Shown here piece by piece: positions 1-64,000 of a DNA stretch of 64,000 bases. Under the pieces are notes generated by a model. It saw only the letters and a program-made list of their open reading frames with translations, had not been told where the DNA came from and made no database searches. A program made the position numbers and the translations under genes. How positions within the stretch are numbered: the first letter of the stretch is position 1; each line of letters begins with the position of its first letter. This DNA is from a virus: IMG/VR virus record IMGVR_UViG_3300049048_000052, positions 86,643 through 150,642 of that record. One strand, written 5' to 3'.

Positions 1-81
1 CTAAGGCAACTTAGGTATAAGAATGAGGTACCCAGTACATTTGAAGCCATTTGGAGATCATTGTTCGATTAAGCCTTTGCT

Positions 82-375
82 ATGACGACCGATAGAATAA
101 GATCAAAAGTTTACATAATGAAGGCGGACTTTAGCTCCGCCAATGGGGTTAATATGTCAGTAGGTAGTGTTATGGGTATAGACCCTAACATAATAGACCT
201 ACCTGAGGGTTGGGTAGTATGTGATGGTCGTAATATTAATGACCTCACGTATTACCCCGCCCTGCAGAACTACTTAAGGCGTGGAGGAGAGAAAAGGCTC
301 CCCACACAGGAAGAGATATCTGAGACCATTAACAATTGGAAGCTGACTATACAAGACCGTAATATACTGAACTAG
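82..375 (+). CDS. hypothetical protein
   Basis: 97-aa ORF at the start of a same-strand, tightly packed gene array; no recognisable motif. Confidence 0.4.
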   Translation: MTTDRIRSKVYIMKADFSSANGVNMSVGSVMGIDPNIIDLPEGWVVCDGRNINDLTYYPALQNYLRRGGEKRLPTQEEISETINNWKLTIQDRNILN

Positions 376-404
376 CTACATAAGCAGTTTATCCAGGCAC
401 TGAC

Positions 405-938
405 ATGCAACTCAATAAAGGTTCGTTAGTCCGGTTACGTGCTAATCAGATTGCTACTATGAGAAGCAATCTGGTTGATGTAGAATGGTTGATTCAGAAT
501 GAGGACCTATATTGTAGGTCTCTTGCTCTTCTGTTACCTAAAGTTGGCCAATATTGGAGGAATGCAATTGATGGTAGTCCTAAGACTTTAAGGGAGGCTA
601 TAGAGTGGTTGAGTAATCAACGCTTTAAGGTTACCCTAACAGCACCAGAGGGTGCCATCAGGGTTATTGTTCAGCATCCTATTACGGGCCGCATGGCTAC
701 ACTACTTACTGCATGGGTAGAACTCAATACAGTAATAACAAGGACTGAGCCTCTAATGGTAGGTGTGGCCCTTAATAAACAGGGTGAGGTTCTAAGAGAT
801 CCTGATGGTAACCCTATTAGGATTGAGCCTCATAATGTTGAGTTCTTTGTGGAGCCCGTTCCATTGGAGAAACAGCCTGCAATGAGCGGGGGTAATACTA
901 GAGGAGGAAGAAAGGTGGGAAGGGCACCTAAGTCGTAA
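405..938 (+). CDS. hypothetical protein
   Basis: 177-aa ORF with ATG start, tiling with neighbours. Confidence 0.5.
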   Translation: MQLNKGSLVRLRANQIATMRSNLVDVEWLIQNEDLYCRSLALLLPKVGQYWRNAIDGSPKTLREAIEWLSNQRFKVTLTAPEGAIRVIVQHPITGRMATLLTAWVELNTVITRTEPLMVGVALNKQGEVLRDPDGNPIRIEPHNVEFFVEPVPLEKQPAMSGGNTRGGRKVGRAPKS

Positions 939-1101
939 TGTGTTTGAATGAGGATATGATATGTCTTCCCTATGAGGAGGACATCTGGTACTATGATGGA
1001 CCTTGGGCTATGGGGACAGCAGTAGATCCCCCTAGACCAGAGGTCGGATCGGTGGACAGTAGATCCACTGATCTACCATGCCTTCATGCTATGATTAATA
1101 C

Positions 1102-1410
1102 ATGGCAAGAAGGCACAAACTTATTGGAATCTATAGAATAGAGTGTCTCTCCTCAGGTAAGGTATACATTGGTTCATCCAAGGATATCTGCATGAGATGG
1201 AGTTCACATCTATTAGACTTAATCATGGGTAGACACCATAACCAGGGAATGCAAGATGACTTCCGGCGTTATGGTCTACCCGGATTTAAGTTCACCATAC
1301 TTAAATTGGTTGATACTGTTAGGGGCCTAAAGATGGCCGAACAGGTGGAGATGGATCAGGTAGACCTACGCAAACTATATAACATGAAGAGAGCAGTAGC
1401 TAAGAGATAA
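1102..1410 (+). CDS. GIY-YIG nuclease domain protein
   Basis: N-terminal IGIYRIECLSSGKVYIGSS followed by conserved R, H, N and YN positions typical of the GIY-YIG catalytic module; only 102 aa, so the catalytic domain without an obvious DNA-binding extension. Confidence 0.65.
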   Translation: MARRHKLIGIYRIECLSSGKVYIGSSKDICMRWSSHLLDLIMGRHHNQGMQDDFRRYGLPGFKFTILKLVDTVRGLKMAEQVEMDQVDLRKLYNMKRAVAKR

Positions 1411-1460
1411 GGGGGCCAAACAGCCTCCTTATTTATTGTTTATAGAAGTAGGTATATAAG

Positions 1461-2147
1461 ATGATGTATATTCCAAGTGATGGAATGTTTGGGGACATAC
1501 TAACATTAATGGACCTGTCAAAGAAGGATCCTAGTAAGGTTATGCCTCTGTTTAAGGTACCGGGGAGTAGACCCTTGGAGACCTTTACTTTAGAGGGTGT
1601 TATCTATAGCACACTACGTGAGATAGCAGCCTATACTGGATTCTCCGAATCTACTATATCAGGTAGAAGGAGCGATGAAGAGTTCAGATATAGAAAGATA
1701 TTTGGGGAGAATCATAAGAACAAATCTGTCTCTCCTGAGCTAATGAGGGCAGGTGGTATGTCTGAGGATCGTATACCCAAAATGTCTCATCAGGGTATTG
1801 CTATAGATGAGATAGTCTGGGCTCTTATGTGTATCAACAGAGTAAACCTAATGGATGGTAGAGGCAGTGTTGCTATTACCCCCGTAGCTATTGAGATACT
1901 TGATAAGTTAGAGGTAATTAAGCCTGCCATAGCTAGTCCTGCCTCTATATTAAATAGTGTAATGAGTAGGAAGGGTAAATTTGTAGAGGCACAAGGTATA
2001 AAGATATACTCTGATTGTCTTAGGGAAGCAGCCAGGTTAGGAATAACTACTGATGCTCTGAACGCAGATGATGCTCCTATAGAGTTCACTGGTACTATGA
2101 TTGCCCCCATGAAGACTATTCTGGAGCTATTATCCCAATGCTATTAG
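1461..2147 (+). CDS. hypothetical protein
   Basis: 228-aa ORF preceded by GGTATATAAG directly before the ATG. Confidence 0.5.
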   Translation: MMYIPSDGMFGDILTLMDLSKKDPSKVMPLFKVPGSRPLETFTLEGVIYSTLREIAAYTGFSESTISGRRSDEEFRYRKIFGENHKNKSVSPELMRAGGMSEDRIPKMSHQGIAIDEIVWALMCINRVNLMDGRGSVAITPVAIEILDKLEVIKPAIASPASILNSVMSRKGKFVEAQGIKIYSDCLREAARLGITTDALNADDAPIEFTGTMIAPMKTILELLSQCY

Positions 2148-2575
2148 AAACTATTAAGTCTGACCTAAATGAGTCTAGGAGATCAGGGGACTCTGCTAAG
2201 CGAGATATCCTAACTGTATTACTATCCCAAGTCGAGGCCAGGATTAAAGATACAGGTCAAGAAGTAGTCGATGCCGATGTTATTAACCTAGTTAAGAAAT
2301 GTATCAAGGAGAGAGAGGAGCTAGCTGGTGCATATGTAACAGCAGGTAGACCCACACTCAATATTGATACAGAGATATCTATACTTAAGGCATATATCCC
2401 TCAGCAAATAAGCCGAGAGGATTTAAAGACCATCATAACTACTGTTAAAGAAGTAAGTGCTAATGCAGATGGCCCCAAGTTAAAGGGTGTGGTCATGAAG
2501 TATCTGAAGCAGAACTATGATGGCACCTATGATCCAAGTATGGCATCTTCTATTATTGATGAAATAAATAAATAA
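2138..2575 (+). CDS. GatB/YqeY domain protein
   Basis: 145-aa protein whose motif spacing (ARIKD, ELAGAYVTAGRP, ILKAYIPQQIS, GPKLKGVVMKYLK) matches the YqeY/GatB C-terminal helical domain family. Confidence 0.55.
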   Translation: MLLETIKSDLNESRRSGDSAKRDILTVLLSQVEARIKDTGQEVVDADVINLVKKCIKEREELAGAYVTAGRPTLNIDTEISILKAYIPQQISREDLKTIITTVKEVSANADGPKLKGVVMKYLKQNYDGTYDPSMASSIIDEINK

Positions 2576-2668
2576 CTATTGCCTGGTATGGTTCTCTATG
2601 TACCCCATAGAAAACTCTAGTGAATACAGCGCTTAACTGTTCCTATGCCCAGGCTTTCCTATTTGGAT

Positions 2669-2708
2669 AAGGGTGAGCATTCTTAGATCTTTAAGGCTCA
2701 CCCTTTGT
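2669..2708 (+). terminator. rho-independent terminator-like hairpin
   Basis: AAGGGTGAGC ... GCTCACCCTT then TGTC. Confidence 0.45.
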
Positions 2709-2757
2709 CATAGCTAAGATTTATTATATACAAACCACTATATGGACTATATTTATT

Positions 2758-3543
2758 ATGACTAAGGCAAGGATAACCTCTGGCTACTGCGAGGGCAAGA
2801 GGGGTGGCGATAATGGGTACTCTCAATTAATGCTAGGTGTACTAATTCCTAAGGATCATGACACCTGTAAATTGTATGGAGCAGTAGAGGACTTCCAACA
2901 ATCTATTGCTATATGTTTAGAGGCTAACGAGCTAATGGATCCCTCATTAGAGCATGTGATGAAGTGGTTACATACTAATATGTTCTCCCTTTCCTCCTAT
3001 GCTTTTATGAAGGGTGAGACCTCTAACCATGAGATGCCCCAGGGATTCCTTCATTATATTGAGGGAGCCATAGAGGATATGAAGGCTGATATAGGGGATG
3101 CACCTGACTTTCTGGTGTACTCCCATAAGAGTCTCATCCACCTGAATGAAATTAGAATTAGAACTAGAGAAGTAGAAAGTAGATTTGTTGGTTGGAAGCG
3201 TAGCTTGGAGATGCAGTTACACCTCAAGGGACCTCTTGCCGTCCTACCGTTTGAGGTGAATGTCCCTCTCTCCTGGTATGAAGGTAAGCATAGTGCCCTC
3301 GTAGAGAAGCTGTTTGGTAAGAGATACCTTCTCCCGATTATTAATTATCATATACAAGTGTTAAACAGACTTTCCTCTTACTTCTTCTGGGCCTCTAGGG
3401 TTCAGGGTAAATTACTAGCTGGTAGATCTGAGGATAGTGGCCTCATTGAGAGATACTGGCAGGGTAAGATTGAGGAATTCGATATTGATTGTGCTAAACA
3501 GAAGGAAGCATATGTCGGAAGAACAATTGGAGCAACAGCCTGA
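2758..3543 (+). CDS. hypothetical protein
   Basis: 261-aa ORF. Confidence 0.5.
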   Translation: MTKARITSGYCEGKRGGDNGYSQLMLGVLIPKDHDTCKLYGAVEDFQQSIAICLEANELMDPSLEHVMKWLHTNMFSLSSYAFMKGETSNHEMPQGFLHYIEGAIEDMKADIGDAPDFLVYSHKSLIHLNEIRIRTREVESRFVGWKRSLEMQLHLKGPLAVLPFEVNVPLSWYEGKHSALVEKLFGKRYLLPIINYHIQVLNRLSSYFFWASRVQGKLLAGRSEDSGLIERYWQGKIEEFDIDCAKQKEAYVGRTIGATA

Positions 3544-3850
3544 GGTAGAGACGACCTTTAAGGACACCTTAGATCAATACAGTAACCTAGTCCTAGGTTA
3601 TGTGTTGCAGTCCTTAAAGGCCCGTAACTTCACCTTCTATGGGGTATCCTTGGTATCCCTAGTAGGTCTATTCTTAGCTCTAGAAGTAGGGGATATCTTT
3701 AATAAGATCCCTTTCTATGGAAGTCTAAGTACTACAGCATTCACAGGATGGCTTATCTATTCTATGGTGACTGTAGAACGTAGGAAGGTACTCTTTGCTA
3801 AGCTTGATGAGATCAAGGCAGCAGTCTTAGGTACTGAAGAACAAACCTAG
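3514..3850 (+). CDS. small membrane protein
   Basis: Hydrophobic segments; internal ATG at 3514 chosen because the listed upstream start overlaps the preceding gene by about 100 nt. Confidence 0.4.
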
Positions 3851-3858
3851 GAAAACTA

Positions 3859-3883
3859 AGAGGGACCCATGGGTCCCTCTATT
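3859..3883 (+). terminator. palindromic terminator (AGAGGGACC family)
   Basis: AGAGGGACCCATGGGTCCCTCT perfect palindrome then ATTCATTTAT. Confidence 0.5.
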
Positions 3884-3890
3884 CATTTAT

Positions 3891-4424
3891 ATGGTAAATA
3901 CTATGGATGCAAATGATATATATGGGGCGCCAGCAATAGCCTCAACCTTTGATCTAAGTCAGATAATAGGGGTATATACCAATATATTCCCTGAGCTTAA
4001 TGTTATTGGTTCATTCAATCAGAGGACCAGGGATAACATTAGAGAGAATAATAGGTCAATAGAGTTCAGGGTAACCCATCAGTTCAGCAATAGCTATGAG
4101 AGGTACAATGATGTCTCATCCTGGCTGATAGCCTCCATGTGGTATAACAGTGAGGCCTTTATGATTATGAGGAACGTAGGAAGGAATGGGGATAACTACC
4201 CTAGCTTCTTTGTGACTGATAGCCAGACCTATCATACTGCCCTATACCATCTATTCAGTCTACTAGAGGTTGATGCTGACTTCTCTGATGAGGCATGGTC
4301 ACCCCTCTCGGGAACCATAACTACGATGCCAGGGGAGCTAACAATGGTAGAGGTGGCCTATGATGATCCTACTTTGATCAAGGCATTAAATCATAGTATT
4401 AGATATGGTCCATTGACTTATTGA
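3891..4424 (+). CDS. hypothetical protein
   Basis: 177-aa ORF. Confidence 0.5.
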   Translation: MVNTMDANDIYGAPAIASTFDLSQIIGVYTNIFPELNVIGSFNQRTRDNIRENNRSIEFRVTHQFSNSYERYNDVSSWLIASMWYNSEAFMIMRNVGRNGDNYPSFFVTDSQTYHTALYHLFSLLEVDADFSDEAWSPLSGTITTMPGELTMVEVAYDDPTLIKALNHSIRYGPLTY

Positions 4425-4454
4425 TTATCAGTATTAAATAAAAGGTATATAAAC

Positions 4455-5300
4455 ATGACGGCCTGGTGTAAGACGGATAAGGGCATTACTGCTTCCTATA
4501 GAGGCAAGATATATAACATATTAAGTACTAATCCTAAATATGGTGAGATCATTGAGCTCATTAAGGCTAAGGAATGGGAGAGTGCTATTGAGTTACTTGA
4601 TGTAGCTCAGACAATCGAAAAGAAATCTGATGGTGCCTTTAGTGTTAGGGATGGTCTAGTGTATGTTAAGGGTGAGGATCGTCCTCTACCCGAGGTGTTA
4701 TCTAAGAGAGTCCTAGACTTCTATGAGGAGGGCCTAGATTATGCACCGTTACTTAAGTTCTGGGGCCATGTTAAGTTGAACCCCAGTAACCGGGCAGTGG
4801 ATAGATTATATGAATGTCTAGAACATAATCATCATCCTATTACTGAGGACGGCAACTTCCTTGCATATAAGAAGGTAAGGCAGAGTCCTGATGGTAACCT
4901 ATATGATATTTATACCTATAGGAATGATAAGGGGACCTTCCTTAATAATGTAGGTCTTACTGTAACTATACAAAGGAATCTAGTTGATGAGAATATCGAC
5001 CAAACATGCTCTTATGGGTTGCATGTGGCTTCTTATGATTATGCTGCTAGAGTTTATGGTTCTGATAGCGATGTGCTCCTAGAGGTCGAGGTTAATCCTA
5101 AGGACGTAGTTGCTATTCCTCGTGACTATAATAACCAAAAGATGAGAGTCTGTGCCTATAAGGTATTAGCTATCAGTGCTGGTTATGAGAGGACTGAGGC
5201 ATACGTTGGGTATGATCAGTACGAGGATGAGGACGAAGAGGAAGCCTATTGGGATGACCATTACAGCTATCTCTATGGGGACTATGATGAAGAATACTAA
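4455..5300 (+). CDS. hypothetical protein with acidic C-terminal tail
   Basis: 281-aa ORF preceded by GGTATATAAAC next to the ATG; C-terminus is a DEDEEEAYWDD...DYDEEY acidic tail. Confidence 0.55.
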   Translation: MTAWCKTDKGITASYRGKIYNILSTNPKYGEIIELIKAKEWESAIELLDVAQTIEKKSDGAFSVRDGLVYVKGEDRPLPEVLSKRVLDFYEEGLDYAPLLKFWGHVKLNPSNRAVDRLYECLEHNHHPITEDGNFLAYKKVRQSPDGNLYDIYTYRNDKGTFLNNVGLTVTIQRNLVDENIDQTCSYGLHVASYDYAARVYGSDSDVLLEVEVNPKDVVAIPRDYNNQKMRVCAYKVLAISAGYERTEAYVGYDQYEDEDEEEAYWDDHYSYLYGDYDEEY

Positions 5301-5871
5301 GATAATTGGTATAGATATTGATGGAACTGTAGCCGATACGGGAGAGTGGTTTGCAAAGGCTCTCTCCAGGGCTACAGGTAAACAGTTGGGTTACTTGGAT
5401 ATCAGTGGTCATGGTTGGGTAGAGGAGGGTATATGCACTCCTCTCCAGTGTGAGGCAGTACTAAGAGAGTACTGGGATACTGGGTATATGGAAGTGGAAC
5501 CTATGGAGGGAGCACGTAGGAAGATAAGAGGTCTATTGTTTAGTAGTGCGGCCCCCTGGGAGATCATATTTGTTACCGCTAGACCTATAGATATGCATGA
5601 TAAAACGGAGGAGTGGCTGTGTAAACATGACTTCTATTATGATAGGTTGATCTGCACGGGCTCCCATAATAAGCATGAGCTACCCATAGACTTCTCCCTA
5701 TTCATTGAGGATAGATATGAGACAGCCCTAGCATTTGCTGAGAAGGGTGTCCCATGTCTCCTCATTGATAACCCTTGGAACGCAGGTAAACCTGAGCATG
5801 ACCTAATACATAGGTGTTATGGGGGTTGGGAAGAGGTTGGTGCCTATATTAGCGAAGGTGTGTATGTCTAA
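5284..5871 (+). CDS. HAD-superfamily phosphatase (5'(3')-nucleotidase or Pnkp-phosphatase-like)
   Basis: IGIDIDGTVAD (DxDGT HAD motif I) at the N-terminus; the start is set at the internal ATG 5284 because the longer ORF overlaps the previous gene. Confidence 0.6.
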   Translation: MMKNTKIIGIDIDGTVADTGEWFAKALSRATGKQLGYLDISGHGWVEEGICTPLQCEAVLREYWDTGYMEVEPMEGARRKIRGLLFSSAAPWEIIFVTARPIDMHDKTEEWLCKHDFYYDRLICTGSHNKHELPIDFSLFIEDRYETALAFAEKGVPCLLIDNPWNAGKPEHDLIHRCYGGWEEVGAYISEGVYV

Positions 5872-6196
5872 AGAGTTCTTCATAACTGATGCACAGGAAG
5901 CTAAGCTTAACAAATGGTTAACCCAGGTTAAGAAGGAAGTCTGTGAGGAACAGATGGCCTTCTATCGTGATGCCATCATTAATCGTAGGGATGATGATAT
6001 CTTACCTATTGAGTGGTATCAAACTAAACTTAGCTTCATAGAATCCTGTTACAGAGAAGACAAGTATTATCCTTATGAGGGGGCCTCTGGTGGAGGTCTA
6101 AGCTATACATTTGTGCCTACTGGTCTTGGTATGGCTGTCAGCTGTAATTACTTCGGACGTGAGATAGACCTTACTGACCTCAATAGTTGGGGATAA
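5863..6196 (+). CDS. hypothetical protein
   Basis: ATG overlaps the stop of the HAD gene (ATGTCTAA); about 110 aa. Confidence 0.4.
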
Positions 6197-6750
6197 TTAT
6201 GCTCAAAGTAATTAGTCTGATGGGAGCCCCTGGCACAGGTAAGAGTACCTTAGCCCATGGGCTCTTTTATTTGATTAGATCTCAGTTCCCCTATATTAAA
6301 ACAGAGTTCGTCTCTGAATTTGCTAAAGACATGGTATGGAGAGGGGAACCCTTCCTTAGTCAAGGCTACATTACAAGTAACCAGTTCTACAGGATGAGGA
6401 TTCTGCAGGGTAAGGTTGACCTAGTAGTAAGTGATAGTTGCCTTCTCAATGGTTTGTTATACAAAGGAACCTGGGACAATAACTATATAGAAGATTTAAT
6501 ATTGGGTCTCCATAGTCACTTTGATAACTATGTAATACATACAGGCCCTCCTCCTAAAGAGTATGAATCCTCAGGTAGGATTCAGGAATATGAGGAGAGT
6601 ATGGAGATACATAGGAATGGTATAGAAGAACTAAGACCTATGTCATCAAAGATGAAGACGATACTACCTCATTTCCAGTCAGCTGAGTCTGTACTTGCTA
6701 GTGTTATTGATAATGGGTTTCTAGATAAGTTATTAGGTAAGACAAGTTAG
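6187..6750 (+). CDS. P-loop NTPase (kinase-like)
   Basis: Walker A LMGAPGTGKSTLA near the N-terminus; small (about 185 aa), consistent with a nucleotide or polynucleotide kinase-type fold. Confidence 0.55.
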   Translation: MGIIMLKVISLMGAPGTGKSTLAHGLFYLIRSQFPYIKTEFVSEFAKDMVWRGEPFLSQGYITSNQFYRMRILQGKVDLVVSDSCLLNGLLYKGTWDNNYIEDLILGLHSHFDNYVIHTGPPPKEYESSGRIQEYEESMEIHRNGIEELRPMSSKMKTILPHFQSAESVLASVIDNGFLDKLLGKTS

Positions 6751-6752
6751 TT

Positions 6753-7112
6753 ATGTTAGGTATAGATGATTATACTCTTGCACTATCGGATGAGCAGAGG
6801 ACAAGACTAGAAGCCTGGATAGGGCCGGTAAGAGAGGCAGTAGCAGCCCAATATGTAAATGATAGATGGGCAAAGTTCCATGCTTGGCATCCAGACTTTG
6901 GAGATAGCATAGATGTCCTAGAGACTTACGCTGAGATAGCAGAGGAACGGTTTGAGGCTGGGGACTATGAGGTACCCACTGAACTAGATGATGCTCTAAC
7001 CATCATGTTTACTCATACTGAGGATGGCATAGTCACCCGTTGTAGATATCATGGTTATGAGATAAACCTAGATACTGGTGAAGAGAGATATACTGGTGAA
7101 GATGATTATTAA
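6753..7112 (+). CDS. hypothetical protein
   Basis: 119-aa ORF. Confidence 0.45.
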   Translation: MLGIDDYTLALSDEQRTRLEAWIGPVREAVAAQYVNDRWAKFHAWHPDFGDSIDVLETYAEIAEERFEAGDYEVPTELDDALTIMFTHTEDGIVTRCRYHGYEINLDTGEERYTGEDDY

Positions 7113-7197
7113 CCTTTGTAACTAATGGGATGAGGGCATCCCGGTAATAACTATTGAAGCATCTATCTATTAGGTGTAGTTCTTAGCGGAGAAACTC

Positions 7198-7773
7198 ATG
7201 TCCATATTTACCAAGGAGCAGTTGCTTCATATCTACGATGGTAGGTTTAGAGATAAAAACGGTAAGCTCCTCAAAAGGATGACTGACATCCTAAATATAC
7301 CCTGCACTATCTTCTGTGATATTACCAAGAACGATATGATCTTAGTATTTGTTCAAGGTATACAGGAAGGTAAACAAGTTACCTATGAGGTGGTAGAGGT
7401 TGAGATAGGAGATAATGTACCTCCTATCTTAGATGTTAGAGGAGAGGAGAGACCCCTTAATAAGGCACTGATCATTCCAGTAGCTGTATTACCTCATGTT
7501 ATACCTGGACGTATCCTCAATAAACCTCCAGACTTTGGAGATACTGAAAGGCGAATCAACAAGGGTAAGACCCTGTTCTTCTCTTATGAAGAAGAGCAAA
7601 CAGGTAGACATGTCTATCACCTGATCTGGAAGGTGGGTCTTGACACTAGGGGTAGGGACTATATAGCTGTACTGGGTTTAGAGGCAAAGCCCTTTAAGCA
7701 ACTAAAGCTGTATACACCTCAGTTTGCAAGGACCAAATCTGAGGCGAGAGAGCTTAAGCTTGTGGCCAATTGA
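7198..7773 (+). CDS. hypothetical protein
   Basis: 191-aa ORF. Confidence 0.5.
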   Translation: MSIFTKEQLLHIYDGRFRDKNGKLLKRMTDILNIPCTIFCDITKNDMILVFVQGIQEGKQVTYEVVEVEIGDNVPPILDVRGEERPLNKALIIPVAVLPHVIPGRILNKPPDFGDTERRINKGKTLFFSYEEEQTGRHVYHLIWKVGLDTRGRDYIAVLGLEAKPFKQLKLYTPQFARTKSEARELKLVAN

Positions 7774-7798
7774 TTGTTCTACATAAGGAACAATAAGA

Positions 7799-8395
7799 AT
7801 GGGATGCTTTGATAGCACCTGTGCATTGACGAGGACCTCTATCCATCATGGTGACGAGGTCCTTTATGTTCAGGTTCAACCTGATGATGCAATGGACACC
7901 TATAGCTTAGTGCATGAATTCTGGAGAGTTAAAGCTCTAGCCAAATACCATGCAGAGTGTGAAGACTTAATAAAAGAGAACCCGGCACATGCTAAGTTAT
8001 TTGAGATCCAAGAGCGGCAAGTTAGAAGGTTTATCCGTCATGTAGCCATTGGTATATATGATGATTATGGCTCTATCGAGGGCTTTGATAACGAGGACAG
8101 TGTGACTAGAAGGGATTGGATGGAGTTTCAATTCATGATTCATAGGAAGGCGGCTGAGCTATTTCTAGGTGAGTCCTTGGATCCAAATAGTCTATTTGAT
8201 CAGTTAGATAGGCTAGTAGAGAAGTGTTTCTCAGCTCGTATCCAACTCTTTGGTCATCATCTTATAGGTGCCCAACACTTTGATAGGGAAGAGTTAGCTC
8301 TACAGGAGTTAGTGATTGAGGCTACTCAACTCATGATCAATGAGAAGAAAGAATATATTAGAATCAATTGGGATGAAGATGATGAAGGACAATGA
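7799..8395 (+). CDS. hypothetical protein
   Basis: 198-aa ORF. Confidence 0.5.
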   Translation: MGCFDSTCALTRTSIHHGDEVLYVQVQPDDAMDTYSLVHEFWRVKALAKYHAECEDLIKENPAHAKLFEIQERQVRRFIRHVAIGIYDDYGSIEGFDNEDSVTRRDWMEFQFMIHRKAAELFLGESLDPNSLFDQLDRLVEKCFSARIQLFGHHLIGAQHFDREELALQELVIEATQLMINEKKEYIRINWDEDDEGQ

Positions 8396-8910
8396 TGGAT
8401 GTACTATTTTATGCAGACTCACTAGTAATGGGGAGTCTAAACGCATATGGTTACCCGAGTCTGAGGCTGTAGTAGGAAAAGAACTAGACCTTGAGACCGA
8501 GGGTCGTTGGACTTACAAGTGGTTAGTAGAAGAGATCAATCTTGATCCTAATATAGTAGAAGGATAGCTGATATATAAGGGCTCTCCTCGAAGAGCAATA
8601 TAGGGAATCATTCTTGACCTGATGGTTCCCTTTCCTATTTACAATATTATAGAAGAGCCTAGGCTCACTGGTTTAGTAGTTGGATATTCCGGGGTCCCCA
8701 TAAAGGACCCCTTTCTACATTAATTAATATATAAGGTCCCTTGTGATCGTCTCAAATCCCTAAATGTGGAGGGTCCCAACTAGGACCCTCTTTCTTATAG
8801 TAACTATTATATAAACCGCACCCCTCCCTTTGTGAACAATATAAGGGATGTCCTGAGGGGTGTGTTGATATGGGTAGACATCCCTATTTCTTAAACTAAG
8901 GATCAAGTAT

Positions 8911-9657
8911 ATGAATAAGCCACTATGGTTACACGCTCTCATAGCCCAGATAACTGATACTAAGAAGAGAGCGGAGGGCATCAAGAAGTCCGTATATCAG
9001 AAGTTACAGAAGGCTACTCTCTTCGTAGCTACACTAAAGGAGTACACCCCATTAGTAGAGGGAGGTATACAGTACACATCTGAGGGTACATCAATCGTAC
9101 CTGAATCAGTACCTCTACTATTGGATGAGTTCAATGAGGCTGTCTCCAAACTATTAAATGAGATGGCTACCCAGGATTGGGGCAATACAAAGGCTAAGGC
9201 CGATGTTATTATTGATGATATAGTTATTGTTAAGGATGCACCTGTAACATTCCTAATGGCGTTACAGAGTCAGCTAATTGATTATAGAACTTTGTTTGAT
9301 CATGTACCCACTCTAAGTCCCGTGGACAAGTGGGAATATAATGCAGGTCAAATGGTATGGAGCACACCAGCTACCATTACTAATAAGGAACAAGTAATTA
9401 AGGAGTGGGTACCTATCTTCCAACCTACAGAGCACCACCCAGGTGAGGCCAAGGAAGTATCTAGGACAAAGCTAGAGGGTACATGGGAGAGCCGTAAGTT
9501 TAGTACTGCACTACTCCCTTCCCACAGGAAAGAATTGCTACAGAGGGTTGATAGACTAATTGAGGCGGTAAAGGTGGCACGTGAGGAGGCCAACCGTATT
9601 CAAGTAGAACCCAAGGATGTAGCTACAAGTATCATTGGGTACCTAATGGGTGCCTGA
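8911..9657 (+). CDS. hypothetical protein
   Basis: 248-aa ORF after a 340-nt non-coding region. Confidence 0.5.
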   Translation: MNKPLWLHALIAQITDTKKRAEGIKKSVYQKLQKATLFVATLKEYTPLVEGGIQYTSEGTSIVPESVPLLLDEFNEAVSKLLNEMATQDWGNTKAKADVIIDDIVIVKDAPVTFLMALQSQLIDYRTLFDHVPTLSPVDKWEYNAGQMVWSTPATITNKEQVIKEWVPIFQPTEHHPGEAKEVSRTKLEGTWESRKFSTALLPSHRKELLQRVDRLIEAVKVAREEANRIQVEPKDVATSIIGYLMGA

Positions 9658-9701
9658 TGGTAAACGGCGTAGGCTAAGGTTAAAGGTGTATAGGTAATAG
9701 T

Positions 9702-9758
9702 GTAGGTTCGAATCCTGCCCTTCCCATATATGGGAAGGTAGTCCAACTGGTAGAGACT
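9702..9758 (+). other. tRNA T-arm plus 3'-acceptor module followed 5 nt later by a complementary 5'-acceptor plus D-arm-like segment
   Basis: GTAGG/TTCGAAT/CCTGC then CCTTCCC A, TATAT, then GGGAAGG TA GTCC AACTGGTAGAGAC. Confidence 0.4.
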
Positions 9759-9862
9759 GTCCAATACACTATATAAGACTGAGCATTAAGTTCAGATTAT
9801 CGCCCTAGACTAAGTCTAAGGACAACAGCTCAGGTCGACTGTCTAGGACAACATTGACCCAC

Positions 9863-9964
9863 GTTGGTTCGAATCCAACCCAGGCCGCTTGGGGGCGACC
9901 CTATATGGGTAGGTAGCTGTCACACTTCTACCCCTTTCTTGGCCTGGTAGACTAGAGGTTAGTC
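9863..9964 (+). other. second T-arm plus 3'-acceptor module with a downstream complementary 5'-acceptor plus D-arm segment
   Basis: GTTGG/TTCGAAT/CCAAC CCAGGCC G ... (53 nt) ... GGCCTGG TA GACT AGAGGTTA AGTC. Confidence 0.4.
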
Positions 9965-10092
9965 AGGTCTTTATTAGATTGATCCTAGACAACTGGAAAT
10001 GAGAATACTGAGATCACTGTTGATGGGGGATTACTAATGCAAGGCATACTGCATGGTAATCCCCTTCCTATTATTAATAAAGGAGAAAGAAG

Positions 10093-10392
10093 ATGGGCGC
10101 ACATAGTACGTTGGACATAAGTAAGTCCGATGCAATTAGTCAGGTTACAAGATGGTTAGAAGAGAAGAAGGATAGGATCGTAAGGGATCCTAATAGTCTA
10201 CTAACTAGGGCGCTCACTAAGTTTGAAGCCGAGAAGGCAAGGAAGTTCCTATTGGATGAGCCGTTAAATGAGGCTGAGTGGGAGGCACTCAAGGACTCCA
10301 TACCTACTCTAAGTAGAGAGGAATTAGAAGTATTACTAGATAGGTTGGAGGAGGACCTGTATAACTATAATGTCATCGAGTGGGAGCATTAG
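10093..10392 (+). CDS. hypothetical protein
   Basis: 99-aa ORF with AAAGGAGAAAGAAG Shine-Dalgarno. Confidence 0.45.
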   Translation: MGAHSTLDISKSDAISQVTRWLEEKKDRIVRDPNSLLTRALTKFEAEKARKFLLDEPLNEAEWEALKDSIPTLSREELEVLLDRLEEDLYNYNVIEWEH

Positions 10393-11355
10393 GATCAACA
10401 GGGAGGAAGCCTTTGCCATTCTATGGCAGGAGGTTGCTATGAAACGTGATGTAATTAGTAATGAGACCTTAGGTCAACTAGTTAGTGTTATTAAGGGGGA
10501 TGACTACGAAGTGGTAGATCCCCCATTGACTATAGATAAAGAGAGTAATGAATCTGATACGTAAAGTTGAGGCAGTTGGCCTCATTAAGACTTATTTGGA
10601 ATCCAACAAGAAGAATATAGTCCTAGATGATGGAGGGATGGCCCTCTCTAATCTTGATGGTATACCCATAAAAGATAACTGGGATAATACCTTCAGGGGT
10701 GTAGGTAGGTTAACTATCCCTGAGTTACAGGGGATACTCAATACAATAGATCCAACCTCAGGTTACAAAGTCATATGATCCCAGTAGAGATCGGGAGTCT
10801 ACCCCATTGACATAGAGGAGTAGGTATCTCACAGTTTAGGAATTTGTCATCCTAGACCTTGGGGAGTCTCTTAGTAGGTAATAGGTACCTGATTGCTTGC
10901 TATATAGTTGTCCTTAATAATGGCCATTATCTCTGGACAATCTTGGTATTCGGGGGAGTATATCTCCCCTATTTTAATAATAGGAAGTTAAGGAGTAGTC
11001 ATGAGTCATTTCCAACCGGTACGCACAAGAGTTACAGACATTGAAGCTCTCAAGAAGGCTATCGAGGCCTGTGGTATGCGCTACACTAGCAATGTCCACA
11101 TCACTAACTGCGCTGGTGCCCTAAGAGATAGACCCGCATTATTGGGGGTTCTCTGCCCTGACCTTATTAGTAAAGGTATGGACAGAGGCTGCCGTCTGGG
11201 TTTTGAGCAGGGTGCTGATGCTATCTTTGCTACTTACTATGTAAGTGATAGCGAAGATGCGAGTAATCAACTGGAGCAAATCCTCTCTCGCTATGCTGCT
11301 ATCGAAGTGCAGCAAAAGGCCCAAAGTAGGACAGGACTCAAGGGGGCTATCGTCA

Positions 11356-11994
11356 ATGTCTCAGTGCAACATTGATTGCCAGTATTACCTGGTAGCAAGA
11401 AAACCTCTGTGCACCTTCCATATCAAACCACCTCCTAGATTTGAGGAATGTAGTGCTTATATTAAGGATGATTCCGAACTCCTTAGTAGAGACTCTGCTA
11501 AGACTTACTGGGAGATGTATGGCAATGGCAGATCTCAGCTGCCTAAATGGTTGGGGGTGGGGAAACACCATGAAGTTCTTAATAGTACATTAACTATTAA
11601 GAGTGAAGGCAGAAACATTAGGCTCGTAGATATGACTATCACAGTCAAGAGCGGTACCAGCCCTAGTTATGTACTCACTAATGTCTTAAGGGGAATGATT
11701 AGTAGTTGGTCCCCTAACTACAAGATAAGCACTATGGGTATGGGTAGGTTCTATGTTATTAAGCTGTCTTTTGAGATTGCTAGACATAGGCTCTGGGAGA
11801 TCAGCCGTAAACCTAAGAAGGTAATACACAGGCCTAGTGATAGAAAGAGATATAGGATGTTAGATACTATCCTTGAGTACACCAACTTTATGGGTTATGG
11901 TAATGGTCCTATAACCCCTCCTAATGTCTTTAATCTAACGGTAGAGGAGATGAGTGTCTTCATGGATAAATATCTAAGACCTAATCAGCCTTAG
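11356..11994 (+). CDS. hypothetical protein
   Basis: Internal ATG (MSQCNID...) chosen to avoid a 130-nt overlap with ORF 11001..11375. Confidence 0.4.
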   Translation: MSQCNIDCQYYLVARKPLCTFHIKPPPRFEECSAYIKDDSELLSRDSAKTYWEMYGNGRSQLPKWLGVGKHHEVLNSTLTIKSEGRNIRLVDMTITVKSGTSPSYVLTNVLRGMISSWSPNYKISTMGMGRFYVIKLSFEIARHRLWEISRKPKKVIHRPSDRKRYRMLDTILEYTNFMGYGNGPITPPNVFNLTVEEMSVFMDKYLRPNQP

Positions 11995-12041
11995 TCATAT
12001 ATGGAGGGGTAATCGCCTCTCCATATATCACAAGGAGCTAT

Positions 12042-12830
12042 ATGGATCTGGCAGTCAGGATCAAGGAATTCTATGAGTATGCATACCGCACCTTCCTACC
12101 CAGGAGGATGCCAGTCATACTTAGAGTAGATGGTAAGGCATTCCACTCTTATACAAGGGGTATGAATAGACCCTTTGATGAGAGATTGGAAGAAGTAATG
12201 AACCTTGTAGCTATTAAGCTATGTAAGGAAATACAAGGTGCTCAGATAGCCTATGTGCAATCTGATGAGATCAGTATATTAATTCATGGTTATAAGAAGC
12301 TCAATAGTGAGTCATGGTTTGGTAATAATGTACAGAAGATGACCAGTGTTAGTGCTGGTATAGCTAGTGCATGGTTTACCTACCACTCATCTAGGTTAAC
12401 TACTGTATCTGAGGATATAGGTAATACCCAACAGTTTATAGAATCTAAGCTAAAGCCAGCAGTATTTGACTCTAGGGTATTCGTACTCCCTGAATCAGAG
12501 GTATGTAACTACTTCATATGGAGACAGCAGGATGCTACTCGCAATAGTATCTCTATGCTTGCCCAGTCTTTATACTCCCATAAGGAGTTAAATGGGGTTA
12601 CATGTAATCAGATGCAGGAGCTCTGTTTCCAGAAGGGTCATAACTGGAATGATCTACCTATCATTAGAAAGAGGGGTAGATGTATTCGTAAGTTTATTAG
12701 GTATACACCTGTAGCTGGAAGACCTGAGGGTAATACAGTTGCTAGATCCTATTGGGATGTAGACTATGAGACTCCTATCTTTACTGAGAATCGTAACTAT
12801 ATTGAAGATCTATTAAAGACATATGAGTAG
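12042..12830 (+). CDS. Thg1-like protein (tRNA-His guanylyltransferase family, 3'-5' nucleotidyltransferase)
   Basis: N-terminus PVILRVDGKAFHSYTR...AYVQSDEISIL reproduces the Thg1 RVDGxxFH and SDE catalytic signatures with the correct spacing. Confidence 0.7.
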   Translation: MDLAVRIKEFYEYAYRTFLPRRMPVILRVDGKAFHSYTRGMNRPFDERLEEVMNLVAIKLCKEIQGAQIAYVQSDEISILIHGYKKLNSESWFGNNVQKMTSVSAGIASAWFTYHSSRLTTVSEDIGNTQQFIESKLKPAVFDSRVFVLPESEVCNYFIWRQQDATRNSISMLAQSLYSHKELNGVTCNQMQELCFQKGHNWNDLPIIRKRGRCIRKFIRYTPVAGRPEGNTVARSYWDVDYETPIFTENRNYIEDLLKTYE

Positions 12831-13221
12831 TATTAAAGAGGAGAGGGCCAGAGAACTGGCCGGGTATATATCCAAAATACTGAGAGTAGTAGGGCAAGCA
12901 GATATCTCACCCTCTTCCTCTGTTTACCACTATAGAGGAGGGGATAAATATCCCTTTATCCTTAGAGCCTGCATGGGACCTGTTAGTTTTGAATATGAGA
13001 CTAATGGACTAATCAGGAAGAAGAATAGCTACATGATAGAGGTCCTATCTCTAGGTGTTAAACAATGTTGGTTTAGACTAAGGATGTTCCCTAAAGTTAA
13101 GGGTGGCTATCGGTATAGGGTAGATACCTTATTAGAGGGCCCCTGGATTGAACAGCTAATGGACCTAAATAAACAGGTGCTGATACTTCAGACTACTAAG
13201 GATCTAATGACTATTAAATAG
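12823..13221 (+). CDS. hypothetical protein
   Basis: 132-aa ORF overlapping the Thg1-like stop; terminator follows. Confidence 0.45.
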   Translation: MSSIKEERARELAGYISKILRVVGQADISPSSSVYHYRGGDKYPFILRACMGPVSFEYETNGLIRKKNSYMIEVLSLGVKQCWFRLRMFPKVKGGYRYRVDTLLEGPWIEQLMDLNKQVLILQTTKDLMTIK

Positions 13222-13238
13222 TCTAATAGAGAACTGTA

Positions 13239-13270
13239 GAGTAGGGTTGCAAACATCCTACTCATTTTCT
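13239..13270 (+). terminator. rho-independent terminator
   Basis: GAGTAGG GTTGCAAACAT CCTACTC then ATTTTCT. Confidence 0.6.
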
Positions 13271-14622
13271 GCTGTCTCTTAATAAGAGGTATATATGAAT
13301 GAGGATAAAATGTATGAGAAGTTATCTCGTGCTGTACTTTATCTTGACCGTGCGTTTAAGAATCACTACGCTATGCATGGTCAAGAGATGGAGTTGAGTG
13401 TAGCTATAGACTCAATAATAAATAGATTTGAACCTACTATAAATAGATTAGCCCTAAGGAATATAGATGAGTCATAAAGTATATGCCTGTTATGGACTCA
13501 CTAGAGACTGTATCGGTGAGTTTGAATCCATAGAGATAAGTATAGTAGATCCTACCTGTTGGATGAGTACTGAGGATGAAAGGGTACCTAAGTTCTATGG
13601 AACAGGATTACCTGTTACTACCTGGAAAGCCAACAATGGAACTCTAAGGCCTATCCTTACTGATGTGGATTACATAATGATCCATGTTAGTGAAGAAAGT
13701 TTAGGTGACTTTGAGTTAAGAGTAATACCTATAGAAATGTTCCTAGATATAAAGAAGGAATGTAAGGTAAAGAGTGCTAAAGGTGAGGGCGCCATAACGT
13801 TCAAGATGCGTACAGAAACAAACAGCTGATTGATTTAGGAGAGTAGAATGTATTGGAATAATAGGAACTACAAGATCGCAATGGTATTACTTGTGTACGC
13901 TCTAGGCTTTTCCGTAGTAGTAGTACCTCACTTCTTTATGACAGGAACCTTTGACCTAATTAGGTTTGTCAGATACACAATCCTTTATGCCCTTGGCGCA
14001 GTTTTAGGATGGTTATGGGAGAGCTCATGACAGTAACCCTTGTAATAATACTACTAGCCTCTGGAATTCTAGCCCTCTACTCCCTAGAGGCTAGGGCCAC
14101 TGCCATCGACGCTCAGGTCACCTATGATGCTATCGTAGCTAACAAAGAGCCCACGCTTATGCTCAATGAGATATCGGAGCTTACTGGTATGAGCATAAGA
14201 AGGACAGAGAAGGCAGTGGATCAGTTAGTGGAACATGGTTGGTTGAAGAGGAGTATCAATGCTCCATTCCATAAGGAGGACTACCATTACTTCTGTGGCG
14301 ACATTCTTTATTACTTACCTGGGAGGTAAAATGCAAGTTCAAGTATCCCTTTCTCTTCCTTTAATCATACCAATCCTCATAGCTGCCTTCTCTACAGGTA
14401 TCAGTGCTGGTGTGATCATAAGCTGTTGGTTCTTAGATTCTAAATTACCTAAGGGCCCTCTAAGCTGGATATTCTACTCTGGCTTATTTGCAGCAGGCTC
14501 ATTATCAAGCTTACTACTAATCCTTACCAGGTAGTACTATAACAGTAGGGATAAACAACCCTACTGTTATATCCACCAGAGTACCCTTGACATAGAGTTT
14601 AATATTTGATATCAATATGTAT

Positions 14623-14695
14623 AGGTAGCTGGTCCAATATAGGAACGGGCTGTCTCGATAAGAGGCTATGCTAGGTTCGAATCCTAGGCTGCCTA
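14623..14695 (+). tRNA. tRNA (anticodon unresolved)
   Basis: Acceptor AGGTAGC pairs with GCTGCCT (one G-U pair); T-arm CTAGG/TTCGAAT/CCTAG; 73 nt. Confidence 0.5.
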
Positions 14696-14714
14696 TTGGT
14701 AAATAGAATTAGTC

Positions 14715-15134
14715 ATGATAAATGTATTTAAGTATTCAGTTAAGGACAAGTCTTTAGTAAGAATAGGTAAGTTTGATAGTCTTAAGGTAAGGGATGTAAA
14801 GCAATCTCTTAGTCGTAGCAGCTATACAGAACTGAATCCACATATGGGAGATAGCCATGATAACTATGGTGCGGAGATACAGGACCTAATCTACTTCAAT
14901 TTGATATTGGGTGAATTATGGAACAACTATCTAGATAGAGAACATAGAGTTGTCATACAGCTTATACCAGGAGAATATGATTACTGTACAAGGGACCATT
15001 TGGATAGAGTATATTATCTAGAGGTAGGTAAGGGTCCCTTCCAAAGAAGGATGACAGATTGCATGAGCCTAAGGATAAGAGAGATTAAAGGACCTGCTAA
15101 AGGTCTACATACATCACTAGAGACAATCATATGA
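14715..15134 (+). CDS. hypothetical protein
   Basis: 139-aa ORF downstream of a tRNA. Confidence 0.45.
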   Translation: MINVFKYSVKDKSLVRIGKFDSLKVRDVKQSLSRSSYTELNPHMGDSHDNYGAEIQDLIYFNLILGELWNNYLDREHRVVIQLIPGEYDYCTRDHLDRVYYLEVGKGPFQRRMTDCMSLRIREIKGPAKGLHTSLETII

Positions 15135-15401
15135 ATACTGATAAAGATAAGGAACAAGAGCAAGAGGCCCAAGAGGAATCCATGGAGTCTGTCCTACAAA
15201 GGATAGAGGCTATTAAGGATGCTCAAGAGAAAGGTCTAGTTCAAGGTTAAAGATTAGGGAGTTAATGATAACTCCCTTATACATGCCGCTGGATATGGTC
15301 AGGGACCTGATCACCCCTTGAGGTTCGATTCCTCACAGTTGGCTTCAGGAGATAATATATATCTCCTATCTAAAGGGTATTAATGAGGGGGCCACCCGAC
15401 C

Positions 15402-15458
15402 CTAGGTTCGAATCCTAGTTACGCCATCCGGCTGCGTAATGGCTGAGTGGCTAAAAGC
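15402..15458 (+). other. third T-arm plus 3'-acceptor module followed by a complementary 5'-acceptor plus class II-like D-arm
   Basis: CTAGG/TTCGAAT/CCTAG TTACGCC A, TCCGGC, then TGCGTAA TG GCT GAGTGGCTAAA AGC. Confidence 0.4.
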
Positions 15459-15543
15459 AGGTAGTAGGAAAATCCTACTCATCGTCGGGAGCCTCCTCTT
15501 CAATACCCTTTCTTATTGATTGTCTTACCTAGTAGAGACAGTA

Positions 15544-15918
15544 ATGTTTGAAGATACAGAAGTAATAATCTCCGAGGATATCTCTACGCCTACCAAGTTG
15601 GTGAAGGCTATTGAGAGAGTAATGGAATTAGATAATGATAGACAGGGTTATGACCATCAATATAACTTAGAGCGCTTCAGCGGTCGGATAGTAGGTAACG
15701 CTGCCTGTCTAATCATCATCTCAAGATTGGCTAATGATGTTAGTGCTAGTATAGCCCTAGAGCATAGGGTGGCTGAGGTGCTGAGAATGGATTGGAATAG
15801 ACCCAAACACCTAGAGGTATATAGGAGTAAGGCTAACGAAGATATAGATCAACTGAGAATGAAGTTAATCGTCTATACCTTCAATAGCTGTGGTGAGCCC
15901 CTAATTGATCTAGGTTAA
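15544..15918 (+). CDS. hypothetical protein
   Basis: ATG at 15544 (MFEDTEV...) preferred over the TTG at 15520; TTATTGATTG motif about 22 nt upstream. Confidence 0.45.
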   Translation: MFEDTEVIISEDISTPTKLVKAIERVMELDNDRQGYDHQYNLERFSGRIVGNAACLIIISRLANDVSASIALEHRVAEVLRMDWNRPKHLEVYRSKANEDIDQLRMKLIVYTFNSCGEPLIDLG

Positions 15919-15954
15919 TCGCCCACTGATAAATATTAAGTAAATCTTAAGATA

Positions 15955-16161
15955 GTGGTTAACCTAAAGGAGGTGATTACTATTTTAAGATTAACGCTAG
16001 TTTGGACATTCATCCTATCTGGCTGTGCTGAGCCTCGTGTACTCACTGTATATGAGATGCAAGAAGGTACCTGCTATAGAGTAACTTATACGGTTAGATC
16101 TAGAAATGACTCAGTATTAACTGAGAGGGATCCAGTATCAAAGGAGATGTGTCGTGCGTAG
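15955..16161 (+). CDS. putative small lipoprotein
   Basis: Hydrophobic leader ending ILSGC (lipobox-like); a second small ORF (about 16153..16323) with LLGGC follows. Confidence 0.35.
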   Translation: MVNLKEVITILRLTLVWTFILSGCAEPRVLTVYEMQEGTCYRVTYTVRSRNDSVLTERDPVSKEMCRA

Positions 16162-16510
16162 AGCCCTGGTTATATCAGGTTGTTTAGGATTAACATTCCT
16201 CTTAGGGGGATGTGATAAGTATGAGTGGAGAAAGGTAGGTGACCGTACCCAATGTTATCGGATAGGTATCATTGGGGAACCCACAACCGCACCTCATCAG
16301 ATGTGTAGGGAGAAAGCAGGTAAATGACGTTCGGTGATTTACACAAAGGAGCTATCTTCCTCTATGCCAACCTCAAACTAAGAAAGGTAGCAGAAGATAA
16401 GGGCGAGGTCCTAGAAGACTGTAATGGCTTTGAGGCGGGACAGTCCTTACCTATAGGGACAGATGAGGAAGTAATGCCTCAGTATGATAGAGCCCTACGC
16501 CCATTCTAAC

Positions 16511-16547
16511 TATTGACTTCATTGATTTACCCTATTGATTGTTTACC
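16511..16547 (+). promoter_or_regulatory. three tandem copies of the ATTGA(C/T)T(T/G) upstream motif
   Basis: TATTGACTTCATTGATTTACCCTATTGATTGTTTACC. Confidence 0.4.
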
Positions 16548-16969
16548 TCATAGGATAAACACAGTGCGTAGATCAAAGAAACTAGCCAAGGCCCTCGCTA
16601 ATCGTCAAGCAGCATTCGATATCTATGCTGCATCGGCAGGTCAACGAGGTCCGGCTTGGAATGCATACCCAGGTGGATTCACCCGTCCGGGTTCAAATAA
16701 GAAGGGCTTCCGTTAATGAGGGATGTTCTGTTAACTATACTTAACATGCTGGTGGGTATAGGCCTATTTATCCTAGCTATCTGGGTATTAGGTCCTTTAA
16801 CTCATTAGTTATTTGTAGCTCATTTATAACCCCAAGGAGGGTAGAGCTATGACCCAGATCATCGATCCGTTTGCCAAGGCCTTCTTTATCATAATCGTAG
16901 GATTGATCGTATTAGTCATAAGGCTAATAGTGATGACATTCACGCACAGGCCTAGGTAGTCCTTAGAAA

Positions 16970-16997
16970 GGAGGAGGGTTAATCTCCTCCTTTTATT
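16970..16997 (+). terminator. rho-independent terminator
   Basis: GGAGGAG GGTTAAT CTCCTCC then TTTTATT, after a 37-codon membrane-peptide ORF (16849..16962). Confidence 0.65.
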
Positions 16998-17382
16998 ATG
17001 TTGCCCACTAGATTACAGATCCTAGATATGTTAATAACTACTAGGAAACATCCGGTTGTAATAAAGGTGAGGGGATATGGTATTGGCAATTAGAAGATTC
17101 CTGTTCCATAACAACGGGGTCGCTGCGGATAGCTACACAGAGGATCAATGTGTAGCTATGAGAAAAGAGCTAAATGATATAGGGGCCGGGTTGCCTATTA
17201 GTACATCAGATAAGGTGGTAGCAACTACCTACCGCAACCTGATGCAAGAGGAAGAGGATGAAGGGTACTGTTATCCTTCATCTAGAGATTACGAAGGTTA
17301 GATAAATAAGTATTGGGGATATCCCCAATACTCTTACTTGCCTGGTATGCACTAAGGTAGTGCGATTAGACCACATATGTTT

Positions 17383-17454
17383 GGGCTCATAGTTCAATGG
17401 ATAGAATGATTCCCTCCTAAGGATTAGATCTAGGTTCGATTCCTAGTGGGCCTG
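17383..17454 (+). tRNA. tRNA (anticodon CCU?, Arg)
   Basis: Acceptor GGGCTCA/TGGGCCT, D-arm GTTC/AATGGATA/GAAT, loop CTCCTAA, T-arm CTAGG/TTCGATT/CCTAG. Confidence 0.55.
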
Positions 17455-17525
17455 CTTTTTATATGGTGGTTTAGTTATAGTGGGTTCGATTCCCACACCA
17501 GGCGTTAGTTAATTAGGGATAATGT

Positions 17526-17933
17526 ATGATTGGTGGGTTAATAGGGACCCTAGTAGTCTATGCATTACTAGGTATTAGTATCATGGCCTTTGTGTCTGAC
17601 GAAGTGGGAATTGAGGAGGGTATCTTTGTAGCAAAGGTGTACTTCTCCCCATTCTTCCTTATCTTCTTACTTATAACAGAGCTAAGCCTATTAGCCTTTA
17701 GATTTACGAGGATGTCCCGCAGAATCAAGGCTAAGGCAAAATGTGATGCTACAAATAGGTTGGCTGGATTAGAAGGGCTGGATATTTCTCATCTTCTAAT
17801 AGAGATACCTGAGAACTGTAATCTGGAGTTTGTAGAGAATCCAGTACAGAGATTCCTGTGGTTCGAGACCTATAAGAGAGAATACAATAATACTCTCAGG
17901 GTTATGTCCGATGAGTCATGGTTAAATAGATAG
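17526..17933 (+). CDS. membrane protein (paralog A)
   Basis: Two N-terminal TM helices; C-terminal ...NPVQRFLWFETYKREYN shared with the next gene. Confidence 0.45.
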   Translation: MIGGLIGTLVVYALLGISIMAFVSDEVGIEEGIFVAKVYFSPFFLIFLLITELSLLAFRFTRMSRRIKAKAKCDATNRLAGLEGLDISHLLIEIPENCNLEFVENPVQRFLWFETYKREYNNTLRVMSDESWLNR

Positions 17934-17943
17934 TTGGGACAAT

Positions 17944-18396
17944 ATGTTTGAATTAATACTGACCCTTGTTATGCTGCAATGCTTTGCAGTACTTATATTC
18001 GCAGCCTTTGGTTGGATTTTAGGAGGGGCAGGAGGTGCTGCCTATGGTGTTGCCTCAAGTCTAATGCCTGCCGTATTTGTAATACATTTACCTAGTCTAT
18101 TGGCTAAAGAGATAGCCCTCATATGCTTCCAGGGAACAAGGGACTATGAGATGTTAGCTCATAGGGCGCAATTAGATATAGAGCAGGACCTAGAAGTAGT
18201 ACAGAAGAATCCTAGGGTGGGTAGGTTAGTAAATACTACCAGGGACTGTAAGATAGATTGGATAGAGGATCCCCTAACTAGATTTTTATGGTTAGAGTCC
18301 TACAAGAGAATCTATAATCCCCCTATGAAAAAGCTCTTAGATGAGATAGATAGGAAGAAGATTACAGACAGAAAAGTAGACTGGTTATCTAGGTAG
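17944..18396 (+). CDS. membrane protein (paralog B)
   Basis: TM N-terminus; C-terminal ...DPLTRFLWLESYKRIYN paralogous to 17526..17933. Confidence 0.45.
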   Translation: MFELILTLVMLQCFAVLIFAAFGWILGGAGGAAYGVASSLMPAVFVIHLPSLLAKEIALICFQGTRDYEMLAHRAQLDIEQDLEVVQKNPRVGRLVNTTRDCKIDWIEDPLTRFLWLESYKRIYNPPMKKLLDEIDRKKITDRKVDWLSR

Positions 18397-19317
18397 TTTA
18401 AAGGGCGCACCTAAAGACCGCTTAGGTTGATATGCTTTTGGAAAAGTTACGAGGTACGGTTATGGGACAAGAGAAGAGACCTAACATATTTGATGTGGCC
18501 AAGAGGGTTGAGGAGGAGGATCTAGTATCCTTTAGTGATCTAATAGAGGCAGTGGATGGTCCAGAGGCATTTACCCCTGAAGGCTACGAGGCTGTAGAAT
18601 CATTATTGGAGCGCAACCTCAGTGGTAAGGCCCCTCGTCATATAGCCTAACTAATATTATTGATTGCTTAGTCCGATAAAAGGTTTGTAATGGACATCAG
18701 CAACAACAGCTCCTTCAAAATATTCATCAGTGATGAAGATAAGTTCAAGAGCACATATCCTAAAGTAGGTATGGCATCCCAAGGACTTGTAGATATCTCT
18801 GAGCAGGATATGTCTACTTATGCATTTGTACATTGTGCGGTATATGAGGACGATCCTTATACGTTCGTAGTATTGTACTCAGGTATAGGGGACAACAATA
18901 ATAATATATTAATAGGTCTTACCTACTCTCCAGATGGGACTCTAACTGAGGCCGCAATGGAAGTAGTAATAGACTGGGAACTCTAAGGTTCCACTTATTG
19001 ATTGACCTCACTAATTAAAGGTTATGGAATTAAACCAGAAAGTCCTAGATCAAATGAGAAGCGATCTAGAGAGCTGTAAGCGGTGTGTAGAAATGCCATC
19101 AGCTTCACAGGTGCTGACCCTAATGAGTCATATGGAAGCACTCTTAGACTTTGCAGGACCTGCGTTAGAGTTGGTAGTCCATACAGGCTTAGGGCCGTTT
19201 ATGTTAAAGGTTCCTTATATACCTAAGACATATCCTATGCCTCATGGTAATAACTCGCATGTGACTGACCTACCTACTGGGTAAGATTGATTGCCTAGTA
19301 TCAGATAGGTTACGAGT

Positions 19318-20028
19318 ATGGCAGTATATGACGGTTGCACCATATTAAATCCTAAAGGGGAGTTTCTAACATGGTGCGCCTCCAAAAAAGCAAGATGGTA
19401 TCTCAATAAGGGTAGGGCTAAACTAGTAGACCAGGATAAGGATGGAAGGCTAACTATACAGTTAGAGTTTGAACCTAAGGGACCTGGTGTAATAGATAAC
19501 CCCTACTACAGAGAACCAAAAGAGAATAAGTGTGTAGTCTGTGGGACCACTGATGATTTAACAAGACATCATGTGGTCCCTCGTTGTTATAGGAAACATT
19601 TCCCTAATGATGTTAAGTCTTTTGCTTCTCATGATGTGTTGGCGGTATGTCATGAATGTCATGAGAAGTATGAGGCTAGTGCAGACCTATTCAAGGTAGA
19701 GCTATTAGCTGAGGTAGATATTAAAGAGGAGGATATCCTAAGGATTAATAGTCTGATAAAGGCGGCATCCTCCTATCTATCTACCAACATTAGGAGCCGT
19801 AAGGGTAGTGCTAACTTCAATAGATTAAAGGAGTACTTTGGCACCTCAAATTTCAATAGGTCAGATCTAGAGGAACTAGCTAACCTTAAGATAGATAAGC
19901 ATAGTTATGTTGTATCTAACATAGAGAGTGTTGAACACTTCTGTCAGAGGTGGAGGGAACACTTTGTTAAGTATGCTAAACCCCAGTACCTACCTAAGTA
20001 CTGGACTGTTGAGGGTACATGGTGCTAA
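19318..20028 (+). CDS. HNH endonuclease family protein
   Basis: CVVCG...TRHHVVPRC...CHECH arrangement (Cys pair, HH, distal CxxCH) typical of the HNH motif. Confidence 0.6.
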   Translation: MAVYDGCTILNPKGEFLTWCASKKARWYLNKGRAKLVDQDKDGRLTIQLEFEPKGPGVIDNPYYREPKENKCVVCGTTDDLTRHHVVPRCYRKHFPNDVKSFASHDVLAVCHECHEKYEASADLFKVELLAEVDIKEEDILRINSLIKAASSYLSTNIRSRKGSANFNRLKEYFGTSNFNRSDLEELANLKIDKHSYVVSNIESVEHFCQRWREHFVKYAKPQYLPKYWTVEGTWC

Positions 20029-20395
20029 CTATAAGAGACTCTATTTAAGAGTGTAGACTCATTCTCATATTATTAGATTAGGGGGAACTTATGTCTCATG
20101 GAGTCTTAGATAGAAGTTTCATTCTGCCATCAGGCAGAAGTGTGGGTCAGGTAGAGGATGAGGTAGTCCTAGGTTTAATGCATGAGGACTGCCCTATTAC
20201 ACATCAGCAGTGTGCTGATCCCTGCCTCTTTGGTATGCTCATGAGTATCGATCTAGGTGAGCTAATTGGTACTCTAATGCTTGCTGTTTTCTTTACCAGT
20301 GATTAGATATTCTTATCTAGTTAAATAAGATGGACTTTGATGGGCACTTTCACTAAGGAGGTGCCCATTATTGTTATCACTTGTTAATTTAATCT

Positions 20396-20896
20396 TTGAG
20401 GACCATGAATAAGATTGATGCCCTAAGAGGGTTAGCCGATAAGTTGAGGGATCCTAGTACCTATTACTATTGGAACCATGCCTCTACTTGCAACTGTGGC
20501 CTCTTAGCCCAGGTGACTAGTGGTGTCACAGAGAAAGAACTCTTAGATAACCCTTATATTAAGAGGACCTGGAATTCTGTTCTGAATTGTTATGATGCAG
20601 CGCTTTGTCGTATCACTAATATACGGTTAGCCGTAATAGTTGAATCTCTACTTAATACGGGCTTCACTCATGATGAGATCCGGGGCCTAGAATACATCAA
20701 TCATTGCAAGATCATTAACTATATGAAGTCAAGGCATATGCCTTATCAGCCTAGTAAGGAGAATAGGTGGGCCGCGCTCTCATATGTTGAGGCATGGATT
20801 GAGTATGAAGAGGAGCAGGCAGTCCAACAATTGTCTAGCTCCCTGGTTAAGGTTAAACCTAAACAAATGGTAGGAGTCGGCTGTGGGATTAACTAA
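20396..20896 (+). CDS. hypothetical protein (paralog 1 of tandem pair)
   Basis: 166 aa; shares YYxWxxAxxCNCGLLAQV and a GFT(H/D)xEI(R/K)GLE block with the next gene. Confidence 0.5.
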   Translation: MRTMNKIDALRGLADKLRDPSTYYYWNHASTCNCGLLAQVTSGVTEKELLDNPYIKRTWNSVLNCYDAALCRITNIRLAVIVESLLNTGFTHDEIRGLEYINHCKIINYMKSRHMPYQPSKENRWAALSYVEAWIEYEEEQAVQQLSSSLVKVKPKQMVGVGCGIN

Positions 20897-21380
20897 AATC
20901 AAGGCTCTAAAAGGTCTTGAGGCTAAACTAGCAGATTCCTCTGTGTATTACCAGTGGAGTGAGGCATTTGCCTGCAACTGTGGGCTGTTAGCTCAAGTGG
21001 TTAATAATGTGACAGACAATGAGTTAGCAGATGTAGCCTGGATATCTGGCCCCTGGGAAGATATTCTAAATGACTATGACAACCCCTCGTTAGGGGACGT
21101 TGTATGTCCAGTCACAGGCTTAACCTGGCGTAAGGTTGTAGAGTCCTTATGGAACTTAGGGTTTACAGACTCTGAGATAAAAGGCTTAGAGATGCTTAAC
21201 CAAAGAAGTATCCTGGAAAGACTAAAGACTAAGGGACATGAGAACCTCACTCGTAACCACAGAGGACATGTGTTACTCTATGTACAAACCTGGATTGAAC
21301 TTGAGGAGGAGGCAGTTATAGAAGTGGCACTCCGTCAACTCTGGCTAAGCAAGTCTGAACCAGGGCTACCAGTATTCTAA
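20883..21380 (+). CDS. hypothetical protein (paralog 2 of tandem pair)
   Basis: 165 aa, clear paralog of 20396..20896. Confidence 0.5.
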   Translation: MGLTKIKALKGLEAKLADSSVYYQWSEAFACNCGLLAQVVNNVTDNELADVAWISGPWEDILNDYDNPSLGDVVCPVTGLTWRKVVESLWNLGFTDSEIKGLEMLNQRSILERLKTKGHENLTRNHRGHVLLYVQTWIELEEEAVIEVALRQLWLSKSEPGLPVF

Positions 21381-21465
21381 CTTAGGTTAGATTATGGTTA
21401 GTCCAGTCTGTCTCCCTTACTGTTCTAACCATCAATAAGGGGGACACTTAGCTCTCCTCGGAGAG

Positions 21466-21963
21466 ATGTCGAATTCAGCTAATAAAGGAATGTTAGAAAC
21501 TTTAACTCTACTTGGAATGATTGCATCCGTCTCTATCCATGATGCGGATATACCTCATGTTAAACCTGAGCCTCTCAAGGTAACCTATGTTACTAAGCAG
21601 GTAACCAGTTATAGATCCATAGGATGTGCTGATGTCTCATGGTATGGTCCTGGGTTTAATGGTAATACAACTGCAAACGGTGAAGTCTTTAATCAGGATG
21701 GCATCAGTGCAGCCCATAAAGACTTGCCCTTTGGTACTATGCTCAGGGTTACCAACCAGGAGAATGGTCGCAGTGTAATAGTCAGGATCAATGATAGAGG
21801 TCCTTATGCTCCAGGTCGATTTGTTGACCTAAGCAAAGGTGCGGCAGAGGTTATTGGAAGCACTCATAGAGGTGTAGTCTATGGTTGTGCTGATATAGTA
21901 GAGAAGAGATGGGTGACTATACCCAGGTTACCAGGCACTGTAATTGCAGAGTCTGGATTATAG
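21466..21963 (+). CDS. RlpA-like double-psi beta-barrel domain protein
   Basis: TANGEVFNQDGISAAHKDLPFGTMLRVTN.ENGRSVIVRINDRGPYAPGRFVDLSKGAAEVIG matches the RlpA/DPBB consensus. Confidence 0.6.
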   Translation: MSNSANKGMLETLTLLGMIASVSIHDADIPHVKPEPLKVTYVTKQVTSYRSIGCADVSWYGPGFNGNTTANGEVFNQDGISAAHKDLPFGTMLRVTNQENGRSVIVRINDRGPYAPGRFVDLSKGAAEVIGSTHRGVVYGCADIVEKRWVTIPRLPGTVIAESGL

Positions 21964-21969
21964 AGTAAA

Positions 21970-22743
21970 TTGGAGAGGGTCCTTAATGGACCCTCTAATA
22001 ATATGAAGATATTAATAGTAAGTGATATACACTTTGAACGACATGACTACCCTAAGACCTTCATAGATAGATTACCTGAGGCTGATGTACTTATAGTAGC
22101 TGGGGATATGATTCCCTTTACTGATTATAATTATCGGAACGTAGTGTACAGCCTATCCAACAAGTATGATGACTTCATACATATAGCAGGTAATCATGAG
22201 TTCTATGGTAATGGGATAAAAGAGGGCACCCTTATAGCTAGAGAGGAAGAACATAAACAATATAGCTATGTTTACCTAGATAACCAGGTAACTACTGTAG
22301 GTGATACAGACCTTATAAGTATTGCTGGCTCTACCACCTGGTTCCCTTGGGTACCTGAGGTAGATACAGAACGCATATACCTTAATGACTACAACTATAT
22401 AAAAGAGTTCAAGAAGGACCCTAAGGTGCCCCATGAGTTAAATCAGAAGGCCATAGAGTTCTGGTGTAACGTAAATGCTGACATATGGGTGATGCACCAT
22501 TTACCCAGTAAGCAATCAGTACACCCTAAGTATGAGGGTGATGCCTTCAACTGCTTCTTCCTATCTGATATGGAGGAAGTAATAAGAGAGAGGCAACCTA
22601 AGCTAGTTATACATGGGCATACACATGATAGCTTTGATTACCATATAGGTGAGACAAGGGTTATCTGTAATCCCTATGGTTATGACACATGGAACCATAA
22701 GCAATTAAATAAGAACTTTAAACATTTAATCGTGGAGATATAA
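21970..22743 (+). CDS. calcineurin-like metallophosphoesterase
   Basis: ILIVSDIHF, VLIVAGDM, IAGNHEFYG and GHTHD reproduce the four metallophosphoesterase metal-binding motifs in order. Confidence 0.7.
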   Translation: MERVLNGPSNNMKILIVSDIHFERHDYPKTFIDRLPEADVLIVAGDMIPFTDYNYRNVVYSLSNKYDDFIHIAGNHEFYGNGIKEGTLIAREEEHKQYSYVYLDNQVTTVGDTDLISIAGSTTWFPWVPEVDTERIYLNDYNYIKEFKKDPKVPHELNQKAIEFWCNVNADIWVMHHLPSKQSVHPKYEGDAFNCFFLSDMEEVIRERQPKLVIHGHTHDSFDYHIGETRVICNPYGYDTWNHKQLNKNFKHLIVEI

Positions 22744-22978
22744 GATGGATAATAACCAATTAATAGAAGCTATAGATGATGCCTTGGTAAATGGTAGTAT
22801 TCCTAGAAATATATATGAGGCCGCTAACAATGCTCAAAACATCCTTGAAGATCCTCCCTTAGCAAGGGCAATCCTGGATATAGGAGAGGCAGTATTTGAT
22901 GGCAAGGTAATTATTGAAGATTAATATTTAAGATGGGACCAAGGTCCCATTATTTGTTTATTGATTAGTGGTTGTGAG

Positions 22979-23665
22979 ATGCCAAAGTTAGTTGCACCAA
23001 GTCAACATAAGCGTAGAAAAGGCCGTAAGGCTGATTACTTTCAGCTACCCAACCTACTCAGCCTAGAGACCCTAAATAGGATGGATCTTATTGAGGTCCG
23101 TAGGGCAATGAGGGACAAGGGTATTAGCTGCCTTCCTACTACCGATCTAAAGCAGGTGTTGAGGGAGCTAATTGCAAAGCGTAAAGCAATAGAGATAGGC
23201 TCAGGTAACAACCTGTTATGTGGTTATCTCCAAATATTAGGCACTGACTCCTTTGCTGGAGTCAAGGATGCAACCCTATCAATGTGGATGACCTCAATAG
23301 GATTCTCATTACCAACCCCTAACATACATCTAGTAAAAGAGATGGAGGCCTTAGAGGCAGTAGAGCATTATAAACCTAAGGTAGTCATAGGGGCATGGAT
23401 ACCTGATAAACATACCTGCTTTGGTAAGGAGAGAGGATATGGGGTAGATGAGGTGGCCATACTAGAGAGCCCCTATGTAGAGACATATATCCACATAGGT
23501 AATACCTTAGTCCACCAGAACAAGACAATCAATCAAATACCCCATAAAGTGTTTGATGCCCCTACAATATCTATTGCTAATAGGGGTAAGGATATCATTC
23601 AGGTGTGGACTAAGGTGGATATAGATTCACCTGAGGGATCCGTTGACGACGATAATTACACATAG
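22979..23665 (+). CDS. hypothetical protein
   Basis: ATG at 22979 preferred over the TTG listed at 22961; TTTATTGATTAG motif just upstream. Confidence 0.45.
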   Translation: MPKLVAPSQHKRRKGRKADYFQLPNLLSLETLNRMDLIEVRRAMRDKGISCLPTTDLKQVLRELIAKRKAIEIGSGNNLLCGYLQILGTDSFAGVKDATLSMWMTSIGFSLPTPNIHLVKEMEALEAVEHYKPKVVIGAWIPDKHTCFGKERGYGVDEVAILESPYVETYIHIGNTLVHQNKTINQIPHKVFDAPTISIANRGKDIIQVWTKVDIDSPEGSVDDDNYT

Positions 23666-23959
23666 GACACACAGATGCTACTTACAACAGAACAGATCCT
23701 CAACAACCTCCAAGCTGAGGTAGGTCCAGGGCGTCACTTCATGGCAACCTTAGACAAAACTGGGGATACCAAACATGCATGGGATCCATCCAAGGCAGAA
23801 GAGGTGGCAGTAGCCAAGGCAACCTTTGATAGCCTAAAGAAGAAAAGCTACATAGCCTACACAGTAAATCCAGATGGCAGTAAGGGTGAGATCATGCATG
23901 AATTCAATGCACTAGCAGCGGTCATCATCATGAGTCAACCCATGGTAAGTGGTTGAGGT

Positions 23960-24580
23960 ATGACACAAACAACCAACTACCTAAGATCACTTGTCTGGAA
24001 GGACTGGGTTGATAGTGCGATCACAATGAGTGCACAGGCTACACACCTTGCTAGGTATGGAACGACTACCGTTGACTACTTATGGCCCAAATGGGTAACG
24101 GACGTGGCAACTACTAGCATCGAGATACCTATGAGAAGACCTGTGCAGGCAACTATACAGGTTATCGACAGAGAACAAGAGAGGCTAGCAGTCCGACATA
24201 GAATGGCTGAGCAGGAGTCTGAAAGACTCAGGTGGAGTCAAGCTATGAAGGAAGCTGAGGAGAGATCCTTAGCCTTACTATTGGCTATGTTACCTGTTGA
24301 GCTGGCTGTAGAACTAAGGACAAAGAAGTTCTTCACTATCACAACACCAGCGGGTAATAGGTATCAGATCCATGGCTACCGTACTCATAATGTGAAACAG
24401 TTAGATACTGAAGGTAAACCCTTCATGTCCTATTGTTATCACTCACCTAGCCATATTCCTATCTATGACAGCATGGTAGCCCAATTGTTACTGCTGATGA
24501 CTGATGAGGAGGACTTCCTAGCCCGTGCTAATAGGAGAGATCTTAGAACAGGTCTCTACCATCAGGCCAGGGTGAGATAA
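23960..24580 (+). CDS. hypothetical protein
   Basis: 206-aa ORF followed by a 12-bp-stem hairpin. Confidence 0.45.
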   Translation: MTQTTNYLRSLVWKDWVDSAITMSAQATHLARYGTTTVDYLWPKWVTDVATTSIEIPMRRPVQATIQVIDREQERLAVRHRMAEQESERLRWSQAMKEAEERSLALLLAMLPVELAVELRTKKFFTITTPAGNRYQIHGYRTHNVKQLDTEGKPFMSYCYHSPSHIPIYDSMVAQLLLLMTDEEDFLARANRRDLRTGLYHQARVR

Positions 24581-24583
24581 GAA

Positions 24584-24620
24584 TACTAAGGGCAGGAAAG
24601 CCTGCCCTTAGTATTAAGTT
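24584..24620 (+). terminator. terminator-like hairpin
   Basis: ATACTAAGGGCAGG AAAG CCTGCCCTTAGTAT (14-bp stem). Confidence 0.45.
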
Positions 24621-25475
24621 AGTAGTAGCAACCCCTAAGGGATTCAAGATAAAGGAGAGATAATGTTAGAAGTACTAAGAATAACCGTAGATACTATTAG
24701 ATTTCTATATAGTCTTAGTGTAGCCGTATTTATATTAAAGATGCTGATCTTCTCAGAAATGAGGAAAGATCCAGATGCAATGCTCAAGTGTCTCCTATGG
24801 CCCTTTACTAAACTGATCAAGAAGAGACGGTTACGTGCAGTTAGCGGCATAGTTACAGTATGTTTCAGTATATTCTTTGTAGGGGCAGCAGTATCAGATA
24901 GCTATAGGTTAGCGGCACTAAGTGAGTCCTTTCTATGGGCAGGTATGATAACAGGCATTATGATGTCCTCTACATTAGATCTTTACTCTGCTGAATATAC
25001 TAAGGAATAGATATCATGCAGATTGTAAAACAAATGGCTTTAGGCCTAATGTTCCTAGGTATAGGGCTAGCTCTAACACGGTTAATCAGACCTCCTCAGT
25101 CTAAAGATAGGGCTGCCTTATCTAAAGCTGATATAGATAGAGTAACTAATAAGGTGGAGGAGATTATCTACCTAGCCCATAGTTCTATACCAGAGGGTAT
25201 GGGTGTGATAGTACTACTCAGTAAGGAAGAACATGAGGCTCTCCCTTGGGATCCCACTGATATCATTAGTACAGCAAAGGCTAAGCTAAGATTCAATGAA
25301 CTTATAGAAGATAAGTACGCAATGATTAAGGTTAGTAGTAACTTAGATAGCGCGCTAGAAACCACTGACTTTGATCCTTATGCAAGAGTCGTACTTGCTG
25401 TGCGTAATAAGGACTAATGCTTACTCTAATAGGTCAGGGCATTGATATACTACCCCCACTAAGGAGGAATAGTAT

Positions 25476-25754
25476 ATGAAACCAGGACCTAAGAAGGGTA
25501 GTAGTCAGAGTAAATCCCATGTTGCCAAGAGGGCCAAGGCTGTAAAAGGTAAGGCCAATGGTATGTTTAAGGATGGAAGACGTTCCTATCGTTCCATAGC
25601 GGGAGCTAGGAATAGCGATGGAAAAGTTGTGCATCACAAGGACGGTGATAGGACCAATAATTCAAGATCTAATCTAAAGGTCCTGAATGATGGTCCTAGT
25701 AGGCCAGGTAGGAAGACAACTAGTAAGCATGAAAGACTTACTAGACGTAAGTAG
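25476..25754 (+). CDS. small basic HNH (HNH_3-type) endonuclease-like protein
   Basis: 92 aa, K/R-rich, with VVHHKDGDRTNNSRSNLKVL (the HH.DG...NN...NL pattern of HNH_3-type homing endonucleases); ends exactly where a tRNA-like gene begins. Confidence 0.5.
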   Translation: MKPGPKKGSSQSKSHVAKRAKAVKGKANGMFKDGRRSYRSIAGARNSDGKVVHHKDGDRTNNSRSNLKVLNDGPSRPGRKTTSKHERLTRRK

Positions 25755-25924
25755 CCAGTGTAGCTTAAAAGGTAAAGCGTACCCCTCTCAGGGTATACCG
25801 AAAGGGTCCATAGGTAATAGGTGTAGTTGCAAGATTCTGTGAGAGTTATAAACTCCGTATTCGGCAGAGTCCCAGACTGCACAACTATACCTATGGATAT
25901 GAGGGTTCGATCCCCTTCACTGGC
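25754..25924 (+). tRNA. tRNA-like gene (anticodon-arm loop CTCTCA, Glu-like) with about 100-nt insertion after the anticodon arm
   Basis: 5' part 25754..25795: acceptor GCCAGTG, D-arm GCTT/AAAAGGTA/AAGC, stem TACCC/GGGTA. 3' part 25901..25924: T-arm GAGGG/TTCGATC/CCCTT, acceptor CACTGGC pairing 7/7. Confidence 0.35.
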
Positions 25925-26012
25925 GTTGACTAAGATAGAACAATGAGACATAAAGAAATGCCCCTCTATGTAAGACACATAAGAGGGGGTCCAATTAACT
26001 TAGGAGTAAATA

Positions 26013-26327
26013 ATGATAAATCCAGTATCAGAGATATTATTAGGGGAATCCAAAGAGGGAGTCCAGTTTATGACACCGATGGCTGCGGCAGCTAAGGATA
26101 TATATGTAAGAGCTTTAAGAGCTGGATTAGATGTAACATTAACCGCAGCTAACCAAGAGGTGAGTATAGATCCTCAGTCTGGACTGTTAGAGGCAAGCTT
26201 GAATCTATGTGAGGTCGAGGGATATAGACCCTCGGTAGCTGAGTATTATAAGTTAGTGGATATCATGACAGGGGCCCTAGCTGCCCTTAAGGAAGTTAAG
26301 AACGAATGGAAAGCTCCTACTAAATAG
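26013..26327 (+). CDS. hypothetical protein
   Basis: 104-aa ORF with GGAGTAAATAATG ribosome-binding site. Confidence 0.45.
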   Translation: MINPVSEILLGESKEGVQFMTPMAAAAKDIYVRALRAGLDVTLTAANQEVSIDPQSGLLEASLNLCEVEGYRPSVAEYYKLVDIMTGALAALKEVKNEWKAPTK

Positions 26328-26730
26328 CCCTATTAGGATCAAGGGTACATTTATGATGATGCTTATCTAAAGTCTCATATGTACCCTGCACCTTGTGATA
26401 GATAACTCTTCTAGAGGGAATAATCCCCGGTTTAGAATAAGTAACTTGACAACCCTCTAGTGTCCACTGGTAATCCCAGTCCCTCTGGTTACCTTCATAG
26501 TATAGGGTACTGAAGATAGTAAAGCTAATATCGGGTTTTATAAGTAAGTCTCTCCCTATGTATCCATCATTAAATAAGGACATAGCAGGGACTGCTGTCA
26601 TACCATAGAGTAATTTAAACCTACCTGGTTGAGGTAGCCAAAACTCTTCAAACTTAAACAGAATCATATCGCCATGCTTGATAAAGGTATCTCGGCTGGC
26701 ATATGGATCCGCGCTTATATCTACTAACAT
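26320..26730 (-). CDS. hypothetical protein
   Basis: 136-aa minus-strand ORF filling a gap with no plus-strand ORF; non-repetitive composition. Its ATG and the ATG of the following plus gene share CATATG, so one of the two starts is probably internal. Confidence 0.4.
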   Translation of the reverse strand: MLVDISADPYASRDTFIKHGDMILFKFEEFWLPQPGRFKLLYGMTAVPAMSLFNDGYIGRDLLIKPDISFTIFSTLYYEGNQRDWDYQWTLEGCQVTYSKPGIIPSRRVIYHKVQGTYETLDKHHHKCTLDPNRAI

Positions 26731-27312
26731 ATGAATCCTAATACTGAATTACAAATAATAAATAACATAAAGACTCCCCTAATTGAGGAGCCTCATAAAT
26801 ATCATGCCTTTGTGGGCCCTAGGGATCTCTCAGGTATGCCCGAAGAGAAAATAGATGAGTATAAGCAACAGGTTCATGTAACTTGTGCTGCAGGTACTAT
26901 GGTTAGAACAGGGGCGGCACCGGGGGCTGATCAGTTATCTGCTGATAGTGCTCTCTACTTAGAAGAGAAGGTGTCCTTATGTCTACCCTGGAAAGGTTAC
27001 CAGAAGGAATGGAGAAGGATTATTCCTAGACATCTAGTGGAAGAACTCATATTCGACGAAAGTATACATAAGGAAGCTGCAGACTCTGTAGATAAGTATC
27101 ATCCTAATCCTCTAGCTGTTAAGTCCAACTTCGCTACATTCCATCTTATGGGCCGTAACTACCTAATCATGGTAGACCCAAAGACAGGTCCCGTAGGTAG
27201 AGTGGTAGCCCTATGTTACCTAGATGAACAAGGTAAGCCAAAGGGCGGTACAGGTCAGGCTATTAGAATCGCAGAGGCTTTGGGGATTCCGACCCTTCTG
27301 ATTCACCCTTAG
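26731..27312 (+). CDS. DprA/Smf-like SLOG-fold protein
   Basis: YHAFVGPRDL...TGAAPGADQLSADSA...GGTGQAIRIAEALGIPTL resembles the Rossmann-like DprA/SLOG nucleotide-binding core. Confidence 0.45.
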   Translation: MNPNTELQIINNIKTPLIEEPHKYHAFVGPRDLSGMPEEKIDEYKQQVHVTCAAGTMVRTGAAPGADQLSADSALYLEEKVSLCLPWKGYQKEWRRIIPRHLVEELIFDESIHKEAADSVDKYHPNPLAVKSNFATFHLMGRNYLIMVDPKTGPVGRVVALCYLDEQGKPKGGTGQAIRIAEALGIPTLLIHP

Positions 27313-27643
27313 GATCTGGATATATATAAGAGGAGCCATCATAACTCATCTGGAAACTCTCTACGTTAAGCCTATTCTTTACAGGGGAGGCTGTGGACTT
27401 CATAGACTCATAGATACAACCATGATATAGAATAGCAGTCTGTCTATAAGCAGGCTCTAATCTATTGATGAGACAGAAGCCATACTTCTGAGCTAGTGGC
27501 AGTACTCTGTAATCTATGTAGCCCTGCTCTACAATTATGACCTCAGGGCCTACATCAATTAGATTAAAGGCACCAAACATTATGGATTCCTCATCAGCCA
27601 TTATCCATAGTTGATAGGGGGGTGTTGCTACTGATTCATTCAT
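27263..27643 (-). CDS. hypothetical protein
   Basis: 126-aa minus ORF in the gap 27313..27684; its 3' end overlaps the plus gene by 50 nt. Confidence 0.3.
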   Translation of the reverse strand: MNESVATPPYQLWIMADEESIMFGAFNLIDVGPEVIIVEQGYIDYRVLPLAQKYGFCLINRLEPAYRQTAILYHGCIYESMKSTASPVKNRLNVESFQMSYDGSSYIYPDPKGESEGSESPKPLRF

Positions 27644-27684
27644 ATTAATACCTGTAAATATAAGTTCATTATAACTTAAGGAAC

Positions 27685-28338
27685 ATGAGAGTAATAACAG
27701 ATACGGTAACTAGACATAGGGTTACCTCTACCCTTATTACTAAGGGACTCTACTTAATTCTAGAGGAACGTAGCATAAACAATGAGGCTGAAATGCCTCA
27801 GGAGTTGGATCTACTCAATGCTTTCTTCTGTAAGCAGGAGAATGGAACCGGGGACAGATACTATTACTACCCTAAGGAAGCATGGGATCATTACAGTAGC
27901 ATGCCCTACTCCGGATACATAAGAACCATAGGTCTAGCCACATTGAAGGCTGATGAGGTAGTAAATCTGCCTGAGTTTGACCTTGATCTAATAGGTCGTA
28001 TGCACATAGGTTCCTACTTCATGTACAGGTGGAACAAGATTGATCCAATCACTAGGCCCTATGTGACTGAGGCTAATGAACTCATATGGGACCTGTTTGA
28101 CTTAGATAACATGAGGATTTACTTAGAGCAGCACCCTTATGTTAGTGATATTCAAAGCAGACCAACTGACGAGAATAAAGCAGGACTTAGAATAGAGGTT
28201 CTATTGCCTCAAGATGTTCATGATCAAGTCTGGAAGGACTCTCATATACATGGCCTTGGGATGTGGGAAATGCTGTGGCCGGAGCACTCTGGTGCTGAGT
28301 TCGATATACTCAATATCAAACAATTCCTGTTGCCCTAA
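27685..28338 (+). CDS. hypothetical protein
   Basis: 217-aa ORF. Confidence 0.45.
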   Translation: MRVITDTVTRHRVTSTLITKGLYLILEERSINNEAEMPQELDLLNAFFCKQENGTGDRYYYYPKEAWDHYSSMPYSGYIRTIGLATLKADEVVNLPEFDLDLIGRMHIGSYFMYRWNKIDPITRPYVTEANELIWDLFDLDNMRIYLEQHPYVSDIQSRPTDENKAGLRIEVLLPQDVHDQVWKDSHIHGLGMWEMLWPEHSGAEFDILNIKQFLLP

Positions 28339-28343
28339 CAACT

Positions 28344-28898
28344 ATGACAGATAAGAAAGCTTGGTCAGTTATCTTTAGGATGGGAGGCATTAGCTTTACC
28401 TCAGTAGAGGAAGAGGATGCCTTCATCAATTATCTAGAGGCACAGGATGATATCCTGAGTAGTCTGGATGTTTGGGGTGCTGACAACAAATTGAAGCGCC
28501 TACTCTACGAGTTCTCTAAACCTACACTACCTGAGCTACAACTGAGAAGGTTATATTATCGGCCTGGTACAGATGCCTATGATACAGACTTCTTTATTGC
28601 TACTGCAGACAAAGGGGAGACAGTAGAGGGACTTCATATTACTTGGTCTCAGCTCCCAACTTTAAAGAGTGTGTATCGAATTGATATACCTAATCCTGAG
28701 GTATGGTGTCCTGCCCCTGAGTATGTTCATAAGGATGCTTGGTGGGTTATGCAGGCAAATATTAGGGATGCCAGGAATAAGTTAGCGGAGACTCTTGCAG
28801 GATCTCGTGTACTTAGATGGGCTATAGGTCCCGCCCCTAAGAAGGAAGAGAAGCCCCCTGTGGAATACCCTGATTACATAGTAACAGTGGAGGATTAG
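28344..28898 (+). CDS. hypothetical protein (paralog 1)
   Basis: 184 aa; shares EEEDAFI.YLEAQDDIL, RLYY.PG and VWCPAPEYV blocks with the next gene. Confidence 0.5.
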   Translation: MTDKKAWSVIFRMGGISFTSVEEEDAFINYLEAQDDILSSLDVWGADNKLKRLLYEFSKPTLPELQLRRLYYRPGTDAYDTDFFIATADKGETVEGLHITWSQLPTLKSVYRIDIPNPEVWCPAPEYVHKDAWWVMQANIRDARNKLAETLAGSRVLRWAIGPAPKKEEKPPVEYPDYIVTVED

Positions 28899-29407
28899 TG
28901 GATTATAAACTAGCTTGGAAGATCATACTAACAGCCAACGATGTGGAATGTCGCACTAACGAGGAAGAGGCTGCCTTCATTGATCATCTAGATCAACAAG
29001 AGGGTATCTTAGAGACGCTAGACAATCATTGGTGTATGAGGGATAAGCTTTATGAGTTACTAGAGACATTCACAAAGCCTCCATTAGGTCCACTAGATCT
29101 GAATAGGCTGTATTACAAGAAGGGCAGCACACTCTATAATACCCAGTACTTTCTTCCTACTCACGAGGGAGTTGGTATGGTAGGAGGCTTCTTAGTTACT
29201 CGCCATAAGGGTGTAGATGAAACATCTATATCCAGGCATAGGATTCCTGGCGAGGAATGGTGTCTAGCCCCTGAGCATGTGGAGTCTGAGGTAGCACCTG
29301 TCTTAAGTGATTACTTGGATAGTCTAAATGTGCGTGTGGAGACAACTAGGTTAGCTCAAGTGCGCCTAGAGGAGCTACTAACAAAAGTAAAAGAGGTTAT
29401 TGAGTAG
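28898..29407 (+). CDS. hypothetical protein (paralog 2)
   Basis: 169 aa; EEEAAFIDHLDQQEGIL, RLYYKKG, WCLAPEHV. Confidence 0.5.
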   Translation: MDYKLAWKIILTANDVECRTNEEEAAFIDHLDQQEGILETLDNHWCMRDKLYELLETFTKPPLGPLDLNRLYYKKGSTLYNTQYFLPTHEGVGMVGGFLVTRHKGVDETSISRHRIPGEEWCLAPEHVESEVAPVLSDYLDSLNVRVETTRLAQVRLEELLTKVKEVIE

Positions 29408-29413
29408 GATTCT

Positions 29414-29656
29414 ATGAGAAAGCTAGTGAGTCTAACAATTCTAGTGCTAATGAGCATATCACTATGGTCCTGTGGTGCGAGCCCTACTCCCAGCCCTCCT
29501 CCTGCAGTTAGGGCAAGTGGGTCACCCTTTGAGGTATATAACCTTGAGGGTACTGAAGGTTTCCCTGATGTTAGAGTTATCACTGGTAGCATGATGAGTG
29601 ACCCTGTAGTCATACTCAAGTGCGGCCAGGATACTAAGCTGTGGAGGCAGCAATGA
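29414..29656 (+). CDS. putative lipoprotein
   Basis: Signal peptide MRKLVSLTILVLMSISLWSCG then a Pro/Ser-rich linker. Confidence 0.4.
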   Translation: MRKLVSLTILVLMSISLWSCGASPTPSPPPAVRASGSPFEVYNLEGTEGFPDVRVITGSMMSDPVVILKCGQDTKLWRQQ

Positions 29657-30060
29657 CAGATCCGGAGTTAGAGGTCATTAAGCAAAGGGAACTTGATAGG
29701 TGGACCCAAGCTATCATGCTCTTAATGTCTGTGGGCCTAAGTGCGCCCGCATCTATGTCCCATCGTTACGGGTTCTACCTTATCTTTGAGCAGGTTATGA
29801 GACCTGGGCTCACCTGTAATGTTGAGTATATGGCTGATGGTTGGTGTAGAGTAACTCTGACTGATGGTTATACTAAATGGACCGCCTATGGTTACCATTT
29901 ACTCTTTGCTATGACTAAGGCAACCCTACATTACCTTGGGGTTAGTGTGGATACCCTAGAGGACGAGGAAGAAGAATCCGAGTTAAATGAGGTACCTGAT
30001 TTACAGGTCATGATGCCTAGCTTTAAGTGCTAGATAAGAGGGCCCTTATAGGCCCTCTTT

Positions 30061-30081
30061 ATATATAAGGATATAAATATG
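30061..30081 (+). promoter_or_regulatory. GGATATAAAT box abutting the ATG (TATAAATA-like)
   Basis: TATATATAAGGATATAAATATG. The same arrangement (terminator palindrome, GGATATAAAT, ATG) occurs at 59357..59376; related GGTATATAA(G/A/AC)-ATG at 1441, 4441 and 13284. Confidence 0.35.
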
Positions 30082-31151
30082 TGCCTAGCTGAATACGTAT
30101 TCATAATTAAGACTAGCAGCAGTACTACTCAGATAGATAGGGACATGACTGCCTTTATCACTGGCAGACAGGGAGATAGTGGGGCTAGTCCCGAGTGCCT
30201 TAAGGCTGCTGAGGAAGAGCTAAGTGAGTATGCCGAGGACTGGTTTGATAATGCAGTTAGCTGGATTCCAGGTGAGTGCGGGGACGCTATATGTGAACCT
30301 TGGTACAACAACAAATTAAAGGCTTGGTCTAGTGTAGCCATCTTCCTGTCAGAGGAACCTGAGGAGGATATAGCTGAACTAATGAAGATTAGGGCTATAC
30401 GCTTTGCTGAGATGACAGGTATAAAGATACTGGGCTTTGAGCTAATAAGCCAGGAAGTAGTAGAGACAACAATATGGGAAACAGAAAAGACAAATTAGTC
30501 CAGGATGTTAATGGGGCTTATGTATTGGACCCCAAAGAGACAGCCCTACATATAATAATAGGTAATGCTGAGATCCATGTATTTAAACTGGATAAAGCTT
30601 TAGAGGTAACTGTATATGGTAGAAGGGATGAGCCTCTAGTATATGCACTACCTAGATATGAGGATATAGATAAGGAACCCGATGAGTAGTTTAGTTCAGT
30701 CAAATGAGGAGGAGTATAGACTCAAGGCTAATGGGCGCCATAATCATGTATGGATTATCGTAGATAACCTCAAGGTTTATATAAGGAGAACTGACATGGG
30801 CGTCACAGTAGATCTTTACCCTACCGAGGGTAATACTGACGAGTGTCTTGCTGGTACATACGCCTTCTTTAGTGAGGCTATATATGATGAGGATGAAGAA
30901 CCTCCCGTGAAGAAGTAGAAGAATGTTATGAATGACTTCAAGGAAGAAGACACTAATGAACCTCAAAGCCTGGAGGAGCTTAGGCAGATTATCAATAAAA
31001 CCATATTTGCTAAGCAGATAGTAGTGCCTATAACAGTGGAGGGAGATAGAGTGTACTTCTCCTTTATTGTCCCAAGTAATAATGTTCAAGGTAGGTTTCA
31101 GGTGACTCTACCTACAAGCTAGAGAATACACAAGCCCTTTATTGGAGTTTT

Positions 31152-31556
31152 ATGGTTAAACCACGACGACGTAGAAGGTCTGCTGGCTTTAAGCTGTTGA
31201 GGCAATGGGCCTTTGTTACAATTGGTTTGATCGTAGTATCAATGGTACTTACCTCAATCAACCCAATGCTACTGAACTCTAACCTCGCGCTGTTAGGCTT
31301 CTTGGTATGGGCAATATTAGCTATAGGTACTATAGGTTTTGCTGCCTATAGTCTGGATGTAGCAATCCAGGCCTCAAAGGTAAGGAAGATCTTCGTTGAG
31401 AGGTTTCCTACCTACGAGGCCCTGTCCTGGTATGACTTCTTGGGTATATACCCAGAGGAAGTGCTGGATAACATTGAGCTCCTAGCTCAGATATGTCGAG
31501 AGGAGGAAGACCTCCATGTTTCTTTGTTTGAACTATTAAGGAGAGACTTTCGGTGA
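31152..31556 (+). CDS. membrane protein (possible partner of the downstream SPFH protein)
   Basis: Basic N-terminus, two TM helices, soluble C-terminal domain; its stop overlaps the SPFH gene start. Confidence 0.45.
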   Translation: MVKPRRRRRSAGFKLLRQWAFVTIGLIVVSMVLTSINPMLLNSNLALLGFLVWAILAIGTIGFAAYSLDVAIQASKVRKIFVERFPTYEALSWYDFLGIYPEEVLDNIELLAQICREEEDLHVSLFELLRRDFR

Positions 31557-32473
31557 AGTTAAGCCGTTTGATTTGTGGTGTGAGTTTATTTGCTGGTTCC
31601 TTATTCCTAGGCGCCTGCGGGGTAATCCCCGGCACTAATGTGGAAACTGTCCAGCCTGGCTATACGGGCCTCTTGATTGACCTCTATGGAGGTAATAAGG
31701 GTATCGAGAATGCTCAGATTGTTAACGGTAGGGTTTGGTACAACGGCTATACTCAAGACATTGTTGTATTCCCTACCTTTGTTAGTACATACTCCTTCAC
31801 CTCTAGTGTAGAAGAGGGTGCTGCTAGGGATGAATCTATCACCTTCGCCGTGGGTGGCAGTCCAGTCTCTGGGGACGTTGGGGTATCTTTTGGGTTCAGT
31901 ACTGAGCAAGCACCGGGTAGCACTAAGACCAAACTGCATCAGTTTTATGAGACTTACCGTAAGGAACCTCAACAATTCATGCAGTCTGATATGCGTAACG
32001 GCCTGCGGGATTGCTTCACTAGAGCTGCCGAGGACCTAAAACTGATTCCCTCCGTGCTATCCACCAACCAACAGAAGCTAGTGGCCAAGGTAAGAGACTG
32101 CCTCCAAATACGCTACCCTGTTGTTAATATCTCTGATGTGAGTCTATTGGGACCTCTGCGTCTACCTCCTGATATCCAAAAGAGTATCAATGAACAACAG
32201 ACAGCTCAACAGGCCGCACAGACTGCGGAGGCCAATAAGCGTAAGGTAGAAGCTGAAGCCGCCTCTAATGTAGCTAGAGCTAAGGGCGAAGCCCAGGTAA
32301 CTATTGAACAAGCCCGTGCTGAGGCGGAGGCCAACAGGCTACGCTCCGGCTCCGTTACTAATCAACTGCTGGAACTGGAACGCTTACGTGTTGAGCGTGC
32401 TCGTATTGAGAAGTGGGATGGTCAACAGGCCCCCACTATCCAAACACCAGTAGTCCAGTTGGGCGGCAAGTAG
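31553..32473 (+). CDS. SPFH/band-7 domain lipoprotein
   Basis: GTG start; signal peptide ending FLGACG (lipobox); SPFH-like core (GYTGLLIDLYGG...VVFPTFV); C-terminal Ala/Gln/Glu-rich coiled coil typical of prohibitin/HflC-like proteins. Confidence 0.6.
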   Translation: MKLSRLICGVSLFAGSLFLGACGVIPGTNVETVQPGYTGLLIDLYGGNKGIENAQIVNGRVWYNGYTQDIVVFPTFVSTYSFTSSVEEGAARDESITFAVGGSPVSGDVGVSFGFSTEQAPGSTKTKLHQFYETYRKEPQQFMQSDMRNGLRDCFTRAAEDLKLIPSVLSTNQQKLVAKVRDCLQIRYPVVNISDVSLLGPLRLPPDIQKSINEQQTAQQAAQTAEANKRKVEAEAASNVARAKGEAQVTIEQARAEAEANRLRSGSVTNQLLELERLRVERARIEKWDGQQAPTIQTPVVQLGGK

Positions 32474-32528
32474 TTAAATCTTGGGGTGTATTTCTACACC
32501 CCACAAACCTATTGATTGAAGGCAACTT

Positions 32529-33062
32529 ATGACAAAGCTTTTGGAGGCTGAAGCTCAGAGTATCATAACCTCGGGACATCCTGAGGACTTGAATAAGATG
32601 GCTAATGATCTATTGATCTTAGGTAGTACTCGATTGGAAGCTAGGGTGACAAGCAATCCTGAGCAGGTTAGGTTGAATATGATACTGCTGACCAGACAGT
32701 TAGCTGAGGCTAGAGGACGTAACCTCACAGCCATGGCTGTGTTAGGTCTATTCGCATGTGTAACACTCCTTATCCTAACCCTGATATATCTGGATGTACA
32801 GAAGAGTAGAGAGGACTATGATAGGTCCCTAGGTGCCTATGTGCTGCTTAGTGATGCCAATTGGCTTAAGTGTAAGATCGTGTACGATAGCACCACTAGG
32901 TGCCCCAGGTTACCTGATGAGTACATAGATGGTAGAGAGCCTAAGGTAGAGGACTACTTTGCGGGTTACCCACCTAAGTTAATCCAGGCAAAACAAGAAA
33001 TTGACAGTGCTGGTAAAACAAGGAGAGTTATTGATGAAGCCAGAAGAAGTGGCCGTCCTTGA
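32529..33062 (+). CDS. membrane protein
   Basis: 177 aa with a central TM helix (AVLGLFACVTLLILTLIYL). Confidence 0.4.
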   Translation: MTKLLEAEAQSIITSGHPEDLNKMANDLLILGSTRLEARVTSNPEQVRLNMILLTRQLAEARGRNLTAMAVLGLFACVTLLILTLIYLDVQKSREDYDRSLGAYVLLSDANWLKCKIVYDSTTRCPRLPDEYIDGREPKVEDYFAGYPPKLIQAKQEIDSAGKTRRVIDEARRSGRP

Positions 33063-33439
33063 GAGGGACCTCGCTGACGCCAAGTTACGTGTTAAGGAGA
33101 TAGAGGATAAGTTACAGGCCACTCAGCTTGTAAGGGCCTCTAGCCCAGAGTTTAAAGATAAGATGGTAGGACCTTACAATATAAGTAGGTTCCATCATGT
33201 TCTTGATCTATTGGTTGCAGGTAGGACCTGTGTCTTCCGGCATGAATCCTATGGGGAATATGTTGTATATACCCATAAGGAGACAGGTCATGTTAAGGTA
33301 AGGAAGACGAAGCCAGGTCCTAATGAAGGGATTATGGCTATCCAACCACCCTATCAACAGATCAATGACCAAACTATATTCAGATGTATGGTCCTGTCTG
33401 ATACGGGGGAGTGGTTTGTTTATCCTGAAGAGGATAAAG

Positions 33440-33787
33440 ATGAGAAGCCCTAGAGTAGCGCTCATTATCTTGCTACTAAGTCTAGTAGCAGCACCTGTTT
33501 TGGCAAGGAAACCTAATCCTAAGGGTGCAACCTTCTGTGAACTGGGTAGCGGCTACTGGACTGTAACTATAGTCTCGGGTATCTCTGGAGAGGAGATGTC
33601 AGTAGTTATCTCAGAGTTCCTTGCTAAGGAAGAGCTGATCACTTACTACACTTTTATGGGCCTATGCAATAATAGGACTCCTAGAGAGTTGTGGGTACAG
33701 GGCCTTAATGAGGCCAGTGCTAAGAAGGTCTACAACTTCCTGAGAAGGAGGTATCCCGATAGGGAAGTGTATAACATTAGACCATAA
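33440..33787 (+). CDS. secreted protein
   Basis: Internal ATG giving MRSPRVALIILLLSLVAAPVLA signal peptide; the longer listed ORF overlaps the previous gene. Confidence 0.4.
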   Translation: MRSPRVALIILLLSLVAAPVLARKPNPKGATFCELGSGYWTVTIVSGISGEEMSVVISEFLAKEELITYYTFMGLCNNRTPRELWVQGLNEASAKKVYNFLRRRYPDREVYNIRP

Positions 33788-33847
33788 ATCTTAGGGCGTA
33801 AGCCCTTATTCATTCCTCAGTGGCGCAGTGGATAGCGCACCCGCCTT

Positions 33848-34537
33848 TAGGATAGGAGCACTTCTAGGGGAAACCCTTAAAGTGAATGTGGTTAAATTCA
33901 GGGAAGACTAAGTAGATTATGATCAAACTCCCAATGACAGTTAGGACATAGAGGTACTAAGTTGTCTACAGAGTTAATGTCGTTAACTAAGGTTTCATGT
34001 GGAAAACTAGAGATGGCCTTTCTATGGGCTATTTCAACATGTTTGTTATACCCACAGTTAATACAACAAGACCAGTCGAGTTTTGCTGCTACAGCTCTAG
34101 CCCTTGCTCTAACTAAAGCATAGGCTGAGGACCTGTGATGTTTATTGTACATGGCTTCTTCTAAAGTGACATTTAGATTTAGTCCCTTACGATGAGATCC
34201 AAAGCAGGATTTACAGTAGGTTCTGGAGTTACTTATAGGAGTGGTGCATACCAAGCATTTATTCTCGGGTTTCCTCTTGGGGAAATTACGATTATTATGT
34301 GTAGCAGCACAACTCTTACTACAGAACTTAGGGTTAGTTGTTTCCTTATTACAGTTGAGACAATTCATAGTTTATATGTTAATCCTGAGCCAAGCTATTC
34401 GAAAGCCCTATTATATCATGGGTTCGAATAGAAGGTGCAGAGACTTAACAGCCACCACCTAAGGTCATAAGACTATGGTGAAGATAAAGTCCAGACTACA
34501 AACACTCTTGAGTGGCAGCTAAAGCTGTAGTAGGAGG
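33848..34537 (+). mobile_element. group I-like intron in the tRNA anticodon loop (between nt 34 and 35)
   Basis: TTCAGGGAAGACTAAG (33897..33912) and AAGATAAAGTCCAGACTACAA (34481..34501) resemble the group I R and S (P7) elements; terminal G before the 3' exon; about 210 nt of non-ORF sequence. Confidence 0.55.
33898..34368 (-). CDS. HNH homing endonuclease, encoded antisense inside the tRNA intron
   Basis: 156 aa; CINCGYNKHVEIAH...NLVPLCPNCH is a classic HNH motif, plus N-terminal CxxC pairs. Confidence 0.7.
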   Translation of the reverse strand: MNCLNCNKETTNPKFCSKSCAATHNNRNFPKRKPENKCLVCTTPISNSRTYCKSCFGSHRKGLNLNVTLEEAMYNKHHRSSAYALVRARARAVAAKLDWSCCINCGYNKHVEIAHRKAISSFPHETLVNDINSVDNLVPLCPNCHWEFDHNLLSLP

Positions 34538-34595
34538 CTAAGCGGTCGGTCGCAGGTTCGAATCCTGCCTGGGGAGTTTTAGTTAGGAGAAGATC

Positions 34596-35300
34596 ATGAG
34601 AATCATGACATATAAGGGCAGGCATGATTACTATGATCATGCTATGGCCTATGGTACTGATGAGAAGATTGTCTATGTTAGGCATCCTAAGGAGTTTCAC
34701 TTAGACCAGGTATTCAAGGGACGTGAGATACGTCAATATTATAGAGAGTTAAATCATTGGTTACCTCAGGATATAAGGGCCTCCGTCCTAGGTTTCTGTG
34801 GTACGTTGTACCCTGTCTATAGATACGAGGACACATACGGCATGTCTCCTGAGTACCTACTCGGTAAGCAGAAAGACGATGCTAGAAGAAGGTTAGAGGC
34901 TCTGCTTAATAAGCATGTCCTTTCTCCCTGGAATTATAAAGACGCCCTCCTCAAAGACAGGATGGTCAAAGAGATGATAGGTAAGGAACTGGGAATTGAG
35001 ACCTTTAATAAGTTAAGGTCTCCTTGTTTTCATATGCAGATGGAGTTTGGACGTACTGGTTTTCAGTATACCCTGACCACAAATCCTATACTTGTAGAGT
35101 TAGGGTTCCAGGTTATAGAAGAACCTATGTATTGTTATCAAGAGATCTATATGTTTATAGATAACCTTAATGCAAGTATAGGTCCCGTAGATGAGTCCAC
35201 TAAGTCCGATGATGTGATTGCAAAGTCTAAGGGTCATGATCCTAAGACATCCTTTAGAACTAATAGTCCTGGTAAGAAGGCCAGGAGGAGAAGTAAGTGA
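34596..35300 (+). CDS. hypothetical protein
   Basis: 234-aa ORF with TTAGGAGAAGATC ribosome-binding site. Confidence 0.5.
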   Translation: MRIMTYKGRHDYYDHAMAYGTDEKIVYVRHPKEFHLDQVFKGREIRQYYRELNHWLPQDIRASVLGFCGTLYPVYRYEDTYGMSPEYLLGKQKDDARRRLEALLNKHVLSPWNYKDALLKDRMVKEMIGKELGIETFNKLRSPCFHMQMEFGRTGFQYTLTTNPILVELGFQVIEEPMYCYQEIYMFIDNLNASIGPVDESTKSDDVIAKSKGHDPKTSFRTNSPGKKARRRSK

Positions 35301-35863
35301 GATATAGATTGAATACAGAGGGACCTCAGGGTGCTGCGGCTGCGAAGCTTGTAGCTATAGTCGTAGGATCTATTAGCACCTTTATGCTATTAGTGTCCTT
35401 TGCTTACCTATTATTTGGTACGCCCTCAGGGGCTGCTGTCCTAGGTTGCATACTGGGTCTGTTATTGGGAGCTGGGGGTATTGTCCTCTCGGCCATCGGA
35501 TTCATTATGGGTGCCGTAGCTCAGGATGAAGATTAAGTAGTTATTAGGAGTATAGAGAATGCGTAGACATAGCAATGATGATTTCGATTCCATGTTTAAT
35601 AGCATGGCCGATACCATATCCAAGGCCCAGAGGAGAGCTAAGAGAATCTTCCTCATTCTAGGCCTGATATCGGTAAGTGCCCTGTTAGGCTGCTTTTGGG
35701 CTCTGTTTATGGGTAACCTGAGCATGTCCGCAACTGTGGGGGCCTGTCTAGGCATCCTGATTTCAGCACCATTAAGCTGGGTAAGTCTAGCAACTGTATT
35801 GGCTTCGAGTATTAAGGCATAGTTTGACTAACATGGGTATATAGAAGTATACTCATGTAACAT

Positions 35864-35944
35864 GGGTGGATGACCGAGAGGCCGATGGTGCCTGACTGTA
35901 AATCAGGTCGTAACAGCGCGCTGGTTCGAATCCAGCTCCACCCA
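35864..35944 (+). tRNA. tRNA-Tyr (GUA)
   Basis: Acceptor GGGTGGA/TCCACCC, class II D-arm CCGAGAGGCCGATGG, anticodon stem-loop CCTGA CTGTAAA TCAGG, long variable arm, T-arm GCTGG/TTCGAAT/CCAGC. Confidence 0.7.
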
Positions 35945-35953
35945 TTTCAATAA

Positions 35954-36036
35954 CGGCAGGCTAGGCGAGTTGGTGATCGCTGGGGAGTGTACAACCCTAC
36001 CTTATAGGAACGTTGGTTCGAATCCAACCCTGCTGA
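35954..36036 (+). tRNA. tRNA (long-variable-arm type, anticodon unresolved)
   Basis: Acceptor CGGCAGG/CCTGCTG, T-arm GTTGG/TTCGAAT/CCAAC, D-loop AGTTGGTGAT; anticodon arm could not be folded by hand. Confidence 0.4.
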
Positions 36037-36542
36037 TTCTACATAGTAAACAGGGGAATGTTATGGTGAGTCGTAGTGTCTACAGACTTACATATAGGTG
36101 TAAATGTAAGCACTGTAATAGACCATCGGAATATAAAAGCCATATGATTAGATCTGGCAATAAGAGATGCAGGGCCCTCAATAAGAAGGCCCTTAATAAT
36201 ATTAATATTGATGATGATACATATGATCCTATATTCGTTGATATAGGTTACACCGATTAAGGAGAAACAATATGCCACCAGAAGAGGAAGTTAATGATGA
36301 GGAAGTCACCAATCCAATCGAGGATGAAGTGGAGAGACAGAAGGCCATCTTTGGCTATGCTGATATCGATGAGAAAGCAGAGGAACTTAAAGTCCTCTTT
36401 GGCACTGACAGAGACTCTGCCTAGTATCGCGGTAATCATACTGGCCCTGTTTGCTATAGCGGCTAGTGCGGTGTATGGGATACCAGTATGACTAAATGCG
36501 AGGCGTGTAATGATAGTAAATGGTTGTACAGGAGTGTAAGGA

Positions 36543-36725
36543 ATGAGCAAGGTAATATCATCTGGGAACCAACAGAGTGCTTCTGCGTCCAAGAGGAAGC
36601 AACGGGGAGCCAACCTACTGGTGACGACGATCAGACACAACACCCGTTGTAATTGCGGCAGAGTTGTTAATGTAAGTAGGGAGGTGCTTAACTATAAGTG
36701 CCTTACTTGTTATATAGGTAATTGA
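36543..36725 (+). CDS. small Cys-rich (zinc-ribbon-like) protein
   Basis: 60 aa with CNCG...CLTC and an AGGAGTGTAAGGA ribosome-binding site; an overlapping alternative small ORF 36488..36651 also has a CxxC. Confidence 0.3.
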   Translation: MSKVISSGNQQSASASKRKQRGANLLVTTIRHNTRCNCGRVVNVSREVLNYKCLTCYIGN

Positions 36726-36787
36726 TTATTAGGACTCAGTAGGTAACCGCTTACTGAGTCTATTAACTTATTAGGAAGATACTTATT

Positions 36788-37132
36788 ATGTTGGTTAAGA
36801 TTAATGGGGAAGACCATATTATTGGATTCCACTATGTGAGATGCCCCCTTGGTGAGGCCCCTAAGAATAAACGGGAGGCTGATGTAGAACGGTCATATAT
36901 TATACAGAAGTTCTTTGAAGGTAAACTGCCTCCTTATAATAAGGATATGCACCCCTTCGCATCCATTTGTTATATTAAAAAGCAGGCCACTGGTGAAATG
37001 CTAGCTGCCGCAGTATCCATATGTATTGAAGAGGATAACTTCAGTAGGAAAGTTGGTAGAACTAAGTCTTATAACTCTCTATTAAAGATATTGAATATAG
37101 ATGCTGATAAGCTGGAGATTATTAATAAGTGA
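36788..37132 (+). CDS. hypothetical protein
   Basis: 114-aa ORF. Confidence 0.45.
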   Translation: MLVKINGEDHIIGFHYVRCPLGEAPKNKREADVERSYIIQKFFEGKLPPYNKDMHPFASICYIKKQATGEMLAAAVSICIEEDNFSRKVGRTKSYNSLLKILNIDADKLEIINK

Positions 37133-37659
37133 AGGTAGCCATTGGTACTCAAAGTGGTCCTAAGATAGAGTCTGTACTCAATGGATTTGAAGTACTAGGC
37201 CTAATCGCTATAGATATATATCCTAAGAATTGTATAACGGGAATAGTACAGCCCAAGTCCTTAAGTCAAATGGAGAACTGTGCTATGACAAGAATGGAGC
37301 AGTTGCAGGATGAATTTGGGGACTGTATCTATCATGTGGTAGTTGAGAGTGGCCTTATTCAAAAGAGGGCACCCATAGGTAATACTGAAACTACGCTTTG
37401 TCTCATTAAGCATGTGCCAACAGGTACTCTAGGTTATGGGACTGGGGGTGAATGGAGGGTACCTGAGTACATTATCGATCAGCTAAATGAATGTGGTGAG
37501 ATGGGTAAGACTCAGGTTAAGGGTGCTCAACCCTTAGATAAGCTAGCTATTGGTGGTAGTGTTATTGATGCTATCACAGGTGGGAGATGGAATAGGGTTG
37601 ACCAAATAGAGGTTGCCACTATACATGCCCTTGCTTATTTGTTACATGAAGTAGAATAG
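37129..37659 (+). CDS. hypothetical protein
   Basis: 176-aa ORF overlapping the previous stop; hairpin follows. Confidence 0.45.
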   Translation: MKVAIGTQSGPKIESVLNGFEVLGLIAIDIYPKNCITGIVQPKSLSQMENCAMTRMEQLQDEFGDCIYHVVVESGLIQKRAPIGNTETTLCLIKHVPTGTLGYGTGGEWRVPEYIIDQLNECGEMGKTQVKGAQPLDKLAIGGSVIDAITGGRWNRVDQIEVATIHALAYLLHEVE

Positions 37660-37686
37660 ATCATAGCCCCTTAAGTGGGGCACCAC

Positions 37687-37760
37687 GTCCCTGTGGTCCA
37701 ACTGGTAGAGGTAACGGACTTAAAATCCGTGTGTTGTGGGTTCGAATCCCACCAGGGACA
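37687..37760 (+). tRNA. tRNA (anticodon UAA; Leu by anticodon, but short variable arm)
   Basis: Acceptor GTCCCTG/CAGGGAC 7/7, anticodon stem-loop ACGGA CTTAAAA TCCGT, T-arm GTGGG/TTCGAAT/CCCAC. Confidence 0.6.
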
Positions 37761-37763
37761 TTT

Positions 37764-37837
37764 GCCGCAGTAGCCCAATTGGGTAGAGGCTGTAGGTTGA
37801 GGGCTTACATGTTACAGGTTCAAATCCTGTCTGCGGT
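37764..37837 (+). tRNA. tRNA (anticodon GAG?)
   Basis: Acceptor GCCGCAG/CTGCGGT, loop TTGAGGG between GTAGG and CTTAC, T-arm ACAGG/TTCAAAT/CCTGT. Confidence 0.55.
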
Positions 37838-37859
37838 ATTATCACTATAAAGGATATGT

Positions 37860-39884
37860 ATGTTTGAGCAATTAAGATCGGCCGTTAAGGCTCGTTTTGC
37901 TTCCCTCGTTGTAGGGAATGGTGAGAATATGTTTGTCCTGGATATCTCTAGGGATGATCTATGGAACACTTATATAACTGGATATCCAGAGGGCGCTGAA
38001 AGACAAGAGAACAACTGCAACGCCTGTAGATCTTTCATTAAGAATTATGGAGGTCTTGTATGGGTAGACCCCAACACCTATGAGCTCCATAATATCTGGC
38101 AGCTAGAAGGACCCATGGCTGACTATGGCCCAGTTAAGGCTCTGAGAGAATTGGTAGAACTAGCTACTATTCGGGATGCGTTCATTAACGATACCCGTAA
38201 GTTAGGTGTTGACTATAACTTCGCCGCTGAGAGTATGACCAAGTGGACACATCTCTTCTATGAGATGCCTAGGTCATTTCCTACGCAGGTACGTAGTGAA
38301 GTGCCTACCCTGCTTAATGATATTAGGACTGGTGCTAAGGCGTTTGAAAGGGCTCTAATTGAGCTAACTACAGACAGTGTAGAGACAGTCCTAGAACTCA
38401 TAGAGACTAACTCAATCTATCGAGGTGCTGAAAGTAAGGGGGTCCTTCAATCCTTCTTAACCCTAAAGCAGACCTATGATGCCTTACCAGATTACTCTAG
38501 GAAGCAAGCCTTCGCTTGGCTTACCTCTAGGAGGAATCCTGGTATAAGCCGTATCAAGAATACGGCTATCGGTACTCTGCTGGAGGATATATCTGGGGGC
38601 ATGGAGCTAACCCCTGCTGTTCACAGATTTGTGGATAAAATGGATCCCAATAAGTACCAGAGACGTACTGCTGTAGTATCCTCTGGTATGATCAAGCAGG
38701 CAGAGCAGAAAGTCCTAGAGTTAGGTCTGGATACAGCCTTAGCTAGACGACACTCGACCCTGGATGACCTGCGTATTGAGGATGTCCTCTATGTTAATAG
38801 AGATGCTGTCAAGGGAGCCCAGTCTCTCTTTGGTGAGATCATGGGAGAGGTAGAGACTAAGGTTGATCCCAAGAAGTTTGAGGACCTCAAGGATGTTACA
38901 GTAGATACGTTCCTAGAGAGTGTACTACCCGGTGCATCTAAGGTAGAGGTTCTCTTTGAGGGTAGACACTTCTCTAACCTGGTCAGCTTGACTACCGCAG
39001 TTAACCCTGATGCCAAGTATCTCTTCAAATGGGATAACCATCACTCCTGGTGTTACAATGGGGCCCTTGCGGACTCAAGTACTAAGGCTTTGGTTAAGGC
39101 GGCAGGTGGTCAAGTAGAGGGTATACTTCGGTGTTCTCTAGGTTGGGGCAATGGAGATGATCTAGACTTGCATCTTGAGGAACCTAACGGTTTCCATATT
39201 TACTTTGGATCTAAGAAATCTCCAACTGGAGGGGCCCTAGATGTAGATATGAATGCTGGCGGTATTGACAATAGTACCAACCCAGTAGAGAACATTATCT
39301 ACCCCTATGGTAGTAACATGAGGGAAGGGGTGTATAAGGTCTGGGTAAATAACTACTCTAAGAGATCCAACGATGGCTCTGGCTTTGAGGTAGAGATGGA
39401 GTTTGGGGGACGCATCCTGAAGTTTGTCCATCCTAAACCACTGACTAATCACTCTAGTTACACTGTAGCCACCTTCAGCTACAGCAAGACAAAAGGTATC
39501 GAGCTAATCTCAGGTACTCCAGACAGCACAGGCAGCCTAAGTAAGGAGATATGGGGTATCCAAACAGATACCTTCCATCCCGTGCAGGCTGTAACCCTAT
39601 CCCCCAACTATTGGGGAGATAAGCAAATAGGTAACAAACACATGTTCCTATTCATCGAGGCCTGTAAGAATGATGGCATCGTCCGAGGACTCTTTAATGA
39701 GTTCCTACGTCAGGAATTGGCCCCGCATAGGACCGCCTTTGAGTTATTAGGAGCCAAACTTCAGGTAGCCCAGAGTGATGGTCCTCAATTAAGCGGACTT
39801 GGCTTCTCATCCACTCAGGCTGCAGACTTTGTAGTCAGAGTGACCGGGAAGACGGTTCGTATGTTACGTGTGAAGACTTTGTAG
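37860..39884 (+). CDS. large hypothetical protein (674 aa)
   Basis: Longest ORF of the central region; no recognisable catalytic motif. Confidence 0.6.
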   Translation: MFEQLRSAVKARFASLVVGNGENMFVLDISRDDLWNTYITGYPEGAERQENNCNACRSFIKNYGGLVWVDPNTYELHNIWQLEGPMADYGPVKALRELVELATIRDAFINDTRKLGVDYNFAAESMTKWTHLFYEMPRSFPTQVRSEVPTLLNDIRTGAKAFERALIELTTDSVETVLELIETNSIYRGAESKGVLQSFLTLKQTYDALPDYSRKQAFAWLTSRRNPGISRIKNTAIGTLLEDISGGMELTPAVHRFVDKMDPNKYQRRTAVVSSGMIKQAEQKVLELGLDTALARRHSTLDDLRIEDVLYVNRDAVKGAQSLFGEIMGEVETKVDPKKFEDLKDVTVDTFLESVLPGASKVEVLFEGRHFSNLVSLTTAVNPDAKYLFKWDNHHSWCYNGALADSSTKALVKAAGGQVEGILRCSLGWGNGDDLDLHLEEPNGFHIYFGSKKSPTGGALDVDMNAGGIDNSTNPVENIIYPYGSNMREGVYKVWVNNYSKRSNDGSGFEVEMEFGGRILKFVHPKPLTNHSSYTVATFSYSKTKGIELISGTPDSTGSLSKEIWGIQTDTFHPVQAVTLSPNYWGDKQIGNKHMFLFIEACKNDGIVRGLFNEFLRQELAPHRTAFELLGAKLQVAQSDGPQLSGLGFSSTQAADFVVRVTGKTVRMLRVKTL

Positions 39885-39900
39885 TTGTAAGGAAAGACTA

Positions 39901-40290
39901 ATGCAAGACATGATGTATAAGAAGGCTGTTCGCATGAAGCTGCGTTTCCAGGCAGCTAAAGGGCAGATTACAATGGAGGACCTATATGGTCTTTCCTTGG
40001 AAGTCCTAAATGGCATGGCCAATGAGGTGAACGAACGCCTCAACAAGAATGCCGTCAGCTTCATCCCTGATGCCACCGTCAACAAGGGTAACGAAGAGGA
40101 TACACTAAGACTGGAGATCCTCAAGGATGTAATCCTGACTAAATATCAGGAGCAACAGGCCCGAGCCAATGCTGCAGAGTTAGCCCGTAGGAAACAAGAC
40201 CTTATGGATGCTTTCCATCAAGTGCAGCAGAAAGATCTCTTGAGTAAGACCCCTCAAGAGATTGAGGCAATGATTGCAGCCTTAGGATAG
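39901..40290 (+). CDS. hypothetical coiled-coil protein
   Basis: 129 aa, charged and helical; terminator hairpin follows. Confidence 0.45.
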   Translation: MQDMMYKKAVRMKLRFQAAKGQITMEDLYGLSLEVLNGMANEVNERLNKNAVSFIPDATVNKGNEEDTLRLEILKDVILTKYQEQQARANAAELARRKQDLMDAFHQVQQKDLLSKTPQEIEAMIAALG

Positions 40291-40364
40291 TCGATAACCT
40301 AGAGGGGGTAGTAATACCCCCTCAACGTCAAGGCTTAGTTACAATAGTTAGTTAGGAGATAACT

Positions 40365-40763
40365 ATGAGGAAGGCTAAAGCGACCAGGATAGGTTCTACG
40401 AAGAGTAGAATCTCAGTTAGTAGGAATGGTTTGTGGGAGGCTCAGGGGGCTATTGTAGCCTTAGCTGGGACTTTAGCCACAGATCCTTTCGTTATGGCTA
40501 ATCTACTTAGCATAAGGAAGAGATTACCACGGGCCCCTATTGCTCATACCTTAGAGGCATGTCAAAAGATCAGTGCTTCTCTAAGAGGAACCGCAATCTA
40601 CTTAAGACACGACACAACCAACGAGTTAGTAAAGGTGGTAAATGCCGCTCAGTTCTGCAGAGAACGAGGGCTACATAGCAATGGTAATGGTATAAGCATG
40701 ATGCTAAGAGGTAGCGTCAGGAGTTACCATGGGTGGCGGCTGGTAGGACAGAACGATTTATAG
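40365..40763 (+). CDS. hypothetical protein
   Basis: 132-aa ORF. Confidence 0.45.
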   Translation: MRKAKATRIGSTKSRISVSRNGLWEAQGAIVALAGTLATDPFVMANLLSIRKRLPRAPIAHTLEACQKISASLRGTAIYLRHDTTNELVKVVNAAQFCRERGLHSNGNGISMMLRGSVRSYHGWRLVGQNDL

Positions 40764-41150
40764 ATAAGATACAATAGGCCCTTGATCTTTATCTTGGGCC
40801 TTATAGAGGACAATAACTATGGCAAACGATTGGGATACTTTGGATAAAGGAATCGACGCCCTAGACCAAATTGTGACTAAGTGTGAGGAAGCTAAGTTTA
40901 ATTACTTCCATGGTGATAGTGATATTCATGATTTTGAGGGTGGTAGGCTAGTAGGTGCCTTTGAGTTAGCCCGTGAGATTATACATATAATAAGGAGCAT
41001 TAGGGATGACGGATCAGGAGAAACTGAAAGTAATTAAGGATATGTGTAATGGTGCCCTGAAGGAGACTTATGAGTCCTGGGATACAACTTGGGATTGCGG
41101 TTTCATATCAGGTAAAAAGGATTTATCAGAGAGTATATTGAAGGTCTTAG

Positions 41151-41750
41151 GTGATGGTTAAGAAAGTAAAAACTAGGTGTAAGAGAATCCTAGAAACGTA
41201 CGGGAGAAGATATAGCAATATAGTAGATAAGATGTCTGCTGCCCTAAGTTGTGAAGTATATAAGCTTTGTACCGATTGGAAGATTAACTTCAAACCACAG
41301 GTATTGTGGGGCCTTGGATTTACATGCGCCTATTCCTATAGAGGTAAAGAGATCCACTACAACATGGGAGTCAGCTTTGATAAAACCATCGAGGTTATGG
41401 ACCTAGACCTTTACAAAGCTATGGATACCTATGTAGGTCTAAAGTCACATACGCCCATTGGTAACCTAGTAAAGGACTGGGACTGTTCCTTACTTTATGA
41501 AGAAGAGGCTACCCTTATTAAGATTGGGACTGGCTTTAAGGATGACCCAAAAGGGAAAGAGTTAAGCCTGGTGGCTTGCAATGAGGACCTAATATTTGAA
41601 AGAGGTTTCAGTTATGTAGGTCCTGTATATAAGGATAGAGCGTTAGAAGTGGCTGAGGTTTACCAGAACAATCCTGAGCAAGGTAAATGGGCAGTAACAG
41701 GTCTAGGTTATTTTGGGCCTAATGAATTAGAGAAGCTAACTAAATCCTAG
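41151..41750 (+). CDS. hypothetical protein
   Basis: 199-aa ORF. Confidence 0.5.
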   Translation: MMVKKVKTRCKRILETYGRRYSNIVDKMSAALSCEVYKLCTDWKINFKPQVLWGLGFTCAYSYRGKEIHYNMGVSFDKTIEVMDLDLYKAMDTYVGLKSHTPIGNLVKDWDCSLLYEEEATLIKIGTGFKDDPKGKELSLVACNEDLIFERGFSYVGPVYKDRALEVAEVYQNNPEQGKWAVTGLGYFGPNELEKLTKS

Positions 41751-41776
41751 GATCTATGGTATACTCCATATACCAA

Positions 41777-41849
41777 CGGGGTGTAAGTCACCGGTAGACG
41801 TTCTGATTTGGGGTCAGAAAGAAGTTAGTTCGATTCTAACCATCCCGAC
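41777..41849 (+). tRNA. tRNA-Pro (UGG)
   Basis: Acceptor CGGGGTG/CATCCCG, anticodon stem-loop TCTGA TTTGGGG TCAGA, T-arm GTTAG/TTCGATT/CTAAC. Confidence 0.7.
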
Positions 41850-42178
41850 TTTACCTACAAATAGTCCATGGGTTACCCTCTATAATCACCAGTATTATAG
41901 AGAGGTACTGCTATGAGCTATGAGAGTCCTAATGATCTTATTGTGGGATTCTATGTCAATAGGATCTTAGAGTTAGCTGAGACAGACCCTGAGCTAGAGG
42001 AAACATTTGACTATATAGAGGAGAACCTTAGCGATGCTACTGAAGAGATCATAGCTGAGGTTACCATCAAGGTAGGTAGAAGATTAAAGGATAAACATAA
42101 GGGTAAGTACATATTGTTCTTAGTCTATATGTATGGACCTGATACTGAAGATATATTACAGATAGATAGGAAGATCAT

Positions 42179-42733
42179 ATGTTAATAGAGAGGCTCCTAA
42201 TGGAGGGGGCGGATGTATCTATATATTACATAGATAACCTTGATACGGCAATGTTAATGGATGAGTTAACAAAAGCTGTAGAATGGGATACTATGGGTGG
42301 TACTAGAAGGAAGATGGCATGGTTTGGAAGGGGAGAGTATACCTATCGGGATAGACTTCATAAACCTCAGGATATGCCATTGGTCGTTAAGATAGCTAAG
42401 GCACCAGTAGAACGAGTGACTGGCCACACCTACAATGGTTGTCTAGCTAATTGTTATGAGAATGGGAGGATAGGGGTTAACTGGCATTCAGATGATGAGT
42501 CTATACCAGGTTCACCTATAGCCATACTATCTCTAGGTGCAACCCGTACCTTTAGGATGATGCATAAAGTATTAGGTATCAGCAGGGAGTGGAGACTGGC
42601 AGCAGGTACTGTACTTGTCATGTCTGGTCCTACTCAAGAGAACTGGATGCATTGCATTCCTAAAGAGGGAGAAGTTAAAGAGGCTCGTATCAGTCTTACA
42701 TACAGACAAACTAAGTTGACCTCCGTAGATTGA
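42179..42733 (+). CDS. AlkB-like 2OG-Fe(II) dioxygenase (nucleic-acid demethylase family)
   Basis: NWHSDDE (HxD), SLGATRTF, WMHCIP (distal His) and RISLTYRQ (RxSxTxR) match the AlkB signature in order and spacing. Confidence 0.7.
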   Translation: MLIERLLMEGADVSIYYIDNLDTAMLMDELTKAVEWDTMGGTRRKMAWFGRGEYTYRDRLHKPQDMPLVVKIAKAPVERVTGHTYNGCLANCYENGRIGVNWHSDDESIPGSPIAILSLGATRTFRMMHKVLGISREWRLAAGTVLVMSGPTQENWMHCIPKEGEVKEARISLTYRQTKLTSVD

Positions 42734-42775
42734 GGGGTTATGCTTAGAGTATATAGTTAGTAATCTTATACTCTA

Positions 42776-43189
42776 ATGCATAGCAAGTCGAAGGGTAACA
42801 TAGGGCAGTTTTATGCTGCTGCTAAATTGGCCGAGTTAGAGTTCGCCGTATTCACTGAGGAGGGAGATAACTCCAAGGTGGATATAATAGGGGTTAAGGA
42901 TAATATAATACTTAGGTTTCAGGTAAAAGCTGTAACTCCTAAGAATAATACATTAGCTTTAATGCTGAAGAAATCTGGTCCTAATTATAAGTTTAAGTAT
43001 AAAGAGGAGATGTTTGACTACTTTATAGTAGTTGACCTTATTAGCTTTAAAGTATATGCTGTAAGTTCGGAGGTACTAAGAACCCATCAAGATACTTTTA
43101 CTATAAGATTAGTAGCAGCGAAAAACAAGCAGAGTTGTAATACGAATGAGGCAGACGATTACCTCATGGAGAAAGTTTTGGGTCATTAA
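42776..43189 (+). CDS. hypothetical protein (possible PD-(D/E)xK nuclease fold)
   Basis: 137 aa; SKVDIIGVKD...RFQVK spacing resembles a D...(D/E)xK core; weak. Confidence 0.35.
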   Translation: MHSKSKGNIGQFYAAAKLAELEFAVFTEEGDNSKVDIIGVKDNIILRFQVKAVTPKNNTLALMLKKSGPNYKFKYKEEMFDYFIVVDLISFKVYAVSSEVLRTHQDTFTIRLVAAKNKQSCNTNEADDYLMEKVLGH

Positions 43190-43252
43190 CTTAGCGGCTA
43201 AAGTACCTAGCTTTTAACTAGGGAACCGAAGGTTCGAGTCCTTCATGACCCA
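43180..43252 (+). tRNA. tRNA-Lys (UUU)
   Basis: Acceptor GGGTCAT/ATGACCC 7/7, D-arm ACTT/AGCGGCTA/AAGT, anticodon stem-loop CCTAG CTTTTAA CTAGG, T-arm GAAGG/TTCGAGT/CCTTC; its 5' end overlaps the stop of the preceding CDS. Confidence 0.7.
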
Positions 43253-43311
43253 CTGGTTCTATAAAATAGAACTGGTTGAGGGGGAGTGGTGTAATGGTAG
43301 CCACGCAGGTC

Positions 43312-43857
43312 TTAACTCATTGGAGTTAGTTGGTGTATTAGTTTATAAGCGTTCTTAACTAGATCTCTAGAGAGCATCTTACCACCAGATATCAATTTTA
43401 TAATTGGGTTCTTGCGTGAGTGGTCTAACTGAAATCTAGCTTGAGGATATAAGTCCAGGAAGGATGTGGCAGTATCTTTATTAGAGGCAGCTATTTCTAT
43501 CCTATAAGTCTTAACTTTATAGACTTGTACTAAAAGTTGCTTTATCAGATCTATTAAAGTAGGATCCTGGTTGCAGAAGTAAACATGATTTGTTTTATCT
43601 GTATGCCAGCCCTCACATAAATAGGCCGTATGGGCAGCAATGGAAAGAGGTGTTAGGAGTAAATCATCTGTAGGGGAGATATAGTTCTTCCTAGCTAGAA
43701 AGTTATACTCTGAGGCAGATCTCATTGGTATATGGTACTTCCTTAAGTAAGACCTAATAGTCTTATGGTTACAGGCTAGTAACTGACCTATCTGATAGGG
43801 ATTAAGTTCCTGAGTCAGGTATAGATCCTCAAGTACCTCTTTATTAATTAACTTCAT
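43312..43857 (-). CDS. intron-encoded protein, antisense (HTH plus LAGLIDADG-like, putative homing endonuclease)
   Basis: 181 aa inside the second tRNA intron; N-terminal helix-turn-helix-like segment and AYLCEGWHTDK, loosely resembling a single LAGLIDADG motif. Confidence 0.5.
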   Translation of the reverse strand: MKLINKEVLEDLYLTQELNPYQIGQLLACNHKTIRSYLRKYHIPMRSASEYNFLARKNYISPTDDLLLTPLSIAAHTAYLCEGWHTDKTNHVYFCNQDPTLIDLIKQLLVQVYKVKTYRIEIAASNKDTATSFLDLYPQARFQLDHSRKNPIIKLISGGKMLSRDLVKNAYKLIHQLTPMS

Positions 43858-44111
43858 AATCCTGAGCCTTCATGTAGAAATACATGTTGTGAACGAAGCT
43901 ATATGCGGGAAACGCTTAAAGCCTACAACACTATATGTCTACCAAGATATAAGTAACAGTTTGTAGGATGTAACAATAGCCAATCCGCAGGGAAGATACC
44001 TAGGTATCCCCTCAGAGACTAAACGCTTTGCACCTTAACGTAGAGACGAAGGTGATGATATAGTCCAGACTACAACAGCTTACGCTGGCCTATGAAAGTA
44101 GGAGTAGTAAG
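43314..44111 (+). mobile_element. group I-like intron in the tRNA-Leu anticodon loop (between nt 34 and 35)
   Basis: TCAGAGACTAAACGC (44012..44026) resembles R; GATGATATAGTCCAGACTACAACAGC (44054..44079) resembles S; terminal G; near-identical S region to the first intron. Confidence 0.55.
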
Positions 44112-44266
44112 AGGAACCTGTGCCGCAAGGCGTGAGAGTTCGAATCTCTCCTCCCCCATTTACAGTAGTGAGCACACGGTATGATGTAGGGTTCCCCCTA
44201 CTTGTACTAAGGCTAATACCTTTGCTATATTCACTACTGTAAACATATTGATTGTTTCTAATAATT

Positions 44267-44683
44267 ATGGAAACACAAATGGCATTATTTGGTTTTGGTG
44301 GTTCTAACTCTGCTATCGATGAGTTAAGCCGTGTCTTAGGTGCAAGTAGCTCTATTGCTAGCCAACAGAGTCCCCCGTATGAAATTGGGATCTCTGATCG
44401 TAAACTAGTAGTTAAGTTCATAGTACCTGGTATCGATAAGGATACTGTTGATGTGACCATCCATGATAAGTACGTAGAGCTATATGGCATGCGTAAGAAG
44501 GATGATAAGTTAGCAGTTGAACTGAGTGAGTTCTATTACGGTAAGGTTTATCGTACAGCCCCACTAAGTCAGAGAGTAGACAGAAACTCTGCCTCTGTAT
44601 CTTACTCAGATGGTATTCTGACTCTCTCTATGGATCTATTACCAGTTAATCCTCCCACTGCGGTTAGGGTTAAATTAGGTTAA
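44267..44683 (+). CDS. Hsp20/alpha-crystallin family small heat-shock protein
   Basis: Alpha-crystallin-domain-like blocks (KFIVPGIDKDTVDVTIHDKYVELYG..., SVSYSDGILTLSM); ATG at 44267 preferred over the listed TTG. Confidence 0.55.
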   Translation: METQMALFGFGGSNSAIDELSRVLGASSSIASQQSPPYEIGISDRKLVVKFIVPGIDKDTVDVTIHDKYVELYGMRKKDDKLAVELSEFYYGKVYRTAPLSQRVDRNSASVSYSDGILTLSMDLLPVNPPTAVRVKLG

Positions 44684-44705
44684 ACATTATAGGAGTTATT
44701 GATCT

Positions 44706-45218
44706 ATGCAGTTAAACATTATGAGTGGTTCTACGGGGGATCCACCTTGGAGAACAGATGATGTGGGTAGGCGTATCCCAGACCGAACTGGGACAACTAA
44801 GGGTGGTTATATACCGGACTATCCTGGTATCGGTTTCCCTAAGCCTCCTAATACTTTCTATCACCTAATTAACTCAACCTATAAGGCACCTGCTGATATA
44901 CCATGTGATGCTAATAGTGTTGGCACTCAGTTCATCGCTGTGTTCAACTTGGGTGGTGTAAGGAAGGAGGATATTGATATCACTGTCCATCCTGACAGAG
45001 TAGAGATATCTGCTACTAGAAGTCTCAGCGGCCCTAAGTCGTTGAGTCTTTATAGTAGTGAAGTCTCCTGCGGTAAGCTAAGGCGCACCATCCCATTTGA
45101 GGATACTAAGGTCAACATCGAGACAGCTAAGGCTGACTATGATAATGGACTGGTAACTCTCACAATGGACCTGCTTCAACCTAAGCCGCCACCGGCCGTC
45201 AAGGTAGAAATCAAATAA
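44706..45218 (+). CDS. Hsp20/alpha-crystallin family protein (second copy)
   Basis: FIAVFNLGGVRKEDIDITVHPDRVEIS...DYDNGLVTLTM parallels the previous gene. Confidence 0.5.
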   Translation: MQLNIMSGSTGDPPWRTDDVGRRIPDRTGTTKGGYIPDYPGIGFPKPPNTFYHLINSTYKAPADIPCDANSVGTQFIAVFNLGGVRKEDIDITVHPDRVEISATRSLSGPKSLSLYSSEVSCGKLRRTIPFEDTKVNIETAKADYDNGLVTLTMDLLQPKPPPAVKVEIK

Positions 45219-45280
45219 GAAGGATACCTTCCTTACTGTATAACTGCTATAGTTATCATTAGTAAGGAAGGTATTAACTT
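45219..45280 (+). terminator. long stem-loop (terminator or RNA structure)
   Basis: ATACCTTCCTTACT ... AGTAAGGAAGGTAT, a 14-bp stem enclosing a 24-nt loop with its own mini-hairpin. Confidence 0.4.
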
Positions 45281-45282
45281 AT

Positions 45283-45630
45283 ATGGAAATGGATATATTT
45301 AGCCCCTCAAGACTCGTCTGTATTCACTATGGAAATAATGCTATAGATGAGATAATGGATGGTAGAGCTGAGGAAGCCCTAGATAAACTAGAGAAGGCTC
45401 GTGAGGATGATATGTTCGATATGGAGCATTATCAATCTATACTGCTCTATGTGGGTGCATGCCTTAAACAAGAGAGCATGGGCCATTATATACAATTCCT
45501 ATTGACTATCTTTGATGAAGATGATATTACTAGTATTAACACCGCAGATTCTAAGGTCAATGGTGTCCTAGCGGAAGCGGCAGCAATCCATAGCGGGGAT
45601 GGAGCAACGGGAGGCTCGATGGTCTCATAA
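45283..45630 (+). CDS. hypothetical protein
   Basis: 115 aa, preceded by a 14-bp-stem hairpin. Confidence 0.4.
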   Translation: MEMDIFSPSRLVCIHYGNNAIDEIMDGRAEEALDKLEKAREDDMFDMEHYQSILLYVGACLKQESMGHYIQFLLTIFDEDDITSINTADSKVNGVLAEAAAIHSGDGATGGSMVS

Positions 45631-45666
45631 GCCATACATCGCTGAGTTCAATTCTCAGCCCCGACA
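45593..45666 (+). tRNA. tRNA-like (anticodon CAU) with imperfect acceptor stem
   Basis: D-arm GAGC/AACGGGAG/GCTC, anticodon stem-loop ATGGT CTCATAA GCCAT, T-arm CTGAG/TTCAATT/CTCAG. The acceptor pairs only 5/7 and the loop overlaps the TAA stop of CDS 45283..45630. Confidence 0.35.
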
Positions 45667-45898
45667 TTGTCAGTTTACCTGTCCTGACGTTGTGAAAAGA
45701 TAGGTGTAGGTCATAGGCCTAACTAGCAAGAATTGAGTTCGAATCTCAACAGGTCCATTTCGAGGGCCTGACTTGGTAATCGATTGTTAGCATGAGGAAC
45801 TATGACTGAAGGTGTGTACAACCAAAGTACAGAACAACAAGTGCAACCAATAACATTGTACCCTTCTCAAGGGTAAGTTCTATAGTAGTGTAATCTAC

Positions 45899-46663
45899 TC
45901 AGGCGTTTAGTATACTAAACGCCTGCTCTTTTTTACGCATACAGTAGGGACCACCTAAGTTATATAACCTAAATATAAAAGTCTTAAGGATTTTACCTTG
46001 AAAGGAGAAACCGTACTGATTATTCCAGTTGGGATTCTTACTTTGCAAGTCCCTCATATGTACATTAAGGGATATATCTAGTAGTTTGTTGAGCCTAGAG
46101 GCTAGAGTATACATAAAAGACTTTGAGCATCCATAGGCTGTAAGTCTACGGGAGGACCAACACCCGTCAGAGTCTAGATATCCTCTAATGAAATCTAACT
46201 CGTAGACGCTGTCTATAAGAGGCTCAGGGTAAATCATAGTCTTGGACTTATTACTTTCTAACTTTAGGATAGTAGTTAGATCTCTATGTAGACTAGTGGA
46301 ACATATAGCGAGCTGAAGACAGTTAGAAGCTATATTCCTTATTTTATAATCGGTATTGAGGTTAGATTGTATCTGTTCTAGAATATCCCTGTCCGAGGTA
46401 GTAAATACTATCTGACATCCATTTCTATGTAAGTGACCATCCCCATACAATACACCTAACATCCAAGCTTTAAAGGTGTCCATAGGGAACAATTTATAGT
46501 TCTTAAGCTTAGATAATGGCTTATAGGACATTGCCCCGGAGCTCTGCAGGACTTTGTATATACAATAAGAGGATAGCCCTAATTTAGAACTAATATTTGT
46601 AACAGACTGACCCTCCTTATACATAGTTATAATAGGCGTTGGGTTAATATGAGTAGATTTCAT
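45899..46663 (-). CDS. LAGLIDADG homing endonuclease (two-motif type)
   Basis: WMLGVLYGDGHL and FIRGYLDSDGCW are the two LAGLIDADG motifs; N-terminal HTH-like segment. Confidence 0.7.
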   Translation of the reverse strand: MKSTHINPTPIITMYKEGQSVTNISSKLGLSSYCIYKVLQSSGAMSYKPLSKLKNYKLFPMDTFKAWMLGVLYGDGHLHRNGCQIVFTTSDRDILEQIQSNLNTDYKIRNIASNCLQLAICSTSLHRDLTTILKLESNKSKTMIYPEPLIDSVYELDFIRGYLDSDGCWSSRRLTAYGCSKSFMYTLASRLNKLLDISLNVHMRDLQSKNPNWNNQYGFSFQGKILKTFIFRLYNLGGPYCMRKKEQAFSILNA

Positions 46664-47486
46664 AAAATTTGTATTGACTACATGCTTATATTACTAAAGT
46701 AATATAGGAAAGAGTGGGTTAATGTTCGTACCCTTTGCACGCACCCGCGTAGCAGTAGGTTAATTTAGAGAGGGCTCCTTGGGGGGGCCCTTTCACATTA
46801 GGAGGGTGTATGGACTCTGATCTCTTAGAGAAGTGGATACTACAATTCTTGGCAGAGCACAAAGGGAATCCTAGACTAGTAACCCAAATACTACACGGTG
46901 TAAGGATGGATAGTCTAGGTGCGGACTACATTCAAGTAGGTAAGGCTTTACGTACTTTAAAGGTAAAGGGTCTTATCAAAGTACATAAGATGTATCTAGG
47001 TCAGCATTCAAAGAGGTGGCGGCCCTGCTATGAGTTAGAGGAGGTATTCTTAAATGAATATTGATACATGTTCCTATGTATTAAATATTGTTGATAGAAT
47101 ATGTCACAGGATACTGTTATACTTATTGGCAACAGCTATAATACATCTATTACTAGAGCGCTTGGGTATAGGCGCATGGTTAATAGAGGCCGCAGTATTG
47201 GCTACCTATAGTATAATAGCTGTGCTTGATATAAACCTTTGTATCCGTATCCAAAAGAAAGATGAATAATCTAGATGAGATCGAGCAGGTGTTGGCTTAC
47301 TTTGGGTTCGTAGAGAAGCTATTCGTAGGAGTACTACTCTCCTTGTTAGCTGTTATCTTAATTAGATCCTGTACTATACCGTGGTTAGATGTAACCATAG
47401 CTATATTAGGAGGGCTGGTTATACCAGTTGCTACCTTATGGTATATAGACAGTTGTAGTAGTAAATGGAGAGACTGGTAAATACCT

Positions 47487-47559
47487 GCCACCTAGGCCAA
47501 ATGGTGCGGCGGTGAGTTCATACCTCACTTATAGTAAGTTCGATTCTTACAGGTGGTAT
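47487..47559 (+). tRNA. tRNA (anticodon CAU; Met or Ile2)
   Basis: Acceptor GCCACCT/AGGTGGT, anticodon stem-loop GTGAG TTCATAC CTCAC, T-arm GTAAG/TTCGATT/CTTAC. Confidence 0.6.
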
Positions 47560-47578
47560 TGTCGAGTTAAAGGAATAT

Positions 47579-47998
47579 ATGAGTCTTAGTCAGCAAGTAA
47601 AAGATTTCTTAAGTGTGGCCCCAGCTAGCTGGATTCCTCCAAGGAAACTTATCACTACTAAGTTGAGAGAGCCTATCAAGGGATGTCCTCAACTGAATGT
47701 TTACCCCCTGAACCAAGTACTAGAAATTAGCATGGATGGGGCACCCTTCTATCAACCCAATACTATATGTAGACTAACGGATTCAGATTTCCAGTTCACT
47801 ATGGTCTACGTTCCAGGAAGGGGTCCCATAGAAGTCTATGTGATTAAAGATCAGAGTACTGCCTATGTGTTTGAGGATCAGGTAGAGGCCTTTGCATTCC
47901 TCTACACTATTAAGCCCTACGAGCTAACTCAACTGGACGGAGATCCAACCTATGAGTGGGCACAGTTCAGATCTCACCTAGCCCCAGTACCCGCTTGA
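47579..47998 (+). CDS. hypothetical protein
   Basis: 139-aa ORF followed by a perfect 22-nt palindrome. Confidence 0.45.
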   Translation: MSLSQQVKDFLSVAPASWIPPRKLITTKLREPIKGCPQLNVYPLNQVLEISMDGAPFYQPNTICRLTDSDFQFTMVYVPGRGPIEVYVIKDQSTAYVFEDQVEAFAFLYTIKPYELTQLDGDPTYEWAQFRSHLAPVPA

Positions 47999-48033
47999 TA
48001 TAATTATGACTACAGTATATACTGTAGTCACTG

Positions 48034-48105
48034 GCACCCTACCCCTATATGGTGAGGGACCTGCCTTGTAAGCAGGACAACACAGTTCGAGTCTGTGAGG
48101 GTGCT
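48034..48105 (+). tRNA. tRNA-Thr (UGU)
   Basis: Acceptor GCACCCT/AGGGTGC 7/7, D-arm CCCT/ATATGGTG/AGGG, anticodon stem-loop CCTGC CTTGTAA GCAGG, T-arm CACAG/TTCGAGT/CTGTG. Confidence 0.7.
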
Positions 48106-48419
48106 TTTATATGTGCCTATCTTATTCAGTCGGCATATGTAACTATATAAATATCTCCATCAAACTGATAGAGTCATAGAGCCTATATGGTCTCTGACTA
48201 AGAGCTGATACGGATGGAATATTGGGGGATAGGTACTCCCGATGAGGGCCCCAGCTCTCAACACAAATATCAGCTCTCCTAGCAACTAACTGGCTTATGC
48301 TAACCCTTAATCAGGTAATCATATATTGGTTCAACTCCAATAGTTGCTTTTCCCAGTCGCATAACTTGCGTTCCCAACTGGGATTCTTAGCAATGGTTGG
48401 CTTAGTCCAATCATTTCTT

Positions 48420-48492
48420 GAGGCTGTCGTCTAAAATGGTAGGACTCCCCAAGTTAGTGGGGCAGATGTAGGTTCAAATCCTACCGGCTTCA
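48420..48492 (+). tRNA. tRNA with non-canonical anticodon loop
   Basis: Acceptor GAGGCTG/CGGCTTC, D-arm GTCT/AAAATGGTA/GGAC, stem CCCCA/TGGGG enclosing a 6-nt loop AGTTAG (or 4-bp stem plus 8-nt loop), T-arm GTAGG/TTCAAAT/CCTAC. Confidence 0.45.
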
Positions 48493-48497
48493 TTTAT

Positions 48498-48569
48498 GCA
48501 GTGTTGGTCTAATGGATAAGACGTCTCCAAACTAAGGAGTTAATGTAGGTTCGATTCCTGCTAACTGCG
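48498..48569 (+). tRNA. tRNA (anticodon unresolved)
   Basis: D-arm GTCT/AATGGATA/AGAC, T-arm GTAGG/TTCGATT/CCTGC, acceptor 5/7 paired. Confidence 0.45.
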
Positions 48570-48955
48570 TTTGTGATTTATACAACTTAATATAGTGACC
48601 ATAATCACCCCACATTACACAAAGCATATCCTCTTAATATTCAGTATTAACTACTGTAGGTATTAGAGGATATTATGAGTAAGTGGGAATGTCCCCAACA
48701 ATGCCCCTATCAGGCAGATGATTCTAAGTGGCCCCATATCCGACTCTTCCTCTTAACTGTGGTTGCGGTCGGCATCCTCTGGGGAACAAAGATATATAAG
48801 CAGCAGGACATAGAACCAGCTGATTGGGGTATAGGCTTAACGGCCCTAGTCCTAGCATCTAATCACCCTGAGACCCTACACAAGATAACTACTAAGGCAG
48901 CTAATAAGTTATTGGACTTAAACCCTGCGGAGGAAGATGAAAGTGAGGGAAGATA

Positions 48956-49513
48956 ATGACAAGTACAACGTCCTTAAGCCGCTTCCTAGAGTGGCTTAAG
49001 AGTCTGTTCTATAAGAAATCTAAGGGTGAAAAGAGCCATGTCAGGATTATTGAAGAAATTAAGAGTCCTATATCCAGGACTATTCGGATTAACAGGGATT
49101 ACCCAGGGGCAGTTGATACCTGGAAGTCCATACCAATGTATGAGTCAGCCTATGACTTTTATTGCCTCGTTGATAGAACGAAGCGGGAGGAAATGGGCCG
49201 AGATAACCTGTTCTTGCGAGCAGGCAATACCACTATACGAGTTAGAGCTGATCCAAGGAGTGGACTGGGAGGGGATATTAACTCTTCACATAGAATCACA
49301 ATCGTTGGAGTCTCAAGACTACCAATAGGTAAAGGTCAGTATCAAACTGAGGTCCTATATGTAGGCCTATTTAATCTAGTTAAGTCCTTCAATTCATATG
49401 ATAGTGTAGCTAAGGTCTTAGCTCATCGTATAGCTAAAAAGATGAGTGTTGTTATAGTTGATAATATGGATTGGTGTACATTTATAAATGATGAGAAGAA
49501 TAGGTTGATATAA
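48956..49513 (+). CDS. hypothetical protein
   Basis: 185-aa ORF overlapping the stop of 48675..48956. Confidence 0.45.
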   Translation: MTSTTSLSRFLEWLKSLFYKKSKGEKSHVRIIEEIKSPISRTIRINRDYPGAVDTWKSIPMYESAYDFYCLVDRTKREEMGRDNLFLRAGNTTIRVRADPRSGLGGDINSSHRITIVGVSRLPIGKGQYQTEVLYVGLFNLVKSFNSYDSVAKVLAHRIAKKMSVVIVDNMDWCTFINDEKNRLI

Positions 49514-49579
49514 TGATTCTCTATTAGTTACTTTAGGACCTCAGGGTGATTACCTTGGGGTCTTATCTTTAGGAGGGAT

Positions 49580-49724
49580 ATGTCTAGGAGTGATCCTTTA
49601 CCTGTTACTTGTCAGACCTGTAAGGGCCATGGTAAGTTGTTTGATAGGAGACCAGGTCGTGGGGATGGCAAGAAGTGCTATGAGTGTGATGGCAGTGGTT
49701 TCTCAGTGCAGTCTAATGATTAAA
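49580..49724 (+). CDS. small DnaJ-type zinc-finger protein
   Basis: 48 aa with two CxxCxGxG repeats (CQTCKGHG, CYECDGSG). Confidence 0.4.
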
Positions 49725-49740
49725 GGGTGTGATGTAAGTT

Positions 49741-49950
49741 ATGTCTAGAGGTGGTGGTTGGGCAGTCTGTCATGTATGTAATGGTACTGGCGTATTGCTA
49801 GATAGAGAGGACGAGGTCATCGACTGTAAGACCTGTAACAATAGCGGTTTAGAAGAAGTAGATAATGACTTTACTAAGGTTAAAGACCTATGGAAGTTAT
49901 TAGTAGGTCAAACACTAGTAGAGAGGATGAGTGCTAATGTCGGGGCCTAA
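49741..49950 (+). CDS. small DnaJ-type zinc-finger protein (second copy)
   Basis: CHVCNGTG and CKTCNNSG repeats. Confidence 0.45.
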   Translation: MSRGGGWAVCHVCNGTGVLLDREDEVIDCKTCNNSGLEEVDNDFTKVKDLWKLLVGQTLVERMSANVGA

Positions 49951-50196
49951 GGAGGAAAAGGATGATGCGGTTGTGTTGAGTATGGGGGATGTCACCTTTG
50001 TTCTCTTTAAGAATGCTAATGGAGAGGTAGTTGCCCTTCCAGTAGATGAGGATGATGAAGATGACATGCCCTTTGGGATTCAGATGCCCCAATGAACCTT
50101 GTAACGAATGGACCGACTGTGACTATAAGGATAGATTAATATATCTACCTGAGAAGCATGAGGACCCTAATGATTGGCAGGATGCCAGTTAAGCCT

Positions 50197-50276
50197 CCCC
50201 GCTACGTCCTAAGGTAGGACACCTGCCTTCTAAGCAGGCGCCTTGAGCATAACAGGTTCGATTCCTGTAGCGGGGG
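50197..50276 (+). tRNA. tRNA (anticodon UCU) with 13-nt variable arm
   Basis: Acceptor CCCCGCT/AGCGGGG 7/7, D-arm GTCC/TAAGGTA/GGAC, anticodon stem-loop CCTGC CTTCTAA GCAGG, variable arm CGCCTTGAGCATA, T-arm ACAGG/TTCGATT/CCTGT. Confidence 0.55.
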
Positions 50277-51301
50277 TTAATACATTTGGAGAAGAGTATG
50301 TCGGAAGTCTGGTTGGCTATAGGTATTACTATGTGGTTATGTGTAGGTATAGGAGCTATGTTCCTTAACCTCTTTAAGATTAGTATAAAAGAGTTTATGG
50401 GAGTGAAGACTGATGCGGTCCATCTTACGTTAATGTCTTTATCTATCATTGCTCTGGGCCCAATAGGTCTAGCCATTGTTATTTGGGGGTAATATGAAGG
50501 ATCCAAAACAGAATCCTGGTCAGGCCGCTGCTGCGGTCGCTATTGTTGTAGGCTTGATTGCAGGGGGCGCAGTTATAAGGGACGAGATCGTTAGGAACGT
50601 CAATACTCAGGAGCAAAAGCATGACCGATAAGAAAGAAGAGAAGGATACTGGTAAAGGTTCAAGTAATAAACCGATAACTAAGGAAAGCGATAAACCAAA
50701 CGGCGGATCACAATATATCGGCGGTATACCTGGCCTGGGGGATAAATGAAGTTAGTGTCTATTTGTCTAGGGTTCCTAGCAGTAGTTACGGGACTGTGTT
50801 TTATATCTATTCAATCCAACCTACCCTGCGATTCGTGGGTGATGGGGATGGCTATGACTTACCTATTATCATTGGGAGGTATATCCTTCCTCTTATACAC
50901 TGTTTGATTAATGAAGGGGCCTCAATTAAGGGGCCCATAAAAGGAGAAAGATGATTGGAACAATGTGGAGAAATAGAGTCAGTGGTATACCCCATTGGGT
51001 GGTAGGTCATATGATTATAAATCCTATAAGATTAGATACCCACACTAATACTCACGGTACGTGGATCATATTAGAACATAGGGCAAGTGGACCTAAGGAA
51101 CTATATGTTTCTGAGCATGAGCTATCTGAGCTCTATAATATGGAAGGCAATATATGATAATGGAATTCTGGATGCAGCCTGTTATACAGGAGTTTGCTAC
51201 TGTAATATTGCTTTCTATCGTGGCCCCTATATTGATATCATTGCTATTCTATTGGTTGTATAAGGATTAATTGATTGGTTACTTAGTAAGGAATCAATAT
51301 A

Positions 51302-51631
51302 ATGGCAGTTATCCAATTAGATAATGGTATTCACTTTGAGGGTACCAATGAGGCTGTGCTAATGGTTGCAGAGGCAGTTAAGCCAGTTAAGCCTTTAGCC
51401 ACTGACCTGAAGAAGCATGAGGATTATGTACACATGTCCCATGGCGGCCCTATTAAAGTCGGTGCTATGTCTAAGCAACATATGGCTAACCTTATAAAGA
51501 AGGACATAGAGACCTTGGTTAAGTTCTCTAGTCTTAGAGATCTGTGCGATATAGCAGAGCTATTAGGCGGACGTCTTGATAGAAGGGCTATAGAGTCTAT
51601 CATTAAGGTAGCTAGGGCTCGTAATTATTGA
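51302..51631 (+). CDS. hypothetical protein
   Basis: 109-aa ORF. Confidence 0.45.
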   Translation: MAVIQLDNGIHFEGTNEAVLMVAEAVKPVKPLATDLKKHEDYVHMSHGGPIKVGAMSKQHMANLIKKDIETLVKFSSLRDLCDIAELLGGRLDRRAIESIIKVARARNY

Positions 51632-51663
51632 TTGATATATATATATATAAATAGGAAGTACTT

Positions 51664-51969
51664 ATGAAGGTTACTGTAAAAGGTGTAACGATTGAGGGTA
51701 GTGAGGATCAAGTAGCGGCAGTCCTTAGGGCTATGGGTGAGGGAGATGGTGAGTTGTTCTATAACTCTACTAGCAAAGGTCTAATACTCATTGCTAGTAT
51801 GAATGCGGTTCACCTTAGGAATGCACTTATGGTTGAGTATGAGAAGTGGTTAGCCAGCCTAAAAGCTTTGGATGTTAACAAACTAATTGCTGCTATTGAG
51901 GAAGGTCCTACGGATAATAAAACTCTCATGGCCCTATACAAAGAACTAAAGGGTAGACCTGCTCATTAA
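51664..51969 (+). CDS. hypothetical protein
   Basis: 101-aa ORF. Confidence 0.45.
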   Translation: MKVTVKGVTIEGSEDQVAAVLRAMGEGDGELFYNSTSKGLILIASMNAVHLRNALMVEYEKWLASLKALDVNKLIAAIEEGPTDNKTLMALYKELKGRPAH

Positions 51970-52032
51970 TATTATATATTGACTGATTACTTAATAGGTG
52001 ACTAGGAGGCCAATGGCCCCTTTCTTATAACT

Positions 52033-52467
52033 ATGACTATTGAAATACAAGTACACAATAGAGAGACTATTGTTAAGGCAGTAACAGAGTTGCCCAAGGG
52101 CAACCGTACGATGGTTATCAGTATAACCAATGAGCAAGACTGGCCTCGACTACCTCCTGTGAAGCTAGAGGAGTACGTTATGCTCAGCTTCTATGATAAT
52201 GATGGGCCTGATAGTTGTACACCATGTATGACCAGGGGACAGGCTAAGAGAGTAGTATCTACCTTTATGGCATGTAAGGATAAGCTAACCCATCTGCTAA
52301 TCAATTGTGATGCTGGAATATCCCGAAGCGCAGGTATGGCAGAAGCTTTCTCGCTACTTGTGTATGGTAAGGACTATTACTATACATGTGATAGAATCCC
52401 CGCCCCTAATGCTTGGGTGAAGAGGCTGACATTGGAGGCCGGGGGTCTTGCTCATGGCTACCAGTGA
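52033..52467 (+). CDS. Cys-based CX5R phosphatase (PTP/DSP-like fold)
   Basis: LINCDAGISRSAG gives the HCxxGxxR(S/T)-type P-loop with the catalytic Cys. Confidence 0.5.
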   Translation: MTIEIQVHNRETIVKAVTELPKGNRTMVISITNEQDWPRLPPVKLEEYVMLSFYDNDGPDSCTPCMTRGQAKRVVSTFMACKDKLTHLLINCDAGISRSAGMAEAFSLLVYGKDYYYTCDRIPAPNAWVKRLTLEAGGLAHGYQ

Positions 52468-52729
52468 TGATAAGGAGAAGGCTGAGAGGCTTAAATATAG
52501 GAAGTCAGTCCTAGGACCTACTATTGTTAAGGCCCATGATGCTCTATCAACTATGAGTAAAGGGGAGAGAGCCGATCTAATAGAGGAGCTCAAGTTAGAC
52601 CCATCTATATTCGATGTTAAAAAAGCGCCTAAGAAAGAGAAGGATGCACTGACCATATGGGATTTCATATGGTTCAGTCTATGCCTTCTGTTTGGTATTA
52701 GGGTTGTCATAGTTCTTATGAGGTGAGGA

Positions 52730-53032
52730 ATGAATATCGCTTTGGCACTGACGCTGGTTAGTCAACCGGTATTATTAAGTCAGTTACCTAAATGTAATGA
52801 TGCAGCAGGTAGCTACTCCTATGTTTCTATTCCGGCTATTAAGAGGTCTCAAGCACAGTCAGATATGGCCCAGGCTCTTAGAGACTCAGGAGGTGGTAGT
52901 CAAGCTACCTGTATTGGCGGTGATAATAGTACTAAGACTATTGGGTTTGCTCTAAATAGTAATCATGCTTTTAGAGAACTACCCCGTAAATTAAGAGCTA
53001 TGGGATACTCACCTGGTATTCATTACCGGTAA
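52730..53032 (+). CDS. secreted small protein
   Basis: N-terminal signal peptide MNIALALTLVSQPVLLS. Confidence 0.4.
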   Translation: MNIALALTLVSQPVLLSQLPKCNDAAGSYSYVSIPAIKRSQAQSDMAQALRDSGGGSQATCIGGDNSTKTIGFALNSNHAFRELPRKLRAMGYSPGIHYR

Positions 53033-53040
53033 TTCCAACT

Positions 53041-53079
53041 TTATTGACTTTATTGATTGGTCCGCTTTTATTGATTGTG
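53041..53079 (+). promoter_or_regulatory. three copies of the TTATTGA(C/T)TG motif upstream of gene 53115
   Basis: TTATTGACTTTATTGATTGG ... TTTATTGATTGTG; the same decamer recurs at 4412, 15513, 18657, 18996, 22957, 32511, 44245, 51266, 53574 and 57175. Confidence 0.45.
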
Positions 53080-53114
53080 AAAACAAACACAAACAAAAAG
53101 GATCAATTTCTATC

Positions 53115-53564
53115 ATGGCTAACGTAATCACTGCACAAACCCCCATCCGTATCACCATTGCTACCCCCGGTCGTAATGGTAATATCAGTGGGGATATTGT
53201 ATCTCGTGTAGTAATGGCAAGCGTACTGGGCTTCCCCAAAGAGGGTTTGGAAGCCCCAGTATTCCCTCAACAAGAGGTAGCATCTATCAATGGTAATGAG
53301 AAGCTGACGGCCGCTGATAAGCAGTCCCGTGTTAACGCTATCATTCTTGAGTACACTGAAGCCCAGAATGCATTCCTGCATTCTGGTGGCGTCAATGCAT
53401 TGGATATGGTGCCCTCTGCTGTTGTGGATTATCTGGTAGCACATGAAGGCTTCTCTGCTAATGGTAGAGATGAAAAGCCTTATGTTCGTGCTACGGACTT
53501 GGTTGCTAACTTCGTTGAAGATGGCACCGCTGTCCAAGTTTATCCTAGCGCAACCTGGGGTTAA
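53115..53564 (+). CDS. hypothetical protein
   Basis: 149 aa; three copies of the TTATTGA(C/T)T motif within 75 nt upstream. Confidence 0.5.
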   Translation: MANVITAQTPIRITIATPGRNGNISGDIVSRVVMASVLGFPKEGLEAPVFPQQEVASINGNEKLTAADKQSRVNAIILEYTEAQNAFLHSGGVNALDMVPSAVVDYLVAHEGFSANGRDEKPYVRATDLVANFVEDGTAVQVYPSATWG

Positions 53565-53616
53565 TACCTAGGCATATTGATTTTATTGATTGTCCCTATT
53601 AGTTTGAATTAGGACA

Positions 53617-55104
53617 ATGGAAGTGGATAGAGTTAGTTACAGACAATACAGTCCTGCACTGAGAAGATTAAACCTCAGGGATGGTAAATACTATCTGGAC
53701 TATGGGTATGATGATATAGAAGTAAAGCTGCAGCCCTTATCTGAGTTAGGTAAGAAGCTACTGGGTGATAATACTTCTAGAGTTATAGATCGTAGATTAC
53801 TCAATAAGTATGACTTTGATGATGGGCACTGGAGGATCAACGGTAGATTCTGTAAGACTCCTGTGGTACCAGTCTATCTAGACTCGTTACTGAATAACTC
53901 TCACCCTCTAATGACCTTGGGTGATGATGTGGCAGGTATTGTAGAGCTAGGGGAGAAGCTCTTAGCTGACTTTCAGCCCCCTCAGATCAATAATGAGGGC
54001 TACACTAAGATACTTACTCAGGGTACACATGATAGATCAGGTCACTTCTACCCTCGTCTGACTCAGGTTACAATCAATGGCAAGGGGGGAATAGATGATA
54101 AGACTGAGGAACTCTACCGTCTTATCAGTAGTTACTTGGAGATCCTTGATGTCTCTGGAGTGGCAGTTAGGGATAGTGCTATCTACACATCCGTAGTCCA
54201 TCAGAAACTTAAGGAGGCTAAGGTCACCATAAGAAACGCTAGGGATGAGCATGCTGGAGGTGGTCGCCCTGATATCCTGTTTGCGGATACGCTAAGTGTT
54301 CCCAAGCTTACGGAGGAAGAGGCAGCAAAGCTAATCATGAACGCACGTAGAGAGAATAGGTTGAGAGGTTACATAACTGATAAACCTACACTCTCTGAGT
54401 TGGAAGATAACACTGAGATGCTAGCTAAGTTCCAGGAAGCTACTAAGTCTATTAAGGGCTTAGTTATTAGCTATCTCCGTAAGCGTGATCCCATTGTATT
54501 CACCGCAGGTAGTAACTTCGGGGTTTCACCTGAGGCTTGGAATATGGATCTTGAGGAGAAGGATAGAATGGGACCCCTAACCGCTATCATAGATCATGAG
54601 GGTAATATAGGTTGGGGTAGCCCTCATAAAGAGGGTAACCGTATGATCTCCAACAATGGTCCTATTGTTCACTATATGGGCCCTAGCTGGTGTGTTAGAT
54701 TCCATTATGTGAATGATGAGGGTGTTACCATCGATGTGCTTCAGGATAATGAGATATTCTGCGTCACAGGTCAGATGTATGCAGATGCTATTAGACCTTA
54801 CCGGCCAGACCTGCTAGAGTTATGGCAACCAGATCCTGAGGCTATCTACTTTGTATGTAGCTACTGGTGCCAAAGAAGTGGGGCCTTTGCTAAGCATAAC
54901 GGTATCCTGGACTTCTATAATGTCTTCCGTATGCGTTGGACATTGGCAGAATGGATTACATATTCTCTAGTGCCTAAGTGTGTAAACATGGGTATTAACA
55001 TACCTGGTTACAATGAGAAAGCCATGGTTGATGGACAGACTCAGTCCGCCAGACTTGCAGCTATCAAGGATTATCTAACTAAGGCTAATGCCCTTAAAAG
55101 TTAA
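53617..55104 (+). CDS. hypothetical protein (first gene of the E1-like operon)
   Basis: 495 aa; motif upstream; 12-nt gap to the next gene. Confidence 0.55.
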   Translation: MEVDRVSYRQYSPALRRLNLRDGKYYLDYGYDDIEVKLQPLSELGKKLLGDNTSRVIDRRLLNKYDFDDGHWRINGRFCKTPVVPVYLDSLLNNSHPLMTLGDDVAGIVELGEKLLADFQPPQINNEGYTKILTQGTHDRSGHFYPRLTQVTINGKGGIDDKTEELYRLISSYLEILDVSGVAVRDSAIYTSVVHQKLKEAKVTIRNARDEHAGGGRPDILFADTLSVPKLTEEEAAKLIMNARRENRLRGYITDKPTLSELEDNTEMLAKFQEATKSIKGLVISYLRKRDPIVFTAGSNFGVSPEAWNMDLEEKDRMGPLTAIIDHEGNIGWGSPHKEGNRMISNNGPIVHYMGPSWCVRFHYVNDEGVTIDVLQDNEIFCVTGQMYADAIRPYRPDLLELWQPDPEAIYFVCSYWCQRSGAFAKHNGILDFYNVFRMRWTLAEWITYSLVPKCVNMGINIPGYNEKAMVDGQTQSARLAAIKDYLTKANALKS

Positions 55105-55116
55105 CTAGGAAATAGA

Positions 55117-55821
55117 ATGAATCTAATATTAGTTGGGGCTGGGCAATTGGGCTCAGCCTTTATCTTGGAATTGCTTAAACGGATATCGGCTACAGGTTTC
55201 ACTGCTATCACTATACATATCTATGATGATGATATCGTAGAGGATAGGAATACCCATGTACAGTATTTCACCCCCAGGGATCGAGAGAAGCCCAAGGCTG
55301 TGGTTATGGCTGACCTGGCTGCAGAGTATGGTATAAAGGCCATCGCCCATGTTGAGCGCTTTGCCTTCCCAGATCTACAAGCTATGGAGAACGTGGTAGT
55401 GGTTGATGCTGTAGACAATGTCAGCACCAGGTATGCTCTGTGGAACTATGCGGTAACACAGAATGTACCCCTGATGACTATGGGTAATAGCCTGAAGGGT
55501 AATGGCTTTGTCACATGGACCTGTGCTGCCTTTGATCACAACACCTGGGGCCTAGGTGCAGGTAGCTACACTGCAATCATGAATGCAATCGAGAAAGAAA
55601 AGGAACCTGAAGAGAAGGTACCCCCTTGTGAACTAACTAAGTATAGAGGTCTAGCCCTTAATACTGCGTTGGCCGCATGTGAGGCATTCCTTATCTATTG
55701 GGGTCAGGATGTCATGATTAGAATAGACCCTGAGGTATATCAAGCTGGCTTCGTCACTGAGTGGCGTATCAAGCCCGAGGGTTATGAGTTGGTTCACATT
55801 AGTTATATGGAAGGTAAGTAG
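55117..55821 (+). CDS. ThiF/MoeB (E1-like) adenylyltransferase family protein
   Basis: LVGAGQLGSAF Rossmann GxGxxG followed by IHIYDDDIVEDRNTHVQYF (matches the ThiF D.D.Ve.sNl.RQ block); C-terminal GLALNTALAACEAFLIYWG resembles the ThiF C-terminal motif. Confidence 0.6.
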   Translation: MNLILVGAGQLGSAFILELLKRISATGFTAITIHIYDDDIVEDRNTHVQYFTPRDREKPKAVVMADLAAEYGIKAIAHVERFAFPDLQAMENVVVVDAVDNVSTRYALWNYAVTQNVPLMTMGNSLKGNGFVTWTCAAFDHNTWGLGAGSYTAIMNAIEKEKEPEEKVPPCELTKYRGLALNTALAACEAFLIYWGQDVMIRIDPEVYQAGFVTEWRIKPEGYELVHISYMEGK

Positions 55822-57156
55822 ATGGTTTATTATCAAGCAGCAGCAAGTCTAACTCCTAAACTCTATGTAGAGGTTGTAGGTGGTATCAATTGGCATATCA
55901 CATCAGCCACTCAGTACCTTATCAATATTGTTAAGGAGCATATGGATTGCTTCGAGGGTATTGCTGATGGGGTAAAGTATGTTAAGGCCTTGATCCCGCC
56001 AGAAAGAGCGGCCTACACATCATCAACACCACAGGTCCTTACTTGTGGTCTAGTGGCAACCTCAGCCTACATGAAACACAATCTGGGGATGGAAACAGAT
56101 AACCATGATGAGTACTGGTACAAGACTCATCCTCTATGTGTTGCATCTGGTTTACCTCAGCAACATACGCTGAGTGTTATCCATCATCTGGTCAACCCTT
56201 ATGGCCTGGGTATCTCTAAGGTATTCCATCGACGTGGAGTATCTATGAGCCCTGATGCTATTAAGTGGATGACTTATCTACCTCCTAATCCTATGGGCTA
56301 TGGTAATCGTACTACTAGCAATAAGGAATATGCGGAGCTATGTGGCTTTGATCCTAAAGTTGTAGAGTCGGAGTACTCTACGGAGTTCGTGGATAAGCCT
56401 AAGGGTCCTGTTATCCTGTTCAATGCAGTGGCAGCTACTACATCCTTTGCTAGTGGAGGGGGCCACGCTAGTTATGCAGGTCCTAGAGCTAAATTCCATA
56501 GTTGGGAGATGGCCATCCGACTTGATAGACTGGAGAGGATCAACTATGCAGTTGAACCTGAGATCGTTGAGGTTGAGCCTAAGCTAAATCAAGTCCTAGA
56601 TGTATGGAAGTGCTTGACCAAGGATGGTGCAACTCTTGAGAGCAAGAAGCCTCAGGGTACTACCTTTGTTGTGCCTCCTATGCAGAAGAGTCTATTGCCT
56701 CTATTACCCTCTAATAATAGTCTTATTATCAGTAAGGGAGAGTTTGAGGACTTCAAGAGATATAATCCTAACCGGATTACGGATGATGACTATAAGGAAG
56801 TATTGAAGCATCCTGTAAATAAGGAGAGGGTAGAAAGCTTCCTTAGTATGTTGATGAATGAAGTCGATAAACTAGGTGAGACATCTGACATTCTGGTGGC
56901 GGCGGGTGGTGTTAAACTAAAGGATCTATCTCAGAAGATAGGCGCTGTCCAATGTATCACAGACTTGAAGAATAAGTTATGTGCTATAGCCAAGGGTGTT
57001 ACTGAGCTTACCTTATCAGATATCATCTATTTCAACCGGCAGTTGGTCGAGGATAAGACCTATGATATTATCTGGGCACTTGGTGACGAGATGCTAGATA
57101 ACATGTTGGATGAATGGATTCTGAACCTGTATGGTGTTAACGACTATACTAAATGA
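55822..57156 (+). CDS. hypothetical protein (third gene of the E1-like operon)
   Basis: 444 aa; its ATG immediately follows the E1-like stop. Confidence 0.55.
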   Translation: MVYYQAAASLTPKLYVEVVGGINWHITSATQYLINIVKEHMDCFEGIADGVKYVKALIPPERAAYTSSTPQVLTCGLVATSAYMKHNLGMETDNHDEYWYKTHPLCVASGLPQQHTLSVIHHLVNPYGLGISKVFHRRGVSMSPDAIKWMTYLPPNPMGYGNRTTSNKEYAELCGFDPKVVESEYSTEFVDKPKGPVILFNAVAATTSFASGGGHASYAGPRAKFHSWEMAIRLDRLERINYAVEPEIVEVEPKLNQVLDVWKCLTKDGATLESKKPQGTTFVVPPMQKSLLPLLPSNNSLIISKGEFEDFKRYNPNRITDDDYKEVLKHPVNKERVESFLSMLMNEVDKLGETSDILVAAGGVKLKDLSQKIGAVQCITDLKNKLCAIAKGVTELTLSDIIYFNRQLVEDKTYDIIWALGDEMLDNMLDEWILNLYGVNDYTK

Positions 57157-57214
57157 GTACTTTTAGTACTCTAACTATTGATTGAATTGATTTACTCTTT
57201 ATTATTGGTCCAGT

Positions 57215-59326
57215 ATGGATAGAAGATATTTTGAACTGATTAAACCTAAGTACTTGACTTGGGAGTTTCTATCTAAGTATGTGGAGGTCAAGCCTCCTTT
57301 TGGGGCTATAGGACCCATCGTATATCTAAGGACATACTCTAGGTTTGTCCCTCAAATGAGCAGGAGGGAGTTGTGGTGGGAGACCTGTATGAGGGTAACT
57401 GAATATAGTATGTCCCTATTCCCAGCTAAGCCTAGGTACCCTATGTCCTTCGAGGAGTTACAGGCAGAGGCAGAGGAACTCTTTGATAACCTATTCTGGA
57501 TGAAGGTCTTTGCTGCAGGGCGTACTATGTTCACTGGAGGGGCCCAACTGAAGACTGGGGACTCTCAATTCAATTGTAGCTTTATTGCTGTTAGTGAGTT
57601 GAAGGCATTCAAGGATGCCCTGTATCTCCTGATGAATGGTTGTGGTGTTGGTTTCTCAGTTGAGAGGCAGTACACGGAGAATCTACCCAGGTTCAGACAG
57701 GACTTTAAGGTTAGACATCTGGATTATAATCCGATAGCTAGGGGAAAAAGAGAGGACATCACTCGTCTTGAAGAGGATGATAACAACCACATAATCAAGA
57801 TAGGAGATAGTAAGGAAGGCTGGTGCGATGCACTGTTTGGTTTCCTGTCTAACTTAGCAGATCTGAGCTGTTGGAAGAACTTTGTATTTATATACAACGA
57901 TGTCAGACCTGAGGGTGAGAAGCTTAAGACCTTTGGTGGTAGAGCCAGTGGGCCTGCACCCCTAAGACTAATGTTCGAGCGTATTGAACAGACCATCAAG
58001 GAAGCGCCTAAGGGTCATCTGAGACCTGTAGACGTAATGGATATCATGAATATCATTGCGGCCGCAGTAGTTGTAGGTGGTGTCCGTAGGTCCTCTGAGA
58101 TTGCCTTTGGTAACCTAGATGATGTGGACTTCGTAGAGGCTAAGCTGAACCTATGGTCTGATCCAGATAAGCAAAGGTACCAGGCTACTAGAGTTCTCTC
58201 CAATAACTCTGTGGCTATATGGGAGAAACCTAGTAAGGCCCAGCTAGTAGATATATTTGAACGTATTAAGAATAATGGTGAGCCTGGCATCTCTATTGCA
58301 GGTAATGCCGCTAAGAGAAGACCTAACTATAAGGGCTCTAATCCATGTCATGAGATCCTATTGGATCATAATGGAGTATGTAATTTAACTACTATAAATA
58401 TGGCTGCCTTTGTGGAGGCTGATCGTATCTTTAACTGGAAGGCCTTTGAGAGAGCGCTTTATCATGCAGTCCGTATGGGTTCCCGTATTACCAATGTTAA
58501 TATGTGGGATCCTGATTGGGATTATGTTCAGAAGAGAGACCGCCTACTAGGTGTATCCCTAACTGGTCAAATGGACTGCTGGAATAAGATGGGGGTAGAC
58601 TTTGATAGTACTACTGCCATCAATATACTCTCTAGTGCTAAGGCTTATGCTAGGGCATACGCAGATGAATACCATAATATCATGGGTATTCCTACATCCC
58701 TTCTGATTACTACTGTTAAACCAGAGGGCACGATCTCTCAGTTACCTACAGTAAGCAGTGGGGTCCATGCTAGTTATGCTCCTTATTACATTAGGAGAGT
58801 AAGGATTAGTAGTAATGATCCTGTGGCTAAAGCACTAAGGGACATGGGTCTAGAACCTCAGCCTGAGAATGGACAAGGTAAAGACCTGGATGCTCCTGAC
58901 TGTTCCACCTGGGTATTCAGCTTCCCCATTAAGACTGATGCTAAGATCAGGGCCATTGATGAGCCTGCGATCCGTCAGCTTAAGAGGTACAAGGTTATGA
59001 TGGATGAGTATGTTGATCATACTTGTTCTATTACCGTTACTGTGGCCCCGGATGAATGGGATGAGGTAGTAGATTGGGTCTACGACAATTGGGAGTCCTG
59101 TGTAGGTATTGCATTCTTACCTAGGTTTGATCCTAGTGAGCCGGGTAACATGTACCCTCAGATGCCATATGAGACATGTACTGAAGAACAGTACCATGAG
59201 ATGGTTAAGGCCATGGGTACCATCGATGAGGATGAGCTTGTAGCTTTGATCTCAGTCTTTGAGCAGGAGTACGAGGAGCATGAGCTTGATGCAGGCTGTG
59301 CTACTGGTATGTGTCCCGTTAGATAA
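57215..59326 (+). CDS. ribonucleotide reductase large subunit (class II-like, monomeric type)
   Basis: 703 aa; GSNPCHEIL active-site block (the SN(P/L)C.EI thiyl-radical loop); C-terminal cysteine pair GCATGMCP. Confidence 0.7.
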   Translation: MDRRYFELIKPKYLTWEFLSKYVEVKPPFGAIGPIVYLRTYSRFVPQMSRRELWWETCMRVTEYSMSLFPAKPRYPMSFEELQAEAEELFDNLFWMKVFAAGRTMFTGGAQLKTGDSQFNCSFIAVSELKAFKDALYLLMNGCGVGFSVERQYTENLPRFRQDFKVRHLDYNPIARGKREDITRLEEDDNNHIIKIGDSKEGWCDALFGFLSNLADLSCWKNFVFIYNDVRPEGEKLKTFGGRASGPAPLRLMFERIEQTIKEAPKGHLRPVDVMDIMNIIAAAVVVGGVRRSSEIAFGNLDDVDFVEAKLNLWSDPDKQRYQATRVLSNNSVAIWEKPSKAQLVDIFERIKNNGEPGISIAGNAAKRRPNYKGSNPCHEILLDHNGVCNLTTINMAAFVEADRIFNWKAFERALYHAVRMGSRITNVNMWDPDWDYVQKRDRLLGVSLTGQMDCWNKMGVDFDSTTAINILSSAKAYARAYADEYHNIMGIPTSLLITTVKPEGTISQLPTVSSGVHASYAPYYIRRVRISSNDPVAKALRDMGLEPQPENGQGKDLDAPDCSTWVFSFPIKTDAKIRAIDEPAIRQLKRYKVMMDEYVDHTCSITVTVAPDEWDEVVDWVYDNWESCVGIAFLPRFDPSEPGNMYPQMPYETCTEEQYHEMVKAMGTIDEDELVALISVFEQEYEEHELDAGCATGMCPVR

Positions 59327-59509
59327 ACAATAAGGGCCCCATATGGGGCCCTTAATAATTAGAGGATATAAATATGAATAATGAAGAGCGTAGAACACAC
59401 CTCAATAATCAGAGGGACCGTATAACTAAAAGAATGGAAGCAGCTAAGGATAACCCTGAGTTGCTAGCTATTCTAATAGAAGAGGAGAAGGGTCTCTGGA
59501 ATCAGCTAT

Positions 59510-60274
59510 CTAAGCTGAAATAAAGTGAGCCCACATACCTATTGAGTCAACGCAGGTTTCTGTCATCATGTTATATGAGTACAGGACCTGCTTGCCCTTG
59601 GCTGGGTTGGAACTGTCATTCCTATCGTAGCCCCATTGGTACCACTCACCATAAGGATCATTTACAATGAAGCCCTTGCTATTGTAACCGACCAGCGTAA
59701 CTATGTGACCAGAGGAAGTAAAGTAGCCATGGACAACAACAGGGAAGCCCTTACGTAACCATGCCTTTACCTCATCAAAGTTAGCATTATCAACGAAGGT
59801 ATCCTTAAATCCGAAACCCTTAACAGCCTCAGCCAAGTGTTGAGGAGAGTGTCTAGATAAACCATTAGACTCTACCCACATCTGAATTTCATCCTCTAAC
59901 TGATCAGGGCCCGAGGCACTTAGACCTAGGTATGCCATGGCCATAGCTATAGAGGTAACATTACAGGAGCCATATGGATACATCTTATTATCCAATTGGC
60001 TGAAGTAAGGTACATCTAGTAGTACCTCACCATTAGGTGCCTCCTTGATCTCATGGTCTACAGAGCAATGACCCATGAATACATACCAGGTATTCATATT
60101 GTTAATAAGGTTAGCAGGGTTAAGTACTACTCTATAATGACCTTTCTCAGTAGCAAGTGAATCAACAATGAAGGACTTACCTTTAACTACTGCAGCCTTC
60201 TGATCCTTAGGTAGTTCACTAGCCTGAGCATTGGATCTTTTGAACGTAGTATCAACGTTTACTATTAATTTCAT
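59510..60274 (-). CDS. peptidase C39-like (papain-fold) domain protein, possible cell-wall hydrolase
   Basis: YFSQ.D...YPYGSCNVTSIAMAMAYLG (Gln/Cys block) and GHIVTLVGYN...NDPYG (His block) fit the C39/C39_2 catalytic arrangement. Confidence 0.55.
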   Translation of the reverse strand: MKLIVNVDTTFKRSNAQASELPKDQKAAVVKGKSFIVDSLATEKGHYRVVLNPANLINNMNTWYVFMGHCSVDHEIKEAPNGEVLLDVPYFSQLDNKMYPYGSCNVTSIAMAMAYLGLSASGPDQLEDEIQMWVESNGLSRHSPQHLAEAVKGFGFKDTFVDNANFDEVKAWLRKGFPVVVHGYFTSSGHIVTLVGYNSKGFIVNDPYGEWYQWGYDRNDSSNPAKGKQVLYSYNMMTETCVDSIGMWAHFISA

Positions 60275-60316
60275 ATGATTGGTATTGAGGAAATAACTAT
60301 AACATTATACTAACTT

Positions 60317-61435
60317 ATGGACAGTGAAATAGTAAGCAAGAGGACAATATTGTTAGGCCTTGGGGGTAGTCATTCCTATGGTCTAAATGTAGAAGGTTCT
60401 GATATAGATGGTAAGGGTATATGTGTAGGGCTAAAGGAGCATTACCTAGGCTTCACTACATTTGAACAGAAGGACGCAGGTTGGGATATAAGTAAGACGT
60501 TATGGAAGGATCATCCTATTAAGATAGGTGAGGACCTAGTTGTATATGAACTACGTAAGTACCTGCAGTTGGCTGCGGATGCTAATCCTAATATACTAGA
60601 ACTCCTATGGTTGAAACCAGAGCAGTATCTATTACAGACAGAGGTAGGTGCTGAGCTGATAAAGCATAGGCAACTGTTTATGACTAGTAAGTGTAAATGG
60701 ACCTTTAGTGGTTATGCCCATAGCCAATTAAAGAAGATACAGGCTCACCGTAAGTGGTTATTGGATCCACCGGATAGGAGACCTGAGCCACAGGACTTTG
60801 GTCTTGGTCTGGGTAATAAAGATCCTATGACCAAGGAACAACTACATGCCTTCTATGAGTTTCTATATATCCTGGTTAGAGATGCTATCGAATATGCTCA
60901 ACCAGCTGAGGACTTATATAACATATTAATTGCTCGTATAGATTACAAGGGTCTATTCAAACAACATCCACTATCTATAGGGGTACTGCCCTATGTACAA
61001 TCCTTAACTAGATCCTCTGATGACTTTATAAGTCTACTGCATGCTAGTCAGGAGTATAGAGGAGCTCTGACCCGTTGGGATGCTTATCAGAATTGGAAGC
61101 TTAATCGTAACAAGAAGAGGGCAGCTACTGAGGCCGCTATTGGTTATGACAGCAAACATGGTATGCATCTAGTAAGACTGTTGTCTATGGGTATTGAGAT
61201 CCTAGAGACAGGGGAGCTTATAGTGGATAGAGGCATAGCTGGGGATAGAGATGATCTTATGGCCATACGTAACTGCGAGTGGCCCTATGAGAAGCTAATG
61301 GACTATGTTAGTCTCTTAGAGCAAAGAGTAGAGGATGCGTTTAAGCAAACTAGACTTCCTAGATCCTGTGACCGAACTAAGGTCAATGAGTTGTGTATTG
61401 AGTTAGTTGAGATAATGGGTTGGTATGACTATTAG
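60317..61435 (+). CDS. Pol-beta-superfamily nucleotidyltransferase
   Basis: LGLGGSHSYGLNVEGSDIDGKGI is the hG[GS]x9-13[DE]h[DE]h nucleotidyltransferase signature; 372 aa. Confidence 0.6.
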   Translation: MDSEIVSKRTILLGLGGSHSYGLNVEGSDIDGKGICVGLKEHYLGFTTFEQKDAGWDISKTLWKDHPIKIGEDLVVYELRKYLQLAADANPNILELLWLKPEQYLLQTEVGAELIKHRQLFMTSKCKWTFSGYAHSQLKKIQAHRKWLLDPPDRRPEPQDFGLGLGNKDPMTKEQLHAFYEFLYILVRDAIEYAQPAEDLYNILIARIDYKGLFKQHPLSIGVLPYVQSLTRSSDDFISLLHASQEYRGALTRWDAYQNWKLNRNKKRAATEAAIGYDSKHGMHLVRLLSMGIEILETGELIVDRGIAGDRDDLMAIRNCEWPYEKLMDYVSLLEQRVEDAFKQTRLPRSCDRTKVNELCIELVEIMGWYDY

Positions 61436-61925
61436 GAAACTATACGGGGACATTGTCAGTCTCGCCATTGATGCTTCTACTACACATAAGATAGTGATAG
61501 CCCATCAGGTTAATTGTATCCCTATTATGGGAGCTGGATTAGCTCTGCAAATAGCGAATGCTTTTCCTAATGTGGAGAGGGAGTATCGTCTTAAGCATGA
61601 TGGTTGGAGATTAGGGGATCTACAGATCGTAACCACACATTACTACCCTAATATCTGTGTGGCTAACCTAGCAGGTCAGAGAGGTGTAAAGAGCCGTACT
61701 AATCCAGTACCCACTAATCTGAAGGCCCTTAGTTTGGCTTTGGAGGGTTTGTCTCAGTGGAGATCCTCTGATGAGGCTACTGGGTACAAGCTATTATTCC
61801 CTATTGGTATGGGTTGCGGTCATGGGGGAGAATCCTGGGAAAGGGTTCAACCTATTATTGAGGAAAGGATGCAGCCTCATCATGAGTTCTGCTTCTTTGT
61901 TAAGAGAGACAGAAGAAGGACGTAA
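61425..61925 (+). CDS. macro domain protein
   Basis: IVIAHQVNC...MGAGLALQIANAFP resembles the macro domain ADP-ribose-binding loops (NAAN...GGGV.GAI analogue). Confidence 0.6.
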   Translation: MTIRKLYGDIVSLAIDASTTHKIVIAHQVNCIPIMGAGLALQIANAFPNVEREYRLKHDGWRLGDLQIVTTHYYPNICVANLAGQRGVKSRTNPVPTNLKALSLALEGLSQWRSSDEATGYKLLFPIGMGCGHGGESWERVQPIIEERMQPHHEFCFFVKRDRRRT

Positions 61926-61958
61926 TTAGGGGGCCTATAACAGGCCCTCATTAACAAT

Positions 61959-64000
61959 ATGAAACTAGCTATACCCACAGTAAATATAGAAAGATCGGAC
62001 GTTACTACTGAGGTGGTAATGGGTATTGATGATGCTAATAAGCACGTCATTATGAACTTATTGAGATCAGAGCTGTACTCTGACCCTATAGGATCCTTTG
62101 TCAGAGAGATTATTAGTAACGCTGTTGATGCACATACTCGATCTAAACAGGATCGGCCTGTAGAGGTAACATTACCTAATCCATTTGCCCCTGAGTTAGT
62201 AGTTAGGGACTATGGATACTCTATGACTATAAAGGTTATAGAACTTATATATTCTCAGTTAGGTACCTCTACTAAAAGAGATAGTAATGAGGAGTTAGGA
62301 TGCTTTGGTATTGGCGCAGCCAGTCCTCTATCCTATGCTAGTAACTTTAGTATAGAAACTATTACATTAGAAGATAATAGGTTTATTAAGAGACTTTGGG
62401 TACAGTATGTAGATGAAAGTCTCATCGGTAAGCTGAGTCTACTTGGTGAGGAGGAAGTTGAGGGCCCTACAGGTACCACTATCAAAATACCTATAGAGAA
62501 GGATGATTATACAACTGTGTCTAACTCGGTTGTGTACTTTACTCAGTTCCTAAGGGATAGGGTTAGTATTACCAATATTGGTAATAGGAGCTATAAGGAG
62601 TATACCTACTATCATGAACAGGATGACTGGAAGTGGATAGGCAGTCATGTTGGTAGCCCCTATCAGATGGATCGGGTTGCTGATAACTCACTGGTCATCA
62701 TGGGCGGCATACCATATCCTATAAACACTAGCTCGTTAGGTTTAAAGGATAGTAAGATGGTAACCCTAATGAAGTCGGGTCTACATCTACATGCCCCATT
62801 AGGTTCTGTTACTCTAACACCTAGTAGGGAGAATCTTAAATATAGCGATAAGACTAAACAGTATTTAGCTAATAAGCTTATTGAGATATCTGCTGAATTA
62901 ACTAAGGTAGCCGAACGTTCTGTAGCGGACTGTAAGTATATACATACAGCAGCTAAGACTTATAGTGAGTTGCCTCAAGCATTGAAGGCTGTCGTGAATT
63001 GTAGCCAATGGAGGGGTCATGTCCTGAAGTCAGGTATAAACCTACCTGAGGGATTAAGGGCTGAGTCTTTTGGTGTTGAGAATGCTTATACTAATCAGGG
63101 CTATAAGGAAGTTGTTAAGTCTAAGAAGTTAGCTAGTGTAGAGCTATTACGTGATACCACCTTCTGGATTAATGATCTAGGAGGTAAGATAGCTAACAAG
63201 GAGATCGTCACCAAATATGTCATAGAGAAGAAAGGGTCCCTTGTTGTATTCACAACCCTAGAACCTAGTGATGAAATAACTGAGTTCCTTAAGTTGTTCG
63301 ATACAAGTCTCATGAGCACCTTATATCCTAACTTTGTTAAGACAAAGAATAGAGCATTAAGAGGTCATGTCGATGGATATACCTTTGACCCTGATCTACA
63401 CAGATCTAATACAAGAGGGATACATGCTAACTTATTACCTACTAAGATACCAAGGGATAAGGGCGGTATATATCTAGTTGTGGATGGGGGTATCCGCTGT
63501 ACTCATGCTGTTAGTATGGGGGCCTGGTATTACGGTCAACAACCTGCAGAACTAGATAGACTAACTAAGACCTTAGGTTGTGAGGTAAAGGGTATGCCTG
63601 TCTTTAATAAGTCTGTCCTACAGAAACTAGATGAGACATGGTTGACCTTTCAGCAGGCAGTAGATAACTATGTGGATGCTCTACCTAATAAGGAGCAACT
63701 CATGTCTAACCTATTGGATACTGACTATTATTATAATAAGCAATACTCACAGCTCTATAAGCAGAGTAAGGACTTTCTAGAAGGGTTAGATCCTAAGTCA
63801 ATGTTAATTACTTATATGGTAACGTCCTCTACGAAAGAGGTTAAGATGCGGGATGATAAGACCAGTCCTTATCATATGATAGCCAGCTGTACTCAATATC
63901 ATACCTATAAATTAGAAGGTAAGTCAGAGTTAAAGGATTTATATACAGCCTGCAGATCAAGGTACCCAATGTTAGAACTTGGAACCTATGTAACTCCTGC
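61959..64000 (+). CDS. GHKL/HATPase_c-family ATPase (runs past the window end)
   Basis: Own translation from the ATG at 61959: EIISNAVDA (N box), RDYGYSM (G1) and LGCFGIGAAS (G2) in the correct order; the ORF is open to the end of the window. Confidence 0.5.
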   Translation, partial: MKLAIPTVNIERSDVTTEVVMGIDDANKHVIMNLLRSELYSDPIGSFVREIISNAVDAHTRSKQDRPVEVTLPNPFAPELVVRDYGYSMTIKVIELIYSQLGTSTKRDSNEELGCFGIGAASPLSYASNFSIETITLEDNRFIKRLWVQYVDESLIGKLSLLGEEEVEGPTGTTIKIPIEKDDYTTVSNSVVYFTQFLRDRVSITNIGNRSYKEYTYYHEQDDWKWIGSHVGSPYQMDRVADNSLVIMGGIPYPINTSSLGLKDSKMVTLMKSGLHLHAPLGSVTLTPSRENLKYSDKTKQYLANKLIEISAELTKVAERSVADCKYIHTAAKTYSELPQALKAVVNCSQWRGHVLKSGINLPEGLRAESFGVENAYTNQGYKEVVKSKKLASVELLRDTTFWINDLGGKIANKEIVTKYVIEKKGSLVVFTTLEPSDEITEFLKLFDTSLMSTLYPNFVKTKNRALRGHVDGYTFDPDLHRSNTRGIHANLLPTKIPRDKGGIYLVVDGGIRCTHAVSMGAWYYGQQPAELDRLTKTLGCEVKGMPVFNKSVLQKLDETWLTFQQAVDNYVDALPNKEQLMSNLLDTDYYYNKQYSQLYKQSKDFLEGLDPKSMLITYMVTSSTKEVKMRDDKTSPYHMIASCTQYHTYKLEGKSELKDLYTACRSRYPMLELGTYVTP

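Follow-up and report, generated by a model that had tools for sequence, protein, structure and literature searches.

The region 9646-10011 of the window (the whole 64,000-nt stretch of DNA analysed here, from a 252-kb phage) probably encodes one member, about 370 nt long, of a widespread phage non-coding RNA, in which two permuted tRNA-like domains stand in tandem, the protein DUF7873 is the partner and the product is a processed tRNA mimic. The family is apparently undescribed and has so far gone unannotated; a literature search (DUF7873, permuted tRNA or Y RNA in phage, tRNA-like elements in jumbo phage) returned no description of the RNA. The elements at 9702-9964 are not decoding tRNAs.

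Anatomy of the tandem permuted modules

The RNA follows a DUF7873 gene, and the stretch 9702-9964 at its centre is intergenic. Its parts are these:

8911-9657, plus strand: DUF7873 gene, 248 amino acids (Pfam PF25283, E 1.2e-59)
9646-9812, plus strand: module 1 (A) with its flanks, the first permuted tRNA-like domain, whose 5' segment overlaps the DUF7873 stop codon
9685-9701, plus strand: module 1 closing stem, 5' strand GGTGTATAGGTAATAGT (from MFE folds)
9702-9718, plus strand: module 1 T-arm, GTAGG-TTCGAAT-CCTGC (read from the sequence)
9719-9725, plus strand: module 1 acceptor 3' strand CCTTCCC, with the discriminator A at 9726
9726-9731, plus strand: module 1 acceptor-closing loop ATATAT (6 nt), a putative intervening segment
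9732-9738, plus strand: module 1 acceptor 5' strand GGGAAGG, followed by U8 and A9 at 9739-9740
9741-9757, plus strand: module 1 D-arm GTCCAACTGGTAGAGAC
9758-9770, plus strand: module 1 closing stem, 3' strand TGTCCAATACACT (from MFE folds)
9793-9809, plus strand: conserved linker motif CAGATTATCGCCCTAGA (family consensus AGAUUAUCGCUCUAGA)
9817-10011, plus strand: module 2 (B) with its flanks, the second permuted tRNA-like domain
9829-9832, plus strand: module 2 P1 5' strand CTCA, pairing with TGAG at 10000-10003
9834-9838, plus strand: module 2 conserved loop GUCGA (AUCGA in the family)
9841-9848, plus strand: module 2 P2 5' strand GTCTAGGA, with the P2 3' strand TCCTAGAC at 9983-9990
9856-9859, plus strand: module 2 P3 (an anticodon-stem-like helix) 5' strand GACC, pairing with GGTC at 9966-9969
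9863-9879, plus strand: module 2 T-arm, GTTGG-TTCGAAT-CCAAC (read from the sequence)
9880-9886, plus strand: module 2 acceptor 3' strand CCAGGCC
9887-9940, plus strand: module 2 intervening segment, 54 nt with two internal hairpins, beginning GCUU
9941-9947, plus strand: module 2 acceptor 5' strand GGCCTGG, followed by U8 and A9
9950-9964, plus strand: module 2 D-arm GACTAGAGGTTAGTC (GACT AGAGGTT AGTC)
9970-9982, plus strand: module 2 conserved loop UUUAUUAGAUUGA (family ..AAAYUGA)
Between the P2 and P1 3' strands, plus strand: module 2 loop AACUGGAAA (UUAAACG in the family)
10025-10064, plus strand: strong hairpin (fold -26 kcal/mol) with UUCCUAUUAUU after it, which may terminate the DUF7873-RNA unit

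Each domain runs from a closing stem through a short variable region, the T-arm, a 7-bp acceptor helix with a variable loop, U8-N9 and the D-arm to the other side of the closing stem, and the two T-arms (starting at 9702 and 9863) are 161 nt apart. Reading the sequence confirmed a preliminary description of this region as two canonical T-arms, with a 7-bp acceptor hairpin and a D-arm downstream of each; the complementarity is exact, as it had said, and the spacers are 6 and 54 nt long, against the 5 and 53 nt that it gave. The D-arm of module 1 is close to those of the phage's own tRNA-Leu genes (tRNA-Leu at 37687). The GCCC of the linker motif and the GGGU at 9648-9651 are able to pair with each other. 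In the window's module 2 the UUAAACG motif departs from the family form and reads AACUGGAAA. The hairpin at 10025-10064 was not flagged by a simple terminator scan, and simple promoter and terminator scans were uninformative.

In these tRNA-like folds the 3' part precedes the 5' part, and to this extent the earlier idea of permuted or split tRNA genes describes the topology correctly; as decoding tRNA genes the elements fail, having no anticodon arm. Standard tRNA prediction, proposed at the time as a check, called no tRNA at 9702-9964 (ARAGORN; Rfam at the gathering score). That no complete anticodon arm can be reconstructed under the permuted model also holds good: no anticodon loop is conserved, and a 4-5-bp stem at the anticodon-stem position leads instead to extended, conserved helices with internal loops. 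Strict T-arm matches number 24 in the window, every one of them on the plus strand and none on the minus strand. Several other T-arms in the window, which had passed for orphans, do have upstream 5' halves, in intron-split or nested tRNAs.

Association with DUF7873 and conservation among phages

The DUF7873 family is large (2693 clusters at 50% identity). The protein has a near-neutral pI and no recognisable RNA-binding fold, and gave no PHROG, NCBIfam, PDB sequence or fold match. A single-protein search of IMG/VR with the window's DUF7873 retrieved no relatives; homologues about 30% identical each precede two permuted modules in four phage loci (L006, L007, L009 and L010), and the combination of DUF7873 with two permuted modules is present in nearly all of the 80 IMG/VR phage loci examined, at a T-arm to T-arm spacing of mostly 143-177 nt. 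The window has the same cassette layout, with the RNA directly 3' of DUF7873 on the same strand and the modules 161 nt apart. One locus (L035) is an exception, carrying the RNA on the strand opposite DUF7873. Across 80+ related loci, 117 of the 165 T-arms lying within 650 nt 3' of DUF7873 have a 7/7 complement within 40 nt, compared with only 18/272 of the T-arms elsewhere in the same loci. This enrichment, together with the confinement of all strict T-arms of the window to the plus strand, shows that the inverted-half pattern is not chance.

The cassette ranges over phages of Actinobacteria, Proteobacteria and cyanobacteria, and includes the cultured phages GodonK (Gordonia), phiRSL1 (Ralstonia), FBKp24 (Klebsiella) and K479 (Vibrio), in which the RNA is unannotated or mis-called 'tRNA-Sup'. 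The carrier regions are those of gp204 in GodonK, ORF270 in phiRSL1 and gp048 in FBKp24. The RNA is located inside phage tRNA arrays. A Pfam census of neighbours (145 ORFs of other loci) found no consistently linked third gene that would hint at a pathway. For the window itself, megablast of 15 kb against GenBank phages gave no match, and an exact-word search of IMG/VR with the T-arm plus acceptor returned ordinary tRNAs only. The sole other copy of this phage in Logan is identical, so the phage provides no variation of its own.

Two covariance models built with the window excluded recover the RNA over their full lengths. The module 1 model (R2, from 13 other phages) matches 9646-9812 with 72.9 bits (E 6.9e-19, model positions 1-177), and the module 2 model (R1, from 43 other phages) matches 9817-10011 with 50.8 bits (E 7.5e-10, model positions 1-152). 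Full-length R1 matches with E <1e-10 occur just 3' of DUF7873 in about 75 of 86 loci, many of these not in the seed. The models also cross-match real tandem tRNAs weakly, at 48459-48536 and at 37736-37790, the latter being an R2 match to tandem tRNA-Leu genes.

The modules were aligned one by one, as a whole-RNA MAFFT/RNAalifold alignment of both proved too gappy. Among 44 module 2 sequences, 89% of cells are paired, versus 37-47% with the partner columns shifted. The filter demanded pairing of the T-arm and acceptor helices, which is therefore 100% by construction in the alignments and does not count as independent evidence; the unselected helices of module 2 are paired in 91% (P2), 95% (D-stem), 78% (P1) and 69% (P3) of cells, with many double changes. 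Acceptor sequences vary across the family while their complementarity is kept. The outer structure of module 1 shows little covariation, and its fold is only partly resolved. A covariation between the G of AUCGA and the C of UUAAACG, considered as a candidate, was absent on inspection of the alignment. Breakage of tRNA genes by mobile elements, another of the origins first suggested, is contradicted by these comparisons: well over 80 phage loci keep the arrangement next to a single protein family, and compensatory changes accompany it.

The modules retain tRNA-like tertiary (elbow) positions, namely U8 (in 123/123 family modules), G10, A14, G18G19, A21, G53, T54, T55, C56, A58 and C61. Their acceptor loops, from 4 to >100 nt long, start N-C-Y-A: C occupies position 74 in 83-94% of modules, and a pyrimidine stands at position 75 of 48/48 module 2 copies, versus 53% in ordinary tRNA genes. 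A complete N73-CCA is encoded in 58 of 145 modules (against 1.6% by chance), even where the phage's own tRNA genes are without CCA; the window's two modules do not encode it, reading A-UAU in module 1 and G-CUU in module 2. An eighth acceptor pair could form no more often than chance predicts, and the helix therefore ends after 7 bp; base -1 is U only at roughly the rate seen in ordinary tRNA genes. These N-C-Y-A starts, on loops that close a stem of strictly 7 bp, suggest processing by RNase P and CCA addition into a split tRNA mimic. The preliminary description had raised processing hairpins formed with the 3' acceptor strand; the acceptor strands do pair as a hairpin, and a role for RNase P is possible.

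Two further permuted elements in the window

The same pattern had been reported at two more places, and both recurrences are real, the acceptor pairing 6/7 at 15402-15458 and 7/7, with one G-U, at 45733-45770. They do not make up one kind with the tandem modules. The four examples represent at least three different things: the DUF7873-associated RNA (two modules), a permuted tmRNA and a separate element, module C.

15372-15511, plus strand: module C, third permuted tRNA-like element (fold z = -5.5), with a 29-nt closing stem
15402-15418: module C T-arm
15419-15439: module C acceptor hairpin, paired 6/7
15442-15458: module C D-arm
15460-15483: module C extra hairpin
45684-45920, plus strand: permuted (two-piece type) tmRNA gene (ARAGORN tmRNA*, tag ATNNIVPFSRVSSIVV)
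45733-45749: tmRNA T-arm
45750-45756: tmRNA acceptor strand CAGGTCC, followed by a 7-nt spacer
45764-45770: tmRNA acceptor strand GGGCCTG, with G3:U70
45843-45893: tmRNA tag ORF, followed by a terminator hairpin

In modules 1, 2 and C and at 45733-45770 alike, an acceptor piece comes first, then an intervening segment and then the 5' acceptor strand. Module C is not adjacent to DUF7873 and is matched by R1 in its core only (24.4 bits); Rfam gave no match for it, and single-protein searches of IMG/VR found no relatives of the ORFs that flank it. The element at 45684-45920 is probably a cyanobacterial-type permuted tmRNA, going by its Rfam scores (cyano_tmRNA, 43.1 bits, E 1.5e-10; tmRNA_permuted, 45.0 bits versus a gathering score of 47) and its anatomy.

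Alternative explanations and a model for the RNA

The only Rfam similarity of the tandem modules is to YrlA (RF02553), at 26.8 bits (E 0.0015) for module 1 and 37.9 bits (E 7.8e-7) for module 2 of the L009 locus, both over the full model length. The two RNAs share a permuted order of variable region, T-arm, acceptor stem-loop and D-arm (PMC4201824), closed by a stem from the RNA's two sides, as well as conserved elbow nucleotides, and the layout, with two RNAs behind a protein gene, parallels rsr-yrlB-yrlA. The RNA could then be a YrlA-type Y RNA whose stem binds a Ro60/Rsr protein supplied by the host or by another part of the 252-kb phage genome, its tRNA-like domain tethering or protecting the RNP as in Salmonella, Mycobacterium and cluster C mycobacteriophages, and DUF7873 would be a mere neighbour; RNA-repair genes do lie nearby (Thg1-like and RlaP genes in the window, RtcB in L006, Pnkp/Rnl in L010). 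We consider this unlikely. The scores of 26.8-37.9 bits are far below the gathering score of 69, the window's module 2 has no match, and no TROVE protein was found among 30 window ORFs scanned (29 of them at least 180 aa) or 145 neighbour ORFs elsewhere; with no Ro gene found and scores below threshold, membership of YrlA fails. The invariant neighbour is DUF7873, whereas YrlA genes are defined by rsr within 4 kb on the same strand. The exact putative Ro-contact motif GNCGAAN0-1G is not present: module 1 has GGCUAAGG, with one mismatch, and the 5' AUCGA(C/G) that family module 2 carries in an internal loop (GUCGAC in the window) is loosely like GNCGAA. The RNA differs from YrlA, too, in joining two tRNA-like domains within one ~370-nt molecule, in its stem motifs (AUCGA/UUAAACG and AUUAUCGCUC), in often encoding N-C-Y-A and in acceptor loops that reach at least 100 nt. 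Permuted tmRNA (RF04321 and RF01851; alpha- and beta-proteobacteria, cyanobacteria) has the gene order of the modules as well (T-arm, 3' acceptor with CCA, variable intervening segment, 5' acceptor), together with a long helix in the place of the anticodon arm and, presumably, a product held by base pairing after tRNA-type processing. N-CCA is often encoded in the family, and a probable permuted tmRNA is present in the same phage. The modules might thus be coding-less tmRNA-like domains that are charged, bind SmpB/EF-Tu and interfere with or replace host trans-translation; the tmRNA database holds 72 'permuted, no CDS' forms, and the CDS-less form of phage DS6A is reported to inhibit tmRNA (PMC11915505). 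That the modules work in this way is very unlikely. Both have real D-stems, unlike tmRNA, and neither has pseudoknots; G3:U70 is absent (G3-C70 in module 1, C3-G70 in module 2, and none consistent in the family) and so is a tag reading frame, for which reasons tmRNA membership fails. No tmRNA model matches 9550-10150 even at E up to 10, and the partner gene is DUF7873, not smpB.

The position of the RNA could also speak for a cis-acting 3'-UTR element, with tRNA-like folds serving as RNase P/RNase Z punctuation or exonuclease blocks that set and stabilise the 3' end of the DUF7873 mRNA: the RNA lies just 3' of DUF7873 on the same strand (L035 excepted), starts at or overlaps its stop codon in the window (where the R2 match begins at 9646) and is followed by a terminator-like hairpin. 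Two modules and about 150 nt of conserved helices and motifs (AUCGA, UUAAACG, AUUAUCGCUC) go far beyond the needs of punctuation, and the authors of the FBKp24 annotation place a promoter between the DUF7873 gene and the RNA, which makes a purely cis-acting role quite unlikely in our estimate. We give hardly any credence to true circularly permuted or split decoding tRNA genes, the main idea of the preliminary description. The 3' half does precede the 5' half with perfect acceptor complementarity, and some module 1 copies of other phages have an extra hairpin at the anticodon-arm place; the loops of these hairpins measure 3-9 nt with no conserved 7-nt anticodon loop, the window is without them, the closing stems continue into conserved non-tRNA helices, and neither ARAGORN nor Rfam tRNA matches the locus. 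Maturation of permuted tRNAs requires an archaeal or eukaryotic splicing endonuclease, and bacteria are not known to have one. Decayed tandem tRNA genes, giving chance 'dimeric tRNA' look-alikes or pseudogenes, might be expected in a phage rich in tRNA genes and odd tRNA-likes, whose real tandem tRNAs weakly cross-match our models. This reading is contradicted by the comparative data, the arrangement and its compensatory changes being kept beside DUF7873 in >80 distant loci, and its probability is close to nil.

Permuted nuclear tRNA genes are known from Cyanidioschyzon merolae and some green algae, where the 3' half lies upstream and a short linker joins the acceptor strands; circularisation via splicing endonuclease and ligase restores the full cloverleaf with its anticodon. 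The window RNA differs in being without an anticodon arm and in having a bacterial host. Other tRNA mimics include the 3' tRNA-like structures of plant viruses, mascRNA and the stable 'species 1/2' RNAs of phage T4, which lie within the phage tRNA cluster and have no known function. All are tRNA-like folds seen by tRNA-processing enzymes, viral or at transcript 3' ends. None is known to have a circularly permuted order, to occur in tandem or to be associated with a gene of the DUF7873 type.

In the reading that we favour, a tandem tRNA mimic with DUF7873 as its partner, the RNA would be transcribed with the DUF7873 mRNA or just after it. The variable acceptor 'loops' would be intervening segments, as in permuted tmRNA genes, starting with discriminator-C-Y-A and closing the 7-bp helix. 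RNase P would cleave 5' of each acceptor and the ends would be finished by 3' trimming or CCA addition, leaving an RNA of three base-paired pieces that has two tRNA-like CCA ends, by analogy with two-piece tmRNA and with M. smegmatis YrlA, which has a 7-bp acceptor, is cleaved by RNase P and has CCA added (PMC4201824). DUF7873 would act as a dedicated protein partner, binding the conserved internal loops, and by mimicking tRNA the complex may contribute to host takeover, repair or counter-defence linked to tRNA or translation. Both the processing step and the DUF7873 RNP are parts that we infer. More tentatively, DUF7873 and its RNA may constitute a new class of phage RNP, in which host tRNA maturation enzymes make a three-piece double mimic; the phage would use the complex to manipulate translation, the metabolism of tRNA or defences directed at tRNA. 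In that case module 1, which resembles tRNA-Leu and has A73, might for that reason even be aminoacylated without an anticodon.

Families of tRNA-mimicking non-coding RNA are few (mainly tmRNA, YrlA Y RNAs and viral TLS), and those known have each uncovered a separate aspect of RNA quality control. The RNA described here is set apart by being common, by a dedicated protein of unknown fold and by having been missed in annotation or mis-called a suppressor tRNA. A function-less Pfam family, DUF7873, gains a testable RNA partner and annotators a new RNA model, with the culturable jumbo phages phiRSL1 and FBKp24 among the carriers. Why phages with many tRNA genes should also encode split look-alikes of tRNA is a question that the finding raises. 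If the more tentative reading is true, DUF7873 and its RNA would be a third protein/tRNA-mimic system, beside Ro-Y RNA and SmpB-tmRNA.

A tandem of permuted tRNA-like modules beside DUF7873

Twice within positions 9702–9964, a T-arm and 3′ acceptor strand precede the complementary 5′ acceptor strand and D-arm, the inverted order read in the preliminary description. We refer to these as module A (module 1) and module B (module 2):

9702–9718 (+), module A T-arm
9719–9725 (+), module A 3′ acceptor CCTTCCC, then a 6-nt spacer
9732–9738 (+), module A 5′ acceptor GGGAAGG, followed by UA at positions 8–9
9741–9757 (+), module A D-arm
9863–9879 (+), module B T-arm
9880–9886 (+), module B 3′ acceptor CCAGGCC, then a 54-nt spacer
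9941–9947 (+), module B 5′ acceptor GGCCTGG, followed by UA at positions 8–9
9950–9964 (+), module B D-arm

The acceptor strands are 7/7 complements as first described, with spacers one nucleotide longer than the 5 and 53 nt then given. The site is intergenic (9658–10092), with + strand ORFs on both sides. Standard tRNA prediction, proposed at the outset as a check, calls no tRNA at 9702–9964, either by ARAGORN (which reports 13 tRNAs plus a permuted tmRNA across the window) or by Rfam at gathering score. The reported recurrence also holds: at 15402 and 45733, as at 9702 and 9863, the T-arm is followed by the complement of its own acceptor. The window belongs to a metagenomic contig of 251,780 bp, of which a Logan assembly contains an identical copy; GenBank phages include no close relative.

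The gene just upstream (8911–9657) encodes a Pfam DUF7873 protein (E 1e-59). A word-indexed protein search found few homologues, at ~30% identity, each followed by a non-coding gap; in four related phage loci (L006, L007, L009 and L010) this gap holds two T-arm/acceptor-hairpin/D-arm modules with acceptor sequences quite unlike those of the window. An alignment-based scan of IMG/VR extended the set to 80 loci, nearly all with a first permuted module ~60 to 100 nt after the gene and a second ~145–175 nt after the first; ordinary tRNAs elsewhere in these loci have normal order. Of the T-arms within 650 nt 3′ of DUF7873, 117/165 have their 7/7 complement no more than 40 nt away, versus 18/272 elsewhere. 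At 50% identity, a profile search gave 2,693 clusters of DUF7873, and nearly all of these are single-domain proteins of 240–255 aa. The protein is labelled 'hypothetical protein' in GenBank phages of Vibrio, Gordonia, Rhizobium, Klebsiella, Serratia, Arthrobacter, Pseudanabaena, Ralstonia, Rhodococcus and Microcoleus.

We built covariance models with the window left out, R1 from module 2 (43 sequences) and R2 from module 1 plus flanks (13 sequences); both are short-calibrated, making E-values rough. R1 matches 9817–10011 over its full length even with the 54-nt insert (50.8 bits, rough E 7.5e-10), and R2 matches 9646–9812 end to end (72.9 bits, rough E 6.9e-19), beginning 12 nt ahead of the DUF7873 stop codon. 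Full-length R1 matches (E < 1e-10) lie just 3′ of the gene in ~75/86 loci, many outside the seed. Tandem ordinary tRNAs (48459–48536 and 37736–37790) give weak, core-only cross-matches, an artefact of which the YrlA authors warned (PMC4201824). One locus, L035, has its module 2 match (4362–4516, −) on the strand opposite DUF7873; L047 (4966–5120) and L057 (2433–2602) have further, weaker full-length module-2-like matches downstream, which may be extra copies.

Phages phiRSL1 and FBKp24 (Klebsiella phage vB_KpM_FBKp24, L097, MW394391) carry the gene followed by two permuted cores; GodonK has no annotation over the 500 nt downstream. The GenBank 'tRNA-OTHER / tRNA-Sup-TTA' of FBKp24 (2182–2261) overlaps module 2 (R1 match 2211–2336) and is probably a mis-call. 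That record also places a promoter between the gene and module 1. The RNA is coupled to DUF7873, and this near-invariant gene pairing makes the protein a putative binding partner. Structure prediction (pLDDT 88) gives the protein four long helices plus a long-stranded sheet, and no match to it was informative.

No third gene is consistently linked to the cassette, with RtcB (L006) and a Pnkp/Rnl1-type ligase (L010) nearby in other phages. At 12042–12830, 2.4 kb further downstream than the RNA, the window encodes a Thg1-like 3′-5′ nucleotidyltransferase, and elsewhere two more genes of RNA repair or modification type: an RlaP-family nucleotidyltransferase (60317–61435) and an AlkB-like 2OG-Fe(II) oxygenase (42179–42733). 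No TROVE/Ro protein was found among 30 window ORFs scanned (29 of at least 180 aa); the analysis covered 64 kb of the 252-kb phage, which may carry a Ro or SmpB gene further away. Elsewhere (53617–57156), two large ORFs of 495 and 444 aa, neither matched in Pfam or PHROG, flank a ThiF-family gene (55117–55821); a class II ribonucleotide reductase follows closely downstream.

Structure and covariation

The module 2 alignment (44 phages, acceptor loops trimmed to six bases) contains six helices.

Pairing of helices in the module 2 alignment
P1: 78% of cells paired; outside the detection filter
P2: 91%; outside the filter
P3 (anticodon-stem-like): 69%; outside the filter
D-stem: 95%; outside the filter
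T-stem: 100%; demanded by the filter, not independent
Acceptor: 100%; demanded by the filter, not independent

Because only modules with perfect pairing in the T-stem and acceptor passed detection, these two helices are not independent evidence; the four unselected helices hold many double substitutions. Overall, 89% of cells pair, versus 37–47% with 3′ partners slid one to three columns. Unpaired conserved motifs comprise AUC(G/A)A and UUAAACG, which face each other across the P1/P2 internal loop, and a YUGA that follows P3. Conservation extends to the nucleotides of the tRNA elbow (U8, G10, A14, G18G19, A21, G53, T54, T55, C56, A58 and C61).

The D-arm of module 1 is tRNA-Leu-like (UG/UA GCNNAAnUGGUAGANGC) and in some phages precedes an extra hairpin. 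A conserved linker motif, AGAUUAUCGCUCUAGA, is able to pair with a G(G/A)GCGCAC-like segment on the 5′ side; the module's outer structure is only partly resolved. Modules A and B, and a third permuted element away from DUF7873 (module C, 15372–15511), share a fold in which a closing stem encloses T-arm, acceptor hairpin and D-arm. The RNA that follows DUF7873 is structured and conserved, and its permuted tRNA-like domains number two.

Other T-arms in the window

A strict T-arm pattern has 24 matches, every one on the + strand and ten of them outside called tRNAs. Allowing for introns or nesting makes some of these ten ordinary: the 5′ half belonging to the T-arm at 34552 lies at 33814, across a group I intron, and pairs with the acceptor strand that follows this T-arm. 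Two tRNA genes (33814–34575 and 43845–44157) are apparently interrupted in this way, with Rfam Intron_gpI at 33837–34513 and 43845–44086; a search over 420 nt gave no perfect 5′ acceptor for the second. A T-arm at 17480–17496 with ACCAGGC (17497–17503) has its 5′ acceptor GCCTGGT and D-arm at 17340–17365, giving an outer tRNA-like gene (17340–17503) whose halves lie either side of a complete tRNA-Arg(cct) (17383–17455). The segments adjoining the inner tRNA can pair (ACCACAUAU / AUAUGGUGGU), and its excision would therefore leave a split tRNA-like pair. An Rfam tRNA match at 25754–25925 (38.7 bits, ~100-nt insert) has no ARAGORN call. Colinear tRNA-like genes at 14623–14695 and 48281–48348, with good acceptor and T-arms and abnormal D or anticodon regions, are missed by ARAGORN and Rfam alike.

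Module C matches R1 in its core only (15393–15473, 24.4 bits). As no relatives were found for the ORFs on either side, it is left unassigned. Directly upstream (15285–15368) lie a mini tRNA-like fold lacking a D-arm (acceptor, one hairpin, T-arm), weakly matching the mascRNA model, and a hairpin, GGAGATAATATATATCTCC.

The element at 45733 is, by its sequence features, a permuted tmRNA gene: ARAGORN calls tmRNA* with tag ATNNIVPFSRVSSIVV, Rfam gives cyano_tmRNA at E 1.5e-10 and tmRNA_permuted at 45.0 bits (threshold 47), and its acceptor contains G3:U70. The tag resembles those of cyanobacteria, which makes a cyanobacterial host probable.

Processing and relation to known RNAs

The acceptor helix is 7 bp, a possible eighth pair occurring only at chance frequency, and its 'loop' is hypervariable in sequence and length (4 to over 100 nt), yet starts with discriminator-C-Y-A; this combination suggests processing at the acceptor helices. 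Exact N-CCA occurs in 58/145 modules, versus 1.6% by chance, and 48/48 copies of module 2 have a pyrimidine at position 75, versus 53% in ordinary tRNA genes. Phages whose own tRNA genes are without CCA show the N-C-Y-A signal too; at N73, A predominates in module 1 and U in module 2. Ordinary tRNA genes in related loci have C at position 74 in 201/223 cases and rarely encode full CCA. RNase P cleavage and 3′-end finishing would yield three base-paired pieces with two tRNA-like ends. The same acceptor helix and loop properties characterise the intervening segment in permuted tmRNA genes (PMC11915505) and Mycobacterium smegmatis YrlA, an RNA with an acceptor of 7 bp that RNase P cleaves and to which CCA is added (PMC4201824).

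The permuted tRNA gene of the preliminary description was rejected: the RNA at 9646–10011 is no permuted decoding tRNA. The described topology of YrlA Y RNAs matches the fold of modules A, B and C, and the only Rfam similarity within 9550–10150 is of module A to YrlA, full-length and sub-threshold (26.8 bits, E 0.0015, gathering score 69). On that score, among other tests, YrlA membership failed, as did membership of the two-piece tmRNAs. The RNA probably works like YrlA and the tRNA domain of two-piece tmRNA. Rfam 15 has no family covering it, and in a literature search that took in few subscription journals we found no paper on DUF7873 or such an RNA; it is apparently new. We rate the RNA as belonging among the permuted tRNA-mimic ncRNAs, with tandem architecture, a putative new protein partner and wide phage distribution rated as its new features.

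Follow-up and report, generated by a model that had tools for sequence, protein, structure and literature searches.

[quoted passage not shown]

The Thg1-like protein gene and its surroundings

The analysis was carried out on a stretch of 64,000 nucleotides (positions 86,643 to 150,642 of IMG/VR virus record IMGVR_UViG_3300049048_000052), hereafter the window, which has 42.5% G+C and carries nearly all of its genes on the + strand. It belongs to a jumbo phage with a genome of about 252 kb, represented by a 183-kb and a 252-kb contig. A megablast search with the 3 kb around the gene under study returned no DNA-level match among 50,697 phage records, and the phage is therefore not in GenBank. 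The gene, which encodes a Thg1-like protein (TLP), lies among the following features.

11997..12028, + strand: hairpin of 14 perfectly paired bp closed by a 4-nt loop, located after the stop codon of the preceding ORF (11994) and before the ribosome-binding site of the TLP gene
12031..12036, + strand: Shine-Dalgarno sequence AAGGAG, 5 nt before the TLP ATG, read from the sequence
12042..12830, + strand: TLP coding sequence, ATG start, 262 aa, defined by ORF call and homology
12823..13221, + strand: 132-aa ORF overlapping the end of the TLP gene by 8 nt
13239..13263, + strand: terminator-like hairpin with a T-rich tail, the first one past the TLP/132-aa ORF pair, of modest stability (z -2.5)

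The coding sequence has exactly the coordinates given in the first-pass annotation of this DNA. Its product is laid out as a catalytic palm domain (approximately residues 11-150) followed by a C-terminal domain extending to about residue 258, with E12, R28, D30, F34, H35, S74, D75, E76, K99, R145, R161 and M172 as key residues. Both motifs that had been read in the protein, RVDGxxFH and SDE, were recovered, the former as R28-V29-D30-G31-K32-A33-F34-H35 (with the GAT codon of D30 at 12129-12131) and the latter as S74-D75-E76 (12261-12269).

In order to place the gene in context, a comparison set was used that consisted of 80 IMG/VR loci, mostly on contigs of 100-450 kb, carrying TLP relatives of 39-56% identity. 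The start of the 132-aa ORF overlaps the TLP stop, and the two genes are therefore probably co-transcribed and translationally coupled. This ORF had no match in Pfam, PHROG or PADLOC and occurred in none of the 80 related loci, making it an ORFan. It also displaces the terminator that had been described as following the gene: the overlapping ORF comes first, and the first T-tailed hairpin is the one at 13239-13263. The gene does follow several hypothetical genes, as had been noted, the upstream ORFs being without Pfam or PHROG matches. When the five flanking ORFs were compared by tblastn with the 80 TLP-carrying viral loci, zero matches were obtained; a conserved two-gene module formed by the TLP and a partner was consequently rejected, the 132-aa ORF being in addition without a family. 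Because the neighbours of the TLP gene are ORFans and the RNA-repair genes of this phage lie 15-48 kb away, the local context is uninformative.

The hairpin preceding the ribosome-binding site is the strongest in the area (dG -27 kcal/mol, z -6.3, with none of 200 shuffled sequences folding as well). With no T-tract behind it, it does not qualify as a canonical intrinsic terminator; it may act in the stability or processing of the transcript. A role as a recurrent regulatory element was rejected, since the motif count in the window equals that expected by chance.

Family assignment and predicted fold

Searched against Pfam, the protein yielded a single match, to Thg1 (PF04446; 99.7 bits against a cutoff of 29.2, E = 1.6e-28), in which residues 11-150 align with positions 7-130 of the 130-position profile. 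The PHROG search identified phrog_4717, 'tRNA-His guanylyltransferase' (E = 2.4e-85, residues 2-259), and the best match among PDB sequences was the Bacillus thuringiensis TLP (BtTLP, 4KGK; E = 3e-63, 217 bits, residues 6-257), with eukaryotic Thg1 proteins and the archaeal TLP 5AXK reaching only 32-46 bits (MaTLP, 41.6 bits). An AlphaFold2 model built from a 35-sequence alignment had a mean pLDDT of 90.3 and a pTM of 0.88, and the top 32 Foldseek matches of this model in the PDB were all Thg1 or TLP chains, the best being 4KGM (TM-score 0.82 query-normalised and 0.93 target-normalised, rmsd 2.2 A). The membership in the Thg1 family that the first-pass annotation had put forward for checking in Pfam is thus upheld by a profile match far above its cutoff, with which the PHROG, the PDB sequences and the predicted fold agree; the profile match is clear, and the family call is therefore correct. 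The second profile suggested at that stage, PF14413 (Thg1C), gave no match in the Pfam search at E-values up to 1, though the C-terminal half of the protein can be aligned with, and superposed on, its BtTLP counterpart. No NCBIfam model matched the protein, and PADLOC, including its mCpol-like palm polymerases, offered no family for it at E-values up to 0.01; on the latter result, the protein was rejected as a component of a defence system.

The homology to BtTLP (4KGK/4KGM) spans the full length, with an identity of roughly 43-50% that differs between the BLAST/HMMER and the Foldseek alignments, and the two proteins share the predicted fold, the equivalents of D30/D75/E76, R28, H35, S74, K99 and R131/R147, and the TLP-type Met. 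They differ in two surface insertions of the phage protein, of about 14 residues around positions 113-137 and of about 10 residues around positions 222-233, the first of which is the part of the model with the lowest confidence (pLDDT of about 64). The phage protein further differs from BtTLP in having R for K43 and in being encoded by a jumbo phage rather than by a bacterium. With eukaryotic Thg1 (human 3OTB, C. albicans 3WBZ, yeast 5XOX) it shares the superfamily and the palm core (E-values of 1e-9 to 6e-11, Foldseek E of about 1e-15), but identity is only about 20-23%, and the phage protein lacks both HINNLYN and PF14413. Judged by its sequence, the gene is an intact bacterial-type TLP of the 3'-5' polymerase family.

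Subtype and active site

In place of the WRQ(V/A)DCHINNLY of C. albicans and human Thg1, the alignment shows WRQQDATRNSISM in the phage protein. The HINNLYN segment that follows the WRQxD motif is missing from the phage TLP, which has DATRNSISM in its place. This absence, together with the much closer similarity to BtTLP, accords with the earlier description of the protein as Thg1-like and of the 5'-end-repair type. On these sequence features, the protein is classed as a TLP of that type and not as a bona fide eukaryote-type Thg1.

For the active site, the phage TLP was aligned with BtTLP and 119 homologues, and residue roles were taken from PMC3701042. Three conserved carboxylates (D29/D76/E77 in hTHG1, D30/D75/E76 in BtTLP), two of which bind the catalytic metals, have been described, along with residues acting in activation and nucleotidyl transfer (R28, H35, K43, S74, K99, R131 and R147 in BtTLP numbering) (PMC3701042). 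The carboxylates D30, D75 and E76 were invariant in all 119 homologues. The key residues listed above are conserved in the phage TLP together with T38 and L49, R145, R161 and M172 corresponding to BtTLP R131, R147 and M158, and these conserved positions are invariant or nearly so in the family; BtTLP residues E12, R28, D30, H35, S74, D75, E76, R131, R147 and M158 are kept in 113-119 of the 119 homologues. M172 is the TLP-type Met that stands in for the activation Asn of Thg1 (M in 113/119). The one departure concerns the activation-step lysine K43 of BtTLP, which is R in the phage TLP. This replacement was counted against the explanation favoured below, though R is the majority state in the clade (R in 78/119 homologues, K in 34/119). 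From the conserved residues, the phage TLP is very probably active as an enzyme, and by homology it is expected to be strictly template-dependent and to add no G-1 opposite A73.

Distribution of the family and its annotation as a tRNA-His enzyme

A tblastn search found homologues of the TLP in 164 GenBank phage records, nearly all of them annotated as tRNA-His guanylyltransferase. Most of these records are Bacillus myophages, with Prevotella, Caulobacter, Mycobacterium, Brevundimonas, Erwinia and Vibrio phages also represented. JGI lists the exact protein, named tRNA(His) guanylyltransferase, on a contig of 251,780 bp, and at least 7,999 proteins match it at E < 1e-10. The closest copy in a GenBank phage is 52% identical and the closest metagenomic protein 63%. 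Members of PHROG 4717 and the GenBank phage genes (Bacillus phages PK-3, Goe8 and Bc431v3; phage G) share with it the family, the length class and an occurrence in large tRNA-rich tailed phages, but the GenBank copies are at most 52% identical to it, show no DNA-level match and do not share its flanking genes. The gene is hence a fairly divergent new member of a family already annotated in large phages. Cellular homologues amounted to 21 matches of at most 51% identity, all on MAG contigs from scattered phyla and many of them probably binned phage DNA; as a basis for host inference they were uninformative.

The prevailing annotation implies a dedicated tRNA-His enzyme that adds or restores G-1 opposite C73 in phage or host tRNA-His for charging by HisRS. 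The JGI, PHROG and GenBank annotations all carry this name, and a survey of jumbo-phage RNA repair mentions 'especially the histidinyl tRNA' (PMC7824862). BtTLP is able to add a C73-templated G-1 (PMC3061083), and a tRNA-His lies within 10 kb of the TLP gene in 4 of the 80 related loci. All four of these phage tRNA-His genes, however, encode G at position -1 (three of the four have C73), so that G-1 would come from transcription and RNase P processing in the bacterial manner, and no tRNA-His was found in the window, L083 and L084, which together cover roughly 81 kb of this genome. The absence of HINNLYN and the far greater proximity to the repair-type BtTLP, whose kinetic preference is for truncated tRNAs of any identity (PMC3061083), likewise speak against a tRNA-His enzyme. 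Homologues occur moreover in 13 Caulobacter and 7 Brevundimonas phage records, yet Caulobacter tRNA-His lacks G-1 (PMC3064791). A dedicated tRNA-His enzyme is accordingly considered an unlikely reading, as is a role limited to tRNA-His G-1, though the protein may act as a back-up in maintaining G-1.

tRNA and RNA-repair genes of the phage

Besides the TLP gene, the genome encodes potential tRNA substrates and several RNA-repair functions, which are located as follows.

17383..17455, + strand: tRNA-Arg(CCT) with a G1.U72 pair, the nearest tRNA, 4.5 kb downstream of the TLP gene; candidate substrate class
35863..50277, + strand: dispersed tRNA region with 12 ARAGORN tRNAs and a permuted tmRNA-like gene; candidate substrates, no tRNA-His
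60317..61435, + strand: RlaP-family Pol-beta nucleotidyltransferase (RNA-ligase-associated RNA repair NTase; phrog_388; PF10127, 68.3 bits)
61425..61925, + strand: phosphatase (phrog_335), overlapping the RlaP gene by 11 nt
6819-7847 of L083: RNA ligase (PF09414), about 15 kb upstream of the TLP gene, just outside the window

The phosphatase is probably an end-healing partner. An RNA ligase, RlaP and the phosphatase thus co-occur with the TLP in this genome, and none of them adjoins it. The many tRNA genes previously remarked upon are indeed present: ARAGORN identified 13 in the window in addition to the permuted tmRNA call, and Rfam added one interrupted tRNA at 25754, which is Glu(CTC)-like and not His, giving at least 14 tRNA genes in the genome.

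The first-pass annotation had also pointed to odd acceptor stems in some of the tRNAs, a description that holds in part. A low-scoring Met-like tRNA at 45592, which abuts the tmRNA-like gene, combines A1xC72 with G2xA71 (Rfam 30.7 bits against a cutoff of 29, with an alternative register). Most of the irregularities are G1.U72 wobbles on 7-bp stems, present in 3 of the 13 window tRNAs (Arg-CCT at 17383, Leu-GAG at 37764 and Met at 47487). The 8-bp, tRNA-His-like acceptor stems drawn by ARAGORN for 8 of the 13 tRNAs were rejected: Rfam boundaries give the standard 7 bp, and the extra -1:73 pair was therefore treated as an extension of the ARAGORN drawing.

These stems bear on the possibility that the TLP takes part in programmed 5'-editing of phage tRNAs, in which mismatched 5' acceptor nucleotides are removed and remade on the 3' strand, as in amoebozoan mitochondria. 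A non-Watson-Crick 1:72 pair is present in 4 of the 13 window tRNAs, one of them with two consecutive terminal mismatches, TLP genes lie inside tRNA arrays in several phages, and TLPs perform this repair step in Dictyostelium mitochondria (PMC6471195). The only doubly mismatched tRNA is, nevertheless, the marginal one at 45592. In a set of 154 distinct tRNAs taken from viral loci with a TLP, true mismatches occurred at 9 of 462 positions in pairs 1-3 and at 16 of 616 in pairs 4-7, a flat distribution in which the mitochondrial editing signature is therefore absent. G.U at 1:72 was only mildly raised (22/154, against 7-18 elsewhere in the stem), and acceptor stems tolerate such pairs. Beside the TLP, none of the genes in the 80 loci was a conserved candidate for a 5' nuclease partner. 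As a general explanation, 5'-editing was rejected on the flatness of the mismatch distribution, and as the function of this gene it is very improbable; the proposal that the enzyme matures phage tRNAs with non-Watson-Crick 1:72 pairs is likewise unsupported, mismatches not being enriched at pairs 1-3.

Gene neighbourhoods of related viral TLPs

For each of the 80 loci of the comparison set, ORFs were called within 5 kb on either side of the TLP and clustered, and recurrent clusters were annotated. Neighbourhoods proved highly variable, the commonest neighbouring family being present in only 9 of the 80 loci. The recurrent neighbours that could be annotated were nevertheless largely tRNA or RNA-repair functions, among them the following.

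L026, L048 and L051: RNA ligase (PF09414), 20 nt upstream of the TLP
L079: RNA ligase (PF09414), 357 nt from the TLP
5 loci: peptidyl-tRNA hydrolase PTH2, within 5 kb of the TLP
5 loci: P-loop kinase and HD phosphohydrolase, within 5 kb of the TLP
L025: RlaP, overlapping the TLP and directly past two tRNA-Thr genes

tRNA genes were found within 5 kb of the TLP in 13 of the 80 loci and within 1.5 kb in 11, and in six (L013, L017, L018, L020, L028 and L043) the TLP lies inside a tRNA array. Taken together, 27 of the 80 loci have at least one tRNA or RNA-repair neighbour (tRNA, RNA ligase, PTH2, kinase-HD pair or RlaP) within 5 kb, a count that is supportive rather than statistical; the remaining 53 have no tRNA or repair neighbour at that distance, which counts against reading the gene as part of a repair kit.

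The variability of the neighbourhoods, with their ORFans, and the sporadic occurrence of Thg1 among phages (PMC7824862) are also what would be seen if the gene were a dispensable, horizontally acquired 'moron', or if its substrate were not a tRNA at all (for example phage small RNAs, the 5' ends of mRNAs or that of the two-piece tmRNA-like RNA); DdiTLP4 is one of the TLPs that do use non-tRNA substrates (PMC6471195). The catalytic residues are, on the other hand, under strong purifying conservation across at least 119 homologues, and the 35-sequence alignment has 45 invariant columns, which argues against a decaying passenger gene, and the annotatable recurrent neighbours are related to tRNA or RNA repair. 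Either version of this reading is therefore held to be improbable.

Discussion

The explanation that probably accounts best for these observations is that, within a scattered phage toolkit for RNA repair and translation maintenance, the TLP is the member that restores 5' ends, refilling 5'-truncated tRNAs by templated 3'-5' addition. The suggestion of tRNA 5'-end repair, possibly in counter-defence, had been made from the sequence at the outset, and it is in agreement with both the gene neighbourhoods of related phages and the jumbo-phage literature (PMC7824862). Iyer et al. (2021) place Thg1 among the jumbo-phage RNA-repair enzymes that restore 5' nucleotides, beside RlaP and the CCA-adding enzyme (PMC7824862), and Anantharaman et al. 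(2010) had deduced a tRNA-repair role from the linkage of Thg1 to PNK, Macro and RNA ligase (PMC2904730). All tested bacterial and archaeal TLPs perform strictly templated 3'-5' addition, their biological substrates being unresolved (PMC6471195). BtTLP is reported to perform strictly Watson-Crick templated 3'-5' addition and to have a kinetic preference for 5'-truncated tRNAs of any identity (PMC3061083). Our literature searches found no experimental study of any phage TLP.

The enzymology proposed here draws on the identity of about 43-50% to BtTLP. The phage TLP would be a palm-domain enzyme that uses two metal ions and extends RNA in the 3'-to-5' direction. On the model of its homologue BtTLP, ATP or GTP would first activate the 5'-monophosphate of a truncated tRNA. 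The activated end would then be attacked by the 3'-OH of an incoming NTP that forms a Watson-Crick pair with the facing nucleotide of the 3' acceptor strand, and pyrophosphate would be removed after nucleotide transfer; repetition of this cycle would refill the acceptor stem. Gene context and the literature suggest the biological role: the toolkit, made up of the RNA ligase, the RlaP nucleotidyltransferase with its phosphatase, the many tRNAs and the tmRNA-like gene, would keep host and/or phage tRNAs usable in infection, plausibly against tRNA-damaging nucleases of the host or of competitors.

Known systems offer partial parallels to such a repair function. The T4-type tRNA repair by Pnkp and Rnl1, and the jumbo-phage toolkit of Rnl, RtcB, RlaP, CCA-adding enzyme and PTH2, presumably follow the same logic of restoring damaged tRNAs, but T4-type repair seals breaks in the anticodon loop, whereas the phage TLP would heal missing 5' nucleotides. 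We know of no host nuclease that would be its counterpart by trimming the 5' ends of tRNAs. The chemistry expected of the phage enzyme, templated 3'-5' refilling of the acceptor stem of any tRNA, is that of Dictyostelium DdiTLP3, which acts in mitochondrial tRNA 5'-editing (PMC6471195); that system differs in that the phage tRNAs linked to TLPs show no concentration of mismatches at pairs 1-3 and in that no editing nuclease partner was identified for the phage enzyme.

A bolder version, which we regard as distinctly unlikely, would have the TLP counter an undescribed nuclease, of the host or of a competitor, that trims the 5' acceptor strand of tRNAs, or make the aberrant tRNAs of this phage (those with G1.U72, and the Met-like tRNA with A1xC72/G2xA71) functional. 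If true, the maturation of aberrant phage tRNAs would be the first tRNA 5'-editing outside eukaryotic organelles.

Taken alone, the gene matters little, since its family is widely annotated, has its own PHROG and a JGI name, and features in the jumbo-phage literature. As a divergent, intact copy from a tRNA-rich jumbo phage, it is a reasonable, if not unique, enzyme for testing. The wider interest lies in the occurrence of TLPs beside RNA ligases, RlaP, PTH2 and tRNA arrays, which may offer a route to the discovery of a class of tRNA 5'-end damage in the conflict between phages and their hosts.

Genomic surroundings of the Thg1-like protein gene

A structured element without a T-tract lies just upstream of the phage Thg1-like protein gene (TLP), in the gap separating the preceding ORF from the ribosome-binding site of TLP:

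11997-12028, plus strand, perfect 14-bp hairpin, unusually stable (dG -27 kcal/mol, z -6.3)

No repeat of the hairpin motif was identified within the 64-kb window. Among the IMG/VR viral loci encoding TLP relatives, seven present one or two CUA-anticodon tRNAs directly 3' of the TLP gene, at positions of ~11.2-11.8 kb in L013, L017, L018, L020, L028 and L043 and at 8.3 kb in L060. These tRNAs are labeled 'tRNA-Pyl' by ARAGORN, that is, they are amber suppressors, which suggests that these seven loci belong to stop-codon-recoded phages in which TLP lies within a tRNA array.

RNA-repair-type and other protein-coding genes

Besides TLP, the RNA-repair-type genes of the phage comprise a nucleotidyltransferase/phosphatase pair, an RNA ligase separate from this pair, and an R2K ATP-grasp protein, the last two encoded ~3 kb ahead of the window start in L083, a flanking part of the same phage genome:

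60317-61925, plus strand, RlaP (RNA-ligase-associated RNA repair nucleotidyltransferase) and overlapping phosphatase (phrog_335)
L083 6819-7847, RNA ligase (PF09414 plus PHA02142)

Two further protein-coding features were annotated:

55117-55821, plus strand, ThiF/E1-like protein
59510-60274, minus strand, C39-like/AvrRpt2-like papain-fold cysteine peptidase

The ThiF/E1-like protein is flanked by two large proteins (495 aa and 444 aa) for which no Pfam or PHROG match was found, and the resulting plus-strand gene group (53617-57156), which lies 5' of a class II ribonucleotide reductase, may constitute a ubiquitin-like or adenylation module. The genes surrounding the peptidase are otherwise on the plus strand.

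Group I introns

Two group I introns scoring above the Rfam gathering score were identified in the window, each associated with a minus-strand ORF:

33837-34513, plus strand, first group I intron (Rfam)
33898-34368, minus strand, 156-aa ORF inside the first intron, with a weak HNH_2 match
43845-44086, plus strand, second group I intron (Rfam)
43312-43857, minus strand, 181-aa ORF abutting the second intron

Unusual tRNA and tmRNA-like genes

Several tRNA genes in the window depart from canonical organization:

25754-25925, plus strand, tRNA-like gene (Rfam, 38.7 bits)
35863-36036, two tandem tRNA-Tyr(GTA) genes
48420-48492, plus strand, tRNA with anticodon unassigned by ARAGORN
45591-45667, plus strand, aberrant tRNA-Met-like gene, mismatched at the terminal acceptor pairs
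45668-45984, plus strand, predicted permuted (two-piece) tmRNA (ARAGORN)

The tRNA-like gene, absent from the ARAGORN calls, combines a GCCAGTG/CACTGGC acceptor with a CTCTCAG anticodon loop (anticodon CTC, Glu), and a ~100-nt insert that looks like a long hairpin separates its anticodon stem from its T-arm. The second tandem tRNA-Tyr carries C1-G72, as in archaeal/eukaryotic-type Tyr; its anticodon stem is weakened, and it gave no Rfam match at the gathering threshold. The unassigned tRNA has an apparent 6-nt anticodon loop (AGTTAG) and a G3.U70 pair, an alanine identity element. Body type and anticodon conflict in the tRNAs at 37687-37839, 48497-48570 and 50196-50277: a long variable arm of the class II type is missing from 'Leu(TAA)' (74 nt), 'Leu(GAG)' (77 nt) and 'Ser(ACT)' (74 nt) and is present in 'Arg(TCT)' (82 nt). 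In Ser(ACT), acceptor pairs 6 and 7 are also mismatched (G.A and T.T). Since the -1 genomic base can pair with the discriminator in 8 of the 13 window tRNAs, mostly as T-1:A73, ARAGORN draws 8-bp acceptor stems, for which Rfam boundaries yield 7 bp.

The predicted tmRNA, directly 3' of the tRNA-Met-like gene, has the peptide tag ATNNIVPFSRVSSIVV in the ARAGORN call, and two sub-threshold Rfam matches agree with it (tmRNA_permuted, 45 bits versus a cutoff of 47; cyano_tmRNA, E 1e-9). A permuted tmRNA in the phage could hint at a host lineage among the cyanobacteria or the alpha/beta-proteobacteria.

Follow-up and report, generated by a model that had tools for sequence, protein, structure and literature searches.

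A tRNA-Arg gene nested between the halves of a tRNA-shaped element in a probable cyanophage

The phage and the window

The window, the whole 64,000-nucleotide stretch of DNA analysed here, belongs to a phage of about 183-252 kb that is probably a cyanophage. Its tRNA-Tyr has a long variable arm and its tmRNA is of the cyanobacterial type, indicating a bacterial host. Apart from the nested unit that is the subject of this article, the window contains tRNA genes split by group I introns (identified in a search with RF00028), a tRNA-Glu with an extra arm of about 90 nt, true permuted tRNA-like genes, a Y-RNA-like (YrlA) candidate and a two-piece tmRNA (Table 1). RNA-repair-type proteins are encoded as well, namely, a Thg1-like protein (63% identical to its nearest homologue), an RlaP nucleotidyltransferase and phosphoesterases. 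Pfam and PHROGs searches of the 65 window ORFs, which cover 64 kb of 183-251 kb, detected no RNA ligase (Rnl or RtcB), and none of these 65 ORFs matched a splicing endonuclease domain. The translation of the large ORF that runs from 61941 to the end of the window resembles, by eye, a GHKL-type ATPase.

No close relatives of this phage were found in the collections searched. Exact searches of IMG/VR with both outer halves of the nested unit returned no match, nor did a degenerate pattern of the outer D and T arms in the JGI metagenomes; a BLAST search of 16500-18500 against 50,697 phage records matched the inner tRNA alone (81-85%). The ORF immediately downstream is an orphan, with no match beyond its own copies on two contigs of 183 kb and 252 kb. 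The sequence derives from sample SRR35214979 and from the JGI contig of 252 kb.

Table 1. The composite unit and other features of the window
Feature	Coordinates	Strand	Basis or remark
Perfect hairpin GTATTGGGGA TA TCCCCAATAC	17308..17333	+	between the stop of the upstream ORF (17301) and the composite unit
Composite unit, outer shell plus nested tRNA, 165 nt	17340..17504	+	MFE fold is a nested double cloverleaf
Outer acceptor stem, 5' strand GCCTGGT	17340..17346	+	7/7 Watson-Crick with 17497-17503
Outer D arm GCAC/TAAGGTA/GTGC	17349..17363	+	A8 T9 before, G18 G19 present; sequence and detector
Helix, 5' strand	17364..17379	+	pairs with 17460-17476
UUU spacer, inner tRNA 5' leader	17380..17382	+	unpaired in MFE fold
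Inner tRNA-Arg(CCU)	17383..17454	+	ARAGORN and Rfam RF00005
CUUUU spacer, inner tRNA 3' trailer	17455..17459	+	unpaired in MFE fold
Helix, 3' strand, bulged G17465	17460..17476	+	fold
Outer short variable region ATA	17477..17479	+	unpaired in MFE fold
Outer T arm GTGGG/TTCGATT/CCCAC	17480..17496	+	perfect 5-bp stem, canonical T loop
Outer acceptor stem, 3' strand ACCAGGC, and discriminator G17504	17497..17504	+	sequence, fold
Orphan ORF	17526-17933
HNH-endonuclease-like ORF	19318-20028		1.8 kb downstream of the composite unit
YrlA candidate	9670-9790		E=0.0016
tRNA genes split by group I introns	33814-34576, 43280-44158		RF00028 search
Two-piece tmRNA	45709-45893		45 bits, E=7e-8

The nested unit

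In the composite unit, a complete tRNA gene lies within a second cloverleaf and divides it into a 5' half and a 3' half (17340..17382 plus 17455..17504; hereafter, the shell). The coordinates that an earlier note on this DNA had given for both halves and for the inner tRNA all hold on re-check, and so does the pairing it had claimed for the outer acceptor stem, in which all 7 pairs are Watson-Crick. The hairpin that precedes the unit is possibly a weak terminator or a processing hairpin; the terminator-like scan flags this palindrome on the minus strand only, and the plus-strand reading comes from the sequence.

The full 72-nt tRNA that had been noticed in the gap is confirmed by two programs: ARAGORN calls a tRNA-Arg(CCT) at 17383..17455, and RF00005 matches it with 60.4 bits in a local scan (gathering score 29; E=7.5e-13; model positions 1-71). 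The 7-nt anticodon loop, CUCCUAA, has U33 and a purine at 37, and the arginine identity bases A20, within the D loop AAUGGAUA, and C35 are both present. The discriminator is G, and CCA is encoded neither here nor in any of the other tRNAs of the phage, which fits a route via RNase Z and CCA addition. The 5' leader ends in U, the usual base at -1 in the RNase P context. The 3' trailer starts with C, whereas all other tRNA trailers in the window start with T, and the terminator-like scan flags the U-run directly 3' of the inner tRNA; if transcription stopped at this point, the shell would be unable to form. The leader and trailer of the entire unit (tt/G...G/tt) are the same as those of the other tRNAs of this phage.

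The shell has the canonical features of a tRNA in its 7-bp acceptor stem, its D arm with GG and its T arm with a TTCRA loop, the latter scored as an 'orphan' T arm, that is, one outside any ARAGORN tRNA. There is no decay in the stems (acceptor 7/7, D 4/4, T 5/5), and the signature bases of the T and D loops are intact. The 7-nt D loop is self-complementary, and in the RNAfold structure the D arm becomes a 6-bp stem capped by an AGG triloop; such closure of the loop may weaken a true tRNA elbow. The outer 'tRNA' of the earlier note is thus borne out in its acceptor stem, D arm and T arm, but its anticodon loop is entirely absent. No 5-bp anticodon stem with a 7-nt loop exists in the outer element, either directly or after removal of the intervening sequence, and no combination of flank nucleotides yields a 7-nt loop with U33. 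The check proposed in that note, a tRNA predictor allowing introns, was run and failed to support an outer tRNA: ARAGORN -i makes no call, and after clean deletion of the inner tRNA ARAGORN finds no tRNA in the joined sequence. When a few more 3' bases are trimmed, ARAGORN makes a weak tRNA-Met(CAU) call, which we rejected in view of its A33 loop and a stem that contains a mismatch and wobble pairs and competes with the 16-bp helix. The shell has no Rfam match even at E up to 10, shows no clear isoacceptor ancestry when compared with 1670 tRNAs, and carries no recognisable aminoacylation identity element (no G3:U70, no long variable arm, discriminator G). As no removal of the inner tRNA creates an anticodon loop of 7 nt, and as the outer RNA is recognised as a tRNA by neither ARAGORN nor Rfam, this RNA is tRNA-shaped but probably takes no part in decoding.

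The place of the anticodon arm is taken by a helix of 16 bp (12 Watson-Crick pairs and 4 G.U pairs, with the single bulged G17465) that is unbroken from position 26/27 to the spacer adjoining the inner tRNA. The imperfect inverted repeat described previously around the inner tRNA is present, albeit longer than had been stated. All 4 non-Watson-Crick pairs are G.U on the plus, transcribed strand, a bias that, with 4 pairs, has by itself a p of about 0.06. The duplex energy is -15.3 kcal/mol in the sense and -8.7 kcal/mol in the antisense orientation, among the largest asymmetries of 40 comparable elements. The motif ATAGGTAATAG, considered as a shared processing signal, is not significantly enriched (10 matches vs 4.4 expected).

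The nested arrangement is not due to chance. The minimum free energy of the 165-nt unit is -61.3 kcal/mol (z=-4.65), with none of 200 shuffled sequences as stable, and the predicted fold is exactly the nested structure; the outer halves joined alone reach -42.3 kcal/mol (z=-6.49), again with 0/200 shuffles as stable.

Nested tRNA genes in other phages and bacteria

The topology recurs elsewhere. A relaxed nested-tRNA detector returned 58 cases among 1670 ARAGORN tRNAs, compared to 4 in a scrambled-acceptor control, and pattern scans found the arrangement in about 8 phage families and about 37 loci, mostly from CPR bacteria. The inner tRNAs of these other nested genes score 70-76 bits. In 80 loci from Thg1-encoding phages, a set not chosen for the pattern, there was no nested tRNA.

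We distinguish two types of nested loci. In the phage type (L208, L246/L072, L217, L228/L267, L241/L248/L277, L262 and L026), the inner tRNA, with CCA directly after it, occupies the short anticodon loop of the outer element, and an additional helix is lacking. For L208 and L246/L072, deletion of the inner tRNA and its CCA (CCC in L072) restores canonical loops, CUUUUAA for Lys(UUU) and CUUCUAA for Arg(UCU), and ARAGORN then calls normal tRNAs; in five other phage families, removal of the inner tRNA gives no 7-nt loop. Searches of cultured phages with the nested genes of L246 and L208 matched inner tRNAs alone.

In the bacterial or CPR type (L391, L313, L324, L337, L294, L338, L285 and others), the outer anticodon stem is prolonged by complementary strands on either side of the inner tRNA, such that in all of the roughly 37 loci one strand of the helix separates the central inner tRNA from the outer 5' half and the other strand separates it from the outer 3' half. 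Inner and outer tRNAs usually are the same isoacceptor, and the repeat termini, of the CCCGCCTGC / GCAGGCGGG and CCCCG / CGGGG types, are conserved across tRNAs and hosts. In L391, L313, L324 and L337, joining of the exons yields perfect Thr, Met and Val loops, whereas in L294, L338, L285/L365, L360 and L380 the outer anticodon loop is missing, as in the window unit. Some outer genes are damaged, with the 3' anticodon strand absent from L306 and the 5' half of L341 garbled. Neither strand is favoured in the stability of the flanking helices, and the bacterial nested loci taken together are without strand asymmetry (19 vs 12, p=0.28), so that G.U asymmetry fails as a general test of RNA-level selection in this set; its absence fits inverted repeats at the DNA level.

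The window unit shares with all nested loci the full inner tRNA between cloverleaf halves and the 7-bp outer acceptor stem. It departs from the phage type in that the inner tRNA is followed by CUUUUU rather than CCA and its 13- and 16-nt flanks pair. The helix places it with the bacterial type, and the topology of its fold is the same as in L294, L338, L285 and L391; however, its inner and outer elements are unrelated, the outer RNA has no anticodon, and the repeat is unrelated in sequence to the conserved CCCGCC... and CCCCG... termini. The 10 nt that follow the outer D arm are identical to the inner tRNA at 5/10 positions in the window, compared with 7-10/10 in many bacterial cases.

Comparison with known disrupted tRNA genes and tRNA-like RNAs

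Group I introns interrupt bacterial tRNA genes in the anticodon loop in cyanobacteria and Patescibacteria, in the latter with a hotspot at position 35/36 (PMC13011429). The insertion in several bacterial nested genes lies at this same position, and in the window unit, too, an intervening sequence occupies the anticodon region of a tRNA gene of the bacterial type. Unlike these introns, which are ribozymes of usually 200 nt or more, the insert in the window is 95-116 nt long and is itself a tRNA; the unit lacks the U/G splice-site rule and an exon pair that would join into a loop, and RF00028 has no match within 17250-17600 at E up to 10.

Archaeal and eukaryal tRNA introns are characterized by a bulge-helix-bulge, with two 3-nt bulges and a 4-bp helix between them, that is cut by the splicing endonuclease. 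The intron of the archaeal tRNA-Trp carries a box C/D guide RNA and thus resembles the window unit in having a functional small RNA inside a tRNA intervening sequence, with both products derived from one precursor. The helix in the window is, in contrast, continuous, with one 1-nt bulge (G17465), and the host of this phage is probably bacterial (protein-spliced introns are reviewed in PMC4090602 and PMC3400036). In the split and circularly permuted tRNA genes of Nanoarchaeum, Cyanidioschyzon and Thermofilum (PMC3978253), separated halves are brought together by complementary flanks, as they are here; the halves in the window, however, are colinear, with the 5' half first, on one strand and with another tRNA between them, and the unit has neither a splice motif nor an anticodon.

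The tRNA-like domains of tmRNA and YrlA also combine an acceptor stem, a T arm and a D-loop GG with a long helix in place of the anticodon arm. No tmRNA or YrlA covariance-model match was obtained at the composite unit, which lacks the G3:U70 alanine identity and the mRNA-like part of tmRNA; YrlA has the opposite topology, with a closed acceptor stem and its ends on the anticodon side. A nearly identical architecture, with a tRNA body, an extended anticodon stem and a cargo RNA on its tip, is that of the 'tRNA scaffold' for recombinant RNA expression, reportedly engineered by Ponchon and Dardel in 2007. The scaffold protects its cargo and recruits tRNA processing. It is, however, a laboratory design, whereas the cargo in the window, a tRNA, has RNase P and RNase Z sites of its own and would be cut out.

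Interpretation of the nested unit

The earlier note had offered two readings, an outer tRNA interrupted by another tRNA as its intervening sequence or the insertion of one tRNA gene into another. The geometry common to both is right, and the architecture recurs at other loci; the intron option fails because the exons cannot join into a working tRNA, and insertion, the better fit as an origin, leaves the perfect outer stems and the all-G.U wobble pairs unexplained. We favour, with a probability of about one half, a two-in-one tRNA gene in which a tRNA-shaped shell carries the tRNA-Arg(CCU) on the tip of the 16-bp stem and is retained as a carrier. Under this scenario, the tRNA end-processing enzymes of the host would make four cuts, with RNase P acting before G17340 and before G17383, and RNase Z after G17454 and after G17504. 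The released tRNA-Arg would gain CCA and read AGG codons, and the shell would remain as two fragments, about 43 and 50 nt long and paired to each other, with no anticodon and no part in decoding. The shell most likely originated from an older tRNA gene that received an inverted-repeat-flanked tRNA in its anticodon region, and would now be a folded carrier that both presents the inner precursor and stabilises it, and that labels the unit as a substrate for tRNA-type processing. A benefit from such a carrier is presumptive, given that a plain tRNA gene would be processed equally well without a shell.

The same insertion could have had no consequence at all. The unit would then be a neutral relic, in which an inverted-repeat-flanked tRNA cassette entered a dispensable phage tRNA and the outer halves are a young, functionless pseudogene. 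The equal stability of the bacterial flanking helices on both strands, as expected of DNA inverted repeats, their termini conserved like the ends of mobile elements, the clearly damaged outer genes of L306 and L341, and the HNH-endonuclease-like ORF close by in the phage all agree with a cassette. A young pseudogene is nevertheless difficult to reconcile with the undecayed stems and loop signature bases and with the 4 wobble pairs that all favour the transcribed strand, and the repeat in the window shares no sequence with the bacterial termini. Moreover, once the repeat is taken out, whether alone or together with a TTAG 'target duplication', the D and T arms are a mere 11 nt or so apart. No former tRNA is regenerated in this way, which points to a remodelled anticodon arm and hence to age. 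For the same reason, that removal restores no tRNA, we rejected a simple recent insertion of a MITE with a TTAG target duplication. We regard the relic as somewhat unlikely.

Splicing of the outer halves into a second functional RNA, with RNase P and RNase Z excising the inner tRNA and an ATP-dependent RNA ligase joining the ends, is supported by loci outside the window. Exact excision restores the Lys(UUU) and Arg(UCU) loops in L208 and L246/L072, with no other copy of these isoacceptors in the retrieved parts of the respective tRNA clusters, and bacterial exons join to perfect loops at the four loci named above. Cleavage by RNase P and RNase Z produces a 5' half that ends in a 3'-OH and a 3' half that begins with a 5'-phosphate, end chemistry that suits Rnl1/Rnl2-type ligases, and the window encodes RNA-repair-type proteins, although the searches detected no RNA ligase among its 65 ORFs (64 kb of 183-251 kb). 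The joined product of the window unit, in which ARAGORN finds no tRNA, would have a 16-bp arm with an 8-nt UUUCUUUU loop instead of a 5-bp stem with a 7-nt loop, which puts the decoding centre out of reach, and the five other phage families that yield no 7-nt loop add to the case against splicing, a highly improbable explanation here. The shell might, conversely, be the product that matters, a tRNA-mimic non-coding RNA in its own right that serves, for instance, as the decoy or partner of a tRNA-binding enzyme or of an RNA-repair complex, with the inner tRNA as a by-product. Its acceptor stem, T arm and GG/TTC elbow bases are retained, and the phage encodes tRNA-repair-type enzymes along with the YrlA candidate, the two-piece tmRNA and the extra-arm tRNA-Glu; the lack of an Rfam family match and of an aminoacylation identity element argues against a mimic, to which we assign a low probability.

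The carrier reading concerns this unit. A broader and speculative proposal, with the odds well against it, is that nested tRNA genes form an unrecognised class of disrupted tRNA genes in which a tRNA is the intervening sequence and is excised by RNase P and RNase Z (or by trimming of the CCA end), with no ribozyme or splicing endonuclease involved; the two halves of the outer tRNA would be ligated or would function as a two-piece RNA. The window unit would then be a derived member, in which an anticodon-less, selected tRNA mimic is made from the precursor of a tRNA-Arg.

Implications

Disrupted tRNA genes (intron-containing, split and permuted) have shaped ideas on the origin of tRNA and on RNA processing. 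The tRNA genes of bacteria and phages are not known to contain introns other than self-splicing ones of group I and, in very rare cases, those of group II, and a full-text literature search for a nested tRNA, a tRNA within a tRNA or a tRNA as an intron found no description. Nested tRNA genes are missed by standard annotators, which report the inner gene alone.

If the outer RNAs of L208 (Lys), L246 (Arg) and L391 (Thr) mature, they would represent protein-dependent tRNA splicing in bacteria via RNase P, RNase Z and a ligase. The natural substrates of bacterial and phage RNA ligases are still debated, and spliced outer halves would, if real, be one such substrate. If, instead, the nested genes prove to be mobile tRNA cassettes, each taking the place of the gene it disrupts, they would be very small mobile elements of a new kind. 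In both cases, the tRNAs of phages and CPR bacteria are under- or mis-called in current counts. With its nested, intron-split and extra-arm tRNAs, the Y-RNA-like gene and the two-piece tmRNA, this phage is a compact test bed for such questions.

The nested unit and its fold

The earlier note's description of 17340-17504, a complete tRNA lying between the halves of a second tRNA, is correct on re-inspection; the parts of these halves (the outer shell) are listed in the table. The inverted repeat that it placed around the inner tRNA is also present, although its extent had been underestimated: the real helix (17364-17379 with 17460-17476) is 16 bp long, with 12 Watson-Crick and 4 G.U pairs and a bulged G at 17465, and is capped by the inner tRNA, which is flanked by a UUU leader and a CUUUU trailer. 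At 17383..17454, this tRNA covers the whole Rfam tRNA model with 60.4 bits (gathering score 29) and has a canonical CUCCUAA anticodon loop as well as A20. The nested double cloverleaf is the RNAfold structure of the 165 nt (-61.3 kcal/mol, z=-4.65, equalled by 0 of 200 shuffles), and the joined outer halves without the inner tRNA reach -42.3 kcal/mol (z=-6.49); the nested fold is beyond chance.

CCA is encoded by none of this phage's tRNAs, and their trailers begin with T, as does that of the shell (border G/ttag), with the sole exception of the inner tRNA (G/cttttt). Among local clues, this resemblance of the outer ends to all other tRNA ends here is the strongest suggestion of tRNA-type handling at the outer borders of the unit. 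Wherever the 16-bp helix departs from Watson-Crick pairing (4 pairs), the pair is G.U on the transcribed strand, and its duplex energy is -15.3 kcal/mol for the sense strand versus -8.7 for the antisense strand; the G.U strand bias, at p about 0.06 taken alone, is the sole internal evidence bearing on selection on the shell.

Features of the nested unit, other tRNA-like genes and RNA-related proteins in the window
Feature	Position	Strand	Remarks
Outer acceptor stem	17340-17346 with 17497-17503	+	GCCTGGT with ACCAGGC, 7/7 paired
Outer D arm	17349-17363	+	GCAC/TAAGGTA/GTGC
Outer T arm	17480-17496	+	GTGGG/TTCGATT/CCCAC, perfect
Outer discriminator	17504	+	G
tRNA-Arg(CCT), inner	17383..17455	+	ARAGORN
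tRNA gene with group I intron	33814-34576	+	RF00028 at 33837-34513
tRNA gene with group I intron	43280-44158	+	RF00028 at 43845-44086
YrlA (Y RNA-like) candidate, permuted	9670-9790	+	full model, 26.8 bits, E=0.0016, below gathering score 69
Permuted tRNA-like genes	9863-9965, 15402-15480	+	no family match
Two-piece (permuted) tmRNA candidate, cyanobacterial type	45709-45893	+	tmRNA_permuted 45 bits, gathering 47, E=7e-8
tRNA-Glu(CUC)-like cloverleaf, ~90-nt hairpin arm in variable region	25754-25925	+	Rfam tRNA 38.7 bits, full model
Further perfect T-arm hairpins	14671-14687, 15319-15335, 48325-48341	+	loops TTCGAAT, TTCGATT, TTCAACT; outside called tRNAs
Thg1-like tRNA-His guanylyltransferase	12042-12830	+	PHROG 4717, 2e-85
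RlaP nucleotidyltransferase and phosphatase-like ORF	60317-61925	+

Decoding capacity of the outer RNA

The outer RNA lacks an anticodon loop, and an unbroken helix runs from position 26/27 up to the spacers. One of the two options in the earlier note was an intron-bearing outer tRNA; ARAGORN with introns allowed makes no such call, nor does it find a tRNA in the joined outer sequence after clean deletion of the inner one. The outer part matches no Rfam family at E up to 10, including group I intron, tmRNA and YrlA. Given the missing loop, the lack of a tRNA call after deletion and the lack of an Rfam family, the outer element is tRNA-shaped and unable to decode, as is or after simple excision. 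It has no bulge-helix-bulge motif.

Two other interpretations were rejected. An outer "tRNA-Met" appears in ARAGORN only after extra trimming and has A33 in its loop together with a poor stem, and a MITE with target duplication would, once the repeat is excised, leave the D and T arms only ~11 nt apart.

Rearranged tRNA genes and genome setting

A scan of the window reveals ten perfect T arms outside called tRNAs, including the outer one of the nested unit. Two of the ten belong to tRNA genes that are missed by ARAGORN because group I introns split them, with the 5' acceptor strand and D arm before the intron and a perfect T arm and complementary acceptor strand after it. Three or four orphan T arms belong to genes with a permuted order (T arm, acceptor 3' strand, short linker, acceptor 5' strand, D arm); a gene for Ro/Rsr was not seen within the window. 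The tmRNA candidate, which also matches cyano_tmRNA (43 bits, E=1e-10), is called as a permuted tmRNA by ARAGORN too (tag ATNNIVPFSRVSSIVV), adjoins tRNA-Met 45591-45667 and supports a cyanobacterial host. The tRNA-Glu(CUC)-like cloverleaf folds at -71.2 kcal/mol (z=-6.65) and is called by ARAGORN only with the intron option, as a different tRNA; its ~90-nt insert matches no Rfam family. Small, degenerate tRNA-like genes may lie at 14623-14695 and 48281-48349. For the T arm at 15319, the 1200 nt upstream contain no partner acceptor strand, and 3 kb to each side give a single match, a 7-mer with wobble pairing located 530 nt downstream. Such a concentration of rearranged tRNA and tRNA-like genes is unusual and raises, for the nested unit, the prior probability of a processed, functional RNA as opposed to debris.

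The window lies within a 183-kb Logan contig, and the same proteins are also found on a 251,780-bp contig. Its genes, in the majority orphans, are all on the + strand; they include a class II ribonucleotide reductase closest to those of Nodularia cyanophages (47%), a CAAD domain of the kind typically found in aminoacyl-tRNA synthetases of cyanobacteria, and YqeY, AlkB-like oxygenase and metallophosphoesterase domains. The closest homologue of the Thg1-like protein is 63% identical. RlaP is an RNA-repair nucleotidyltransferase, with the phosphatase-like ORF directly 3' of it. The ORF adjoining the nested unit has no homologue in 5.8 billion protein clusters.

Nested tRNA genes in other phages and in bacteria

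Exact and degenerate DNA patterns of the window element gave 0 matches in IMG/VR or JGI metagenomes, and in BLAST against 50,697 phage records the inner tRNA alone matched (81-85%). Full-text searches of papers available without subscription found no description of tRNA-in-tRNA genes or of a tRNA as an intron, although one may exist elsewhere. Nested genes in general were sought as two tRNA hallmarks spaced too tightly for consecutive genes. In IMG/VR, T-arm pairs yielded at least 2 further nested genes (loci L026 and L072), and the complete D-arm pair search (79 loci) yielded 11 nested loci in about 7 families. The phage-type loci (L208, L246/L072, L217, L228/L267, L241/L248/L277, L262 and L026) lack the extra helix, hold the complete inner tRNA within the outer anticodon loop, combine different inner and outer isoacceptors, and almost always carry CCA directly 3' of the inner tRNA. 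The outer loop reads CUUUU/tRNA-Asn+CCA/AA in L208 and CUU/tRNA-Phe+CCA/CUAA in L246; deletion of the inner tRNA with its CCA gives, respectively, tRNA-Lys(UUU) and tRNA-Arg(UCU), both perfect according to ARAGORN and without a second copy in the visible part of the respective tRNA clusters. The same deletion does not regain a 7-nt loop in five other phage families. Because no nested gene occurs in 80 loci of Thg1-encoding phages (about 1.3 Mb, fetched for an unrelated reason) while such genes are found repeatedly elsewhere, the arrangement is generally rare yet recurrent.

About 25 IMG/VR loci of a large phage family (L202, L205, L206, L209, L213, L225 and others) carry a tRNA 5' half (acceptor, D arm and start of the anticodon arm) upstream of a tRNA with acceptor GGTATTA/G, a hairpin inserted in the D loop and an anticodon loop of 8 nt (AACGAAAG); a 3' half matching the upstream fragment was not seen at these loci.

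In GTDB, the same D-arm pattern identifies, among the 120 matches listed, at least 38 genes that the acceptor test marks as nested, and 37 of these 38 have a recognisable outer T arm; among the matches listed, most come from MAGs labelled CPR/Patescibacteria (Saccharibacteria, Berkelbacteria, Falkowbacteria, Microgenomates and others) and some from those labelled Gammaproteobacteria. As in the window, paired flanks lengthen the outer anticodon stem. In L391, L313, L324 and L337, the seven loop nucleotides are kept as an internal loop, and exon joining gives perfect Thr(UGU), Met(CAU) and Val(CAC) tRNAs; in L294, L338, L285/L365, L360 and L380, an unbroken helix leaves no outer anticodon loop, as it does in the window. 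Inner and outer tRNA are usually of one isoacceptor (a near-identical pair in L344 and L321), the former being inserted into the anticodon loop of the latter (e.g., L391, L313, L324, L337, L294, L338, L285, L344 and L352). Repeat termini of the CCCGCCTGC/GCAGGCGGG and CCCCG/CGGGG types are shared across different tRNAs, and sense and antisense do not differ for the helices (19 versus 12, p=0.28). Same isoacceptor inside and outside, recurring termini and no strand asymmetry together agree with a DNA-level cassette bringing along a substitute for the interrupted gene. In a tRNA-Phe family (L311, L331, L332, L340, L352), a second CCCCG...CGGGG hairpin lies 3' of the insertion, and the anticodon-loop bases form a 7-nt island separating the two insertions. 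Rfam detects only the inner tRNAs (70-76 bits) at seven nested loci.

Like part of the bacterial type, the window unit has the helix and lacks an outer anticodon loop, but it differs in its unrelated inner and outer tRNAs, its repeat sequence and its location in phage DNA; unlike the phage type, it has neither CCA nor a reconstitutable loop. We therefore treat it as a distinct variant of the wider nested-tRNA architecture, for which we found no description.

Proposed processing and alternative explanations

As the most likely mechanism, we infer cleavage of a single precursor that would fold into the double cloverleaf, by RNase P at 17340 and 17383 and by RNase Z 3' of 17454 and 17504. The freed tRNA-Arg(CCU) would then receive CCA. 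What is left of the shell would be two paired, non-decoding pieces, ~43 and ~50 nt long; sealing of the nick by a ligase, should it occur, would turn them into a hairpin whose loop is U-rich and 8 nt long. We put the probability that the shell is maintained as a non-decoding carrier at about 0.5. That it is a neutral relic of an insertion is less likely but keeps some weight; the G.U bias and the abundance of rearranged tRNA genes point the other way. That it is an independent tRNA-mimic RNA appears unlikely, the shell matching no Rfam family.

A decoding tRNA spliced from the outer halves is very improbable. RNase P leaves the upstream piece with a 3'-OH and RNase Z the downstream piece with a 5'-phosphate, the ends required by an Rnl-type ligase; however, ligation of the window's outer halves would give no tRNA, and no RNA ligase was seen within the 64-kb window. 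For L208 and L246, this end chemistry would make splicing chemically easy, and the phage-type nested genes are candidate cases of tRNA splicing that depends on RNase P and RNase Z.

Follow-up and report, generated by a model that had tools for sequence, protein, structure and literature searches.

A tRNA-like phage gene with an expanded, hairpin-bearing variable region beside a truncated HNH endonuclease gene

The tRNA-like gene and its core fold

The stretch of DNA analysed here (the window, 64,000 nucleotides) belongs to a phage-like contig of ~252 kb (JGI 3300071358). At the locus under study, an open reading frame for an endonuclease of HNH_3 type runs directly into a tRNA-like gene, and a structured insertion of ~100 nt lies in the variable region of the latter. 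The elements of the locus, all on the + strand, are the following, with their basis in brackets.

25461..25467, +, Shine-Dalgarno sequence AAGGAGG, 8 nt 5' of the ATG of the HNH gene (read from the sequence)
25476..25754, +, HNH_3 endonuclease ORF, 92 aa, basic, free-standing and 3'-truncated (Pfam, PHROG, homologues)
25754..25925, +, tRNA-like gene, 172 nt, complete cloverleaf with expanded variable region (Rfam, MFE folding)
25754..25760 with 25918..25924, +, acceptor stem GCCAGTG/CACTGGC, 7/7 paired (pair probabilities 0.94-1.0)
25763..25778, +, D-arm GCTT-AAAAGGTA-AAGC with A14, G18, G19 and A21 (pair probabilities 0.92-0.96)
25780..25795, +, anticodon arm TACCC-CTCTCA-GGGTA (pair probabilities 0.95-0.97)
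25785..25790, +, anticodon loop CTCTCA, 6 nt (alignment, fold)
25798..25805, +, mini-hairpin CC-GAAA-GG that opens the variable region (fold)
25806..25898, +, irregular long hairpin, 93 nt and 37 bp (fold, pair list)
25901..25917, +, T-arm GAGGG-TTCGATC-CCCTT (pair probabilities 0.64-0.77)
25925, +, discriminator G (Rfam alignment, fold)
25926..25927, +, TT right after the discriminator, CCA not being encoded (flank comparison)
25961..25988, +, G+C-rich hairpin CCCCTCTATGT...ACATAAGAGGGG with no T-run, not called a terminator (fold)

The Rfam tRNA model RF00005 matches 25754..25925 over model positions 1-71 with 38.7 bits, against a gathering score of 29 (E 1.3e-4 for the whole window), and its alignment places ~100 extra nt between model positions 44 and 45, namely in the variable region; the preliminary description of this DNA, which had reported ~100 nt inserted after the anticodon arm, was right on this point. 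When the 172-nt RNA is folded without constraints, its MFE structure (-71.2 kcal/mol, z -5.5) consists of a canonical cloverleaf plus two hairpins. All core pairs (22/22) are standard, including the acceptor stem that had been described as matching at seven positions out of seven, and the core carries U8, A14, G18, G19, A21, G53, T54, Psi55, C56, A58 and C61, together with the A15-U48 pair. The elements by which a cloverleaf is recognised, that is a 7-bp acceptor, a D-arm with A14, G18G19 and A21 and a T-arm with GTTCRA and C61, are therefore all in place.

Two features depart from the norm. The anticodon loop, CUCUCA in both alignment and fold, has 6 nt, as the preliminary description had it, instead of 7, for nucleotide 38 is missing while U33 and A37 can still be assigned; and the variable region measures 105 nt, as against 4-5 nt in class I and ~10-25 nt in class II tRNAs. 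ARAGORN in its default setting (no intron mode) leaves the gene at 25754..25925 unreported; once the insertion is deleted in silico, the same program calls a tRNA with a 6-nt loop at nearly all choices of boundary. Since 12.3 kb around the locus are 100% identical in an independent Logan assembly (SRR35214979), the tRNA-like gene is no assembly error: its architecture is odd, but the gene is real.

From which tRNA does it derive? The loop CU-CUC-A resembles the Glu(CUC)-type loop CUCUCAC minus nucleotide 38, and the discriminator G73 is compatible with Glu, Asp or Ser identity. The segment ATATGAGGGTTCGA..CCCTTC shows a weak likeness (E 0.1 or worse) to the tRNA-Asp of Vequintavirinae phages, one confined to the variable region and T-arm segment, the remainder being unaligned. 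The start of the insertion, ATACCGAAAGGGTCCA, in turn is similar over 10 nt to GACCCGAAAGGGTTCCA, which belongs to the variable arm of tRNA-Ser in E. coli (sequence confirmed); this may reflect either descent from a class II tRNA or convergence on a generic GAAA hairpin closed by C-G.

The gene belongs to a genome in which tRNA genes are frequent and often unusual. ARAGORN makes 14 tRNA/tmRNA calls in the window, and two tRNA genes (33813..34577 and 43280..44158) are interrupted by group I introns, with Rfam Intron_gpI matches at 33837..34513 and 43845..44086. The tRNA gene at 48419 has a 6-nt anticodon loop, that at 48497 lacks U33, and tRNA-Arg at 50196 has a variable region of ~14 nt; such abnormal loops and enlarged variable region indicate that non-canonical tRNA-like products recur in this genome. 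An encoded CCA is absent from 16/16 tRNA genes of the window, all of which have a 3' flank that begins with T. Downstream of the tRNA-like gene comes the hairpin at 25961..25988, and then the next ORF, 26013..26327; in the 10 kb flanking the window on each side, there are no further RNA-family matches.

The insertion in the variable region

The anticodon stem and the T stem are separated by 105 nt (25796..25900), and the insertion, which is devoid of any ORF, lies between positions 44 and 48, where class II tRNAs have their extra arm and where added length is tolerated. On the + strand it folds with -42.3 kcal/mol, against -22.1 +/- 3.2 for shuffled sequences (z -6.27), whereas the - strand reaches -29.9 kcal/mol (z -2.55); this asymmetry argues for a structure that forms in RNA of the tRNA strand, rather than for a DNA palindrome. 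In the same direction, 5/37 pairs of the long hairpin are G.U against 0 of the opposite kind, a difference that is suggestive, if statistically not strong. The retention of the cloverleaf in the unconstrained fold further indicates that the insertion folds autonomously and leaves the core undisturbed. Among sliding 105-nt segments of both strands, whose MFE values average -22.5 kcal/mol (sd 6.0), the insertion ranks ~15th, and it is the sole single long hairpin of non-coding + strand sequence among them; inverted-repeat and MFE scans found no other similar long hairpin in the non-coding + strand DNA of the window. A comparable hairpin of the - strand, unrelated in sequence, lies at 14010..14125 within an ORF of the + strand.

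We considered several known kinds of element for this insertion. The Rfam model of group I introns, RF00028, does not match 25600..26050 up to E 10, while it gives 54.1 and 66.8 bits on the two group I introns elsewhere in the window. The bacterial tRNA group I introns known so far lie in the anticodon loop (PMC13011429; bioRxiv 10.1101/2020.01.27.920355), and no bacterial or phage tRNA intron is known at the place found here, in agreement with the preliminary description, which had called the site non-canonical. The insertion follows a complete anticodon arm and has neither the anticodon-loop location nor the U.G pair in P1 of a group I site, and a group I intron was rejected on account of the missing Rfam core match, the site outside the anticodon loop and a length of only ~100 nt. 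The alternative that ARAGORN offers, a tRNA-Gly(CCC) with an 85-nt intron at 31/32, was discarded because 2/5 pairs of its anticodon stem are mismatched; inspection by eye for a second GGGTA-like strand near the T-arm yielded only GGATA, which would leave a variable loop of 1 nt. An archaeal-type tRNA intron was rejected for want of a bulge-helix-bulge motif: the base of the hairpin is a continuous helix of 11 bp, and the nearby bulges are only of 1 nt and 2 nt, 3 bp apart. A MITE or other repeated hairpin element was dismissed as well, there being no second copy in the window and no flanking duplication; a fragment of the group I introns of the window or of another tRNA is equally discounted, since only chance matches of 9-12-mers were found. 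No known ribozyme, riboswitch, SRP, tmRNA or YrlA family of Rfam matches the locus up to E 10.

The preliminary description had also read a part of the insertion as a degenerate copy of a T-arm module at 9690..9718, and had suggested that such modules are duplicated or mobile. The two regions do have the 11-mer ATAGGTAATAG in common; three other 11-12-mers of the tRNA-like gene match unrelated places of the window, and the gapped local alignment scores 29 with 9660..9720 versus 30 with an unrelated locus at ~7890, so that the match is at chance level. With only the 1.76 kb of tRNA-like genes as search space, 3/1000 shuffles reach 29, but this narrowing of the search was chosen post hoc. There is no T-arm within the insertion (no GTTCRA motif and no pairing). 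The partner at 9690 belongs to a circularly permuted tRNA-like RNA, 9670..9790, which aligns along the whole of Rfam YrlA (RF02553) as the sole YrlA-like match, although its 26.8 bits (local E 9e-4) fall short of the gathering score of 69. The structural contexts differ: at 9690 the 11-mer is spread over an internal loop, a stem of 4 bp and a junction, and in the insertion it forms part of a continuous helix. Scans with the hairpin arms gave no other copy either. The idea of a T-arm copy is thus not supported, and we treat the similarity in ATAGGTAATAG as probable chance, with a small residual doubt.

Relatives were sought more widely. Exact-pattern scans with the 5' half, the 3' half and the hairpin arms across IMG/VR, GTDB genomes and JGI metagenomes retrieved no relative, their sole hit being a chance match in a coding region without tRNA; neither 185,579 genomes nor IMG/VR contain the arm pattern GTCCATAGGTA-N58-88-TACCTATGGAT. 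Likewise, no bacterial or phage tRNA with a variable-region insertion of such size was found in the literature searched. To judge from these collections, the tRNA-like gene is known from one genome only.

The adjoining HNH gene and the phage

The 92-aa ORF matches Pfam HNH_3 (PF13392) with 28.8 bits (gathering cut-off 24.8) and nine PHROG HNH families, and weakly the core of I-HmuI (1u3e, E 0.75). Its TAG stop codon lies at 25752-25754, the final G25754 being position 1 of the tRNA, so that the gene does abut the tRNA-like gene as had been claimed; the insertion site is 45 bp away from it. Only three homologues (P0098-P0100) emerged among 5.8 billion proteins, with 59-62% identity by BLASTP, or 60-64% over the MAFFT alignment, in which residues H53, H54, N62, N66 and H85 are invariant. 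These proteins have 117-122 aa versus the 92 of the window ORF: they cover the latter entirely and then extend for a further 25-30 basic residues, a C-terminal tail that is absent here. The homology stops no more than one or two codons from where the tRNA begins. Since its homologues extend beyond its end, the HNH gene of the window is truncated, by ~25-30 codons.

That the HNH gene and the interrupted tRNA are connected, as the preliminary description implied, finds little backing in the homologues: they lie in unrelated phage contexts, have nothing else in common with the window and have no tRNA genes in their loci. They also occupy different positions among otherwise syntenic genes and, judged by these loci, the HNH gene is a free-standing mobile (homing) endonuclease gene. 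Its adjacency to the tRNA-like gene is probably ordinary and incidental, because endonucleases often touch tRNA-type genes in this window and do so in T4, too, in the case of segB. Among the several homing-endonuclease genes of the window, a PDDEXK_5 ORF (42776..43189) overlaps tRNA-Lys (43180), a LAGLIDADG ORF on the - strand (45899..46663) overlaps the end of the tmRNA-like gene and an HNH_2 ORF lies antisense within a tRNA intron. A functional tie to the HNH gene is not supported.

Searches of the phage DNA by blastn and megablast against 50,697 phage records returned nothing similar, and its best protein link is a 674-aa ORF (37860..39884) with 42% identity to rV5/Felix-O1-like myoviruses. 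The 133-aa ORF upstream of the locus has no relative in IMG/VR, and the DprA-like gene matches only itself among 5.8 billion proteins. The window also encodes a Thg1-like protein and a metallophosphoesterase, the best relatives of which are 40-43% identical and have no interrupted tRNA in their loci; an RNA ligase gene (PF09414) sits just upstream of the window.

Possible origins and comparison with known systems

The explanation that we tentatively prefer, at somewhat less than even confidence, is a non-spliced tRNA-derived RNA which has an autonomous domain of ~100 nt as a giant variable arm and probably does not decode. Transcription of the HNH gene would probably read through into the tRNA-like gene, for the genes are tightly packed on the + strand and there is no convincing promoter or terminator between the two. 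In the folded transcript, the tRNA core would have its normal L shape and the extra domain would stick out from it. RNase P would then cut 5' of G25754, hence inside the HNH stop codon, leaving an HNH mRNA without stop codon, a possible brake on the endonuclease, while a 3' endonuclease would cut after G25925; a CCA-less gene with a flank starting with T, like those of the other tRNAs in the window, fits the same 3' maturation. The arm would be retained in the mature RNA. Owing to its 6-nt anticodon loop the product is most likely no ordinary decoder, and would more likely be a mimic or decoy for tRNA-binding enzymes or a tRNA-shaped processing signal; as a model, a decoy for tRNA-targeting defence enzymes, or such a signal, is plausible. 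The HNH gene, in itself unrelated, would have settled next to the tRNA gene, its 3' tail being lost at that place.

An equally simple explanation, which we hold to be possible if rather doubtful, is that the locus is a relic: a tRNA gene of Glu/Asp type would have lost nucleotide 38 and gained filler DNA by recombination or break repair near the endonuclease gene, its RNA being functionless. A decaying gene, too, would be expected to show an anticodon loop of 6 nt and an insertion that is unique, no other copy having turned up anywhere searched; the HNH ORF breaks off precisely where the tRNA begins, as at a rearrangement junction; other tRNA genes of the genome look defective; and conservation of the gene was not found in any collection. 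Against decay, all stem pairs and invariant tertiary nucleotides are intact beyond the two lesions, and both lesions fall in places that spare the L-shaped core, each of these points being in part a matter of ascertainment since detection required a cloverleaf. Moreover, the presumed filler is a hairpin of 37 bp with z -6.3 and a strand bias typical of selection at the RNA level, and the 3' flank is the same as in working tRNA genes. The remaining alternatives are rarer. Excision of the arm by the RNase III of the host, giving a tRNA in two pieces that the acceptor stem and the stub of the arm keep joined, or one repaired by the phage, seems improbable to us. The size and shape of the insertion are like those of rRNA intervening sequences (review PMC8708148). 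The ~22 nearly continuous bp at the base of the arm would be long enough for the enzyme, and the repair might be effected by enzymes of the phage, which has genes for an RNA ligase, a metallophosphoesterase and a Thg1-like protein. However, ligases of the PF09414 family are suited to nicks in duplexes and not to loops, the 6-nt anticodon loop would persist after removal, and no fragmented or protein-spliced tRNA of bacteria or phages was found in the literature searched.

Collaborative homing has, in our estimate, even less in its favour: the HNH enzyme would cut insertion-free alleles in competing phages, the insertion splitting its own site, being copied along during repair and tolerated in the variable region. 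Precedents for this case are the pairing of the free-standing F-CphI with an intron of psbA and that of MobE with an intron of nrdB (PMC2790892; PMC6083498). The HNH gene lies 45 bp from the insertion, which is within co-conversion range, its catalytic residues are intact and the insertion contains no ORF; yet the three closest homologues (~60%) are not beside tRNA genes and vary in position, the basic C-terminal tail is lost and no insertion-free allele is known. A new small self-splicing or self-cleaving RNA lodged in the variable loop, finally, is very unlikely indeed. It would agree with a structured, strand-specific domain bearing a GNRA tetraloop and with a genome rich in group I introns of tRNA genes, but no Rfam ribozyme or intron family matches up to E 10, the smallest group I introns are about twice as long as these ~100 nt, and the domain is essentially one hairpin, without a multi-helix core or a U.G pair at a plausible 5' splice site.

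What would follow differs among these explanations. There is a slim chance that the insertion is an intervening RNA domain of a novel type, which the tRNA would either retain as a giant arm with a function or lose to protein enzymes (RNase III plus the phage ligase, phosphoesterase and Thg1-like enzyme); its loss would yield a two-piece or re-ligated tRNA. If so, this would be the first tRNA in the bacterial world known to be interrupted elsewhere than in the anticodon loop, and also the first interruption independent of self-splicing, and removal of the arm by proteins would widen the range of modes by which tRNA genes are interrupted in bacteria and phages. Phage tRNAs are now viewed as weapons against host enzymes that cut tRNA (PMC10264068, PMC11464382, PMC11555353, PMC13096335), and a tRNA-shaped RNA with an odd loop and a huge arm could be a decoy, a processing signal or the scaffold of a second RNA. 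Were the gene a relic, it would still indicate the variable region as a place where a tRNA gene can absorb 100 nt and retain its fold. In either case, standard tRNA finders miss such genes, as exemplified by ARAGORN without intron mode.

Among known systems, class II tRNAs (bacterial Leu, Ser, Tyr and Sec) likewise have an extra stem-loop between the anticodon arm and the T-arm of a canonical cloverleaf, and tRNA-Ser has the discriminator G73 of the phage gene. Their variable region, however, consists of ~10-25 nt in one hairpin, about one-fifth the size of the phage arm with its 105 nt and two hairpins, and the phage gene differs from them also in its D-arm of class I type (4 bp stem, 8-nt loop) and in its 6-nt anticodon loop. 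The intervening sequences of 23S/16S rRNA that are excised by RNase III are similar in forming a hairpin of ~100 nt at a tolerant, exposed point, but they sit in rRNA whereas the insertion sits in a tRNA, for which no case of an intervening sequence excised in this way was found in the literature searched. Group I introns, too, are found within tRNA genes of a genome that abounds in homing endonucleases; those of the window lie in the anticodon loop, have 690-800 nt and score 54-67 bits, whereas the insertion lies in the variable region, has ~100 nt and gives no match. With collaborative homing (F-CphI, MobE) the locus shares an ORF-less insertion in the neighbouring gene, and with T4 segB, which ends 5 nt before tRNA-Arg, the direct abutment of endonuclease and tRNA genes; it departs from both in that the HNH homologues are not associated with tRNA, the HNH copy is truncated and the insertion is no recognisable intron. 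YrlA and similar bacterial Y RNAs join a tRNA-like module to a long helical one, as is the case here, but they are circularly permuted, with a loop-closed acceptor, a long stem formed by the RNA ends and no anticodon arm; Rfam YrlA RF02553 does not match 25754..25925, and neither the window nor its flanks showed a Ro/Rsr gene.

Lastly, the species 1 RNA of T4 (rnaC, 139 nt) is a stable phage RNA derived from a tRNA that has a T-arm, paired ends and long hairpins, and it is encoded in a tRNA cluster near the homing-endonuclease gene segB, its role being still unknown. It thereby sets a precedent for a stable tRNA-derived phage RNA beside a homing-endonuclease gene. The two RNAs have no sequence similarity, and T4 rnaC has lost the D and anticodon arms, falling below the Rfam tRNA threshold (best hit tRNA-Sec, 17.5 bits, E 0.92), whereas the phage gene described here retains the full cloverleaf. 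T4 species 1 RNA is nonetheless its closest functional counterpart.

Endonuclease genes in the vicinity of tRNA genes

The HNH_3 endonuclease ORF of 92 aa (25476..25754, + strand), which is 3'-truncated and abuts the tRNA-like gene at 25754..25925, has full-length relatives of 117-122 aa at three contig loci:

L017 6001..6354, full-length relative
L018 3210..3578, full-length relative
L019 703..1071, full-length relative

These loci belong to large-phage contigs that are otherwise unrelated, and the position of the relatives varies among genes for penicillin-binding-protein-like, SH3_3 and Asp/Glu-racemase-like proteins; L017 also carries genes for T4-type RNA ligase 1 and PNKP. Direct contact between an endonuclease gene and a tRNA gene occurs a second time in the window, where a PD-(D/E)XK ORF overlaps the first 10 nt of tRNA-Lys(UUU). 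Moreover, each of the two group I introns interrupting tRNA genes (33813..34577 and 43280..44158) contains one ORF antisense to the tRNA:

42776..43189, PD-(D/E)XK endonuclease ORF (Pfam PDDEXK_5), abutting tRNA-Lys(UUU) 43180..43253
33898..34368, opposite strand to the tRNA, HNH_2 ORF within the intron 33813..34577
43312..43857, opposite strand to the tRNA, ORF with no Pfam match within the intron 43280..44158

Unusual features of the tRNA genes and genes for RNA-related proteins

The anticodon loop is non-canonical in three of the 16 tRNA genes of the window, namely the tRNA-like gene at 25754..25925 and two tRNA genes next to each other at 48419..48570 that have good Rfam scores, yet abnormal loops. 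The tRNA-like gene is also not alone in its enlarged variable region, since tRNA-Arg(UCU) presents a second one in this phage; its length of ~14 nt is uncommon in Arg tRNAs.

48419..48493, tRNA gene, Rfam 42.6 bits, 6-nt anticodon loop AGUUAG, ARAGORN '???'
48497..48570, tRNA gene, Rfam 37.1 bits, 7-nt anticodon loop AAACUAA without U33, ARAGORN Ser(ACT)
50196..50277, tRNA-Arg(UCU), 82 nt

None of the 16 genes encodes CCA, and all are directly followed by T, mostly TT (for example at 17455/17456, 25925/25926 and 50277/50278), a combination that fits a common 3'-processing signal and reliance on a CCA-adding enzyme. The following set of protein genes is suggestive of tRNA repair:

2138..2575, YqeY-like protein
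12042..12830, Thg1-like 3'-5' nucleotidyltransferase
22003..22743, metallophosphoesterase
42179..42733, AlkB-like 2OG-Fe(II) oxygenase
L024 6819..7847, RNA ligase (PF09414), upstream, just beyond the window

Other candidate structured RNAs

A long hairpin of ~95 nt, unrelated in sequence to the tRNA-like gene at 25754..25925, is present on the minus strand (-47.7 kcal/mol, z -3.8; z -0.7 for the plus strand), and could be either an antisense RNA or a coincidence. Elsewhere, a tmRNA-like gene, for which ARAGORN gives the tag peptide ATNNIVPFSRVSSIVV, is overlapped at its 3' end by an antisense endonuclease ORF.

14010..14125, - strand, hairpin within the + strand ORF 14009..14329
45668..45984, tmRNA-like gene directly 3' of tRNA-Met 45591..45667
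45899..46663, - strand, LAGLIDADG_3 endonuclease ORF
9670..9790, YrlA-like RNA

The last of these is a circularly permuted tRNA-like RNA with pairing flanks. Its T-arm is followed by the two acceptor strands, first the 3' one (CCTTCCC) and then the 5' one (GGGAAGG), with the loop ATATAT between them, and by a D-arm. It is immediately preceded by a DUF7873 gene (8911..9657), and a second, isolated T-arm (GTTGGTTCGAATCCAAC) lies downstream at 9862..9879. Neither the window nor its flanks showed a Ro/Rsr gene. In comparison with known RNA families, the tmRNA-like gene reaches 45 bits with the Rfam model of permuted tmRNA, for which the threshold is 47, and 43 bits with cyano_tmRNA, for which it is 70, and the RNA at 9670..9790 aligns with the full Rfam model of YrlA (Y RNA-like) at 26.8 bits (local E 9e-4), below the gathering score of 69.
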